NCBI GenBank assembly: GCA_017618815.1 | Contig: JAFZTP010000093.1 | Span: 1 to 45,880, forward strand | Source of the DNA: Bacteroidales bacterium | Lineage (GTDB): Bacteria > Bacteroidota > Bacteroidia > Bacteroidales > UBA932 | DNA length: 45,880 nucleotides | Direction: 5' to 3' | Part shown: one piece after another, positions 1 through 45,880 of the stretch | Numbering within the stretch: the stretch's first letter is position 1 | Layout: each line of letters starts with the position of its first letter | Notes under the pieces: generated by a model | What the model saw: the letters and a program-made list of their open reading frames with translations, nothing else | Database searches by the model: none | Told to the model about the DNA's origin: nothing | Translations under genes and position numbers: made by a program

Positions 1-146
1 GGGGTCTCGGTCATCCACAGTACCGTGAACGAATTCTCAGAAGTGGCAGTGACCCACGGGCCATACTGTATCCCGAGGCTCTCCTGCGCGAAAAGAGTCC
101 CGCTGACCACAGCGAGACCCAGTAAGAATGTGAAAAATCTTTTCAT
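1..146 (-). CDS. 5' part of a secreted protein, probably purple-acid-phosphatase-like metallophosphoesterase (FN3-type N-terminal domain); truncated by window edge
   Basis: Manual translation MKRFFTFLLGLAVVSGTLFAQESLGIQYGPWVTATSENSFTVLWMTETP: signal peptide then GPW...TVLWxT pattern; ATG abuts the stop of the upstream gene. Confidence 0.55.
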   Translation of the reverse strand, partial: MKRFFTFLLGLAVVSGTLFAQESLGIQYGPWVTATSENSFTVLWMTET

Positions 147-1277
147 TTATTTCCTTTTGGCAGCGAGTTTCTCATAAAGCTTGTCTGCATTCTCATAGTA
201 AAGCTTCCTGAGGACTTCGTCGCTGAGTCCTATTCCTGAGAGAGCCCAATGATAAGCATTCTCATAATCATAGAAGTGCTCGTCCTCGGTCTCGAGAATT
301 CTCCACTGGAGGTCATACATTTCCTGTGAAGGGTAGTTGTCCGTTCCGAAGAAAATCCTGTCCTGGTACTTCTCGTAGAAGGCCTTGGTGGCGCGAGGAG
401 TGATGGCAGACTCGATGTGGCGGGCGGAGTTGTCGAGATAGAGGTTCGGATGACGGTCCATGATCTCGCCAAGCAGCTGATAGTCATGGGTAAGGTTCAT
501 GAAGTGGCAGGCGATGATGGTCGTGTTCGGATGCCTGTCGCAGCATTCCTCCAGAGTCTTGCAGAGCTCATAGAGGTCGAGAAGGCCCGGAGTCTCCGGA
601 TCGATCTTCCATGTCTCCGCATTAGGGTAACCATCGTTATGCTCGTCCATCTTCTCGTACATCCAGATCGGGTCGCCCACATGGATGATGAGAGGCATGC
701 CAAGCTCGCCGCATTTCTCGAAGAGGGCGTCGAAACGAGGGTCGTTCATATGAGCGGTAGGAGTGGCCTCTCCTGTCTGGAATCCGGTGAAATAGGCATC
801 GCCGAGGCCTTTGTCGCCGACTTCGCCGACTCCCCTTGCTCCCTTCTCGAAGTCACGTACGAGGGAAGCGACTGCCTTTTCTTCGAACTCAGGGGTGCCC
901 CATGCGCCCATGTCAAAGCCACACCACATTTCAAATGCATCTGAAACGCCTTTGTACATTTCATAGAGCTCGTCGAACTTCTCACCGGTAGCATAGGTGT
1001 TGACGACTACCTTGTCGATATTGTTTGCCTTGAGGCGCTCTGCCCACTCTTTGCATTCCTCAACTGTCTCTGCATATGCATGTGAATGCATGTCATGGAC
1101 GGTAAATTTGGCCTGGTGAGGATGATGCTCAGGGAGGTTCATGCATGGGATTGGTTTGTAGTCCTTGAGAAGGAGAGTGTCAAGACAAGATGATGTCTCC
1201 TGCTTAGGGGCCTGTCCGCATGAAACTGCGACGAACGCAGCGGCAGCGAATGCTATTGAAATGTAATTTGTCTTCAT
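147..1277 (-). CDS. Amidohydrolase family (Amidohydro_2-like) lipoprotein
   Basis: Lipobox VAVSC; metal-binding motifs DMHSH, IHVGD, ACHF, FGTD. Confidence 0.85.
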   Translation of the reverse strand: MKTNYISIAFAAAAFVAVSCGQAPKQETSSCLDTLLLKDYKPIPCMNLPEHHPHQAKFTVHDMHSHAYAETVEECKEWAERLKANNIDKVVVNTYATGEKFDELYEMYKGVSDAFEMWCGFDMGAWGTPEFEEKAVASLVRDFEKGARGVGEVGDKGLGDAYFTGFQTGEATPTAHMNDPRFDALFEKCGELGMPLIIHVGDPIWMYEKMDEHNDGYPNAETWKIDPETPGLLDLYELCKTLEECCDRHPNTTIIACHFMNLTHDYQLLGEIMDRHPNLYLDNSARHIESAITPRATKAFYEKYQDRIFFGTDNYPSQEMYDLQWRILETEDEHFYDYENAYHWALSGIGLSDEVLRKLYYENADKLYEKLAAKRK

Positions 1278-1296
1278 GTGACTTTGTTATTAGTTT

Positions 1297-1304
1297 CAAA
1301 TTTA
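1297..1304 (-). promoter_or_regulatory. Bacteroidetes -7 promoter element for the amidohydrolase gene
   Basis: TAAATTTG on minus strand (TAnnTTTG) about 20 nt upstream of the ATG. Confidence 0.5.
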
Positions 1305-1305
1305 G

Positions 1306-1350
1306 AAAAAAAGTTACGGACCCGGCCCTTTTCCAAGCCGGACCCGTAAC
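1306..1350 (-). terminator. Intrinsic terminator closing the SusC/SusD operon
   Basis: Minus strand GTTACGGGTCCGGC-loop-GCCGGGTCCGTAAC followed by a T run. Confidence 0.75.
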
Positions 1351-1374
1351 AAAAACACAACAATAAATGACTTT

Positions 1375-2268
1375 TTATTCCTTGTCCATCGCGAAATGGA
1401 AAGTGGTCTTGTCCTTAGTCGTTCCTTCTCCGAAGTTCATGTAGAAGGAATCGTCAGCCCAGTCTGTCTGATAGAACTTGAAGAAGATACCCATAGAGGA
1501 ACCGTTGATGCCGTATTCCTTCCTTGAGAGGGCGAATTCCATGTAGATCATGTCGCCTTCGTCCTTGTAGGTACCCATCTCGATATTCTTGCCTTCGGCA
1601 TATACCGTATCGCCGGAAGCGCAGTCGTACCAGTCTGCCCATGGCTCTTCAGGTTTCCAGAAGTTTCCTTCGAGGAACCAGTCGCAGCCGAGGCTCTTGG
1701 TGGACATGCCGGTACCGGTAAGGTCGTCGGTATCGAGACGCAGGTTCATGATGGCTCCGTCCGCAGGGGTATTCTCGTTCGTGGTGCTCATGGCTACGTA
1801 GAAGAATACATAATCTGCGTTGTAATCGAACTTGCCGTATGACTTTCCGTCGTCACCTACGAACTTGAAGTCTTCGTATTCGACAGCGTCCCAGTCGTCG
1901 AAAGAATCATCGTCGAGCTTGATAGGAGATGCCTTTGCGACAAGTATCTTGCCGGATATTACCTGCTCCTGGCCATTGTATTTGCCTGACATCTTGATCC
2001 AGTGGAGACCAGGCTTAGGGAAGGTATAGGTATAGGTCTCGCCTTCACCTGTGGTAAGGGTCTCGGCGGTGCCGTTTTCTGTCTTGATAATCTCCCACTT
2101 TACGTCTGTAGTGTTAGGCACTACTGAGTTGAAAGTGAGGGTAAGGCCGTCACATAAGTAGTCGAATTCGATATCCGGAACAGGATCGAGTCCGAGGTCT
2201 CCCTTTCTCACGCAGGATGAAAGGAGCGCCATGGCAGCTATGCTGAATAATATAAATATCTTTTTCAT
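1375..2268 (-). CDS. Surface lipoprotein with PKD/Ig-like domain; probable surface glycan-binding protein
   Basis: Lipobox LLSSC; PKD-like TYTFPKPG segment; acidic Trp-rich C-terminal domain; directly downstream of susD. Confidence 0.65.
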   Translation of the reverse strand: MKKIFILFSIAAMALLSSCVRKGDLGLDPVPDIEFDYLCDGLTLTFNSVVPNTTDVKWEIIKTENGTAETLTTGEGETYTYTFPKPGLHWIKMSGKYNGQEQVISGKILVAKASPIKLDDDSFDDWDAVEYEDFKFVGDDGKSYGKFDYNADYVFFYVAMSTTNENTPADGAIMNLRLDTDDLTGTGMSTKSLGCDWFLEGNFWKPEEPWADWYDCASGDTVYAEGKNIEMGTYKDEGDMIYMEFALSRKEYGINGSSMGIFFKFYQTDWADDSFYMNFGEGTTKDKTTFHFAMDKE

Positions 2269-2280
2269 GGTCTTAGCGTA

Positions 2281-3807
2281 TTAATATCCTGGGTTCTGCT
2301 CGCAGATTTGGTTGTTGTTGATCTCCAGTGAAGGAATCGGGAATACGAGCCTTGTATCAGAGTTCTTGGTGGTAACTCCCGGAGCCGTGAGAGCTGGTTT
2401 TCCAGCAGTGCTCTGGCCGGCTGCATACTGAGTATGGTAACCCCAGTAGTCGCGGACGATATCCTTGCCGTTTCTCATGAGGTCGAAGAAGCGGTGAGCC
2501 TCGAAAGCGAATTCCACGCGAGTCTCCTTGAGCACGAGATCGACGATATCGGTCTTTATGTCAGACTCTGTGTAGAGATGGGCCTCGGCATTGGCCGTCA
2601 TCCTGTGCTTCCTTACCTCGTTCACGTCCTTGAGTGCATTGGCCTTGTCACCCTTGTGGGCGTAAGCCTCTGCACGGTTGAGATACATCTCGGTTATACG
2701 GAGGAATGGAGGAGAGAAGAGGGTCGGCTTGCCATCCTGCCAAGAAAGCTTTGAGCATGGGATGAGGTCAAGACCGTTCTTGGTGTTGACGTCGCAGACG
2801 AATGTCCAGCGGATATCGTCGTCCTCAAGGCTGGTACCGCGGCCCATGTCCTCGAGAAGAGGATCAGAGTAGCCTTCCTCGCCCCAGCAGCCGTCAGCCT
2901 TCATGATCATGGAAGCGACTGAGCCTGAACCCTTGTCGTCCTGAGGGAGCATCTTGAGGCACCAGATAGTCTCAGGTGATGTCCAGGTTGACTTGAAGTA
3001 CTCTTTGAACTCGGCAGGACCGGCGATTTCATAGTTGGAATCATTGATTACCTTGCCGGAATATTCGATACACTTGTCCCACTCGCCCATATAGAGGTAA
3101 ACTCTTGAGAGAAGGGCGCGGACTGCACCTACGGATGCAAAGCAGCGGCTCTGGGAGCGTTCTACGTCCACATCCATGAGCTTCTCGGCCTCGAGAAGGC
3201 AGTTTACTATGTAATCATAGGTTTCCTTGAGGCTCGCACGTCCCTTAGGAGAAGCGTCTGAACCGTTCTCACGGATGATGATGCCCGGCTCGTTAGCTGC
3301 AGTCTCAGCCTTGTATGGCTTGGCGTAGAATCTCACGAGGCTGTGCATAACGTAAGCCTTGAGGAAGAGAGCTTCTCCGTGGAGTGACTTCACCTCGTCG
3401 CTAGGGTTATCCTCCTTGGAGATAACGTCGATTGCAACGTTGGTAGAGTAGATGATCTTATATGACTGTGACCAGAATGAAGCCACGTTGCTGAGGCCCG
3501 GGTGCCTCTCTTCGAACTTGAAGATCATGTTAAGTTCATCAGTGGTAGCGTGTCCATAGACAACGTCGTCTGAAGAGAAGTCAGACATCTGGTAGAACTG
3601 ACGGCCGTACCAGTTGTTGCTGCTGGAGTTCTCCGGATAGTCTTTCATCACGGCGTAGCAGCCGTTGAGAATATCCACGGTACCGGTAGGAGACATGGTC
3701 ATCTGGCGGCCGGTGAGAGAGTTCTCCGGTGCGATATCAAGATCGCAGGAGGTCATCAGGCCTGCGCCCGCAACCATTATGAAGAAATAATTAAGAATCT
3801 TTTTCAT
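2281..3807 (-). CDS. susD: RagB/SusD family nutrient-binding lipoprotein
   Basis: Lipobox MTSC; LRITEMYLNRAEA, ETRVEFAFEAHRFFDLMR, terminal QNPGY; ATG at 3807 preferred. Confidence 0.95.
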   Translation of the reverse strand: MKKILNYFFIMVAGAGLMTSCDLDIAPENSLTGRQMTMSPTGTVDILNGCYAVMKDYPENSSSNNWYGRQFYQMSDFSSDDVVYGHATTDELNMIFKFEERHPGLSNVASFWSQSYKIIYSTNVAIDVISKEDNPSDEVKSLHGEALFLKAYVMHSLVRFYAKPYKAETAANEPGIIIRENGSDASPKGRASLKETYDYIVNCLLEAEKLMDVDVERSQSRCFASVGAVRALLSRVYLYMGEWDKCIEYSGKVINDSNYEIAGPAEFKEYFKSTWTSPETIWCLKMLPQDDKGSGSVASMIMKADGCWGEEGYSDPLLEDMGRGTSLEDDDIRWTFVCDVNTKNGLDLIPCSKLSWQDGKPTLFSPPFLRITEMYLNRAEAYAHKGDKANALKDVNEVRKHRMTANAEAHLYTESDIKTDIVDLVLKETRVEFAFEAHRFFDLMRNGKDIVRDYWGYHTQYAAGQSTAGKPALTAPGVTTKNSDTRLVFPIPSLEINNNQICEQNPGY

Positions 3808-3819
3808 ATCCACAACTTG

Positions 3820-6753
3820 TTAGAATGTGAAGTTAACCTGTAAAATATACTGCCTCTTGTTAGGGTATCTGTTGTCGATTGACTCGATCATTCCGGCTAC
3901 GCCTGAGTCGGCGGAGAGGGATACCTCAGGATCTGCACCCCATACGGTCGTGGCGGTGAAGAGGTTGTCGCAAGAAAGCGAGAGAGTAAGACCGGTGTCC
4001 TTGGTGATCTTCTTAGGAAGAGTGTAGGACAGGGTCACGTTGCGGAGCTTGAAGTAGTTGCCCTTCACGAGGTCGCCGGTGTGATATACAGAGGCGAGAG
4101 CATAGGCAGGGAGACCGATGGTAGCATCGTCGCCCGGCTTGCGCCAGATCTTGTCCTCGTTTGAAGGCATGAGTGAGTTGGATACGAATGTGGCGAGGCG
4201 GCTTGCACGGCTGCGGCCGTAGATGGTATTGCCCCATACGAAGCTGCCGTTAGCGCTGAGAGTGAAGTTCTTCCATGCAACCATGGTAGAAACGCCACCC
4301 TGCCAAGGGATGATAGGAGTACCTGCCTCGACGAAGCGGGCTGATGCGTAGTCGTAGGTAAGGGAACCGTCTTCAGCTACGAACTGCTCGCGGCCGGTCT
4401 GAGGATCCACGCCTGCGTACTCGCGGAGATACCATGTATAGATCGGAACGTTGTCACGATAGATCTGGGTAAGGCTCCTGTAGTTGGACTGCTTGATCTC
4501 GACGCCCTCTCCGAAATTGAAGAGCTTGTTGGTGTTGTATGAGATTGAGAAATCTACGTCCCATTTGAGATCCTTGGTCTTGACAGGGGTTACGCTTACG
4601 GCAGCCTCGAAACCGGAGTTACGTACCGAACCGATGTTCTGCCACTGCTTTGCGAAACCGCCTGAAGGAGCGAGGTCGCGATATACCAGCAGGTCGTTGG
4701 TGGTATTGCAGTAATAGTTGAGGTCGAGAGAAATGCGATCGTAGATGCCTATTTCAGTACCGACGTTGATCTGGGTGGTTTCCTCCCATTTGAGGTCAGG
4801 GTTGGCCATCTGGATAGGAACCGCTGCAGAATTGGAATCGTACTGGGTGGTATATGCGAAGGCCTCGAGATACTTGGATGCACCGATATCCTTCATACCG
4901 GTCTTACCGATACTTGCCTTAAGCTTGAGGTTGGTGATCACGTTTGAGTTGAAGAACTTCTCGTTGTTGATGGCCCATGCTGCCGAAAGGCTCGGGAAGA
5001 TTGCTCCACGATGGTTAGGAGCAAAGGTCGAAGACTCATCGTAACGGAGAGAGCCGGTAAGGAAGTATCTCTGGGCGTAGTTGTAGTTGACCTGGGAGAT
5101 GATTGACTGCATTCCGCTTCTCTCACGGTTTCCGGCAGCATCCTTGTTGGAAGAAGCCACGTCGAGAACTGAGAGGCCGAAAGGAAGGCCTTCACCGGAA
5201 CCGGTAAGGTCGTTGCCCCATGTCATCTGGGCCTCATAACCTACGAGACCGCTTATGGAGTGCTCGCCGAAAGTCTTGTCAGCCTTGAACATGTTGGTGC
5301 TGATTCCACCATAGCTGTAGCTCATTGAATCACCGATTTCGTCGCCGGCCTTCATGTACTCAACCTCTTTGAACCTGTGGTTGTGGCTATGCCAGAAACC
5401 TACCGATCCGCGGGACTGGGAAACGAATGAGAGCCACGGGGTGATCTTCGCGGTAACGACGAAGTCGAGGTCGGTACCGAAGCCCTTGCTGTTGCGCACG
5501 TCTTTTCCGCTTTCGAAACCGACCATAGGGTTGACGTCGTAGCGGCCGTAGAGCTTGCTGTTCTTGAATGACCTGTAGTTTCCGTTCTCATCGTATGGAG
5601 AGTCGAAAGGAATGTTCTCGCCGATATAGTAGACGAGGTTGTCATCCGTGTTGTCGGACATGTTTCCGCTCACGTCGAGATTGGCGGTGAGGGTAAGCCA
5701 CTTGGTGAGGTTGAACGTGTTGTTGGAACGCACGTTGAACTGCTTGTATCCGGTATTTCTGATTGTTCCCTCCTCGTCGTAGTATGAGAATGAGAGATAA
5801 CCTGAGTACCACTCGTTCTTTCCCATTACGGAGAAGTGGTAATTATGGAGAACGGCATTCTGGGTGATGAGCGACCTCCAGTCGGTATCGTTGTTGAGGA
5901 TGGAAGCAGGAAGAGCTTTCTTGAAAGCGAGGTCATCGATGAGATGAGTCTCAGGGTCACGGAAATACTCGCGGTAGTATGTGTACAACTGCCTTGTGTT
6001 CATCAGTCTCTGTCTTGAGAAGTCAGGAGTGACATTACCGAAGTTTGCCTTGAAGTTGAACTGGAGCTTCTTGGAAGTCTTTGCCTTTTTGGTAGTTACG
6101 ACGATCACACCGCCGTTTGCCTGGGCTCCGTACATACCGGTAGCGCCGGCATCCTTGAGGACGGTCACTGACTCCACGTCATCAGGATCATATGATCCGC
6201 CGATGATACCATCGACAACGTAGAGAGGTTCCTGGGAAGCATGCATTGAAGAAGTTCCGCGGATACGGATAGACGGTTCGGAACCAGGACGGCCGCTGGA
6301 CTTGATCACAGTCACGCCTGCAACCTTACCCTGGAGCATATCGCCGATATTGTTACTTACTACGTCCTTGAGTTTCTCAGAAGAAACGGTGGTCACCGCA
6401 CTGGTGATCTCGCCTCTGGTCTTTGAAGAATATCCCATCACGACAACCTCGTCGATAAGCTGGGAATCTACGTCAAGAGTGATGTTGACGATATTTCTGG
6501 CGCCTACAGGAACTTCCGTAGTCCTGAAGCCTACAGAGGAGAAAACAAGAATTGAGTTTGCATCTTTGACAGTGATGGAATAATTACCGTCAATGTCAGT
6601 AATGACACCATTCAAAGTTCCCTTCTCAAATACACTCGCTCCAACCATTGGCTGGCCGTCGTCTCCGGCTTTTACCAGACCCTTGACTTCCACTTGTGCG
6701 AAAGCCACGAGAGAGGAAAGCATCAAAAGACCAAAAAGTAATACTTTTTTCAT
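3820..6753 (-). CDS. susC: SusC/RagA TonB-dependent transporter
   Basis: PLYVVDG, VLKDAGATGMYGAQANGGVIVVTTK, NPDLKWEET, terminal Phe. Confidence 0.97.
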   Translation of the reverse strand: MKKVLLFGLLMLSSLVAFAQVEVKGLVKAGDDGQPMVGASVFEKGTLNGVITDIDGNYSITVKDANSILVFSSVGFRTTEVPVGARNIVNITLDVDSQLIDEVVVMGYSSKTRGEITSAVTTVSSEKLKDVVSNNIGDMLQGKVAGVTVIKSSGRPGSEPSIRIRGTSSMHASQEPLYVVDGIIGGSYDPDDVESVTVLKDAGATGMYGAQANGGVIVVTTKKAKTSKKLQFNFKANFGNVTPDFSRQRLMNTRQLYTYYREYFRDPETHLIDDLAFKKALPASILNNDTDWRSLITQNAVLHNYHFSVMGKNEWYSGYLSFSYYDEEGTIRNTGYKQFNVRSNNTFNLTKWLTLTANLDVSGNMSDNTDDNLVYYIGENIPFDSPYDENGNYRSFKNSKLYGRYDVNPMVGFESGKDVRNSKGFGTDLDFVVTAKITPWLSFVSQSRGSVGFWHSHNHRFKEVEYMKAGDEIGDSMSYSYGGISTNMFKADKTFGEHSISGLVGYEAQMTWGNDLTGSGEGLPFGLSVLDVASSNKDAAGNRERSGMQSIISQVNYNYAQRYFLTGSLRYDESSTFAPNHRGAIFPSLSAAWAINNEKFFNSNVITNLKLKASIGKTGMKDIGASKYLEAFAYTTQYDSNSAAVPIQMANPDLKWEETTQINVGTEIGIYDRISLDLNYYCNTTNDLLVYRDLAPSGGFAKQWQNIGSVRNSGFEAAVSVTPVKTKDLKWDVDFSISYNTNKLFNFGEGVEIKQSNYRSLTQIYRDNVPIYTWYLREYAGVDPQTGREQFVAEDGSLTYDYASARFVEAGTPIIPWQGGVSTMVAWKNFTLSANGSFVWGNTIYGRSRASRLATFVSNSLMPSNEDKIWRKPGDDATIGLPAYALASVYHTGDLVKGNYFKLRNVTLSYTLPKKITKDTGLTLSLSCDNLFTATTVWGADPEVSLSADSGVAGMIESIDNRYPNKRQYILQVNFTF

Positions 6754-6809
6754 GGATTTTTTGAATAATTGGTTACTGTTTCTAATATTGCTGTTGTTAA
6801 AAGAGTTGC

Positions 6810-8861
6810 TTAGAGAGCCACTTCGCTGACCTCTATGAGCAGGCTACCATTGACTTCTGCCTCAAGCATAGTCTTATCTGAAGCGGTAACCGTACCCAGG
6901 TCACGATGGTTGTAGTAGTCTTCGACCTTGTAGGTCTTTCCGGCCTCAAGTCCGCGGAGTTCCACGGAAGCGACCGGACCGGAGGTCGCATAGAAAGCGT
7001 AGTAAAGCTTTCCGTTCCTGGTTAGCACATGGGTCTCAGGATAATCGAAACCGATGTCATACAGGCCAGGCACATACTCGCCCCTCGCAAGCTGCTTGTC
7101 CTCGTAGATGGCCAGGGCATTCTTGAGCAGTTCTTCCTTCTCGGGAGTCAGCAGATAGGAGGCTTCTGCAAAAGGATTGTCCTTAGGCCAGGTAAACTTG
7201 GTACCGATGACGGCGCCGATTCCTAGCTGTGTAGGATAATCATTCCCATTGTCGGAAAGCTCTATATGGTCTCCGTAGTAAGCAAGCTTAGGAGCAAGCG
7301 CGCGGAGCACATAGCCCTTGGTGCGGATCTGCCAGCTGCTCGTAGGGTCGGAAGACACAGCCTTGTCGATGTAAGGGAGATTATAGACCGAGAAGCAGTC
7401 GCCGCAAGGGCAATACTGGATCACGGAGTGGGACTTGACGGCGCGTGCCGTGTCATGAATCAGCTTGTAGAAGCCCGGGAGCTCACGGAAATCCTTCTCC
7501 GGGTCCTCCGGATGATGCTTTGGATTGTAGTCCGGAGACACGCAGTTGAGATGCTGGCCGTCGAGCTTGAGCCCGTCGAAACCATAGTCGGCGATAAACT
7601 TGTGGACCAGAGCTGACTGCTCCCTGCGGACATCTTCGTCCAGCGGAGAAAGGAACCAGCTGTCCCACCACTCGATCTTGCGAGGCTGTCCGTCCTTACC
7701 CAGGATGAGGGCATCCGGATACTTGCGGAGAAACTCGGTGCCTGGATCGGCTGCGAGCGGAGTCCACCAGAGTTCGGCCTTGAGACCATACTTATGGAAC
7801 TCGTCCACCATGTATTTCATGTCGGCATCGCCATTCGGGAAACGCTCCGGAGTGAGGTCCCAGTCGCCTTCGGCAATCTGGAAACCGTCGTCGAGGGTAG
7901 CCCACTTGAAGCCGAGTTCCTTGACCTTAGGAAGGGTGCCGACAATCTCGGCGATAGTGAATTTACGCTCATAGCCCCATGCGCACCATGCGGTTTCATA
8001 GGCCTCAGGAACGCTTTCAGGCATCTTCACGCCGACTTTGTCGAGGAGCTGCGCATAGTTGCGGAGAGCCCCGAAGCAGTCGCCGGAGTAAAGGCTGATG
8101 AAGCATGTGTAAGTATCGAGAGAGCCGTCAGGACTGAGCACGACCGGCTCTTCGTATTCTTTGACCACGGCGATGTCAGCATAGTCGTTGCCGGCTTTCT
8201 TGTCGACCGGCAGGCTGACGATCTGCGGAGTCGGCTCGAGATGGCCGATGATCACTCCGGCATCGCGGCGCCACAGACATACGACAGGGACTCCGCCGCC
8301 GTAATCGACATGGTCGTCGGCAGGATTCATCCCCATGAAGTTGCGCTGGTAGAACTCGTCGCCTACAGGCTTGATCCAGTCCTCACGGGCGCTGGTAGAC
8401 TGGCCCTGGAAGGACCAGAAATACGGAGCAGGGGCCTCTGCCTGGACCTGGAGGTCGCACATCGACCATCCGTCCACGCTCAGTTCCTCTCCGGACCGGT
8501 TGCGATAGACAGCATCCACCACAACAGTCGAAGGGAATGCGTCGTACACCGAAAGCTTGAGCTCGCGGGTGATCTCAGGACCTGATACGGATTCTCCCTT
8601 GAAGATATAGCACTTGCCGCGGCCGAACTTGTCGCTGATGCTCTTCTTGGATGTGCCGACAGTCTTGAAAACCACCTTGTTTCCCTCTACGGTAATCGAG
8701 CCGAAGTCGGTTGCAGATTTGATCAGAGGTGTTGCCGTTGCAGCATTCTCGACGCGGAAAGCCATCCCATCCTCCTCAGGAACGACCGAAAGGTCTCCCG
8801 AAACAGGAGCGGAGACGCAGGCTGACACGACGAGAGCCGCAATGGCGAGATACGGTTTCAT
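6810..8861 (-). CDS. GH36-like (clan GH-D) alpha-galactosidase-family glycoside hydrolase, probable lipoprotein
   Basis: WCAWGY, LDDGFQ..GDW, RFPNG, GFDGLKLDG (nucleophile), YCPCG, SSDP (acid/base region); VVSAC possible lipobox. Confidence 0.85.
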   Translation of the reverse strand: MKPYLAIAALVVSACVSAPVSGDLSVVPEEDGMAFRVENAATATPLIKSATDFGSITVEGNKVVFKTVGTSKKSISDKFGRGKCYIFKGESVSGPEITRELKLSVYDAFPSTVVVDAVYRNRSGEELSVDGWSMCDLQVQAEAPAPYFWSFQGQSTSAREDWIKPVGDEFYQRNFMGMNPADDHVDYGGGVPVVCLWRRDAGVIIGHLEPTPQIVSLPVDKKAGNDYADIAVVKEYEEPVVLSPDGSLDTYTCFISLYSGDCFGALRNYAQLLDKVGVKMPESVPEAYETAWCAWGYERKFTIAEIVGTLPKVKELGFKWATLDDGFQIAEGDWDLTPERFPNGDADMKYMVDEFHKYGLKAELWWTPLAADPGTEFLRKYPDALILGKDGQPRKIEWWDSWFLSPLDEDVRREQSALVHKFIADYGFDGLKLDGQHLNCVSPDYNPKHHPEDPEKDFRELPGFYKLIHDTARAVKSHSVIQYCPCGDCFSVYNLPYIDKAVSSDPTSSWQIRTKGYVLRALAPKLAYYGDHIELSDNGNDYPTQLGIGAVIGTKFTWPKDNPFAEASYLLTPEKEELLKNALAIYEDKQLARGEYVPGLYDIGFDYPETHVLTRNGKLYYAFYATSGPVASVELRGLEAGKTYKVEDYYNHRDLGTVTASDKTMLEAEVNGSLLIEVSEVAL

Positions 8862-8868
8862 AAAAGTA

Positions 8869-9819
8869 TTAGAGTTTAATTATCTGGTTGAAATGCTTCA
8901 GGGCTGCTTCCTCGACGGCTTCCTTGGAAGTAAAAGCGCCGGTTCCGCCAGCCGCAGTAGTATTGATCGCGCCAGTAAGGTTTCCGAGGAACTGGCAGTA
9001 TTCGAGGTCCTTCCCCTGTACGAAGGCAGTGATGAAGCCAGAGTTGAAGCTGTCACCTGCTCCGATAGCGTCGACCACATTGCGGTTGAGCATGGCAGGA
9101 AGGTTCCTTTCTCCGTCCTTGGTAACGACGAGAGAACCCTTTGAGCCCCTCTTTACCACGAGGACGTTGATGTATGGACGGACCACGTCCAGAGCCTTTT
9201 CGAGGCTGCTTTCCCTGGTAAGTGCCTTGAGCTCCTGCTCGTTAGGCATGAATATGTCCACCAACGGGAGGATCTTCTTGTAGTCGAAGTCCCATTTCTC
9301 CTCAGGGTCGAACTGCATGTCCATGGACAAAGTCGCGCCGTTGTCTTTCACCAGCTTGACGATTTCATAGATGTCCCTGTGGAGAGTCTCCTGCATGAAA
9401 ATGGAGGAGATGTGGACGTGCTTAGCCTCGGCGATGGCCTCTGGACGGATGTCTTTCACGCCCATTATGCTCATCGCTCCAGGATAAGTAACGTTGGCGC
9501 GGTCCTCGTCGTAGTTGAGGATCGCTGTCAGACCGGTAGCGGCGGTCGACACCTCGATGAGGTTCGAGGTGTCCACTCCGCGTTTCTCCAGAGAGGTCTT
9601 GACAAATGCGCCGAAATCATCATTCCCGACCATGCCGAGGAAAGATACCTTTGCACCCAGGGATGCCGCATTGGCGGCGAAGATGGCAGTGGAGCTGCCG
9701 AGGGTAAGGGTCATCTCCTTTGCGAAAATCTCTTTTCCGACCTCAGGGAAGCCGCAGATCCTGTTGAGCAGAAGGTCTACGTTGAGCTCTCCCAGCGCTA
9801 TGATGTCAAACTTCTTCAT
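8869..9819 (-). CDS. PfkB/ribokinase family carbohydrate kinase
   Basis: GELNVD, GMVGNDDFG, PNEQE, VVDAIGAGDSF signatures. Confidence 0.93.
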   Translation of the reverse strand: MKKFDIIALGELNVDLLLNRICGFPEVGKEIFAKEMTLTLGSSTAIFAANAASLGAKVSFLGMVGNDDFGAFVKTSLEKRGVDTSNLIEVSTAATGLTAILNYDEDRANVTYPGAMSIMGVKDIRPEAIAEAKHVHISSIFMQETLHRDIYEIVKLVKDNGATLSMDMQFDPEEKWDFDYKKILPLVDIFMPNEQELKALTRESSLEKALDVVRPYINVLVVKRGSKGSLVVTKDGERNLPAMLNRNVVDAIGAGDSFNSGFITAFVQGKDLEYCQFLGNLTGAINTTAAGGTGAFTSKEAVEEAALKHFNQIIKL

Positions 9820-11049
9820 TTATAACAAGTCATTAAGGTTAACCAAATTGAATGCTACGTAATACTTGTCGATAGCCCTTTCGATAGTGGAAAGGACTAT
9901 GCCTTCAGCATCGATTCCGTTAAGGTTGAGGTTGTTGTAGAGGGTCTGACGGGCTGCTATCGCCTCCGGCTTCTGCCAGATATAGCGGGCGCCGGTCTGG
10001 ATGAGCCACCTCTGACGGTCAGGAGTGATGGACTCGAAATCGTCCGGAGACTCGTTTCCATGAACCCATTTCTTCCACCTTCCGGAAGCGATTACGAGCT
10101 CTTTGAGGATTGCCGTCATGTTGGAGTGCATAGCCACCTGGCCGGCCTCGTAGAGGGAATCCTCCACCTTCTCGAGTTCCTCGAGAGCATTGAATTCGCT
10201 GACAGTGAATTCAGGACCGACATTGGCGGCGCCCATCCTGCAGACAGGATAGTCCTGCGGGTTCTCCACGTCGTCTGTGTAGTGACCTTTTATGAAGCTG
10301 CCATATTCGGCAACGATGGAAGTAAGGTCCTTGGCAACCTCCGGATCGAAGAATGTAGTGTGAAGGTCGGTACCGACTTTTCCGACCACGAAGCATGGCC
10401 ATGCGTCAGAACATCCGTTCTTGGCAAGACCCTCCTTCAGGAGCACGAGGAATTTGCGGAATACAGTCTCGTCAGCGAGTCCGCCGTGGACTTCTTCCGT
10501 TCCGACTTCATAAGCGATTGGAGCGAGGCCCCTTTCCTTTCTGAAGTTCTCTATATGGGTAATGAGTTCGATTGTCCTTTCAGCTACAACCTCGATCTTG
10601 ATCGTCTCGCCTTTTGGAAGGAAGCGGTCGACGGTAGGATCGACATGGATAAGCTCGTATCCAGCAAGCAGCGCTGCTTCATATGATTTCTTGACGCCAT
10701 CCATGGCCTTTTCATATGGCCACATCTCCAAAGTCTGGATGTCCTTGAGCCATGGACCGCCGTGGTCGATCGCTGCAATATACGGGCCAGTATAGTTGTT
10801 TCTCTTGGCCTCGACTTTCATCACTCTGACGAAGTCTTTCTGGGTCATTCCGGTGTATCCGCCGTCATTGTCCACCTGGTTGAGGGTAGCGGCGAACATG
10901 ATAGGAGCGTTATTGCGCTTGGCTGCGCGGAAAGCGGCCTTGATGACGGCCGGCGAGTTCGGGCAGACGGCAAGGAGGGTCATCGGCTTGTGGCCCTCGG
11001 CAGTAAGAGTCTGGACCCTGTCCAGAAGTTGTCTTAGTTTCGGTTTCAT
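9820..11049 (-). CDS. kbaZ: GatZ/KbaZ family protein (tagatose-6-phosphate 4-epimerase / aldolase accessory subunit family)
   Basis: ATLNQVD.DGGYTG, DHGGP, IHVDPT, GTEEVHGG, KGHYTD, ANVGPEFT motifs. Confidence 0.88.
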   Translation of the reverse strand: MKPKLRQLLDRVQTLTAEGHKPMTLLAVCPNSPAVIKAAFRAAKRNNAPIMFAATLNQVDNDGGYTGMTQKDFVRVMKVEAKRNNYTGPYIAAIDHGGPWLKDIQTLEMWPYEKAMDGVKKSYEAALLAGYELIHVDPTVDRFLPKGETIKIEVVAERTIELITHIENFRKERGLAPIAYEVGTEEVHGGLADETVFRKFLVLLKEGLAKNGCSDAWPCFVVGKVGTDLHTTFFDPEVAKDLTSIVAEYGSFIKGHYTDDVENPQDYPVCRMGAANVGPEFTVSEFNALEELEKVEDSLYEAGQVAMHSNMTAILKELVIASGRWKKWVHGNESPDDFESITPDRQRWLIQTGARYIWQKPEAIAARQTLYNNLNLNGIDAEGIVLSTIERAIDKYYVAFNLVNLNDLL

Positions 11050-11058
11050 ATCAATGTC

Positions 11059-12189
11059 CTAGTATTTATAGATCTTGACTCCGCTTACTACTCTGGAGAT
11101 GGCGCCTCGGATGGAAGGATTGTCCGGAGACAGACCATGGTCGAGCGAGAAGAAGTATCCCGCGAGCTGGCCTACCATCACGAATGGAGCGCATACGTAT
11201 TCGTTATCCTTGAGAAGTTCCGGCTTAGGAGCATTGATCTCGAAATCCAGAATATCCTTGACCCCTGACGGAGTAACAGAAATAACCACCTGGGCTGCAG
11301 GATGATTGTCATGGTCCACCTGCTCGATGAGGTCGAGCTCATACTGGCGTGTGTATGGATTCTCTGAAAGAAGATATACCACGAGAGTTTCTTCGTTGAT
11401 CACGGCCTTAGGTCCATGCCTGAGACCCATGAAAGAGTCGAATGCGCATACGATGCCTCCGTCAGTCAGCTCCTGGAGCTTGAGGTGGCTCTCGCAGGCG
11501 ATGCCCTTGAGAGGACCGGAACCGAGGAATACGGCTCTCTTGATCTTCTTGTCGGCGAGCTTCTTGATCTTGTCTGCGACCTCGCTGTTGACGATATAGT
11601 CGGCGAAATCAGCGGCAGCCTGAAGCTTTGCGCGCTCACCCTCCAGGGAAGCCACGTTCTTGCAGAGAAGGCTGGTCACCAGCATTGATGTGAAGCTGCT
11701 GGTCATGGCGAGACTCCTGTCATTGGTCCCGTCAGGAAGCACGATCACGAAATCCTTTCCCGGCACGGCTATCTTGGCAAGCTCTCCGTCAGGATTGCAG
11801 GTGATAATGAGATGGTTGGAACCCTTGCAGAACTTGTTGGCCACCTCATAGGCGGCGACGCTCTCAGGACTGTTTCCTGAACGTCCGAAAGAGATGAAGA
11901 GCTTAGGTGTGTGACTCAGGAAATACTCCGGAGCGGAAACGATGTCGGTAGTAGCGACAGCCTTCGCCTGGACATATCCTGCCTTCATGTATTCGCATAC
12001 TGCCGTGTCGGCGATATAGGCAGAAGATCCGGCGCCGGTAAGGATGATCTCGGAGTCTTTGTTGATTGAATTCTGTTCGAGGAACTTCTCGAGTTCCTTC
12101 TTCTGGCTTAATACAATGTCGTAAGTATCCATCCACATCTTTGGCTGATGCGCGATCTCACGTATTGTGTAGCAATCTAGGTTCAGCAT
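11059..12189 (-). CDS. agaS: Double-SIS protein, AgaS-like galactosamine-6-phosphate deaminase/isomerase
   Basis: REIAHQP, LTGAGSS, SFGRSGNSPES, AMTSSFT, LKLQELT, GLRHGPK, PDNPS..G.ISRVV.GV.IY. Confidence 0.9.
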   Translation of the reverse strand: MLNLDCYTIREIAHQPKMWMDTYDIVLSQKKELEKFLEQNSINKDSEIILTGAGSSAYIADTAVCEYMKAGYVQAKAVATTDIVSAPEYFLSHTPKLFISFGRSGNSPESVAAYEVANKFCKGSNHLIITCNPDGELAKIAVPGKDFVIVLPDGTNDRSLAMTSSFTSMLVTSLLCKNVASLEGERAKLQAAADFADYIVNSEVADKIKKLADKKIKRAVFLGSGPLKGIACESHLKLQELTDGGIVCAFDSFMGLRHGPKAVINEETLVVYLLSENPYTRQYELDLIEQVDHDNHPAAQVVISVTPSGVKDILDFEINAPKPELLKDNEYVCAPFVMVGQLAGYFFSLDHGLSPDNPSIRGAISRVVSGVKIYKY

Positions 12190-12208
12190 ATTATCGTTTA
12201 TATATTAA

Positions 12209-12321
12209 TTTTCGATACCAATTCGCTTACAAAACTAAAGAATGTTTATTTATTTTCAAAACTTTTGGAGTAAAAAACTCTGAATTTTCGTAAGTTTTCG
12301 TTCGAATCATATTAATTTTCA
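12209..12321. promoter_or_regulatory. Divergent agaS/agaR promoter region with candidate AgaR operator repeats
   Basis: TTTTC(G/A) at 12209, 12253, 12285, 12295, 12316; minus-strand TAGTTTTG (-7 element) at 12230-12237. Confidence 0.5.
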
Positions 12322-12396
12322 GAAATTTATTGGTTTTTAAGAAATAAAGCCGTACCTTTACTTTGTAAACAATCCGCTAGAATAGCCGAAAGAACC

Positions 12397-13182
12397 ATGA
12401 AAAGAAAATTCTCAGCCGAGGAACGCAGAAGCCTTCTGCTCAATCAGTTAAAGAATGAGGGGAAAATTCTTATCTCCGACCTCATGAAACAGTTCGATGT
12501 CTCTGAAGTATCCATCCGCAAAGATCTCGCAGTCCTGGAAGAGAGAAAGCTGCTTCTCCGTGTCAAAGGAGGAGCTGTAAACATGCATCAGTCCGTCGAT
12601 TACGACGACATGAGCATCAGCCAGAAACAGCGTCTCCACTCCCGCGAAAAGCAGCTGATCGGAAAGTTCGCAGCCTCGATGATCACGAACGGAGAGACCG
12701 TGATCCTGGATTCCGGCACTACGGCCATGGAGATCGCCAAGAATCTCGAAGGCCTTAACAACTTGACTATCATCACAAACGCCCTGGACATCGCCATCAC
12801 CCTCAACCACTACGACAGGTTCAACGTGATCGCTCTCGGCGGCAAGATGAGATCGGTATCATATTCTACGGTGGGCATGCTCGCAGAGTCCGCCCTGAAG
12901 AATTTCTACTGCGACAAACTCTTCCTCGGAGTCGATTCGGTCAGCATAAAGGACGGAATATCAACTCCTAACCTCGAGGAGGCCAGCCTCAACCAGGCGA
13001 TGATCAACTCGGCGAAAGAGGTCATCGCGATCTTCGACTCCAGCAAGCTCGGACGAAGGAGTTTCGTGCATATCGCAGCCCTTGACAAGATTGACACAAT
13101 AATCACGGATTCAGGCATTTCTCCTGACTTCAAGGACTATGTCGAAGCATCCGGCATCAAGCTCCACATCGTGGACCTTTAA
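12397..13182 (+). CDS. agaR: DeoR/GlpR family repressor, AgaR-like
   Basis: HTH VSEVSIRKDL; LDSGTT, TNAL, DKLFLGVD; divergent from agaS. Confidence 0.85.
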   Translation: MKRKFSAEERRSLLLNQLKNEGKILISDLMKQFDVSEVSIRKDLAVLEERKLLLRVKGGAVNMHQSVDYDDMSISQKQRLHSREKQLIGKFAASMITNGETVILDSGTTAMEIAKNLEGLNNLTIITNALDIAITLNHYDRFNVIALGGKMRSVSYSTVGMLAESALKNFYCDKLFLGVDSVSIKDGISTPNLEEASLNQAMINSAKEVIAIFDSSKLGRRSFVHIAALDKIDTIITDSGISPDFKDYVEASGIKLHIVDL

Positions 13183-13255
13183 TACCTATTATTATATATA
13201 GTAAGGTCTGGAGTTTATTTTTTATATATAATTTTGCAAATATTCTTTCTTTTCT

Positions 13256-13263
13256 TAACTTTG
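13256..13263 (+). promoter_or_regulatory. -7 promoter element for the EamA gene
   Basis: TAACTTTG about 40 nt upstream of the ATG. Confidence 0.55.
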
Positions 13264-13302
13264 CGTAAGACATAAAGGTTAATTATCGAAAGAAATTCAG
13301 AT

Positions 13303-14166
13303 ATGGCAAAGAAACACAATTGGCTTCTCTATGCTCTGATTACCGTGGTGACATGGGGTATCTGGGGCGCATTCTCATCAACACCTGACTATCCTGCAAC
13401 CCTTACCTATGTGGTCTGGGCGATAAGCATGGTCCCGTGCGCTCTTGTAGCATTGTCCAATATCAAGTTTAAGCTTGACACAAACCCGAAAGGAGTAATC
13501 CTCAGCATGGGAGTAGGCCTTCTCGGAGCCGGCGGACAACTGATCCTCTTCGAAGCCCTGAAGCATGGACCTGCATATCTGATCTTCCCTCTCATCTCCG
13601 TCGCCCCTATCGTGACAGTGATTCTCTCTACGGTATTCCTCAAGGAAAGGGTCAGCAAGCTGGGCGCTGTCGGAATACTCCTGGCCTTCGTAGCCCTCGT
13701 CTGCTTCTCGCTCTCGAGCGGATCCGACGAAGCCGCAAAGGACAACCTCTGGATAATCCTCGCCTCTCTGGTGTTCATCTGCTGGGGTACCCAGGCCTTC
13801 GTAATGAAGCTTGCCAACAACCACACCCCAGACGCAGAAAGCGTATTCGTCTACATGGCGATCTCGGCAGTAGTGCTGATTCCGTTCGCCCTGATGATGA
13901 CCGATTTCTCGCAGCCTATCAACACCTCTTTCAACGGACCTTATCTTACTTTCTGCATACAGATACTGAACTCTATCGGCGCATTCGCCCTCGTATATGC
14001 CAACAGGTATGGAAAGGCAATGCTCGTGGCCCCGCTCGCCGACGCACTCGCCCCGGTGATTACAACGGCCATCTCGCTGGTGCTCTACGCCCACATCCCT
14101 GGCGTCGCCCAGATCATCGGTATCGTATCGGCAATCAGCTGCGTGCTGATCTTCAGCAGGGAGTAA
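13303..14166 (+). CDS. DMT/EamA family inner-membrane transporter
   Basis: About 10 hydrophobic segments in two repeats; WGIWG, FLKERVS. Confidence 0.88.
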   Translation: MAKKHNWLLYALITVVTWGIWGAFSSTPDYPATLTYVVWAISMVPCALVALSNIKFKLDTNPKGVILSMGVGLLGAGGQLILFEALKHGPAYLIFPLISVAPIVTVILSTVFLKERVSKLGAVGILLAFVALVCFSLSSGSDEAAKDNLWIILASLVFICWGTQAFVMKLANNHTPDAESVFVYMAISAVVLIPFALMMTDFSQPINTSFNGPYLTFCIQILNSIGAFALVYANRYGKAMLVAPLADALAPVITTAISLVLYAHIPGVAQIIGIVSAISCVLIFSRE

Positions 14167-14214
14167 AAGAAAAATACGTTTCATTCGTTAATAGTAGTTC
14201 TTGAATTTGAAACG

Positions 14215-14250
14215 TTAACCCCGGAAGTAATAGCTGGCTTCCGGGGTTAA
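14215..14250. terminator. Stem-loop, probable terminator after the EamA gene
   Basis: TTAACCCCGGAAG-N10-CTTCCGGGGTTAA perfect 13-bp inverted repeat. Confidence 0.7.
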
Positions 14251-14319
14251 TTATGTATATAGGTATTGACCGGAAATTCGTATATTTGATCCAGCTAAGA
14301 CTAAATGACATTAACACTG

Positions 14320-15639
14320 ATGAAACGATTATTGACACTGGCCCTGGCCACAGTATTCGCAGTCTGTGCCGCAGATGCCCAGACTTATGACGTACTCGAG
14401 CAAGTCCGCTCCGACTGGAGAAAAGCCGCAGGCATGGAAGGGCCGCACAGGATCAACCCCGAAGATTTCGGCACCATGAGCATGGCCCCGGCGGGCTACA
14501 GGCCATTCTACATCAGCCACTATGGCCGCCACGGATCCAGGACGGCATGGAACTCCGAGACATACTCCTACCTCCAGGATGTGTTGACCAAGGGACATGA
14601 GGCCGGAAACCTCACCGAAAAAGGCGAAGACTTCTACAGACGCTACGAAGATTTCTATCTTATCCCATACATCAACTCCGGAGACCTGATGCCTCTCGGA
14701 TACGAGCAGCACAAAGTAATAAGCAACTGGACATACGAGAACTTCCCTGAAGTATTCGAAGGGGAGAGAAAAGTCAATGCTATCGTGTCCACTTCTTCAA
14801 GGAGCATCGTCAGCATGGCTTCTTTCTGCGTGGAGCTCAAGGGGCACAATCCCAAGTTGGACATCTACCAGGAATCGACCCACGCAGGCATGTGCATAGC
14901 GGCTCCGGTTGACGCTCCGAAGCAGCTGAGGCGCTATTTCAAGGGCCAGTTCGACAAGCCTGCCCGCCCTTCCGGCTTTCAGGAAAAACTGTACGACCAC
15001 GACGACGTGCTCTCCATTTTCTTCAAGGACACGGATGCCCTGAGGCACCACAAGGGCGGAAAGTCCAGGGTATGCTCCAGAATCGTGAGCATCGTTTCAG
15101 GATACAGGAACATAACAGACGAGCCGATATTCGAGGGCTTCATCCCGAACGAGCTTCTCGTGAAAATATGGGAATCGGGCAACTACGGCTCATACACGAG
15201 CTACCAGCGCAAGCGTTACGGCCACATCCCGCTGCTCGAGGACGTAATCGCCAAATCGGACGCAGCGATTGCCGACCGCAGCATCGCGGCCAACCTCCGC
15301 TTCGGACACGACTATGTCGCAGAAGGACTTCTGTTCCTCATAAATGCCAACGGATGCTCCACTCTCGTGGACAAGGCCGAGGATGCCAAATACTGGTTCC
15401 AGAGCTACAATATCCCGATGGCGGCCACGATACTGTTCGTGTTCTATGAGAATAAGAAAGGGGATGTCATATTCAAGCTGGTGCTGAATGAGCATGAGGC
15501 AACCTTGCCGCAGCTGACTCCTGTCGAGGGCTGCTACTATCGCTGGTCTGACTTCAAGGTCTGGGCCGCGCAGCTCCTGGCGGAACACCCGGAGCTCTCA
15601 AAAGAAGAAGCCGAAGCCGCCTCGAAAGACGCCGACTAG
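14320..15639 (+). CDS. Secreted histidine acid phosphatase (clade 2, MINPP/phytase-like)
   Basis: HYGRHGSR (RHGxR) and FGHD motifs; signal peptide; ATG at 14320 preferred over 14305. Confidence 0.88.
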   Translation: MKRLLTLALATVFAVCAADAQTYDVLEQVRSDWRKAAGMEGPHRINPEDFGTMSMAPAGYRPFYISHYGRHGSRTAWNSETYSYLQDVLTKGHEAGNLTEKGEDFYRRYEDFYLIPYINSGDLMPLGYEQHKVISNWTYENFPEVFEGERKVNAIVSTSSRSIVSMASFCVELKGHNPKLDIYQESTHAGMCIAAPVDAPKQLRRYFKGQFDKPARPSGFQEKLYDHDDVLSIFFKDTDALRHHKGGKSRVCSRIVSIVSGYRNITDEPIFEGFIPNELLVKIWESGNYGSYTSYQRKRYGHIPLLEDVIAKSDAAIADRSIAANLRFGHDYVAEGLLFLINANGCSTLVDKAEDAKYWFQSYNIPMAATILFVFYENKKGDVIFKLVLNEHEATLPQLTPVEGCYYRWSDFKVWAAQLLAEHPELSKEEAEAASKDAD

Positions 15640-16055
15640 CGCTCGATCTTGACGAGCTTGATATCGAAGATGAGGGTACTCCATGCGGGGATACCCTCCA
15701 TTTTTTTAGGGCCATAGGCCCATTTGGCCGGGATCGTGACCTCATAGCGGTCGCCTTCGTGCATGCGCGTAAGCGCAATCTGCCAGCCCATGATAAGGTC
15801 GCGGACCATGAACAGGGCCGGGAGCTGGTCGCCTTCAGTCGAATCGAAGACAGTGCCGTCGATCAGGCGTCCTGTATAATGAACATAGACGATGCCGCCC
15901 GGAGTCGGACACTTCTCTCCATATCCAATCTCAAGCTGCTTCATTATCACTCCGTTGTCAAGCACCTTCACGCCCTCTTCGAGGGCCTTTTCCTGAAGAT
16001 ACTTTTCGTTGTCGATCCTGTAGACTTTCTCTTTTATGGTCTTCCTGTTTGCCAT
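15636..16055 (-). CDS. FKBP-type peptidyl-prolyl cis-trans isomerase
   Basis: VHYTGRLIDGTVFDS, IPAKWAYG, IPAWSTLIFDIKL. Confidence 0.95.
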   Translation of the reverse strand: MANRKTIKEKVYRIDNEKYLQEKALEEGVKVLDNGVIMKQLEIGYGEKCPTPGGIVYVHYTGRLIDGTVFDSTEGDQLPALFMVRDLIMGWQIALTRMHEGDRYEVTIPAKWAYGPKKMEGIPAWSTLIFDIKLVKIER

Positions 16056-16076
16056 ATGATTCAGTATTTATGATCC

Positions 16077-16655
16077 CTAGAAGTCCCTGGCGATTTCGAG
16101 GCCCTCCGCTATGCAGCCGGAGACCTTCGCTTCGATTTCTTCAGGGGTGCTGTAGTCCATGTTCGTGGCGGCTATGGTCTCGAGCTCGCCGAGGTTCCAG
16201 AGAGTCGAGAGCGCCTTGATGTACGGAGTCCCCTGCTCGCGCGGGTCGCCGGTCGGGATGTCCATTCCGCGAGTCGTGATGTAGAGGACCTTCTTGCATT
16301 TGCATAGCCCGTAGCAGGCCTTGTCGTCGCTGTCGAATGTGATTCCGAAGAGGGAAGTCTGCTCGAAGAATACTTTCAGCACTGACGGGAAACTCATGTC
16401 CCAGAACGGGGCTGCGATCACGATCCTGTCGGCCTCGGCAATGGTCCTGGCGGCTTCTGCGGCCCATTCAGGAACGATTTTCACTGCTCTCTCGGCGTAG
16501 GCCGCAGGGCTGAGCGGTTCGAGGTTCATTTCCGGAAGGCGGAATGTCGAGATCTCATACCTTTCTCCCAGGGCTTTGATTATCGGTTCTGCGATCCTGC
16601 GGGTGCGGGAGTCGTTTTCGCGGACACATGCGTCTATGTAAACAAGCTTTGCCAT
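16077..16655 (-). CDS. Flavodoxin-fold NAD(P)H oxidoreductase (FMN-dependent azoreductase-like)
   Basis: Start MAKLVYIDACVR..SRT; ADRIVIAAPFWDMSFPSVLK; YITTRG. Confidence 0.88.
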   Translation of the reverse strand: MAKLVYIDACVRENDSRTRRIAEPIIKALGERYEISTFRLPEMNLEPLSPAAYAERAVKIVPEWAAEAARTIAEADRIVIAAPFWDMSFPSVLKVFFEQTSLFGITFDSDDKACYGLCKCKKVLYITTRGMDIPTGDPREQGTPYIKALSTLWNLGELETIAATNMDYSTPEEIEAKVSGCIAEGLEIARDF

Positions 16656-16750
16656 CGTTAATTTGTTTTTCGATGCAAATATAATCAGAAATACCCAATG
16701 TAGCATGGTTGTTGTATTTACCGAGCCAACCATAACTATCGTTAATGAAT

Positions 16751-17377
16751 ATGAAAAAGATCCTTTGTCTGTTTGCAGCCATGATGCTGGCGATGACAGC
16801 ATTTGTAGCAGGAGCGGAGACTCCTGAAGAAATCGTTTCCCGGATGGAGGCCGCGATAAACTCGCGGGCTGAGGACGGCATCGCGATGACCATAAGAGTA
16901 AAGGTGCCGATCGTGGGCGAGATGTGTACGAAGACCTATTCCCGTGGCAAGAAATCGCTTACCAAGAGCAACGTGAAGGGGGTTGATTGTTTCGTATGGA
17001 CCGACGGTGGTCAGATATGGACTTACAACAACAAGACAAACGAGATTTATTATGCGAAGGGCTCGTCTTCGCCGGACAACGACAATATGGCACTGTTCGA
17101 CGGGATTGCGGACGGATATGACTTATGTCTGGTCGAGGAGGACGAGAAATCCTGGACGCTGAAGGGATCGAAGATGAAGTCTAATGAGGACGACGAAGCG
17201 CCAAAGAAGCTGGAGATTGTAATCGCGAAAGGCTCGTATTATCCTGTCTGCCTGAGCACAAAGATGAAGGGAATCTCCATGAGGATGGAGGAAATCACGT
17301 TTGGTATCACGGAGGAGCAGGTTACGTTCAATCGGGACAAGTTTCCCGGCGTACCGATAATTGACAAATCGAAATAA
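16751..17377 (+). CDS. Secreted protein, LolA-like (lipoprotein carrier) fold
   Basis: Signal peptide; WTDGGQIWTYN..TNEI pattern; C-terminal FNRDKFPG. Confidence 0.6.
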   Translation: MKKILCLFAAMMLAMTAFVAGAETPEEIVSRMEAAINSRAEDGIAMTIRVKVPIVGEMCTKTYSRGKKSLTKSNVKGVDCFVWTDGGQIWTYNNKTNEIYYAKGSSSPDNDNMALFDGIADGYDLCLVEEDEKSWTLKGSKMKSNEDDEAPKKLEIVIAKGSYYPVCLSTKMKGISMRMEEITFGITEEQVTFNRDKFPGVPIIDKSK

Positions 17378-17378
17378 A

Positions 17379-17537
17379 TCAGAATGAGAACGGATTGTCT
17401 TCGAAAGAATTGTAGTTTGAGTTCTCGCTTATCTTGCTTTTACTTCTGCTGCCGCTGTCACATATGACGCCTTCCGTCTTCACGACGAAGACTTCCACCA
17501 GCGGTCTTACATAATTACTTTTTTCCGGGTTTTTCAT
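17379..17537 (-). CDS. Unannotated 52-aa small protein with YxxPxxEV...EGxIC.S leader-like motif
   Basis: MKNPEKSNYVRPLVEVFVVKTEGVICDSGSRSKSKISENSNYNSFEDNPFSF*; fills the gap; own TATCTTTG element at 17562-17569 (minus). Confidence 0.7.
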   Translation of the reverse strand: MKNPEKSNYVRPLVEVFVVKTEGVICDSGSRSKSKISENSNYNSFEDNPFSF

Positions 17538-17683
17538 AGCTTGTAAAATTTAACTGGGCATCAAAGATATTGATTTTCAATGTAAAATGCAATAACCCAC
17601 CTTTATAAAGGCAAAAAAAATGCCACGGAAGAAAACAATAGGAGTATTTTCGTTATTTTTGTAACATACAAAAAAGATTGATT

Positions 17684-18652
17684 ATGCAGATTGACGCTGT
17701 ATTGCTATGGGTTGACGGAAACGATCCAGCCCTGACCGAAAAGAGGAGCAGGTACGCCCCCGCAGACGCTTTGAAGATGAGCGATGTCGCTGGCGCCACG
17801 AGGTATGCCAACGTCGGGGAAATATTCTGGTGCGTCGCCTCGCTCAACCGCTTCGCGTCTTTCCTGCATAAGATCTATATCATTACAGACGGACAGGATC
17901 CGCATCTGGACCCGTTCCTGGAGAAGAATTTCCCATCCGGACATATCCCATACGAAATTGTGGACCACAAGACCATCTTCAAGGGCTACGAAGAGTATCT
18001 TCCGGTCTTCAATTCGACTTCGATCGAGACGATGATGTGGAGAATTCCAGGGCTCAGCGAGCATTTCATTCTTCTGAACGACGATTTCGTGCTGCTGAAG
18101 CCGTGCAGTCCGTCGGATTTCTTCACCGCATCCGGAGACCCGATCTGCTACGCGGGACGGTACTGCGCTCCGTGGGCAAGGCTTATGGGCAAGCTGAAGA
18201 GCCTGAAGATCGGACATGAGGCCTGCACTTTCAAGCGCATGATGCTGGTCGCCGCGGATATCGTTGGCCAGAAGAAGTACATCCTCTATCTGGGCCATAC
18301 CCCTCGAGGACTGCGACGGAGTTTCTTCGAGGAGTTCTATGCTGCGCATCCGGAGCATCTGATATCCAATATCCGCGACAAGTTCAGGCATCCGTCACAG
18401 TACCAGACGCAGGAACTGGAGTATCTGGCGCTTCAGAAGGAGGGCCGGGTCGAAGTCCGTCCGCATTCTGATGTCCTTATATACATGGAGCCGAAGCCGA
18501 AGCCGGATTATCTGCATAAGAAGATAGTAAAGGCCGGGCAGGAGAAATATAAGTTCTGCTGCTTCAACGGCATCGACCAGGCTTCCGCAGAAGACATCTC
18601 GATGATCCGCTCCTGGATCGAGGCCAAGCTTTCATTGAAGCCATCCGAATAA
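17684..18652 (+). CDS. Stealth family sugar-1-phosphate transferase
   Basis: CR1 IDAVLLWVDGND; CR2 IVDHKTIF..YLPVFNSTSIE..IPGLSEHFILLNDDF; CR3 HTP; CR4 FCCFN. Confidence 0.92.
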   Translation: MQIDAVLLWVDGNDPALTEKRSRYAPADALKMSDVAGATRYANVGEIFWCVASLNRFASFLHKIYIITDGQDPHLDPFLEKNFPSGHIPYEIVDHKTIFKGYEEYLPVFNSTSIETMMWRIPGLSEHFILLNDDFVLLKPCSPSDFFTASGDPICYAGRYCAPWARLMGKLKSLKIGHEACTFKRMMLVAADIVGQKKYILYLGHTPRGLRRSFFEEFYAAHPEHLISNIRDKFRHPSQYQTQELEYLALQKEGRVEVRPHSDVLIYMEPKPKPDYLHKKIVKAGQEKYKFCCFNGIDQASAEDISMIRSWIEAKLSLKPSE

Positions 18653-18664
18653 GGCCGTTCATCT

Positions 18665-19138
18665 TCAGAAGCAGATTAATATGATGATCAGCAGGGCTCC
18701 GAGGATATAGCTGAAGGCATTCGCACGGAGAGTGGCGATCAGTATGCGCATGGACCTGTATCGCCGCCGGAGAATCATGAAATTGATCCCCAATTCTATC
18801 AGGACTGACAGTATAAGAGCTGTCAGGTAGTAGACTGCGAGGCTCAGCAGCTGGCGGGGATCGCCGACATTGACTTCGTTGGAGCTTACCCAGGGGAACC
18901 ATACGACCAGCCACCAGCCGCCGTTTATCGCCATCGTCGTGACGATTCCGACAGCTCCGCTTATCACGTTGGCAGCGGTCGCCGAAAGATATATCCTTTT
19001 ATTGAATCTTCTGTCTATCAGGTATTTGCTCATCAGGAAAGCTTCACAAAAGATTATGAAGGCCATGAACAGCCAGCCCATCGGGAGAAAGGCGAGTATC
19101 CCGAAGGATACGTTAAGAGGGACCACAATAGAAATCAT
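18665..19138 (-). CDS. Hypothetical integral membrane protein
   Basis: 157-aa ORF with 4-5 hydrophobic segments; TATCTTTG upstream on minus strand. Confidence 0.7.
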   Translation of the reverse strand: MISIVVPLNVSFGILAFLPMGWLFMAFIIFCEAFLMSKYLIDRRFNKRIYLSATAANVISGAVGIVTTMAINGGWWLVVWFPWVSSNEVNVGDPRQLLSLAVYYLTALILSVLIELGINFMILRRRYRSMRILIATLRANAFSYILGALLIIILICF

Positions 19139-19215
19139 TATTATATTAGTTTTCAGCTTTTTGCATCAGATGCAAAGATAATCAGATTCCCCGTGGATTC
19201 CAAGGATGAAACGCA

Positions 19216-20259
19216 CTATCGGAGGTCGCGATGTCCGTTGCGGGTGAGCCAGTCTATTAGAAACGCCGGACGGTCGGTCTGGATCATGGACACTCCATGG
19301 TCGATATACTGCTGGTAGACAGTGCCCGGATCTTCGGCCTGATATGCCGCGTCGTCGTCGTTGCCGTCCCCGCCGCAGAGACTCGCCCAGATGGTATTCA
19401 CCCAGACTTTGGAGCCTTGGCGGATGATCTTTTCGCAGGCTTCGGCGAATGCGTCGCCGTCGTTTGACTGCCAGCAGACTTCGTATGCCAGGGGCACTAC
19501 GCCCTGACTGAGATATGATTCCAGGAGGGCCTTCCCTTTCTCTTTCTGGATGTCCACTATCGGCATGTACATCATATTGTGCGGGTATGCGGCTTCATGT
19601 TCCGCAACAGTCTCGATGGCTTTCTTTCCTTTTATGAGCACCTGGTCGGTGACGCCGAGCTCTTCGGTGATGGCCAGTGCCGCGTCGTAGTAGTCATAGC
19701 CTTTGTCAATGTTTACGCAGATGCGGTCTTTCGTGCATTCCAGGGCTTCCCTGAGGGTCGGCATGCGGAGGGTGTCTATCGCTATGCCGTGGGCCCTTTT
19801 CAGGCTGAGGCTCTTTATTTCTTCGAGGGTGAGGTCGGAAATCTTGGGGCTCTTGCCTTTCTGGCCCCTGAAGACGCTGCTGAAATTGGTGGTCCGGAGC
19901 ACGTCGCTGTCGTGGCAGAGCACCAGCACAGAGTCTGCGGTCATATGGACATCGATCTCGACGATGTCGGCGCCCATCCGGATGACGCTCTCTATCGCGG
20001 GAATTGAGTTTTCGGGGAAGTTGCGCCAGTCGCCCCTGTGGCAGGCGACGACTACGTATTTCGATGCCGGATCATGGATCTGGGCCACGATGGCTTCAGC
20101 GCGGTTTTCATATTTCGGCGCCGGACAGGAGCTGGTGGGTTGGATATCGGTCGGACGAGAGCCGGCTGTTTTGGTATCAGTCAGACGGGCGTCGGCTGGC
20201 TGGGCGAAGAATACGATGCAGAGTGCGGCCGCTATAATCAGCAGAAGTTTTATTCTCAT
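19216..20259 (-). CDS. Secreted glycerophosphodiester phosphodiesterase family protein
   Basis: HRGDW..PENS, VEIDV, LCHD, IQTDRP; start MRIKLL at 20259. Confidence 0.92.
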   Translation of the reverse strand: MRIKLLLIIAAALCIVFFAQPADARLTDTKTAGSRPTDIQPTSSCPAPKYENRAEAIVAQIHDPASKYVVVACHRGDWRNFPENSIPAIESVIRMGADIVEIDVHMTADSVLVLCHDSDVLRTTNFSSVFRGQKGKSPKISDLTLEEIKSLSLKRAHGIAIDTLRMPTLREALECTKDRICVNIDKGYDYYDAALAITEELGVTDQVLIKGKKAIETVAEHEAAYPHNMMYMPIVDIQKEKGKALLESYLSQGVVPLAYEVCWQSNDGDAFAEACEKIIRQGSKVWVNTIWASLCGGDGNDDDAAYQAEDPGTVYQQYIDHGVSMIQTDRPAFLIDWLTRNGHRDLR

Positions 20260-20339
20260 GTGAATCGTCGTATTGGTATACTTGTTGTTCCAAAAATCCA
20301 TGCAATCTAGCCATTCCCTTTTAAAATAACAAACATCAC

Positions 20340-20897
20340 ATGAAACGCATTCTCATAATTCTCACATTCCTTCTTCTGTCCGGAGGAATGAGGGCTATAG
20401 CCCAGGATCTCGGTCTGGTAAACTATGGTGACACTATTTTTGTCACGAAGCTTCCGAAATATGAAGGGCAAGACGCTCCCGAGGACGCGCCGTTGCTGAC
20501 TCCCGAGAGAAGGGCGCTGGCTTTCCGATGCATAGAGAATGCATTTGGCAAGATTGTGAAATATGAGGAGTTTTACGGAGCCTGCACTGGCTTGCATTAT
20601 CTTATCGTGACGCTGGACAGCGGGGATGAGATTTCCTTCGAGGACGGCTGTCTTAGCGACTTTACTATAGTGTCTTCAAGGTTTCCCGTTGCGATGGATT
20701 GGTTCGAGGGAGGTTTGCGTGTCGGGAGTGCTCCTGCGCAGCCGAAAAAAGAGAGCATCATGATAGAACGCTCTGAGAATGATCCGAATGTGTTTCATTT
20801 CTGGGACGATGACATGAGATCCGACCTGGTCACCTCCTTTGAAATGGGCCCTGACGGATTAATCACAGAAATCCACTACTTTTTCAACGCCTGCTGA
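20340..20897 (+). CDS. Hypothetical secreted protein
   Basis: 185-aa ORF with Sec signal peptide; no recognised motif. Confidence 0.65.
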   Translation: MKRILIILTFLLLSGGMRAIAQDLGLVNYGDTIFVTKLPKYEGQDAPEDAPLLTPERRALAFRCIENAFGKIVKYEEFYGACTGLHYLIVTLDSGDEISFEDGCLSDFTIVSSRFPVAMDWFEGGLRVGSAPAQPKKESIMIERSENDPNVFHFWDDDMRSDLVTSFEMGPDGLITEIHYFFNAC

Positions 20898-20952
20898 GCG
20901 TGAAATGACTTCCTTGGGTTTGAATTAGGAATCTATTTCAGCAGCCATTGTT

Positions 20953-21876
20953 TTATAAGACCGCCTTTACCGGAGCTGCCCAGAAAGCGTCGGCATCCGT
21001 TGTGACAATTGTTCCTTCTTGAATCTCGTATCCTTTAAAACCAGACGGAACAAGATAGATCTTACGACCAATCTCATGCTGTCTATTGGGCCAGTCTTCC
21101 TGGAAGTAGGAAAGATTCTCCCAGCAGTCGAACCAATAGGTGTTCTTGGCCATATAGGAGTAGTGCTCGTTCACCTTGGTAGTAGCCTTCTTGAACCGGG
21201 GATGATACTGCATCTTCTCACCGGAAATATAGTGTTCCCTGATTTCCCGGAGAGAAAGCGGGGTGCCGTCCAGGTCTGAGGCGTAATTTCCATCCATATC
21301 GGTGTCAATCATAGCCCACTTACCCAGTTCTGGAAGCCATACTTCGTTCATGACATGACACTCAGTGTCCTCTTCATCTCCCGGCATACAAGTGACATAC
21401 CGAGCATCCAGTCCAGCGGCAAGCAGGAGTTCGAAGGTAAGGAGACTGTGCAACCGGCAGTTGAACGCGGGTTCGATATTTTTAGTGTACTCCCACAAAT
21501 CGATGGCATTCCGGTGCTCCGGTTCTATCTCCTGGTTATCGTGAGGTATGTTGGCCGCCACATATTTGCCGATGGCGAGTGCCTTGGTCCAAGTGTCCGC
21601 ATCAGCATCGTACAACTGTTCCAAATGGAAATAATCCCGGATCTCTTTTGCGCGGGCCGAATCCTGGAGTATCTTCATCTCAAAGGCAACCGTGTCCTTC
21701 TCAAAAGGGCCGGACGTACGGAGCAGGTCGACAAACTCATCGTATCTTGCTTCGTATCCCGGATAGATGGTAAGGCTGAAGTTTCCATACTTATGACGAA
21801 GATTAATCAACAAGATCACGGACAGAATACCGATCACGGCAAAGATGCCCCAGATAACTTTCAGAAACTTTTTCAT
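20953..21876 (-). CDS. Membrane-anchored transglutaminase-like protein
   Basis: N-terminal TM helix; Cys-His-Asp triad pattern FNCR / HVMNEVW / WAMID. Confidence 0.8.
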   Translation of the reverse strand: MKKFLKVIWGIFAVIGILSVILLINLRHKYGNFSLTIYPGYEARYDEFVDLLRTSGPFEKDTVAFEMKILQDSARAKEIRDYFHLEQLYDADADTWTKALAIGKYVAANIPHDNQEIEPEHRNAIDLWEYTKNIEPAFNCRLHSLLTFELLLAAGLDARYVTCMPGDEEDTECHVMNEVWLPELGKWAMIDTDMDGNYASDLDGTPLSLREIREHYISGEKMQYHPRFKKATTKVNEHYSYMAKNTYWFDCWENLSYFQEDWPNRQHEIGRKIYLVPSGFKGYEIQEGTIVTTDADAFWAAPVKAVL

Positions 21877-21899
21877 ACGCTATATCTTTAGTTTTCCAT

Positions 21900-22457
21900 C
21901 TAATCTGTCGAAAGGGCGATGTATTCCTTCAGAACTTGGCTCTGCGGTTTCAGCTTTGCCTTCCAGGCGAATTCTTGCTTGAAGCAGCGATTATCTTCCG
22001 TGGTGAAATAGACATTGTCAAACTCATCGTCCGACTCGGGAACAAAGAACATCAGTTTCTGGCCGGCGAACTGCGCCCATGCGCCGGCGGCATCGGCACC
22101 GACCTCAAACCATCCCAGGACATTGTTGTTGTAACGCTTGTCCTTATTGGAATAGACGATATAGTTTACCCAATAGCAGAACAGGTCATAAGGCGTCGAG
22201 TCGGGAAGCTGGAGGATGAACCGGTCGCCGGATTGCTTGACGGAAGGTCTGACGGGGTGATTGTTCTCATTAATCACCATGAAGTCATTGACGGCTCGCG
22301 TGATTTCAGTTTCGGTCATTTCCGCAACTATGACTCTTGTCCCAGTCGTGGTTTCATCGTTGATAAGTTGGTTCATGGTCACCTGTGCCTTTTGGCCGCA
22401 GGCGAATAAGGATGTGAAAAGGCCCATTGCTGTAAGAATGATTATTAGATACTTCAT
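21900..22457 (-). CDS. Hypothetical lipoprotein
   Basis: Lipobox LFAC; TATCTTTG upstream on minus strand. Confidence 0.7.
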   Translation of the reverse strand: MKYLIIILTAMGLFTSLFACGQKAQVTMNQLINDETTTGTRVIVAEMTETEITRAVNDFMVINENNHPVRPSVKQSGDRFILQLPDSTPYDLFCYWVNYIVYSNKDKRYNNNVLGWFEVGADAAGAWAQFAGQKLMFFVPESDDEFDNVYFTTEDNRCFKQEFAWKAKLKPQSQVLKEYIALSTD

Positions 22458-22562
22458 AATGTTTAATTTCTGTACAAAGATAGTGGAATATATCGAAAGA
22501 CAATAAATTTTTGCAAAAAATCGATAAGCGTCGCTTTACTCCTAGCCATCTTCACTATCACC

Positions 22563-22679
22563 CGGGCTCGTCTCGGTTAAGGGTGCAGCAGTATGCCCTG
22601 CACTGCTCCCTGCGGCACATCCTTGCACCCTCACCGGCCGAAAAGAAAAAAGGCATAACAAAAACGAGACTTGAGCCCG
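22563..22679. repeat. Nested inverted-repeat (multi-stem) element
   Basis: CGGGCTC/GAGCCCG, GTCTCG/CGAGAC, AGGGTGCA/TGCACCCT and GCAGT/ACTGC arms nest within about 117 bp. Confidence 0.7.
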
Positions 22680-22714
22680 AGGCTGTCCCTCGGGGGCTTC
22701 GGGGGCGCTCGGCC
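22673..22714. repeat. 42-bp GC-rich direct repeat, copy 1
   Basis: GAGCCCGAGGCTGTCCCTCGGGGGCTTCGGGGGCGCTCGGCC; 40/42 identical to 23435-23476. Confidence 0.93.
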
Positions 22715-22840
22715 CACCAGTCTCTTTATCTGTTTAGCGGTCCAATCATAACCGCCGCCCCATTGCTGTATATTTCGCAACCACCTTCCCGTCACGATAC
22801 ACAGTAAAACCCCGTCGGTCGCTCCTAAGGGTTACGAAAA

Positions 22841-23329
22841 TCAGCTATTATCGGGTTGCGCAACATTGTCATTCATCTGTTGCAATCTTGCGACAAATGC
22901 CAACAACACTTGCTGTTGGCATTCATCTCTGAACCAATACTCTATTCTATTTGATAGATCAATAATTCTATAATTAGTGACGACAAGATAATGATTTGTA
23001 CTAGACGAATCTATATACATCAAGGAATAATCATATACAAGTTTCTGCTGAAAGTGTTTCTTCTTTTTTGTTTTTGACAACAAATCTTCGAAGAATAACC
23101 GGTCCTCATCTGTAACAAGAATTAAGCTGGAAAATGGGTAGTCTCTTAGTCGTGATAAAGTACCCATCGTTGTACCTCCTCTGAACTCATTGGGGATCAA
23201 ATACAATTTGGAATCAGATTCTAATGGGAGAGTAATGGCTTCTCGAATTGCCGAATGAGAAGGAGTGCCACAACTGTTTATCACTAGAGCCGCAGAAAAA
23301 AGAAATAGCAAAACCGTAAACCTTTTCAT
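22841..23329 (-). CDS. AT-rich hypothetical lipoprotein
   Basis: MKRFTVLLFLFSAALVINSC lipobox; visibly more AT-rich than core genes. Confidence 0.7.
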   Translation of the reverse strand: MKRFTVLLFLFSAALVINSCGTPSHSAIREAITLPLESDSKLYLIPNEFRGGTTMGTLSRLRDYPFSSLILVTDEDRLFFEDLLSKTKKKKHFQQKLVYDYSLMYIDSSSTNHYLVVTNYRIIDLSNRIEYWFRDECQQQVLLAFVARLQQMNDNVAQPDNS

Positions 23330-23434
23330 AACCATGTATTTTGATAGCCCAAAACGCCTTCAATAATCATACCCTCTCTAATATTTATCTCCCAATAAAC
23401 GTATACAGTGGAGCACTAATGAAGCAAGTTTAGC

Positions 23435-23476
23435 GAGTCCGAGGCTGTCCCTCGGGGGCTTCGGGGGCGCTTGGCC
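23435..23476. repeat. 42-bp GC-rich direct repeat, copy 2
   Basis: GAGTCCGAGGCTGTCCCTCGGGGGCTTCGGGGGCGCTTGGCC. Confidence 0.93.
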
Positions 23477-23497
23477 GGGCCTCGTTTCCTACAACGC

Positions 23498-23524
23498 AAA
23501 AACGACAGCCAGAAAGGCTGTCGT
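23498..23524 (-). terminator. Intrinsic terminator of tRNA-Gly
   Basis: Minus strand ACGACAGCC-TTTCT-GGCTGTCGT followed by TTTT. Confidence 0.8.
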
Positions 23525-23534
23525 CTGCATTGAG

Positions 23535-23607
<73 letters not shown>

Positions 23608-23639
23608 ATTAAAAATCCCGGTTTGGTGTTTCGGGATTG

Positions 23640-23670
23640 CAAAGGTACGTAAATTTTCTTTACGTGCAAA
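23640..23670 (-). promoter_or_regulatory. Canonical Bacteroidetes -33/-7 promoter for tRNA-Gly
   Basis: TTTG-N19-TACCTTTG on minus strand. Confidence 0.8.
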
Positions 23671-23707
23671 TTTTTTTTTAGAAATTTACACTTCCGCGCA
23701 AAAAGAG

Positions 23708-24739
23708 CTAGACTTCCACGCAAGTTGAGAACTCGCGGAGGAAGCGCATGTCGTTCTCGAAGTAGTGACGGAGGTCATTTACCTGCCACTTGAGCATCGC
23801 GATACGCTCGATACCCATACCGAAAGCGAAGCCGCTGTACTTCTTGCTGTCGATGCCGGAAGCCTCAAGCACGTTAGGATCGACCATGCCGCAGCCGAGA
23901 ATCTCCAGCCAGCCGGTACCCTTGCAGATGTTGCAGCCCTTGCCATGGCAAATGTTGCAGCTCACGTCAACCTCGGCAGAAGGCTCGGTGAACGGGAAGT
24001 AAGACGGACGCATACGGATCTGGGCGTCCGGACCGAACATCTCGCGCGCGAAAAGAAGGATAGCCTGCTTAAGGTCTGCGAAAGTCACGTTCTCGTCGAT
24101 ATAGAGGCCCTCGATCTGGTGGAAAATACAGTGGGCGCGGGCTGAGATAGCCTCATTGCGGAACACACGGCCCGGGCAGACAATCCTGATAGGAAGTTTC
24201 ATGGACTCCATCGCGCGAACCTGCACGGAAGAAGTATGAGTCCTAAGGAGAAGCGGGTTGACATGACCGGTAGAGACGAAGAATGTATCCTGCATGTCCC
24301 TGGCCGGATGGTTCGGAGGGAAGTTCAGAGCCTCGAAGACATGATAGTCATCCTCGACCTCAGGACCCTCGGCGACGTCGTAGCCGAACTTGCGGAAGAT
24401 ACCGACGATCTCCTCGCGGGCAATTGAAACAGGGTGACGGGAACCAAGAGTATAGATATCTCCAGGCATGGTCGCATCCTCGGACGAAGACGCTGCAGAC
24501 GAAGAACCGGCAGCAGCCTTGAGCTCGTCTATCTTGGCCGTAGCTTCCTTCTTGAGGACATTCAGCTTCTGGCCGAACTCCCTCTTGAGCTCCGGCGCGA
24601 TAGTCCTGAATTCATCAAAAAGCTGGGTGATCTCGCCCTTCTTTCCGAGAAGACGCACTCTCGCCTCCTCCACTTCTTTCTCGGTCTTGCACTGCAGAGA
24701 CTGGATCTCTGCCATTATCCGTTCAATCTGTTCCTTCAT
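23708..24739 (-). CDS. pheS: Phenylalanine--tRNA ligase alpha subunit
   Basis: HPARDMQDTF, LRTHTS, FHQIEG, YFPFTEPSAE, GFAFGMGIER. Confidence 0.99.
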   Translation of the reverse strand: MKEQIERIMAEIQSLQCKTEKEVEEARVRLLGKKGEITQLFDEFRTIAPELKREFGQKLNVLKKEATAKIDELKAAAGSSSAASSSEDATMPGDIYTLGSRHPVSIAREEIVGIFRKFGYDVAEGPEVEDDYHVFEALNFPPNHPARDMQDTFFVSTGHVNPLLLRTHTSSVQVRAMESMKLPIRIVCPGRVFRNEAISARAHCIFHQIEGLYIDENVTFADLKQAILLFAREMFGPDAQIRMRPSYFPFTEPSAEVDVSCNICHGKGCNICKGTGWLEILGCGMVDPNVLEASGIDSKKYSGFAFGMGIERIAMLKWQVNDLRHYFENDMRFLREFSTCVEV

Positions 24740-24811
24740 TTTCTAAAATATTTTCGGGATGCAAAGATAACCAAAACAAATAAGAATTGTCCTGGTTTTC
24801 AAAAAAATCGC

Positions 24812-25216
24812 CTACTCTTCACCGTAGGACTTGCGCCTCTTGGCACGGGCCTTAGCCTCACGGCCAGCGCCAGACTTGAGATACTTAGCCCACTGAGCCT
24901 CATTGAAAAAGCTCTTGTAGCTATTGTAGATCTGCTCCATCCACTTATCCTGGACACGGATGTAAAGGTTCGAATTCTCGACCTTGGCATCCTTCAGCGA
25001 CTGAATCTCAGCCTCGAAGGCAGTATAGTCATTCTGGAGAGTAGAATCCACCTTAAACACCTGCCAGTCATCGAGATCAAGCAGGTCGGCAAGTCTGTCA
25101 GCCTCTTTTGCGGCACGTTCCAGCATCGTCATCTCCTTATTCTGGGCGAAAACATTGCTCTGGAAAAGGAATCCGGCGGCAAAAGCGAGCATTATGGCCA
25201 AAAACGTCTTATTCAT
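24812..25216 (-). CDS. Hypothetical secreted helical protein
   Basis: Signal peptide ending VFA-Q; core-like codon usage; start 25216 (or 25231). Confidence 0.7.
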   Translation of the reverse strand: MNKTFLAIMLAFAAGFLFQSNVFAQNKEMTMLERAAKEADRLADLLDLDDWQVFKVDSTLQNDYTAFEAEIQSLKDAKVENSNLYIRVQDKWMEQIYNSYKSFFNEAQWAKYLKSGAGREAKARAKRRKSYGEE

Positions 25217-25279
25217 AGCAAAAAATTTCATAGATTTGCATAATGGACATGCTGCAAAAATAAGAATTTAATATAATAT

Positions 25280-27082
25280 ATGAAAGGAAAAGCACTTCTC
25301 TGCATCCTCGCCTTGACAACGGCGGCATCGGTTACCAACACCACCGACGCATGCACAAACATCATCATCACGAAAGGCGCCAGCGCCGACGGCTCATGCA
25401 TGGTATCATATGCAGCCGACTCGCACGCCCTCTATGGAGAACTTTATTTTCAGGACGCCGCTGACTGGGAGCCAGGCTCCACCAGAAAGATAATCGACTG
25501 GGACTCAGGACGCTATCTCGGAGACATCGAACAGGTAGCCCACACCTACAAGAGAGTCGGAAACATGAATGAGCACCAGCTCATCATCGGAGAGACGACC
25601 TTCGGAGGCCGTCCGGAGCTCATGGACAAACACGGTGTCGTCGATTACGGCTCGCTGATCTACATAGCCCTCGAGCGCTGCAAGACCGCCCGCGAAGCCA
25701 TCAAGGTAATCACCGACCTGGCCAACGAATACGGCTACTACTCCAGCGGAGAATCATTCTCGATCGTCGACAAGGAAGAGGCCTGGATCCTCGAAGTCAT
25801 CGGAAAGGGCATGATCATGAAGAACGGCAGGAACATGAACAAGGGAATCGTATGGGTCGCCCGCAGGATTCCGGACGGAATGGTCAGCGCACATGCCAAC
25901 CAGTCCCGCATCACCACTTTCCCGCTGCACGATCCTGAGAACTGCATGTACTCGAAAGACGTGATCTCATTCGCCCGTAAGAAAGGATATTTCGACGGAG
26001 CTGACGACGACTTCAGCTTCGCAGACGCATACGCACCGCTCGACTTCGGCGCCCTCAGGGCATGCGAGGCCAGGGTATGGAGCGCATTCAACATCATGAG
26101 CAACGGCTGGTTCTCATTCGAGGACGAGAACGGACGCATGGTCACGAAGGACGCAGCTGAATTCCTCGAGTACGCGATGGGTTACAGCCGCACTCCGCGC
26201 ATCCCTCTCTACATCCAGCCGGCCAAGAAACTTACGGTAAAGGACGTGGCCGACATCATGCGCGACCACTTCGAGGGCACTCCTATGGACATGACCCAGG
26301 ACATCGGCGCCGGCGGAAACGCCCTCCCGTACAGATGGAGACCGATGAGCTTCGAATATAACGGCAAGACATACGTCAACGAAAGGGCCATCGCCACCCA
26401 GCAGACCGGCTTCTGGTTCGTAGGCCAGGCAAGAGGCTCATACCCTGACGTGATCGGCGGCATCATCTGGTTCGGCACCGACGACGCCGCAACCTCATAC
26501 GTCACTCCGATCTACACCAATACCACCAGGATCCCGAAATGCTTCCAGGAAGGCAACGGAGACATAATCACCTACTCAGCGACATCTTCATTCTGGGCCA
26601 ACAACCGCATCGCCAACGACTGCTACAGGATGTACAACATCATGGCACCATACGTAAGGGAGAAGGTTGACGCCTTCGAGAAAGAGCAGCTGGAGGCAAT
26701 CCGCGCGATCGACAGCAAAGCCCTCGATCTCTATGCCAAGGCCGCTGAAAAGGCAAATGCAAGGGCCGAGAAGAAAGGTGAATACTACAACCCGAGGGAA
26801 GATACCGGAGACAACTTCTCAGCCGTCAAGAGATATCTCACAAGCTTCTCCGTAGAAACGGCCCAGAAGCAGTTCAAGGCATGGAAAAAGCTCGAGGAGA
26901 CTCTTCTCGTGAAATACATCGACGGCAACGTCAAGGGCCAGGACAAGGACGGCTCATTCATCCACAGCGACCTCTCCGTACACATGTCAGGCAAGATCGA
27001 GCATCCTGAATACACAGACATCTGGAAAGAGAACGTGGCCAAGACCCACGGCGAAATAATCGAAGAAAAAGAACTTCAGTAA
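25280..27082 (+). CDS. Peptidase C69 family dipeptidase
   Basis: Ntn nucleophile ACT after signal peptide; MNEHQL.IGETTFGG; ERAIATQQTG. Confidence 0.93.
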   Translation: MKGKALLCILALTTAASVTNTTDACTNIIITKGASADGSCMVSYAADSHALYGELYFQDAADWEPGSTRKIIDWDSGRYLGDIEQVAHTYKRVGNMNEHQLIIGETTFGGRPELMDKHGVVDYGSLIYIALERCKTAREAIKVITDLANEYGYYSSGESFSIVDKEEAWILEVIGKGMIMKNGRNMNKGIVWVARRIPDGMVSAHANQSRITTFPLHDPENCMYSKDVISFARKKGYFDGADDDFSFADAYAPLDFGALRACEARVWSAFNIMSNGWFSFEDENGRMVTKDAAEFLEYAMGYSRTPRIPLYIQPAKKLTVKDVADIMRDHFEGTPMDMTQDIGAGGNALPYRWRPMSFEYNGKTYVNERAIATQQTGFWFVGQARGSYPDVIGGIIWFGTDDAATSYVTPIYTNTTRIPKCFQEGNGDIITYSATSSFWANNRIANDCYRMYNIMAPYVREKVDAFEKEQLEAIRAIDSKALDLYAKAAEKANARAEKKGEYYNPREDTGDNFSAVKRYLTSFSVETAQKQFKAWKKLEETLLVKYIDGNVKGQDKDGSFIHSDLSVHMSGKIEHPEYTDIWKENVAKTHGEIIEEKELQ

Positions 27083-27084
27083 GA

Positions 27085-28419
27085 CTACATATCGGCGACG
27101 CAGAAAAGGCGAGCGTCGACATCATAACCCTTCAGAGCACCGTTCCTGAGAGAATCGACCTTCTCAAGGAACGGTTCTTTTTTGAACTTGTCCAGAGAGT
27201 ATTCCACGTCGCAGACCATGGCCTTGTTGCCGCGAGGGGCAAAGGCGACGATATCCGCATCAGGGAGGCCGGACTTGTCCTTTTTCGAAGCCCATTCGCC
27301 TCCGAGACGCCTGATGCCGTTCTCTTCGACGAATTTATGCATGAAATAACGCACCAGGACCTGTTTCGCATGGGCGGAAAAGTCTGATAACATATTTGTT
27401 TTAAGGGGTTCTGGACCAGTCGTCAGAAGCAGGGTCTGAAAAGGGGTTATATATTTGAGCCATAGCCAGAGAAACAAATCAGTTATTTCGTATTTTACGA
27501 CGTTCCTGCTCTTGCTTCCGGCAAGTATGGGGCGAGACTTTGCGATAAGCTCGTAATCAGTCTCCAATTTCGCAAGATGGCCGCCCGTAATCGCCCCCGC
27601 AAGCTTCTCCTCAATCTCGGGCTGGGAATCGACACCATTCGCAATCAACTGAAGGATAGAGCGATACATCTCCGAGTTCTTTCCAAGAATCCTGTCAAGC
27701 AGGATCTCTCCCTCCTCGATAAATCCGGCATCCGGGGAGAATAGCCTGTCGATAATCGACTCTTTGGAGCAGAAATTGCCCTCCAGCAAAGAAGAAACGA
27801 GGCGGCAGGAACCGCCGGTGACCATGTACAAAGCTAGGAGATCCTCGTTGGTGCAGCCTGGATAAGCCTCCAGAAGCACCTCTTTCAGCTGCCTGATACC
27901 GAGATTGCCGATATGGATGTCCTGGTCTGGAATCTCATGGAGAGGAGCGTCGTCTTTGGTAAAAATCGCCTCTGCAGCAGCCTGGTTCGCACATATCAGC
28001 ACCAGATTGACATGGCCGGAACGGCGGCTGCGGGTCCATGAGTCCCTTACGTAATCATAAAATCCGGGGTCCTTCTTGCGAAATTCCTGGAAGTTGTCGA
28101 TCACAAGCGAGAAGGTAAACTTCGATCCGAGGTACATGAAATAATCGAAGAGCTTGCGGTAGTCATTGACGGAACGCGAGACAGATTCCCCGGTAGCTTT
28201 ACGTATCTCATCCCTGCATGAAGCCACTATCATGGCCTCCGCACGGGAGCCGGCATCGATGTAGAAAAGAAGGTCATCCCTAAGGGAGCCGACGACCATC
28301 GTAGTTTTGCCGGAAAACCTCGGTCCGGTGACCAAAGTCATCCTTCCAGACTTAGTGCTCGTAAGCCAAAATTGCCGTTTCAGCAGCTTGGATTCGCTAT
28401 CTCTTTCGATTAATTTCAT
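27085..28419 (-). CDS. Archaeal-ATPase-like (ATPase_2/DUF234-type) P-loop protein
   Basis: Walker A GPRFSGKT, Walker B LVIDNFQE, winged-helix-like region, KYEITDLFL. Confidence 0.8.
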   Translation of the reverse strand: MKLIERDSESKLLKRQFWLTSTKSGRMTLVTGPRFSGKTTMVVGSLRDDLLFYIDAGSRAEAMIVASCRDEIRKATGESVSRSVNDYRKLFDYFMYLGSKFTFSLVIDNFQEFRKKDPGFYDYVRDSWTRSRRSGHVNLVLICANQAAAEAIFTKDDAPLHEIPDQDIHIGNLGIRQLKEVLLEAYPGCTNEDLLALYMVTGGSCRLVSSLLEGNFCSKESIIDRLFSPDAGFIEEGEILLDRILGKNSEMYRSILQLIANGVDSQPEIEEKLAGAITGGHLAKLETDYELIAKSRPILAGSKSRNVVKYEITDLFLWLWLKYITPFQTLLLTTGPEPLKTNMLSDFSAHAKQVLVRYFMHKFVEENGIRRLGGEWASKKDKSGLPDADIVAFAPRGNKAMVCDVEYSLDKFKKEPFLEKVDSLRNGALKGYDVDARLFCVADM

Positions 28420-28518
28420 AAGCGTTAATTTAACGAAAATAAACCTACGCCCACAAAATTAGCAAAAAATAGCAGAATTGCTACCGAAACGGCAACTTTA
28501 TTTGCCTATGAAAAGCAA

Positions 28519-30714
28519 TTAATTCGAGAGCACGACCTGCCCGCCGATGGCGTCGATCTTCACGACTGAATTCCTGTGGACGGAACCGTCGAGGATTGCG
28601 GTCGCAAGCTGGTTGACAAGCTCGCGCTGCATGAGTCTCTTGATAGGACGGGCACCGTAGGCCGGGTCATAGCCCTTGTCAGTCATGTAATCCTCGAAAG
28701 CCTTGGTGAAGGATACCTCCACTCCCTCTTCGGAGAGCTTTTCGCGGAGCTGGTCCATCTGAATCTGAAGGATCTCGCGCACATCCGCCCTTGTAAGAGG
28801 GTCGAACATTATGATCTCGTCAATCCTGTTCAGGAATTCAGGCCTGATGTTCTGGCGGAGCACCTCGAGGACCTTGCCCTTGCATTCTTCGAGCATCTGG
28901 CGGCGCCTGGTGATGGCCGAAAGGTCGTCGCTGGCGTTCTGGCCGGCAATATCCGGCAGATTCTCCATGTAGCCCTGGATTATGTCCGAACCGGCATTCG
29001 AAGTCATGATCAGAATCGTGTTCTTGAAATCCACCGTGCGGCCCTTGTTGTCGGTCAGACGACCGTCGTCAAGAACCTGCAGCAGGGTGTTGAACACATC
29101 CGGATGGGCCTTTTCGATCTCGTCGAGAAGGACCACTGAATATGGTTTCCTGCGTACGGCTTCGGTCAGCTGGCCGCCCTCGTCGTATCCGACATATCCC
29201 GGAGGGGCGCCGATAAGACGGCTGACAGTATGTCTTTCCTGGTACTCGCTCATATCGATACGGGTGATCATGTTCTCGTCGTTGAACAGGAACTCGGCCA
29301 GAGCCTTTGCAAGCTCGGTCTTACCTACGCCGGTAGTACCCATGAACAGGAAGGAACCGATAGGACGCTTCTCGTTTGAAAGTCCGGCGCGGCTACGCCT
29401 TACGGCATCTGCGACAGCCTGGATGGCCGAATCCTGGCCGACAACCCTCTTGTGGAGGGCGTCCTCCATGCGCAGAAGCTTCTCCTTCTCGCTTTCGAGC
29501 ATCCTCTTGACAGGGATGCCGGTCCACTTGGCGACAACCTCGGCGATATCCTCAGGGGTGACGGCCTCTGTGATGATCGGATCCTTGATGTCCGCCTGCT
29601 TTTTGGTGAGTTCATCGATTTTCTTCTGGATCTCAGCCATGCGGCCGTATCTCAGCTCGGCGACCTTGCCATAGTCTCCGGCCCTTTCTGCAGCCTGGGC
29701 CTGCAGCTTGAAGTCCTCGAGATTCTGGCGGGCGGTCTGGAGGTCTGAGAGTATGCCTTTCTCGTCATTCCACTTCTTCATCAGCTCTTCCCTGGAAGCC
29801 GTGAGCTCCTTGAGCTGGCCTTCGATTTTCTCCAGCTTGAGGGAAACGCCCTCGCGCTTGATCGCCTCCTTCTCTATCTCCAGCTGGCGGATCTTGCTGT
29901 TCAGGTCGTCAATCGGCTCAGGGACCGAATTCATCTCCAGACGAAGCTTTGATGCAGCCTCGTCTATGAGGTCGATGGCCTTGTCCGGGAGGAAACGGTT
30001 GGTGATGTAGCGGTGCGACAGGTTGACGGCGGCGATCAGGGCGTCGTCCTCGATGCGGACGCGGTGGTGGTTCTCGTATTTCTCCTTGAGGCCGCGCAGT
30101 ATGGAAATGGACTCGGCCGGAGAAGGCTCGTCGACCATGACCATCTGGAACCTCCTTTCGAGGGCCTTGTCGGCCTCGAAATACTTCTGGTACTCGTCCA
30201 GGGTGGTGGAACCTATGGTCCTGAGCTCGCCCCTTGCAAGAGCAGGCTTGAGGATGTTTGACGCATCCATGGCTCCGGAGGTCTTGCCGGCGCCTACGAG
30301 TGTATGTATCTCATCGATGAAAAGGATTATCTTGCCCTCGCTGCCGACGACTTCGCCGACGACGCCTTTCAGACGTTCCTCGAACTCTCCCTGATATTTC
30401 GCGCCCGCGATGAGCGCGCCCATGTCGAGAGAATATACGAGCTTGTCCTTGAGGTTCTCAGGGACGTTTCCATTGATGATTTTCTGGGCTATACCTTCGG
30501 AGATGGCTGTCTTGCCGACTCCAGGCTCACCCACGAGTATAGGGTTGTTCTTTGTTCTCCTGCTGAGAATCTGGAGCACCCTTCGGATCTCATCGTCCCT
30601 GCCGATGACAGGGTCGAGCTTGCCGGACGCCGCCAGCTCATTGAGGTTGGTGGCGAATTTCGGCAGAAATTGCAGATTGCTGCCTGAAGCAGCGCTTCCA
30701 TTGTTGTAGTTCAT
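28519..30714 (-). CDS. clpB: ClpB chaperone lacking the Clp N-terminal domain
   Basis: [15 protein letters not shown] starts about 30 aa in; two Walker A motifs; coiled-coil M domain (AELRYG); GAPPGYVGY; YGARPIKR. Confidence 0.93.
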
Positions 30715-30814
30715 ATTCTATCTCCTTTTTCAGCTTATGGCAGATATAAGCATCAATAGCCGTCTGCTCATAAGAACAAACGGCTATGGTCAAATTATAT
30801 TCCAATCGCTTCCG

Positions 30815-30833
30815 GACTGACAATCTGTCAGTC
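30815..30833. promoter_or_regulatory. Palindrome between secG and clpB (operator or hairpin)
   Basis: GACTGACA-ATC-TGTCAGTC perfect 8-bp arms, no following T tract. Confidence 0.5.
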
Positions 30834-30843
30834 GAAGGAGATA

Positions 30844-31191
30844 TTACTCGGCAGTCTCGGCCTCAGTTGCAGGAGCCTCCTGGGCTACAGGAGCTGAAGG
30901 GAATGCTGGCTGCTCGGTCACATTCTCCACCTGGTCGGTAACGTCGATGGTGGCACCGTTGGAACCGAGAGTGAAGGAAGTGATGATAGAGACAACGAGG
31001 ATGAAGGTTACGAGATACCAGGTAGCCTTCTCGAGCTCATTGGCGGCCTGCCTTACGCCAAGCACGTTGTTGGCTGCGACGAAGTTGCTGGCCATACCCT
31101 CTCCCTTTCCATTCTGAAGCAATACCACTACCACCAGAAGAAATGCGGCGATAACAATAAGAACTGTCAGAGTAACAAATAACCAATTCAT
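30844..31191 (-). CDS. secG: Preprotein translocase subunit SecG
   Basis: VLLQNGKGEG, LEKATW, two TM helices; conserved context. Confidence 0.93.
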   Translation of the reverse strand: MNWLFVTLTVLIVIAAFLLVVVVLLQNGKGEGMASNFVAANNVLGVRQAANELEKATWYLVTFILVVSIITSFTLGSNGATIDVTDQVENVTEQPAFPSAPVAQEAPATEAETAE

Positions 31192-31210
31192 ATCTAACTA
31201 ATGTATAATT

Positions 31211-31801
31211 TTATGATTCCTGTCCTATTTTTTCAATAAGGGCTGCAAAGTAAGCATTTTTTTCCGGATTTTTCAAGAGAAGTCTTGAATAAATGCGTTT
31301 TGCCTGATCGTAATAGCCCTGCTCTGCATAGATCTGGGCGAGCGTCTCCGTGCAGAAATCATCGTCAGGCATGGACATGTCGCCATCCTCTCCGGATTCC
31401 ATCTTCGACTGGAAAGCGAAACGGGAGAACACGTTGTCGTCCTCCTTGCGCACCGTGTCGTACTGGGACTGGGTAAAATAATCGCCTCCGACGACATGTA
31501 CGGACCTCTCATATCCGGAAGTCGGCTTCTCGTCAGAGATATATGAATGCAGGAGCGTGGACAAATCCTTGTCCGAATAATCCCCGGCCTTGTCGCGGAC
31601 AATCTCTGCAATGACCTTGCGGTCTCCCAGGTACATTGCCGCATCGGCATACTGCTCGCGGCCCCAGGCATTTCCGCCCAGCTTGGCCATGCGGACGCAC
31701 AGCTCGCGCCTGGCGGCTCCGTACCACGGGTACAGGTTGACCACACCGGCGAGTTCATCCATCGTCAGAGTCTTGAGGTTGATATATCCGCTTCTGTCCA
31801 T
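31211..31801 (-). CDS. Conserved Bacteroidetes protein with C-terminal TPR motif
   Basis: TETLAQIYAEQGYY..A..IY..L.LKNPEK..YFA; located between lptE and secG. Confidence 0.85.
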   Translation of the reverse strand: MDRSGYINLKTLTMDELAGVVNLYPWYGAARRELCVRMAKLGGNAWGREQYADAAMYLGDRKVIAEIVRDKAGDYSDKDLSTLLHSYISDEKPTSGYERSVHVVGGDYFTQSQYDTVRKEDDNVFSRFAFQSKMESGEDGDMSMPDDDFCTETLAQIYAEQGYYDQAKRIYSRLLLKNPEKNAYFAALIEKIGQES

Positions 31802-31804
31802 ATA

Positions 31805-32314
31805 TTACCAGTTTGCTACAGTCGCATTCATTATGTCGTTGACGATTGTCTCGACGATGGTCTTGCAAAGCTCATCCTGGACCGATTCCAGGGCAAGGGA
31901 CGCATCGTAATCGCCGAACGCCGAGAAAGACTTCTCGAAATCCTCCTCAGGATATTTCCTGTTGGTGAACTTGATCTTGACCGTAACGGTAAGGCGCATC
32001 TTTTCGGCAATCTCCCTGGCAGTCACCGCCGTCGGCCTGTACTCATATCCGGTCACCGCGCCTTCGATCTCCAGGTCTCCGTCCTCTTCCACCTGCTCGA
32101 GCTTGGTCATCCTGCGGTACTGGCTCTTCAGCTCCTCCGTGAGCGACGTGCTCAGAGACGGGTTCACCTTGACGGCCTTGTACTCGAAGTAGTTGATGGT
32201 CACAGTCTTGATGTCAGGCTGTATGGACGTTCCTGTGAACGAGTATATTCCGCAGGCAGAAACTGCCAGCGCGAGGGCCGCAAGGACCATTATCTTCATA
32301 ACTAAACTTTTCAT
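31805..32314 (-). CDS. lptE: LptE family LPS assembly lipoprotein
   Basis: Lipobox VSAC, YSFTGTSI, terminal ATVANW. Confidence 0.88.
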   Translation of the reverse strand: MKSLVMKIMVLAALALAVSACGIYSFTGTSIQPDIKTVTINYFEYKAVKVNPSLSTSLTEELKSQYRRMTKLEQVEEDGDLEIEGAVTGYEYRPTAVTAREIAEKMRLTVTVKIKFTNRKYPEEDFEKSFSAFGDYDASLALESVQDELCKTIVETIVNDIMNATVANW

Positions 32315-33564
32315 TTCTGTTGTCTGGAGCTCCTGTACTCCGGTGGCAGTTTCCTGTACAAAGTACGTTCCGAAATACCCAGTTCCTCGGCTGCTTTCTT
32401 CCTGTTGCCGTTATGCTTCTCGAGCGCCTTGCGGATAAGGTCCTCATTGGCATCCTGGATCGAGAAGTTTTCCGTATGCTCGGTACGGTACTCGACGTCA
32501 TGGACGATCTTGGCCGGCTCGTGGAAATCGTCCTGGATATCGACCATGTCTTCCTCGTCCTGCGGATGCGGATGATGGGCGATCACTGTCTGGGCAGGCT
32601 CTCCGGCATGGCCGGCTTCGACCAGCCCGCGGAGTCTCGCCACTTCCGCATTGAGGGCATAGAGGGCCTTGTATATCTCCTGCTTGTCCTCGTCGCTCAT
32701 GCGGCCTCCTGACGGAGCGCCTCCGACTGTCGCCGGGAGCATGTTCTCGTCGTCCTTAGGAATGTAGCGGGAGAGGGTTTCGGCATTGACTTCGCATCTT
32801 CCGGTAGCCGGGGACACGTTGCCCGATTCGAGGGCGGAAACTGTCTCTGCGATATTCTTGAGCTGGCGGATGTTTCCCGGCCAGCGGTAATTCAGTATGA
32901 GGCGGATCGCATCTCCTGCGAGATTCACCTTTGCGGTCCCGTATTTCTCGGAGAAATCCGCACAGAATTTCCTGAAAAGGAGGTATATGTCGTCTCCGCG
33001 GTCGCGGAGCGCAGGCATCGTGATCTGGACGGCGTTCAGCCTGTAGTAGAGGTCGGCGCGGAACCGGCCCTGGGCCACGGCGTAGCGAAGGTCCACATTT
33101 GATGCGGCTATTACACGGACATCGGTCTTGTCAACCCTTGAAGAACCCACGCGGGTATATTCTCCGGACTGCAGCACCCTGAGAAGCTTGGCCTGGTATG
33201 GCAGCGGAAGCTCTCCGACCTCGTCGAGGAACAGAGTGCCGCCGTTGGCCTCTTCGAAATAGCCCTTGCGGGACTCTATGGCCCCGGTGTAGGCGCCTTT
33301 CTCATGGCCGAAAAGCTCTGATTCTATGGTTCCCTCAGGAATGGCTCCGCAGTTTACCGCGAAGTATTTGCCGTTGCGGCGGAGACTGTTCTGGTGGATG
33401 ATCTTCGGAATGTTCTCCTTACCGACGCCGCTCTCGCCCGACACCAGGACCGTGAGGTCCGTCGGGGCTACTGCGACAGCCATCTCAAGGGCCCTGTTGA
33501 GCTCAGGGTCATTTCCGATGATGTCGAATTTATTCTTCAGTCTCTGTAAATCCTGTTTGTCCAT
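32311..33564 (-). CDS. Sigma-54 interacting Fis-family transcriptional regulator (no receiver domain)
   Basis: GESGVGKE, ESELFGHEKGAYTGA, LFLDEVGE, WPGNIRQL, C-terminal HTH. Confidence 0.95.
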   Translation of the reverse strand: MDKQDLQRLKNKFDIIGNDPELNRALEMAVAVAPTDLTVLVSGESGVGKENIPKIIHQNSLRRNGKYFAVNCGAIPEGTIESELFGHEKGAYTGAIESRKGYFEEANGGTLFLDEVGELPLPYQAKLLRVLQSGEYTRVGSSRVDKTDVRVIAASNVDLRYAVAQGRFRADLYYRLNAVQITMPALRDRGDDIYLLFRKFCADFSEKYGTAKVNLAGDAIRLILNYRWPGNIRQLKNIAETVSALESGNVSPATGRCEVNAETLSRYIPKDDENMLPATVGGAPSGGRMSDEDKQEIYKALYALNAEVARLRGLVEAGHAGEPAQTVIAHHPHPQDEEDMVDIQDDFHEPAKIVHDVEYRTEHTENFSIQDANEDLIRKALEKHNGNRKKAAEELGISERTLYRKLPPEYRSSRQQK

Positions 33565-33688
33565 ATAAATGCAAAGTTAGCAAAAACTGGATTAGTTTCA
33601 CCTTTCTCCATTAACTTTTGGTCCGGTTCTTGAAATAAAGTCAAACTTTAGTATCTTTGTTGAATTCAATTAAAATCTTTAGATGAAC

Positions 33689-35332
33689 ATGAAAAAAGGA
33701 ATGAAACTAATTGCTGCAGCCCTTATGGGAATAGCTGCAGTAGGATGTTCTTCAGTGGACAAGATGGCCAAGATGGCCGAGAATGTGAAGGTGACCTGCG
33801 ATCCCGAGGTCCTCGAAGTAGTGGCAGGCAACATTGATGCTGATATCACCGTTACCTACCCGGCAAAGTATTTCCACCCGAAGGCGATCCTTGAAGTCAC
33901 TCCGGTACTCGTATATGATGGTGGCGAGGCTGCCATGAAACCATTCGTTTATCAGGGCGAAAAAGTAAAAGACAACTATAAGACCGTATCTTCAGCCGGT
34001 CAGACAGTAAGAGAAAAGGTTCACTTCGACTATGTTGAAGGCATGGAGCAGGCTACTCTCGAGCTCCGCGGCGTAGTGCGCTACAAATCAAAATCTGTCA
34101 GCCTCCCTTCAAAGAAGGTTGCCGACGGCTGCTACACTACCTACATGCTCGCTGACAACACCGGTTACTTCAACTACAGGGAAGACAACTACCAGGAAAT
34201 CATCAAGCAGACCGAGGAAGGTCAGATTCTCTATAAGATCAACTCGTCAGACGTTGCTGGCAAGGAGCTCAAGAACAAGTCTATCAAGGACTTCCAGGCA
34301 GCTCTCGACGCTATCGCAGCTGATGCCAGAAGAAATATCACCAGCACAGAGGTCGTAGCTTACGCTTCTCCTGACGGCGGTGAGAAACTCAATACCAAGC
34401 TTTCTGACAAGCGTTCTAAATCCGCTGACAAGGCTTGGGACAAGGTGATGAAGGGCAAGAATGTCGCTGACCCTGAGCTCAAGAGCGTAGGTCAGGACTG
34501 GGAAGGCTTCCAGTCTCTCGTTGCCAACTCCAACCTCGAGGACAAAGACCTCATCCTCCGCGTCCTCTCCATGTACAGCGATCCTGCAGTCCGCGAGAAC
34601 GAGATCAAGAACATGTCCGAGGTATACACATCCCTCAAGACCACCGTTCTTCCTGAGCTCCGCCGCGCAAGGTTCATCGCCAACGTAGAGTATCAGAACT
34701 ACACCAGCGAAGAGCTTCTCACTCTCGTTGACGAGAACATCGACGTCCTTGACGAAGAGGCTCTCCTCCGTGCAGCCACTCTCGTAAGGGACAATGACAA
34801 GAAGGTAAGCCTCTACAAGAAGGCTGTCGCAAAATATGGCAGCGACCGCGCCCAGTTCAACCTCGGCGTAGCTTACCTCGCAGCAGGCAAGGTTTCCGAG
34901 GCTGAGAAGGCTCTCGCCCTCGTCAAGGAGACCGGCGCCGACTATGACAACATCCTCGGCGTGATTGCAATGAGGAAAGGCAACTACGAAGAGGCCGTAA
35001 GGCTCTTCAACAAGGCCGGGAACGAGGCTGCAAAGGCCAACCGCGGCGTTGCCGAGATGTTCACAGGCAACTATGCAGCTGCTGCCGCAGACCTCCGCGA
35101 CTTCAAGGGATGCTGCTACAACAAGACCCTCGCCCTCATCCTCAACGATGAGCTCGACGCAGCTGAGGCAGGCATCAAGTGCAAGGACATCCGCCTCAAC
35201 TACCTCCGTGCCATCATCGCTGCCCGCAAGGGTAACGCAGAAGGCGTAGCCGAGTACCTCGGCAAGCTTGCGAACGTAAAGGATCTTGCAGCACGCGCTG
35301 AGAAAGACATCGAGTTCGCACAGTACAGATAA
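33689..35332 (+). CDS. Conserved Bacteroidales lipoprotein with OmpA-like segment and TPR repeats
   Basis: Lipobox AVGC; AYASPDG..LN..LS..R; LPELRRA; TPR-like C-terminus; several possible starts (33683-33701). Confidence 0.82.
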   Translation: MKKGMKLIAAALMGIAAVGCSSVDKMAKMAENVKVTCDPEVLEVVAGNIDADITVTYPAKYFHPKAILEVTPVLVYDGGEAAMKPFVYQGEKVKDNYKTVSSAGQTVREKVHFDYVEGMEQATLELRGVVRYKSKSVSLPSKKVADGCYTTYMLADNTGYFNYREDNYQEIIKQTEEGQILYKINSSDVAGKELKNKSIKDFQAALDAIAADARRNITSTEVVAYASPDGGEKLNTKLSDKRSKSADKAWDKVMKGKNVADPELKSVGQDWEGFQSLVANSNLEDKDLILRVLSMYSDPAVRENEIKNMSEVYTSLKTTVLPELRRARFIANVEYQNYTSEELLTLVDENIDVLDEEALLRAATLVRDNDKKVSLYKKAVAKYGSDRAQFNLGVAYLAAGKVSEAEKALALVKETGADYDNILGVIAMRKGNYEEAVRLFNKAGNEAAKANRGVAEMFTGNYAAAAADLRDFKGCCYNKTLALILNDELDAAEAGIKCKDIRLNYLRAIIAARKGNAEGVAEYLGKLANVKDLAARAEKDIEFAQYR

Positions 35333-35357
35333 TATCCTTACAGGAAATAAAGATACC

Positions 35358-35386
35358 AGCCGGCTCTGTAACCAGGGCCGGCTTTT
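35358..35386 (+). terminator. Intrinsic terminator
   Basis: AGCCGGCTCTG-TAAC-CAGGGCCGGCT followed by T run. Confidence 0.7.
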
Positions 35387-35398
35387 GAATGAATCAGT

Positions 35399-37324
35399 AT
35401 GAAAAGACAATTATTGTTGGTTATATTTTTTGTTTATGTCTTTTCACCTCTGTCCGCCATGGGAACGGTCAGGACAATTGATCCGGAAACGGACAGGGAC
35501 TCATTGGAAAGCGTGACCGTGACCGGCACCAGAGTCGCAATGAGCCTGAACAAGAGCGCCAGGATCGTGACCATACTGGACAGCGTCTCCATCGCCTCGG
35601 CTCCCGCAGACAACGTCAATGACATATTGAAATACGCCCTCGGCGTGGACGTACGCCAGCGCGGGGCCATGGGCATGCAGACGGATATAAGCGTACGCGG
35701 AGGCACGTTCGACCAGATCGCGGTGCTGCTCAACGGAATCAATATCAGCGACCCGCAGACCGGGCACAACGCCGCCGATTTCCCGGTCAACATGACCGAC
35801 ATCGAGAGAATCGAGATTCTCGAGGGACCGGCCGCCAGAGTCTATGGGACATCATCCCTGGTCGGCGCAGTCAATGTCGTGACACGCCAGCCATCAGCCA
35901 CCGGAGCGACGGTCAGGCTCGAAGGAGGAGACATGGGGACCGCATCGGCAAGCGTCGCAGGCGCCCTGGTCTCAGGCAAGATGAGCCATACGCTCTCGGC
36001 AGGCTACCAGCGCTCGGACGGCTTCAACCGCAATTCGGAAGGCGGCCTCAACAACGACTTCAGCACCGCAAAGCTGTTCTACAGGGGCAGCGCCGATTTC
36101 GGCAAGCGCGGGCTTGACGTCCAGGCCGGACTGAGCGTCAAGGATTTCGGCTCCAGCACATTCTACAGCTCCAAGTTCGACGACCAGTTCGAGCATACGT
36201 TCAAGACCTTCGCCGCCGTCAGATCGGCAGGCAAAGGCTTCCTGCACCTTACTCCGTCGGCCTACTGGAACCGCAGCGAAGACCGGTTCGAACTGTTCCG
36301 CAATGCTCCGGAGAAATATCCATTCAACTACCACGTCACCAACGTCGCAGGCTTCGGACTGTCGGCCGAAATCGACACGAAGCTCGGCCGCACCAGCTTC
36401 GGCGGGGAAATCCGCCACGAGGGCATCCGCAGCACCAATCTCGGAGAGCCGCTCGACAAGCCGCACGGGCACTACGTGGTCGGACTCGACAGGACTGCCT
36501 ACAACCTGTTCCTGGAACATAACATAATACTCCGCCGCCTGACTCTCTCCGGAGGGTTCGGAGCCGTCAAGAACACCGGCAACGACGAGGCCATGAAGCT
36601 CTATCCGGGCTTCGACGCCAGCTACAGGATCGGAGGCTCATGGAAACTCTATGCTTCGTTCAACACATCGTTCAGGATGCCTACGTTCACCGACCTCTAT
36701 TACTCGGTCGGCGGTCACCAGGCGGACAAGAACCTGCGCGCAGAGAAGATGCAGGCATACGAGGGCGGAGTAAAATACCTCAGCAACGGCTTCACAGCCA
36801 TACTCAGCGTCTATTACCACAGGGGCCATGACCTTATCGACTGGATCAAGGACAAGACCCTCGGAGAGGATGCTCCATGGATGTCAGTCAACCACACGGT
36901 ACTGAACACTCTCGGAGAGGAGCTCACCCTCCGCTGGGACTTCCCTGCGATCACCGGAAACAAGGATTTCTTCATAAGGACCATCAACCTGGGATACAGC
37001 CACATCTCACAGTCAAAAGAACTTGAGGACCGCTACATGTCAGGTTATTCCATGGAATACCTCCGCCACAAGGCCATCGCCCAGGCAGACTTCCGCATCG
37101 CCGAAAACCTCAGCCTGAATGTGTCCGGACGCTATGTGGACAGAGTCAGCGACTCCGACAAGATCAGCCCGTACACCCTGGTGGACGCCAAGCTGAAATG
37201 GGACCGGCCTTCATGGTCGGCCTACCTCAAGGTCAACAACCTCCTCGACACCGAGTATTATGACTTCGGAGCCATCCCGCAGCCGGGCATATGGCTCCTC
37301 GCCGGCCTCTCCATAACCCTCTGA
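35399..37324 (+). CDS. TonB-dependent receptor (BtuB-like size), substrate unknown
   Basis: TonB box VTVTG; plug motif IERIEILEGPAARVYG...GAVNVVT; FRMPTFTDLYY; NNLLD. Confidence 0.92.
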   Translation: MKRQLLLVIFFVYVFSPLSAMGTVRTIDPETDRDSLESVTVTGTRVAMSLNKSARIVTILDSVSIASAPADNVNDILKYALGVDVRQRGAMGMQTDISVRGGTFDQIAVLLNGINISDPQTGHNAADFPVNMTDIERIEILEGPAARVYGTSSLVGAVNVVTRQPSATGATVRLEGGDMGTASASVAGALVSGKMSHTLSAGYQRSDGFNRNSEGGLNNDFSTAKLFYRGSADFGKRGLDVQAGLSVKDFGSSTFYSSKFDDQFEHTFKTFAAVRSAGKGFLHLTPSAYWNRSEDRFELFRNAPEKYPFNYHVTNVAGFGLSAEIDTKLGRTSFGGEIRHEGIRSTNLGEPLDKPHGHYVVGLDRTAYNLFLEHNIILRRLTLSGGFGAVKNTGNDEAMKLYPGFDASYRIGGSWKLYASFNTSFRMPTFTDLYYSVGGHQADKNLRAEKMQAYEGGVKYLSNGFTAILSVYYHRGHDLIDWIKDKTLGEDAPWMSVNHTVLNTLGEELTLRWDFPAITGNKDFFIRTINLGYSHISQSKELEDRYMSGYSMEYLRHKAIAQADFRIAENLSLNVSGRYVDRVSDSDKISPYTLVDAKLKWDRPSWSAYLKVNNLLDTEYYDFGAIPQPGIWLLAGLSITL

Positions 37325-37353
37325 TTATTCGGAGTAAAAAAGAACGAAAACAC

Positions 37354-39888
37354 TTACTTTAAGTACTTGATGGACAGAACAATTTCTCTTCCACGAAGAG
37401 CATAGTCATATGAAAAAGTATTCACCGAATCAAATATTACATATTTGTATGACTTCATGTTTAATATATTTCTTACGTCAAGGCCAAAACGTATCGCACC
37501 ATAATCGTACGAGAAACCGGCATCAAAAAGAGATATTACCTTATTCGTATCCTCCGTGAGCTGTTCACTGAAGATATCGCATCCTATGTTAAAAAACAGC
37601 TTTTCAGCAGGCAAGATAAGAAGATTTATCTTATGTCTGTCAGCTCTTAAATTCCGGGCGTACCCACCATTCCGCGAATACGCTTTAGAAAGATTGCCGG
37701 AATAGTCCAGTTCAATATATTTTGTCGGCTTCGCAACAACTGTCGGGCTTATGACAAAACTCTCCGTAGCAACTGAAAAAGAACGGCCATTCTGAGAGAC
37801 CTTATTTCTTCCTGTCACATATGATACACCTAAGGAAAACTTCGTATCTATGGCATCCACCACTTTCGTCATTGTAAAACTAGTCGCGATATCTTTCACC
37901 TGATACGGAGATAAGATAGAATTGACAGTCAACATATTATTTGTTACGTTCTGATCCGTCATAAGATTTCTCCAGTTGTTCTGGAATATCAAATCCGCAT
38001 TAAAGAATATTTTTTCTACCGGAAGTCTGTAATTGTAATGGAGATTTGCCATCAATATCTTATTATCAGAGAGAATTCCAGGAGACACACGCGTTGTTGT
38101 ATTATCCAATAGGACAGGCTTTTCTAACAAGTCCAATATGTTTCCAATACTTCTGGTAAAAAAAACGTCCGCACGGAGCGTTGATTTTAAATTGACATTG
38201 TAGCTTATATAAAAATTCGGATTTACCGAAAGATATGAAACCGATCTTTTCCCGTAATGCAAGGTTTCCGTTCTGATCGGAATCCCGACACGTAGAAAAA
38301 AATTGCGCGAATTGTGACTGAATTCATATTGGGGATAAAAAGAAGAAGATATCCTATAACCTCGTTCGTTATTATCGAGCCTATTTCTTAATGTCTTTAT
38401 GGTTTCATATTTCCCGTTAACAAAAACAGGAATATTAAACCGATGCTGACCTTTCTCGTAAGAAACAGAGATAGTGTTATCCATAGCCAACACTGTACTA
38501 TTGGCACGCTGCGTAACATCCTGATCGACAATAGTCAATTCAATACCAGGAACCCTTCTGAAAGAAGTATTCTGACCGAACTTCCAACGCAAACGGCCCC
38601 TTTTCCATTGAGCAAGAAACTCATTCTTGAATGCTAGATCTTGGCCCCGACTGTTTTGTCCGGAGATTATACCCCCCTCCGAAGTCGGAAAATCTGCCGA
38701 AATGGCCACAAACTCGCCGTAAAATTTGTTAGTGATATATTTATCCGCCTTATTCTCATTGTATTCTATATCGATATACGGATTATGTCTCGTCGAGGTA
38801 TACGAATAATCTCTATCTATCAGAATACTCCCATCGTCATTATAGTAGCTACGACTGGTCGAATAACTGCTTCGTGAGCTAGCATAGCTGTCACCAATAT
38901 TAGCTTTTAGGGTTGATGTTTTTGACATCTTTTTGATTATATTGACAGAAGCAAGGTGGTCTGAAGGAGAAGAGAACCTGTCGATATCAATCGGCGGCGT
39001 GGACACATTGATATCTCTAATCAGGTTGATAGCATATGCTTCCGCCATACCACGATCTGTAAGGCTGTTGTTTTCAGCTGAAGCAAAATGACTGATTTTT
39101 CCGGATTTCAAGGTAACCATTGACTGCATCTCAGAATTGAAAAGCATCGAGGATCCGGTAACATGATATAACATACTATTCCCATAACCAGCAAATGCTT
39201 CATAAGCCCAAACCGGACGGGGCTTTGTTTTTTCTTTCAGCCGGATATCGATAGCGACTTCGTCAGAGAACTGATCCTTGTCCATCAAGACGCTCTGATG
39301 ATTGTTCATAACATTAACGGAGGCCACTAAAGAAGACGGTATATTATCAGTAGCTATATTATACTTCCCGCCGAACATATCTAGGCCATCTATATAAAAC
39401 TTAGATATATCCTTCCCTAAATACTTTATACGGCCCGAAGATTCGACTTCAATTCCAGGCATCTTTTTCATTGCGTCCTTCAACGAATAATCTGCCGATG
39501 ATGCAAAAGAAGAAATGGCATATGAAAGCGTATCTCCTCTCTGTGTTATTGAAGGGGCCCTTACGACTCCGGCCTTAAGCTGGATACTTTTTTCCCTCAG
39601 AATAAAGTCATATACGCTTTTATTCTGTTCTATAGATTCTGTCTGTGTTGTATATCCAAGGCATTCTACGGAAATCAAAAGCTCTTGTATATCGTCTTTC
39701 AAAGAGAAACAGAAATCCCCCTTTTCATCCACTACAGAATAGTGGACGAGAGAATTACCGAGGCTTATCTTAACAATTGCCCCCTCAACCGGATTTCCAG
39801 ACTCATCAAGCACACTTCCACAAATTCGATTCTGGGAATATGTGGTTATACAACAGCAAAGAAATATGATTAGAAATAACTGACGCAT
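37354..39888 (-). CDS. Outer-membrane beta-barrel protein with carboxypeptidase-regulatory-like N-domain (GLPGLI-associated type)
   Basis: GSVLDESGNPVEGA; RGDTLSY; KKMPGIEV..GRIKY.GK.I.KFYIDGLD; RNILN near C-terminus; AT-rich. Confidence 0.8.
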   Translation of the reverse strand: MRQLFLIIFLCCCITTYSQNRICGSVLDESGNPVEGAIVKISLGNSLVHYSVVDEKGDFCFSLKDDIQELLISVECLGYTTQTESIEQNKSVYDFILREKSIQLKAGVVRAPSITQRGDTLSYAISSFASSADYSLKDAMKKMPGIEVESSGRIKYLGKDISKFYIDGLDMFGGKYNIATDNIPSSLVASVNVMNNHQSVLMDKDQFSDEVAIDIRLKEKTKPRPVWAYEAFAGYGNSMLYHVTGSSMLFNSEMQSMVTLKSGKISHFASAENNSLTDRGMAEAYAINLIRDINVSTPPIDIDRFSSPSDHLASVNIIKKMSKTSTLKANIGDSYASSRSSYSTSRSYYNDDGSILIDRDYSYTSTRHNPYIDIEYNENKADKYITNKFYGEFVAISADFPTSEGGIISGQNSRGQDLAFKNEFLAQWKRGRLRWKFGQNTSFRRVPGIELTIVDQDVTQRANSTVLAMDNTISVSYEKGQHRFNIPVFVNGKYETIKTLRNRLDNNERGYRISSSFYPQYEFSHNSRNFFLRVGIPIRTETLHYGKRSVSYLSVNPNFYISYNVNLKSTLRADVFFTRSIGNILDLLEKPVLLDNTTTRVSPGILSDNKILMANLHYNYRLPVEKIFFNADLIFQNNWRNLMTDQNVTNNMLTVNSILSPYQVKDIATSFTMTKVVDAIDTKFSLGVSYVTGRNKVSQNGRSFSVATESFVISPTVVAKPTKYIELDYSGNLSKAYSRNGGYARNLRADRHKINLLILPAEKLFFNIGCDIFSEQLTEDTNKVISLFDAGFSYDYGAIRFGLDVRNILNMKSYKYVIFDSVNTFSYDYALRGREIVLSIKYLK

Positions 39889-40730
39889 TATTCAAGTTCT
39901 ATCGACTCCCATTTATGGGTCCGAGGCCTAAACTGCATCCCGTTGATATAAATTGCACTTTTACCTCCATCAATCTTGCGAATTGTCATATTACTAATAG
40001 CTTCAGGTGGCATACTTCCCATAGGATCATCCTCGAATTTAGTTTTTAAACGTATATATTTTTCTCTTGTAGTGCGTACAGCCTTGACTGTCGGTCCCGT
40101 TATTGTCTGGAGGCCAGCCTTTCTGATCATAATGGCTCTAAAACTATGTTTCTCGTCGACATCTGAAGCGGAAAGTACCAGTCCCGGAAGACCGCAAAAT
40201 TTCCAAGGCCCGAAAGAGGAAGGGATTTCTACAGAATACCACACATTCCATATACGTCCACCGTATTCACATACCGCTTTTTTACATTCATATCCACATA
40301 CATTCTTAATCTCATCGGTCAGATTCCATTTAATGGTATTTATGTCTTCAGTATACGTGAAATAGTCAGGCGGAATCGTACCGAAGAGGGAAAGCTTCCC
40401 TTTAGGGAAATTCTGGTATATAACCTCATCGTAAAAGAACTCATTTCTTATCTCCTGAAGACGATATTTTTCCACCACGTCTTCAGGGATACCGGATAAC
40501 ATTTCCACTGAGTCCTTCTGATACGACGAATAATCTTTGAAAAGAGAACAACCCGCCCCTATTTGAAGGATTGTCATGTAGTGATCAGAGACTTCGCCTT
40601 CCGTTACTGTATAGTCGTAAATACATTCCAATTTGGCACTCCCAAGGACATCAGCGTTGTCCTGTCCGTAAACAATGATACCAGCAAAGAAGGAAATACA
40701 AATAGAAATGAAACAATTACGGGTTTTCAT
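39888..40730 (-). CDS. GLPGLI family protein
   Basis: GYECKKA...GGRIW..WY..EIP...GPWKFCGLPGLVL; signal peptide. Confidence 0.93.
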   Translation of the reverse strand: MKTRNCFISICISFFAGIIVYGQDNADVLGSAKLECIYDYTVTEGEVSDHYMTILQIGAGCSLFKDYSSYQKDSVEMLSGIPEDVVEKYRLQEIRNEFFYDEVIYQNFPKGKLSLFGTIPPDYFTYTEDINTIKWNLTDEIKNVCGYECKKAVCEYGGRIWNVWYSVEIPSSFGPWKFCGLPGLVLSASDVDEKHSFRAIMIRKAGLQTITGPTVKAVRTTREKYIRLKTKFEDDPMGSMPPEAISNMTIRKIDGGKSAIYINGMQFRPRTHKWESIELE

Positions 40731-40743
40731 CTTTAAAATTTTT

Positions 40744-40944
40744 TTAAATGTTATTTAAGACATCCACAATACTAATACCTCCGGCAAGTCTTCGTCCATT
40801 CAAAAAAAGTGCCGGAGCGGCGTGAACATCGTGACTGTTAAGCCATTCCATATTAGATGCAAGTTTATCTTTAGAGGATTTTCCCCTTGGTATACAGTCA
40901 TATATCACCTCCAAGGGGATGACGGGGACAAATGGTGAGATTAT
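40744..40944 (-). pseudogene. C-terminal remnant of a thioredoxin/DsbA-like domain gene
   Basis: Open frame ending ...KLASNMEWLNSHDVHAAPALFLNGRRLAGGISIVDVLNNI*, resembling the cis-Pro 'TPTxxING' end of DsbA-like domains; no CxxC or plausible full start. Confidence 0.55.
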
Positions 40945-40977
40945 TTAGGGAATTTGTTATATTTGTGGGAATTAGTT

Positions 40978-42333
40978 ATGAAGAAAACTGGCAAAATACT
41001 CGTTGTCGATGACAACGCCGGAATCCGCAGCGCGCTGAAGATACTTCTTCCGATGCACTTCGCGGAAGTAGAACTGATTCCGTCTCCGAACGTATTGAAC
41101 GCCCGCCTGATAGACTTCAGGCCGGACGTCGTGCTTCTTGACATGAACTTCCACACCGATGCCAACACCGGAAACGAAGGCCTCTACTGGCTCTCCGAGA
41201 TAAAGTCGGTCGCCCCTAAGGTGCAGGTGGTGCTCTTCACCGCCTATGCCGACGTCGCGCTGGCCGTCGAGGGCATGAAACGCGGTGCCTTCGACTTCGT
41301 CGTGAAGCCGTGGGAAAACGAGAAGCTGATCGAGATACTTTGCGCTGCCGTCGAGGCCGGAGGAAAGGACTCCAAGGCAGCCAGGAAAGTCTCCGAAACT
41401 GCCATGATCTGGGGCTCCAGCCCTGCGATGAAGACGGTCCGCTCCACAGTGGAGAGAATCGCCATGACCGATGCCAGCATGCTCATAACCGGCGAGAACG
41501 GTACCGGCAAGGATGTCATCGCGAACGAGATCCATCGGCTCTCCCCAAGACGCGACGGCCCAATGGTCAGCATCGATGCGGGCGCTGTGCCGGAGACCCT
41601 GTTCGAGAGCGAGCTGTTCGGCCATGTGAAGGGCGCATTCACCGATGCCCACGCCGACAAAGTCGGCAAATTCGAAGCCGCGAACGGAGGCACTCTGTTC
41701 CTGGATGAGATCGGGAACATTCCTCTGAACCTGCAGGCGAAGCTGCTGCGCGTGCTGCAGAACAGGACTGTCACAAGGGTCGGCGACACAAAGGCGATTC
41801 CGGTCGACATCAGGCTGGTCTGCGCGACCAACATGAACCTGGAAAAGATGGTCGCTGACGGCGAGTTCCGCGAAGACCTGTTCTACAGAATCAATACCGT
41901 CGAGGTCAAACTCCCGCCGCTTCGGGAGAGGACCGACGAGCTGCGGCCGCTGTCGGAGATGTTCATAGAGAAATTCGCCCGGAAGTACCACCGCAGCGTC
42001 AGCGGCATCTCGGAAGATGCCCTCGCGCTGATGAAGTCATGCACCTGGCCGGGCAACATCCGTGAACTGCAGAACTGCCTGGAGCGGGCAGTGATCATGT
42101 CCGACCGGGAGACGATCGGGGCCGATGACCTTCATATAAATCCTGCGGAGATCATGTCCGGCCGTCCGGAGAAGAAGGTCGATGACGGCAACGTGGAGAC
42201 TCTTGAGGCAGCGGAGGAGAAGGCCATCCGCGCAGCCATGATCCGATACAATGGTAATCTTTCGATGGTGGCGAAGGCCCTGGAGGTGAGCCGCCCTACC
42301 CTTTATAGCAAACTCAAGAAATACGGCATATAA
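40978..42333 (+). CDS. NtrC-family sigma-54-dependent response regulator
   Basis: Receiver (VVDD, LLDMNF, KPW), GENGTGKD, GAFTDA, WPGNIREL, HTH; TATATTTG upstream. Confidence 0.95.
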   Translation: MKKTGKILVVDDNAGIRSALKILLPMHFAEVELIPSPNVLNARLIDFRPDVVLLDMNFHTDANTGNEGLYWLSEIKSVAPKVQVVLFTAYADVALAVEGMKRGAFDFVVKPWENEKLIEILCAAVEAGGKDSKAARKVSETAMIWGSSPAMKTVRSTVERIAMTDASMLITGENGTGKDVIANEIHRLSPRRDGPMVSIDAGAVPETLFESELFGHVKGAFTDAHADKVGKFEAANGGTLFLDEIGNIPLNLQAKLLRVLQNRTVTRVGDTKAIPVDIRLVCATNMNLEKMVADGEFREDLFYRINTVEVKLPPLRERTDELRPLSEMFIEKFARKYHRSVSGISEDALALMKSCTWPGNIRELQNCLERAVIMSDRETIGADDLHINPAEIMSGRPEKKVDDGNVETLEAAEEKAIRAAMIRYNGNLSMVAKALEVSRPTLYSKLKKYGI

Positions 42334-43211
42334 TGCAGCTGATTACGGTCATTGCGATTGTGTGCGCGGCAGTGGTCATCACTGTCGTGTTCAGCCGTAT
42401 ATATTATACGCGCAAGGCCGAGAAAAAGATTCTCTACATGCTCGAGTCGCTGTCTGACGGCGAGATGAATTTCCGATTCAAGGAGAGCAAGAGGAAGAAC
42501 TCCCTGAACAACCTCCTGAACAGGCTGAAAAGCCATTTCGACACGGGAGTCAAGAATGTCATCGAGGACAAGGAGGTGGAATCATGGACCAGGCTCATCA
42601 GGGTGCTGACCCATGAGATCATGAACACCGTCAGCCCTATCTCGAGTCTCAGCGAGGCTCTGAAAGATGCTCCCGAGTCTGCGATGAGGGAGGGCCTGAA
42701 CACGATTTCCGCTTCTTCGAAGGGCCTTATCGAATTCGTGCAGTCATACCGCGACCTGACGCGCATCCAGAAGCCCGTAAAAAAGGCCCTGCTGCTCAAG
42801 GAGCTTGTCGGAAGGGTTCTCCATCTGGAACAGGAGCCGGCTGCGGCTGCGGGCGTAAAAATGACCTACACTGAGAAGAGCGAGGATATCCTGCTGTATG
42901 CTGATGAGAACCAGATCTCGCGTATTCTGATAAACCTTATCCGGAATGCCATCCAGGCGGGAGCGACAAAGGTTGACATCGTTTCGGAGATTGCCTCCGA
43001 CGAGTCTGTCAAGGTATATGTGTCCAACAACGGACCTGCCATCAGCGAGGAGGCCCAGGAGCAGATATTCGTGCCTTTCTATACCACGAAGGAAGAAGGC
43101 TCCGGCATCGGTCTGAGCGTATCCCGCCAGATCATGCGTCTGCATGGCGGCAATCTCAGCCTCCTCCAGTCCGGCGCGGACGCGACCACCTTCCTTCTCA
43201 CCTTCAAATAG
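42333..43211 (+). CDS. Sensor histidine kinase (short)
   Basis: H box LTHEIMN; N box NLIRNA; PFYTTK; GSGIGLS. Confidence 0.93.
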   Translation: MQLITVIAIVCAAVVITVVFSRIYYTRKAEKKILYMLESLSDGEMNFRFKESKRKNSLNNLLNRLKSHFDTGVKNVIEDKEVESWTRLIRVLTHEIMNTVSPISSLSEALKDAPESAMREGLNTISASSKGLIEFVQSYRDLTRIQKPVKKALLLKELVGRVLHLEQEPAAAAGVKMTYTEKSEDILLYADENQISRILINLIRNAIQAGATKVDIVSEIASDESVKVYVSNNGPAISEEAQEQIFVPFYTTKEEGSGIGLSVSRQIMRLHGGNLSLLQSGADATTFLLTFK

Positions 43212-43217
43212 CGGCGT

Positions 43218-43264
43218 TGTAAAAATTCTTACACAGCGGGCTGTTTTTGTAAATTTTCTTTACA
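43218..43264. promoter_or_regulatory. Two palindromic upstream activator sites
   Basis: TGTAA-N6-TTACA (43218-43233) and TGTAAA-N5-TTTACA (43248-43264). Confidence 0.7.
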
Positions 43265-43320
43265 GGAGCAGCCCGCGTGCTTTCTTTATAAATACCTATC
43301 ATTCAATATCTTGCAAGATT

Positions 43321-43336
43321 TGGCACACTGATGGCA
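43321..43336 (+). promoter_or_regulatory. Sigma-54 -24/-12 promoter
   Basis: TGGCACACTGATGGCA matches GG-N10-GC, 25 nt upstream of the TolC ATG. Confidence 0.72.
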
Positions 43337-43361
43337 TTGTCAAAAGGCAAAACGAGATGAA

Positions 43362-44702
43362 ATGAAGAATTTTTTATTGATATTATCCGTATTCGCAGGC
43401 ATTTCCGTATTTGCCCAGCCAAGGCCGATGACCTTGAAGGACTGCATGGAATATGCACTCGAACATTCCACTGACATGACTATCCAGACTGCCGACAACG
43501 CCGACAGCCGCATCGACAGGAGGACGGCCATTCTCTCTGCCTTCACTCCTGAGATCTCTGCCAACAGCGACGCGTACTATCAGTTTGGCCGAAGCGTCGA
43601 TCCGGAAACGAATACCTACCTTGTCGAGACTGCATTCCATAACAATTATGAGGTTCAGGCCGGAATCGAGCTCTTCAACGGATTCCAGGCCATCGACAAC
43701 ATCAAGATCGCACGCACGTCCGTGGCCATGGGCAAGACAGCCGAGCAGCAGCTCAGGGACAAGATTTGCCTTGCCGTGATGGAGGCCTATTACAATGCCG
43801 TGTACTACTCCAGGCTGACCGACAACCTGCACTCCCAAGTGGAGACAGCAAAGAACAGCCTCAGCCTTGCCGAACGCCAGGAGGAACTTGGACAGAAAGG
43901 CCATGCCGACGTGATCCAGATCAAGGCCGACCTTGCCGACCGCGAATACCAGCTTGTGAATACGGATAATACAAGGAAAGATGCACTTCTGACCCTTCAG
44001 AGCATAATGCTCTGGCCGGTAGAAGACGAACTGATAATTGACACAGACCTTTGTGAAGTAGAGCAGACCCTGACTGATAACTATGAAACTGGATCTCTCA
44101 TAAGCAAAGCGATTGTAATGACACCGTCTGCTCTACTCGCAAAAGGCAACCTCGAAATCGCGAAACACCAGCTCCATACCGCAAAATGGCAGCTTGCGCC
44201 GAGACTGGTCCTCTATGGAGGAGTAAGCACCACTTACTATACATACCCGAACAACAAGAACTATGTGGGACCATCTTTCAGGCAGATGCTCAAGGATAAG
44301 GTGGGAGAATACATCCAGCTTGGCCTGACCATCCCTATCTATTCCGGACTCAGCCGACAGGCGAAGATATCGAAGGGCCGCAACGAAGTCAGGAGGGCGG
44401 AGGCAAGATACGACAAGGCCGTCAAGGATGTCGAGTCCGAGGTCATGAGAGCCCTGAATGACCGCGAAGGCGCGGCGGCCGAGTATCTCTTGGCAGAGCG
44501 TCGCGAAGATGTCCAGGAAGAGGCTTTCGCCCTCAACCAGCGCAAATTCGACCTTGGCATGATCTCTCCTATCGAGTATCGCACGGCGGCCGACAACTAC
44601 ATCAAGGCCATGGCCGACAAGGTCGGAGCACAGCTCAGGCTCAGGCTCAAGACCAGCGTGGTCAACTATTACAACGGAATATCATACATCGATCAACTCT
44701 AG
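43362..44702 (+). CDS. TolC family outer-membrane efflux protein
   Basis: MTLKDCMEYALEH, ELFNGF, LTIPIYSG, FDLGMIS. Confidence 0.93.
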   Translation: MKNFLLILSVFAGISVFAQPRPMTLKDCMEYALEHSTDMTIQTADNADSRIDRRTAILSAFTPEISANSDAYYQFGRSVDPETNTYLVETAFHNNYEVQAGIELFNGFQAIDNIKIARTSVAMGKTAEQQLRDKICLAVMEAYYNAVYYSRLTDNLHSQVETAKNSLSLAERQEELGQKGHADVIQIKADLADREYQLVNTDNTRKDALLTLQSIMLWPVEDELIIDTDLCEVEQTLTDNYETGSLISKAIVMTPSALLAKGNLEIAKHQLHTAKWQLAPRLVLYGGVSTTYYTYPNNKNYVGPSFRQMLKDKVGEYIQLGLTIPIYSGLSRQAKISKGRNEVRRAEARYDKAVKDVESEVMRALNDREGAAAEYLLAERREDVQEEAFALNQRKFDLGMISPIEYRTAADNYIKAMADKVGAQLRLRLKTSVVNYYNGISYIDQL

Positions 44703-44717
44703 AAAAATATAACTACT

Positions 44718-45880
44718 ATGGATAAGAAGTTAGAAAAAGTGACCGGTTGGAAGGTCGCCCTCACCAAGAAAGCAATCCCATACTGGGGAGCAGCCGCTCT
44801 CGCAGGCCTGGTGATCTACCTGCTCTGCTGCAGCAATGCGAGCTCTCTCAACGTGGACCGCGAACAACTGAACGTCGCAGAGGCGAAAAGAGGAGAATTC
44901 AACGACTATATCAGGGTCAGCGGACAGGTCGAGCCGCTCGTGACCATCCAGATAAGCCCTATCGAAGGCGGAGTGGTCAAGGAGATACTCATCGAAGAAG
45001 GTTCGGACGTGCACAAGGGAGACGAAATCCTCCGGCTGTCCAACGACAACGTGGAGCTTGAGATCCTCAACTGCGAGGCAGAGCTTGCCGAGAAGGAGAA
45101 CATCCTCCGCAACACCCAGATCCAGATGGAGCAGGACAGGCTCAACGTGCGCCAGACCAGGGCCGAGTTCCAGGTCAACGTGCGCCGTCTCAAGAGGACT
45201 TATGAGCAGCAGAAGGCCCTCTATGAAGAGAAGCTCATCGCCCGCGAGGAGTACCTGAAGGCAAAGGAAGACTATGACCTCGCACTCGAGAAGCTCGAGC
45301 TTATCCGCGAGAAGGAGGTGCAGGACAGCATGTACCGCAGCACGCAGGTGGAGAGGATGAAAGAGAGTCTCGACAACATGCTCACCAACATGCTGATGAT
45401 CCGCCGTCGCAAGGACAATCTCACGATCAAGGCCCCTATCGACGGTCAGCTCGGACTTCTTGACGCCGTCCTCGGCGAGAGCATCAACGCCGGTACCAAG
45501 ATCGGCCAGATCAGCGACATGTCCTCATACAAGATCGTAGCGCAGATCGACGAGCACTATATCGACAAGGTGGTCCCGGGACTCAGCGCCAGCATCGAGC
45601 GCCAGGGCTCATCCTTCGACGCAATGCTCCGCAAGGTATATCCGGAGGTGCGCGACGGCCGTTTCAAAGCCGATTTCAAGTTCGAGGGCGAAGTGCCTGA
45701 GAACATCCGCAGCGGCCAGACCTATTACCTCAACCTCCAGTTGGGACAGCCTGAAGAGGCCGTCATAATCCCTCGCGGAAGCTTCTATCAGAAGACCGGA
45801 GGCAAATGGATATATGTGCTCGACGGAGAGAACAGAGCCGTGCGCAAGGAAATCCGCATCGGTCGTCAGAACCCTCAGTA
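44718..45880 (+). CDS. Efflux periplasmic adaptor (HlyD/MacA-like); truncated by window edge
   Basis: MDKKLEK..., GEFNDYIRVSGQV.P, EGGVV....EEG..V.KGD, IKAPIDGQL, IDEHYID; frame open to the end. Confidence 0.92.
   Translation, partial: MDKKLEKVTGWKVALTKKAIPYWGAAALAGLVIYLLCCSNASSLNVDREQLNVAEAKRGEFNDYIRVSGQVEPLVTIQISPIEGGVVKEILIEEGSDVHKGDEILRLSNDNVELEILNCEAELAEKENILRNTQIQMEQDRLNVRQTRAEFQVNVRRLKRTYEQQKALYEEKLIAREEYLKAKEDYDLALEKLELIREKEVQDSMYRSTQVERMKESLDNMLTNMLMIRRRKDNLTIKAPIDGQLGLLDAVLGESINAGTKIGQISDMSSYKIVAQIDEHYIDKVVPGLSASIERQGSSFDAMLRKVYPEVRDGRFKADFKFEGEVPENIRSGQTYYLNLQLGQPEEAVIIPRGSFYQKTGGKWIYVLDGENRAVRKEIRIGRQNPQ

Follow-up and report, generated by a model that had tools for sequence, protein, structure and literature searches.

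Several described systems resemble parts of the locus analysed here, and are characterised below as they appear in the accessible excerpts of the reports cited. The aga pathway of E. coli, Shewanella and streptococci has in common with it an AgaS-type deaminase, an AgaR-type DeoR repressor, a KbaZ-family gene and tagatose-6-phosphate (tagatose-6P), and the Shewanella variant is likewise free of a PTS and has an outer-membrane transporter, a permease and a kinase (PMC12118421, PMC5583593, PMC4694137). In Flavonifractor plautii the blood-group alpha-galactosaminidase FpGalNase operates together with a deacetylase, FpGalNAcDeAc (PMC11762096; PDB 9AWT, 8X1B). Hydrolases of Pel and galactosaminogalactan (GAG), namely GH114, GH135, GH166, GH191 and streptococcal SIR_1591, have been studied as enzymes of polymer producers or in isolation (PMC12054363, PMC12345266), whereas here such genes occur with uptake and catabolic genes. 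Sinorhizobium TagD/TagE comprise a PfkB kinase and a KbaZ-family tagatose-6P epimerase yielding fructose-6P (PMC9720028), as we predict below. Bacteroides thetaiotaomicron BT4240-50 is also a Bacteroidales polysaccharide utilisation locus (PUL) linked to the metabolism of GalNAc and has a kinase of its own, but this is a GalNAc kinase, likely forming the 1-phosphate, and the words agaS, tagatose and deacetylase are absent from the main text of that report (PMC11992087). We found no description in the literature of a system such as the following.

The window, a stretch of 45,880 nucleotides starting at base 1 of contig C205 from a Bacteroidales bacterium whose close relatives come from ruminant guts, carries a SusC/SusD PUL fused to an AgaS-type catabolic module. 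A tight minus-strand run comprises agaS-like (11059–12189), kbaZ-like (9820–11049; PF08013), pfkB (8869–9819; PF00294), GH36 (6810–8861), susC (3820–6753; a TonB-dependent transporter, TIGR04056 698 bits, above cut-off), susD (2281–3813; a lipoprotein, PF07980 and PF14322) and a further lipoprotein gene (1375–2268), with gaps of 9, 0, 7, 56, 6 and 12 bp; divergent on the plus strand are an agaR-like DeoR repressor gene (12397–13182) and an EamA/DMT transporter gene (13303–14166; PF00892). This is the arrangement given by the initial annotation, which was also right that the locus itself holds no PTS, AgaA/NagA, KbaY, ROK or MFS genes. Its names AgaS and AgaR stand as best matches, yet both score under the NCBIfam cut-offs (TIGR02815, 356 vs 529 bits; NF040755, 253 vs 260 bits), and KbaZ-like stands as a family match of a very divergent member (103 bits, cut-off 569). 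The gene it had placed last, as a PKD lipoprotein, does encode a protein with a lipobox-like N-terminus, likely surface glycan-binding, but this has no Pfam match, PKD included; its C-terminal part resembles family c105, which neighbours DUF4832 hydrolases (hhalign 95%). Nor does the run end there, as it continues with a previously unnamed amidohydrolase-superfamily lipoprotein of 376 aa (147–1277, minus; PF04909, Amidohydro_2, E 1e-21) and a partial ORF for a further exported protein (3–146, minus), whose ATG at 146 immediately follows the amidohydrolase stop and of which the contig end leaves only the 5' end. The partial ORF has no Pfam match, and the next gene at its position in loci L001–L004 and genome G430 is His-phosphatase-like. 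The same ten genes occur in identical order in L001–L004, L024 and G430, and the grouping is therefore not due to chance; relatives elsewhere exchange parts. Adjoining EamA is a gene for a histidine-phosphatase-like exported protein (14305–15639, plus; weak PF00328) of uncertain membership, which has five paralogues elsewhere in the genome and is not at the corresponding position in L001–L004 or G430.

Compared with the aga pathway, this locus lacks PTS, AgaA/NagA and ROK AgaK genes, fills the kinase and permease slots with PfkB and EamA, sets the module in a SusC/SusD PUL and has its aldolase separate or absent, while an exported Amidohydro_2 protein, predicted to act before uptake, is its candidate for the deacetylase. 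The GH36 protein, on sequence grounds, belongs with FpGalNase: the profile of that clade gives 402–405 bits against 91 for the next-best alpha-galactosidase, and phmmer gives a full-length match of 207 bits to FpGalNase and at most 47 to others. FpGalNase residues W317, D346, D347, W387, K461, D463, C513 and D532 have equivalents in the locus protein, and active-site residues are kept in 49–50 of 50 homologues, which indicates an intact GH36 site and does not show specificity for galactosamine (GalN). The locus protein differs from FpGalNase in being only ~30% identical (alignment by eye), in having glycine for Y464 and no C-terminal CBM, and in being a lipoprotein, judged by its N-terminus, in a Gram-negative PUL. 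As in F. plautii there is a metal-hydrolase partner gene nearby, and the same deacetylate-then-cut logic is predicted, but the partner here is an amidohydrolase TIM barrel without a PDB sequence match and is not an FpGalNAcDeAc homologue. We consider it probable that the GH36 acts on GalN, as an exo-alpha-galactosaminidase. One draw of 400 Bacteroidota genomes, each with a completeness of at least 90%, contained 12 genomes with the GH36 clade, 21 with AgaS, 24 with DUF4874 and 14 with close amidohydrolase homologues; AgaS was in 10 and DUF4874 in 8 of the 12 GH36-clade genomes. These counts, like the others given here, overstate, since related genomes are not independent. DUF4874 lay within ~20 kb of GH36 in all eight genomes having both, and 16 of the 24 DUF4874 genomes had no FpGalNase-like GH36.

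The view that the system has no deacetylase is not supported: the operon holds an exported amidohydrolase that tracks AgaS and FpGalNase-like GH36 across lineages, and the substrate therefore need not come already de-N-acetylated. This protein conserves H64, H66, H199, H258 and D313, and its AF2 model (pLDDT 95) is an amidohydrolase TIM barrel whose top structural matches are uncharacterised and whose other fold neighbours are decarboxylases and lactonases. In the phylum draw AgaS was present in 11 of the 14 carriers and absent from 3; of the 80 metagenome GH36 loci, 29 contain the family, and signal-less paralogues lie within agaS operons beside an SSS transporter. NagA was not found in this genome (G000, 72.8% complete), G430 (98%), G074 (100%) or G468–G473, all of which carry the amidohydrolase, and was found in all six genomes lacking it at the locus (G460–G464, G466); neither was found in G409, G412, G421, G426, G465, G467, G028 or G212. 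Because NagA was not found in these carriers and is present in the six genomes whose locus is without the amidohydrolase, we lean towards this protein as the likeliest source of the 'missing' de-N-acetylase activity, predicted to act on GalNAc in the periplasm or at the surface.

The description of the module as minimal, with no aldolase route, was misleading, as contig C160 of the same genome encodes another AgaR-like protein, an aldolase of KbaY-like type (75% identity to an agaS-linked one) and DUF4874/DUF4832 hydrolases. The divergent control region (12190–12396, between agaS-like and agaR-like) contains four TTTCG/CGAAA repeats (12210, 12286, 12296, 12387), where 0.38 would be expected (a fraction of 0.001 of 2000 shuffles). 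It also has a promoter-like element, TAnnTTTG (12230–12237, minus). Similar repeats precede the C160 hydrolase and KbaY genes, and among 104 intergenic gaps of the genome at least three repeats occur in eight, four of which precede genes of this system. We regard the repeats as candidate AgaR operators. The EamA protein is a predicted GalN importer, whose homologues (41–57% identity) neighbour agaS/kbaZ in Burkholderia, in further Bacteroidota and in metagenome loci.

Pel/GAG as substrate had been a guess, which now gains real comparative support. Disruption of Pel aggregates has been described for a TIM-barrel protein with DUF4832 (PMC12345266); DUF4832 genes are located in Gram-positive pel clusters (10.1101/768473), and this domain, shared with SIR_1591, is the sole basis for homology between that enzyme and the hydrolases of this genome. 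Genes of the GH114 and GH135 families adjoin GH36 in some related loci: Burkholderia arboris (L178) has GH36 (45%)–GH114–porin divergent from eamA–kbaZ–agaS–BadF kinase–agaR, metagenome locus L200 has this gene set plus an amidohydrolase, and a GH135-family domain is close to GH36 in L114 and L260. PelG was not found in the genomes carrying DUF4832, GH114 or GH135-family genes with uptake and catabolic genes. DUF4832 is not encoded within the window and was not found in G460–G464, G466, G123, G379, G003 or G214, nor GH114 in this genome; among the 80 metagenome GH36 loci, DUF4832/DUF4874 and GH114 each lie near GH36 in one. A Pel/GAG-type polymer is, on balance, slightly favoured.

GH109 alpha-GalNAcase genes (6 of 80 KbaZ loci) and phosphatase-like genes in KbaZ loci point to other substrates. 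It is possible, although we think it unlikely, that the same catabolic core targets alpha-GalNAc of the host (Tn of salivary or gut mucin, blood-group-A caps) with a deacetylase and GH36 as in F. plautii, given that the sole characterised GH36-clade member acts on blood group A, that GH109 genes accompany numerous loci, that C174 of this genome encodes a GH109 and C137 a candidate APH kinase resembling BT4240, and that close relatives inhabit ruminant guts. However, the combination of the same GH36 with AgaS, KbaZ and EamA is found beside GH114 in the soil Burkholderia and on many high-GC metagenome contigs, the operator-like repeats are common to the DUF4832 hydrolases and the locus, and the neighbours scanned included no sialidase, fucosidase or mucin protease. 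Less probable still is a teichoic-acid-like target, a GalN(Ac) polymer with phosphate or O-acetyl groups from the cell wall or capsule of other bacteria. Phosphatase-like genes accompany 53 of the 80 KbaZ loci, with a purple acid phosphatase in 38, a phytase-like gene in 9 and a His-phosphatase in 5, and alkaline phosphatase was separately seen in 5; AXE1 esterase accompanies 42. On C160 the gene before kbaY encodes a lipoprotein resembling tyrosine phosphatases. However, the phosphatases come from unrelated families mostly limited to related rumen clades, were rarely seen in non-rumen loci, and include a His-phosphatase type with many paralogues in this genome.

Whatever the polymer, there is little doubt of GalN catabolism through AgaS, which PDB AgaS-type proteins match at 220–270 bits. 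In the 21 AgaS loci the position following agaS is taken by a LacC-like kinase in 8 and by KbaZ in 9, never together, and a PfkB orthologue is present in 18, contig ends cutting the other three. Among the 80 metagenome GH36 loci, BadF occurs in 9 and PfkB in 7 without co-occurrence; KbaZ occurs in 13 and KbaY/LacD in none. PfkB is not of the LacC/1-PFK type (TIGR03168, 47 bits only) and, since it alternates with the BadF kinase and persists where a distinct LacC-like kinase is also encoded (7 of 8 such loci), is likely a galactosamine 6-kinase. The KbaZ-like protein (best PDB match 3TXV, E 1e-17) takes turns with LacC and frequently has no aldolase as partner, and for these reasons is likely a tagatose-6P 4-epimerase. 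Of the 18 related agaS-kbaZ-pfkB genomes, 13 yielded no KbaY, among them the 100% complete G074; on the other side, an intact aldolase gene is kept in 6 of the 9 kbaZ loci of the phylum draw. The same type of substrate could instead be handled by a housekeeping ROK kinase making GalN-6P, PfkB (or PFK) making tagatose-1,6-bisphosphate and the C160 KbaY cleaving it with KbaZ as helper subunit, the role described for E. coli KbaZ/GatZ in accessible excerpts (PMC9720028, PMC10101011); this genome does have ROK kinases as well as the KbaY-like aldolase, and G001 has PfkB and KbaY without LacC or KbaZ, but PfkB persisting beside LacC, KbaZ accompanying class I LacD in L176 and L177 and the genomes with KbaZ and no KbaY found make this improbable. 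An alpha-galactoside/tagatose locus, with an ordinary alpha-galactosidase and a TagD/TagE-like tagatose kinase and epimerase, fits the Pfam call of melibiase, the 105 bits of PfkB to a tagatose kinase model and the Sinorhizobium precedent, but is very improbable: no solved alpha-galactosidase comes near FpGalNase in closeness to this GH36, AgaS heads the operon and is present in 66 of the 80 KbaZ loci, and the links with the amidohydrolase, GH109 and GH114 would be left unexplained. From that tagatose route, to which Agrobacterium Atu3167 presumably also belongs, our prediction differs in that tagatose-6P would derive from GalN-6P via AgaS and the KbaZ-like protein forms a divergent clade.

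We propose, at about even odds for the scheme as a whole, a PUL and regulon for Pel/GAG-type alpha-GalNAc/GalN polymers; its gene content and order are observed, and its chemistry we infer throughout. DUF4874/DUF4832 hydrolases (contigs C160, C12 and C107) would cut the polymer, oligomers would enter through SusCD, the amidohydrolase lipoprotein would remove N-acetyl groups outside the cytoplasm and the GH36 would free GalN from chain ends. EamA would then take up GalN, PfkB convert it to GalN-6P, AgaS convert this to tagatose-6P and ammonium, and the KbaZ-like protein form fructose-6P, a chain from GH36 onwards that was suggested by the initial annotation and has gained comparative support; the C160 KbaY-like aldolase may provide a second exit in this strain, with both loci controlled by AgaR-like repressors. 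The likeliest source of the polymer is slime from the biofilms of other microbes, and the unusual kinase–deaminase–epimerase route, if true, would give several uncharacterised enzyme families testable jobs.

The locus occupies positions 147–14166 of the window (bases 1–45880 of contig C205, in a 1.89 Mb source assembly that is 72.8% complete). On the minus strand an agaS-like gene (11059–12189) is followed by a kbaZ-like gene (9820–11049), pfkB (8869–9819), a GH36 gene (6810–8861), susC (3820–6753), susD (2281–3813), a lipoprotein gene with no match in the Pfam search (1375–2268) and a gene encoding an Amidohydro_2 lipoprotein (147–1277), with gaps of only 9, 0, 7, 56, 6, 12 and 97 bp between successive genes. 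A partial ORF on the same strand starts at 146 and continues beyond the contig end, and an agaR-like gene (12397–13182) and an EamA gene (13303–14166) lie divergently on the plus strand. The agaS-, kbaZ- and agaR-like genes are named for best matches that fall below the NCBIfam cut-offs. By Pfam and NCBIfam the locus includes a tandem susC–susD pair, a glycoside hydrolase and a regulator, and is thus a polysaccharide utilisation locus (PUL). ORF, Pfam and NCBIfam checks bore out the initial annotation as to the feature itself and the genes it named, but its list was incomplete, as it left out the amidohydrolase gene. The truncated ORF (3–146) gave by eye the impression of a purple acid phosphatase start, which we discarded as Pfam returned no match. 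Contigs from four RNA runs span the flanking sequence as fully as the locus itself, and these runs therefore do not show transcription. Elsewhere the window encodes a Stealth-family protein (17678–18652; CR1 and CR2, hexose-1-phosphoryl transferase type) with no obvious capsule cluster around it, and a glycerophosphodiester phosphodiesterase with a DUF4996 domain (19216–20301); a stretch of ~39–44% GC against ~52% (37354–40730), with ORFs of 844 and 280 aa, was possibly acquired horizontally.

The top PDB match of the GH36 protein is FpGalNase, the GH36 galactosaminidase of Flavonifractor plautii (207 bits; all others at most 47), and a profile of 20 sequences from its clade scored 402–405 bits over the full length, with the next alpha-galactosidase at 91. 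Taking the catalytic positions of FpGalNase from PMC11762096 and mapping them by hand from the printed alignment, W317, D346, D347, W387, K461, D463, C513 and D532 correspond to W295, D324, D325, W365, K432, D434, C486 and D505, each kept in 49–50 of 50 homologues, and Y464 is replaced by Gly. Full-length similarity and catalytic residues together place the protein among FpGalNase-type enzymes, and the conserved residues show an intact active site. Most of these residues are general GH36 machinery, and the predicted specificity, for terminal alpha-GalN and not for alpha-GalNAc, therefore rests on clade and context. The distribution of this GH36 is patchy, given its presence in 5/36 genomes of the same genus and 12/400 genomes of the phylum.

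According to the same source (PMC11762096), FpGalNase works downstream of a separate deacetylase, FpGalNAcDeAc, whose structure has been solved. The initial annotation had held that the locus contains no deacetylase, which is not supported in view of the exported amidohydrolase, a candidate de-N-acetylase. Context is the evidence here, and on that basis we think it rather probable that the protein de-N-acetylates GalNAc outside the cytoplasm. Its N-terminus is of the lipoprotein type, a character common to locus-linked homologues, and its structure model (pLDDT 95; a single-sequence fold with pLDDT 52 was discarded) has the amidohydrolase TIM-barrel fold, with H64, H66, H199, H258 and D313 conserved. 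The top fold matches are themselves uncharacterised (Z 21), and the fold search singled out no function, the carbohydrate deacetylase PpOngB (Z 16.9) lying within the pack. Neither the protein nor a 108-sequence profile retrieved sequence relatives from the PDB, FpGalNAcDeAc included; the protein matches no NCBIfam model, TIGR00221 included, and is not NagA/AgaA (CE9), and the ESM Atlas returned solely unnamed amidohydrolase and DUF4832/DUF4874 clusters.

Close homologues of the amidohydrolase occur in 14 of 400 Bacteroidota genomes, and 11 of these 14 carry AgaS compared to 21/400 overall (the genomes behind this and the other co-occurrence counts are related, and Fisher tests on them were not relied on). 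Signal-less paralogues, in a family for which we made a quick tree only, lie within agaS operons and often adjoin an SSS transporter, and of the 80 metagenome GH36 loci taken from 547 relatives, 29 contain a member of the family. A search for nagA/agaA, as the initial annotation had proposed, found no TIGR00221 match over the cut-off in three amidohydrolase carriers, the host genome (72.8% complete), G430 (98%) and G074 (100%), nor was NagA found in the carriers G468–G473. Six genomes (G460–G464, G466) have the locus without the amidohydrolase, all of them with NagA and two with the amidohydrolase elsewhere, an alternation that covers two or three clades rather than independent cases. Neither protein was found in eight GH36-bearing genomes (G409, G412, G421, G426, G465, G467, G028, G212). 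An unnamed family of ~510 aa adjoins GH36 in G028 and G212 (L104:14688–16217, L111:5713–7269, L177:665–3690) and is a possible alternative deacetylase or hydrolase; searches with the families labelled L104x/L111x and c15 gave no family assignment. 'Bacteroidales bacterium WCE2008', presumably a cultured rumen isolate, has a recorded amidohydrolase 97% identical to the locus copy, so that growth tests are perhaps feasible.

The AgaS-like protein has TIGR02815 as its best family (356 bits, below the cut-off of 529) and scores 220–270 bits against AgaS-type PDB entries compared to at most 57 against others. The Aga/Gam PTS, the AgaP permease and the ROK kinase AgaK are absent from the locus by Pfam and NCBIfam, with EamA and PfkB there instead. 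PfkB is not a LacC/1-PFK-type tagatose-6P kinase by TIGR03168/LacC (47 bits, cut-off 216), a model that separate neighbour kinases in other loci match at 221–223 bits. Among the 21 AgaS genomes of the 400, the gene position following agaS is taken by a LacC/1-PFK-like kinase in 8 (two assigned by NCBIfam, one by Pfam and the remainder by BLAST grouping), KbaZ in 9 and neither in 4, never both; a PfkB orthologue is present in 18 of the 21 loci, the other three ending at contig edges. In the metagenome GH36 loci (80 of 547) a BadF kinase occurs nine times and PfkB seven, never together, and in Burkholderia arboris agaS and agaR flank a BadF kinase gene. Since PfkB is kept beside a LacC-like kinase and exchanged with BadF, its place would be before tagatose-6P, and from these sequence comparisons it is likely a galactosamine (GalN) kinase.

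The KbaZ-like protein belongs to the GatZ/KbaZ family (PF08013, 125 bits; PDB 3TXV, E 1e-17) and is predicted to be a tagatose-6P 4-epimerase, for which Sinorhizobium TagE is a precedent (PMC9720028). The initial annotation's statement that there is no aldolase gene is true of the locus; a search of the genome for kbaY/lacD found a KbaY-like class II aldolase on contig C160, below equivalog cut-offs and 75% identical to an agaS-linked one. KbaY was not found in 13/18 related agaS–kbaZ–pfkB genomes, including G074 (100% complete, a figure given for this genome and not for G460–G473), and the metagenome GH36 loci (80 of 547) include 13 with KbaZ and none with KbaY/LacD. In two loci (L176, L177) KbaZ stands alongside a class I LacD. 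These distributions fit a TagE-like epimerase better than a helper-subunit role for KbaZ. On the other side, an intact aldolase gene is kept in 6/9 kbaZ loci, one genome (G001) has PfkB and KbaY and lacks both LacC and KbaZ, the host genome encodes ROK kinases, and KbaZ has elsewhere been named a tagatose-6P kinase (PMC12118421, PMC4694137). In one kbaZ-containing operon (L171:12887–13818) kbaY is a 114-aa fragment followed by an acetyltransferase, suggesting that the aldolase is dispensable there. An APH-family kinase gene (C137:3684–4865) and a GH109 gene (C174; L131:8163–9572) each stand alone in the host genome and have module-linked homologues in relatives.

A scan with the KbaZ-like protein gave 121 relatives, of which the best 80 were analysed with flanks of up to 10 kb, many shorter; all are from genomes titled as Bacteroidales-type, many of them ruminant-derived. 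These best 80 loci contain pfkB (68), agaS (66), agaR (35), GH36 (34), EamA (20), the locus-type amidohydrolase (19), DUF4832-type proteins (11) and KbaY-like aldolases (5). The synteny search that had been suggested recovered the ten-gene order in L001–L004, L024 and G430, with a His-phosphatase-like gene next after the amidohydrolase in all of these except L024. Paludibacteraceae-type loci (L027–L080, e.g. L035:11211–21148) have an AXE1 acetyl esterase between kbaZ and pfkB (42 of the best 80) and tandem large purple-acid-phosphatase proteins downstream (38 of the best 80). Six Alistipes loci (L048, L053, L055, L059, L062, L064) have the divergent KbaZ with agaS and pfkB absent nearby; in two of the six, KbaZ has a KbaY-like aldolase, a permease, GDPD and a ribulose-phosphate epimerase for neighbours, possibly another sugar route.

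The AgaR-like protein scores 253 bits against NF040755 (cut-off 260). The agaS–agaR gap contains four TTTCG/CGAAA repeats (0.38 expected; a fraction of 0.001 of 2000 shuffles), a motif adopted beforehand as AgaR-like rather than derived from these data. By crude calling, 8/104 gaps have at least three repeats; four precede the locus, the two units on C160 and the DUF4874/DUF4832 gene on C12, and the other four (C33, C70, C48, C116) adjoin unrelated genes. In addition to its aldolase, C160 encodes a second AgaR-like protein (52% identical), a lipoprotein resembling tyrosine phosphatases, and two proteins with DUF4832, one of them of the DUF4874/DUF4832 type and the other divergent; a PDB sequence search with the C160 DUF4832 protein gave no match. 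Two further genes of the DUF4874/DUF4832 type are on C12 and C107. This satellite locus (C160:6178–15394; L115) also contains phytase-like and DUF5106 proteins and the same operator-like repeats.

The DUF4874 family bears on the substrate, as it is present in 8/12 GH36 genomes, near GH36 in 8/8, compared to 16/388 other genomes of the 400. Streptococcus intermedius has a TIM-barrel protein with a DUF4832 domain that breaks up Pel aggregates (PMC12345266), and DUF4832 genes are also part of pel clusters in clostridia and in streptococci such as S. gallolyticus (10.1101/768473); the streptococcal Pel hydrolase SIR_1591 and the proteins here have the DUF4832 domain in common and may be homologous. 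In B. arboris (NZ_CP101526.1; L178:6115–16130) a GH36 of 45% identity precedes GH114 and a porin, with a divergent eamA–kbaZ–agaS–BadF–agaR run; neither a deacetylase nor an aldolase turned up among the ORFs scanned. This compact, unannotated cluster looks, from its gene content, like a complete polygalactosamine feeding locus, and L200 resembles it with an amidohydrolase in addition. GH114 enzymes are endo-alpha-1,4-galactosaminidases (PMC12054363), and rumen fungi have them in abundance (PMC6054980). Of the known endo-galactosaminidase families (GH114, GH135, GH166, GH191), GH114 was not found in the host genome (72.8% complete), where a GH135 domain query also gave no tblastn match; GH114, GH135 and DUF4832 each lie near GH36 in only 1/80 metagenome loci (80 of 547), and DUF4832 is lacking in several relatives. 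The host as a Pel maker was rejected, PelG being found neither there nor in four related genomes, as were DUF4832 matches on Spirosoma and Nonomuraea replicons, which have no aga genes nearby. The neighbours also allow mucin caps as the substrate, given the GH109 genes among them, or phosphorylated wall polymers, given the phosphatases. A further unnamed family of ~510 aa (c40; L011:15358–16917, L106:5044–6558), with a Tat-like N-terminus and no Pfam match, adjoins GH36 in 7 of the best 80 of 121 KbaZ loci and 16/80 metagenome loci (80 of 547) and is a candidate new glycosidase; its hhalign resemblance to DUF4832 (only 11.6% and 39%) was not counted.

The locus would function in the manner of an aga pathway supplied by a deacetylate-then-cut pair of the FpGalNase type within a PUL, but it is canonical for neither system. 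Earlier work already describes each of these components, namely the aga pathway, PULs, the FpGalNAcDeAc/FpGalNase pair and TagE, and for Proteobacteria Leyn in 2012 reportedly predicted kinase and permease variants. In a full-text literature search that covered main texts, few of them of subscription papers, we found no description of this locus, of a Pel or galactosaminogalactan utilisation locus or of the amidohydrolase as a deacetylase; earlier in silico predictions of the locus may exist, for example in supplements. PMC5583593, PMC11992087 and PMC10101011 served as background only. Biofilm matrices of Pel and of galactosaminogalactan are widespread; the literature searched covers their synthesis and cleavage, but in it we found neither consumers nor a route of consumption.

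We tentatively propose, as a joint claim that we hold at somewhat under even odds, that a multi-locus AgaR regulon allows gut Bacteroidales to eat the Pel or galactosaminogalactan matrix of other microbes by means of four uncharacterised activities, and that the GH36-centred module, recurring across bacterial phyla with parts swapped, serves general recycling of cationic biofilm polysaccharides. The amidohydrolase-fold protein would represent a new carbohydrate de-N-acetylase family, the DUF4874/DUF4832 proteins would be endo-hydrolases, PfkB a galactosamine kinase and the divergent KbaZ an epimerase. If true, this would give assayable functions to the exported amidohydrolase family, DUF4874/DUF4832 and subfamilies of PfkB and EamA, and candidate uses for the new deacetylase and galactosaminidase pair would be the dispersal of biofilms and the conversion of A to O blood. 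It would also tell what the FpGalNase clade, hitherto known from blood-group conversion, does in nature, and provide a complete Pel/galactosaminogalactan feeding route in a gut commensal.
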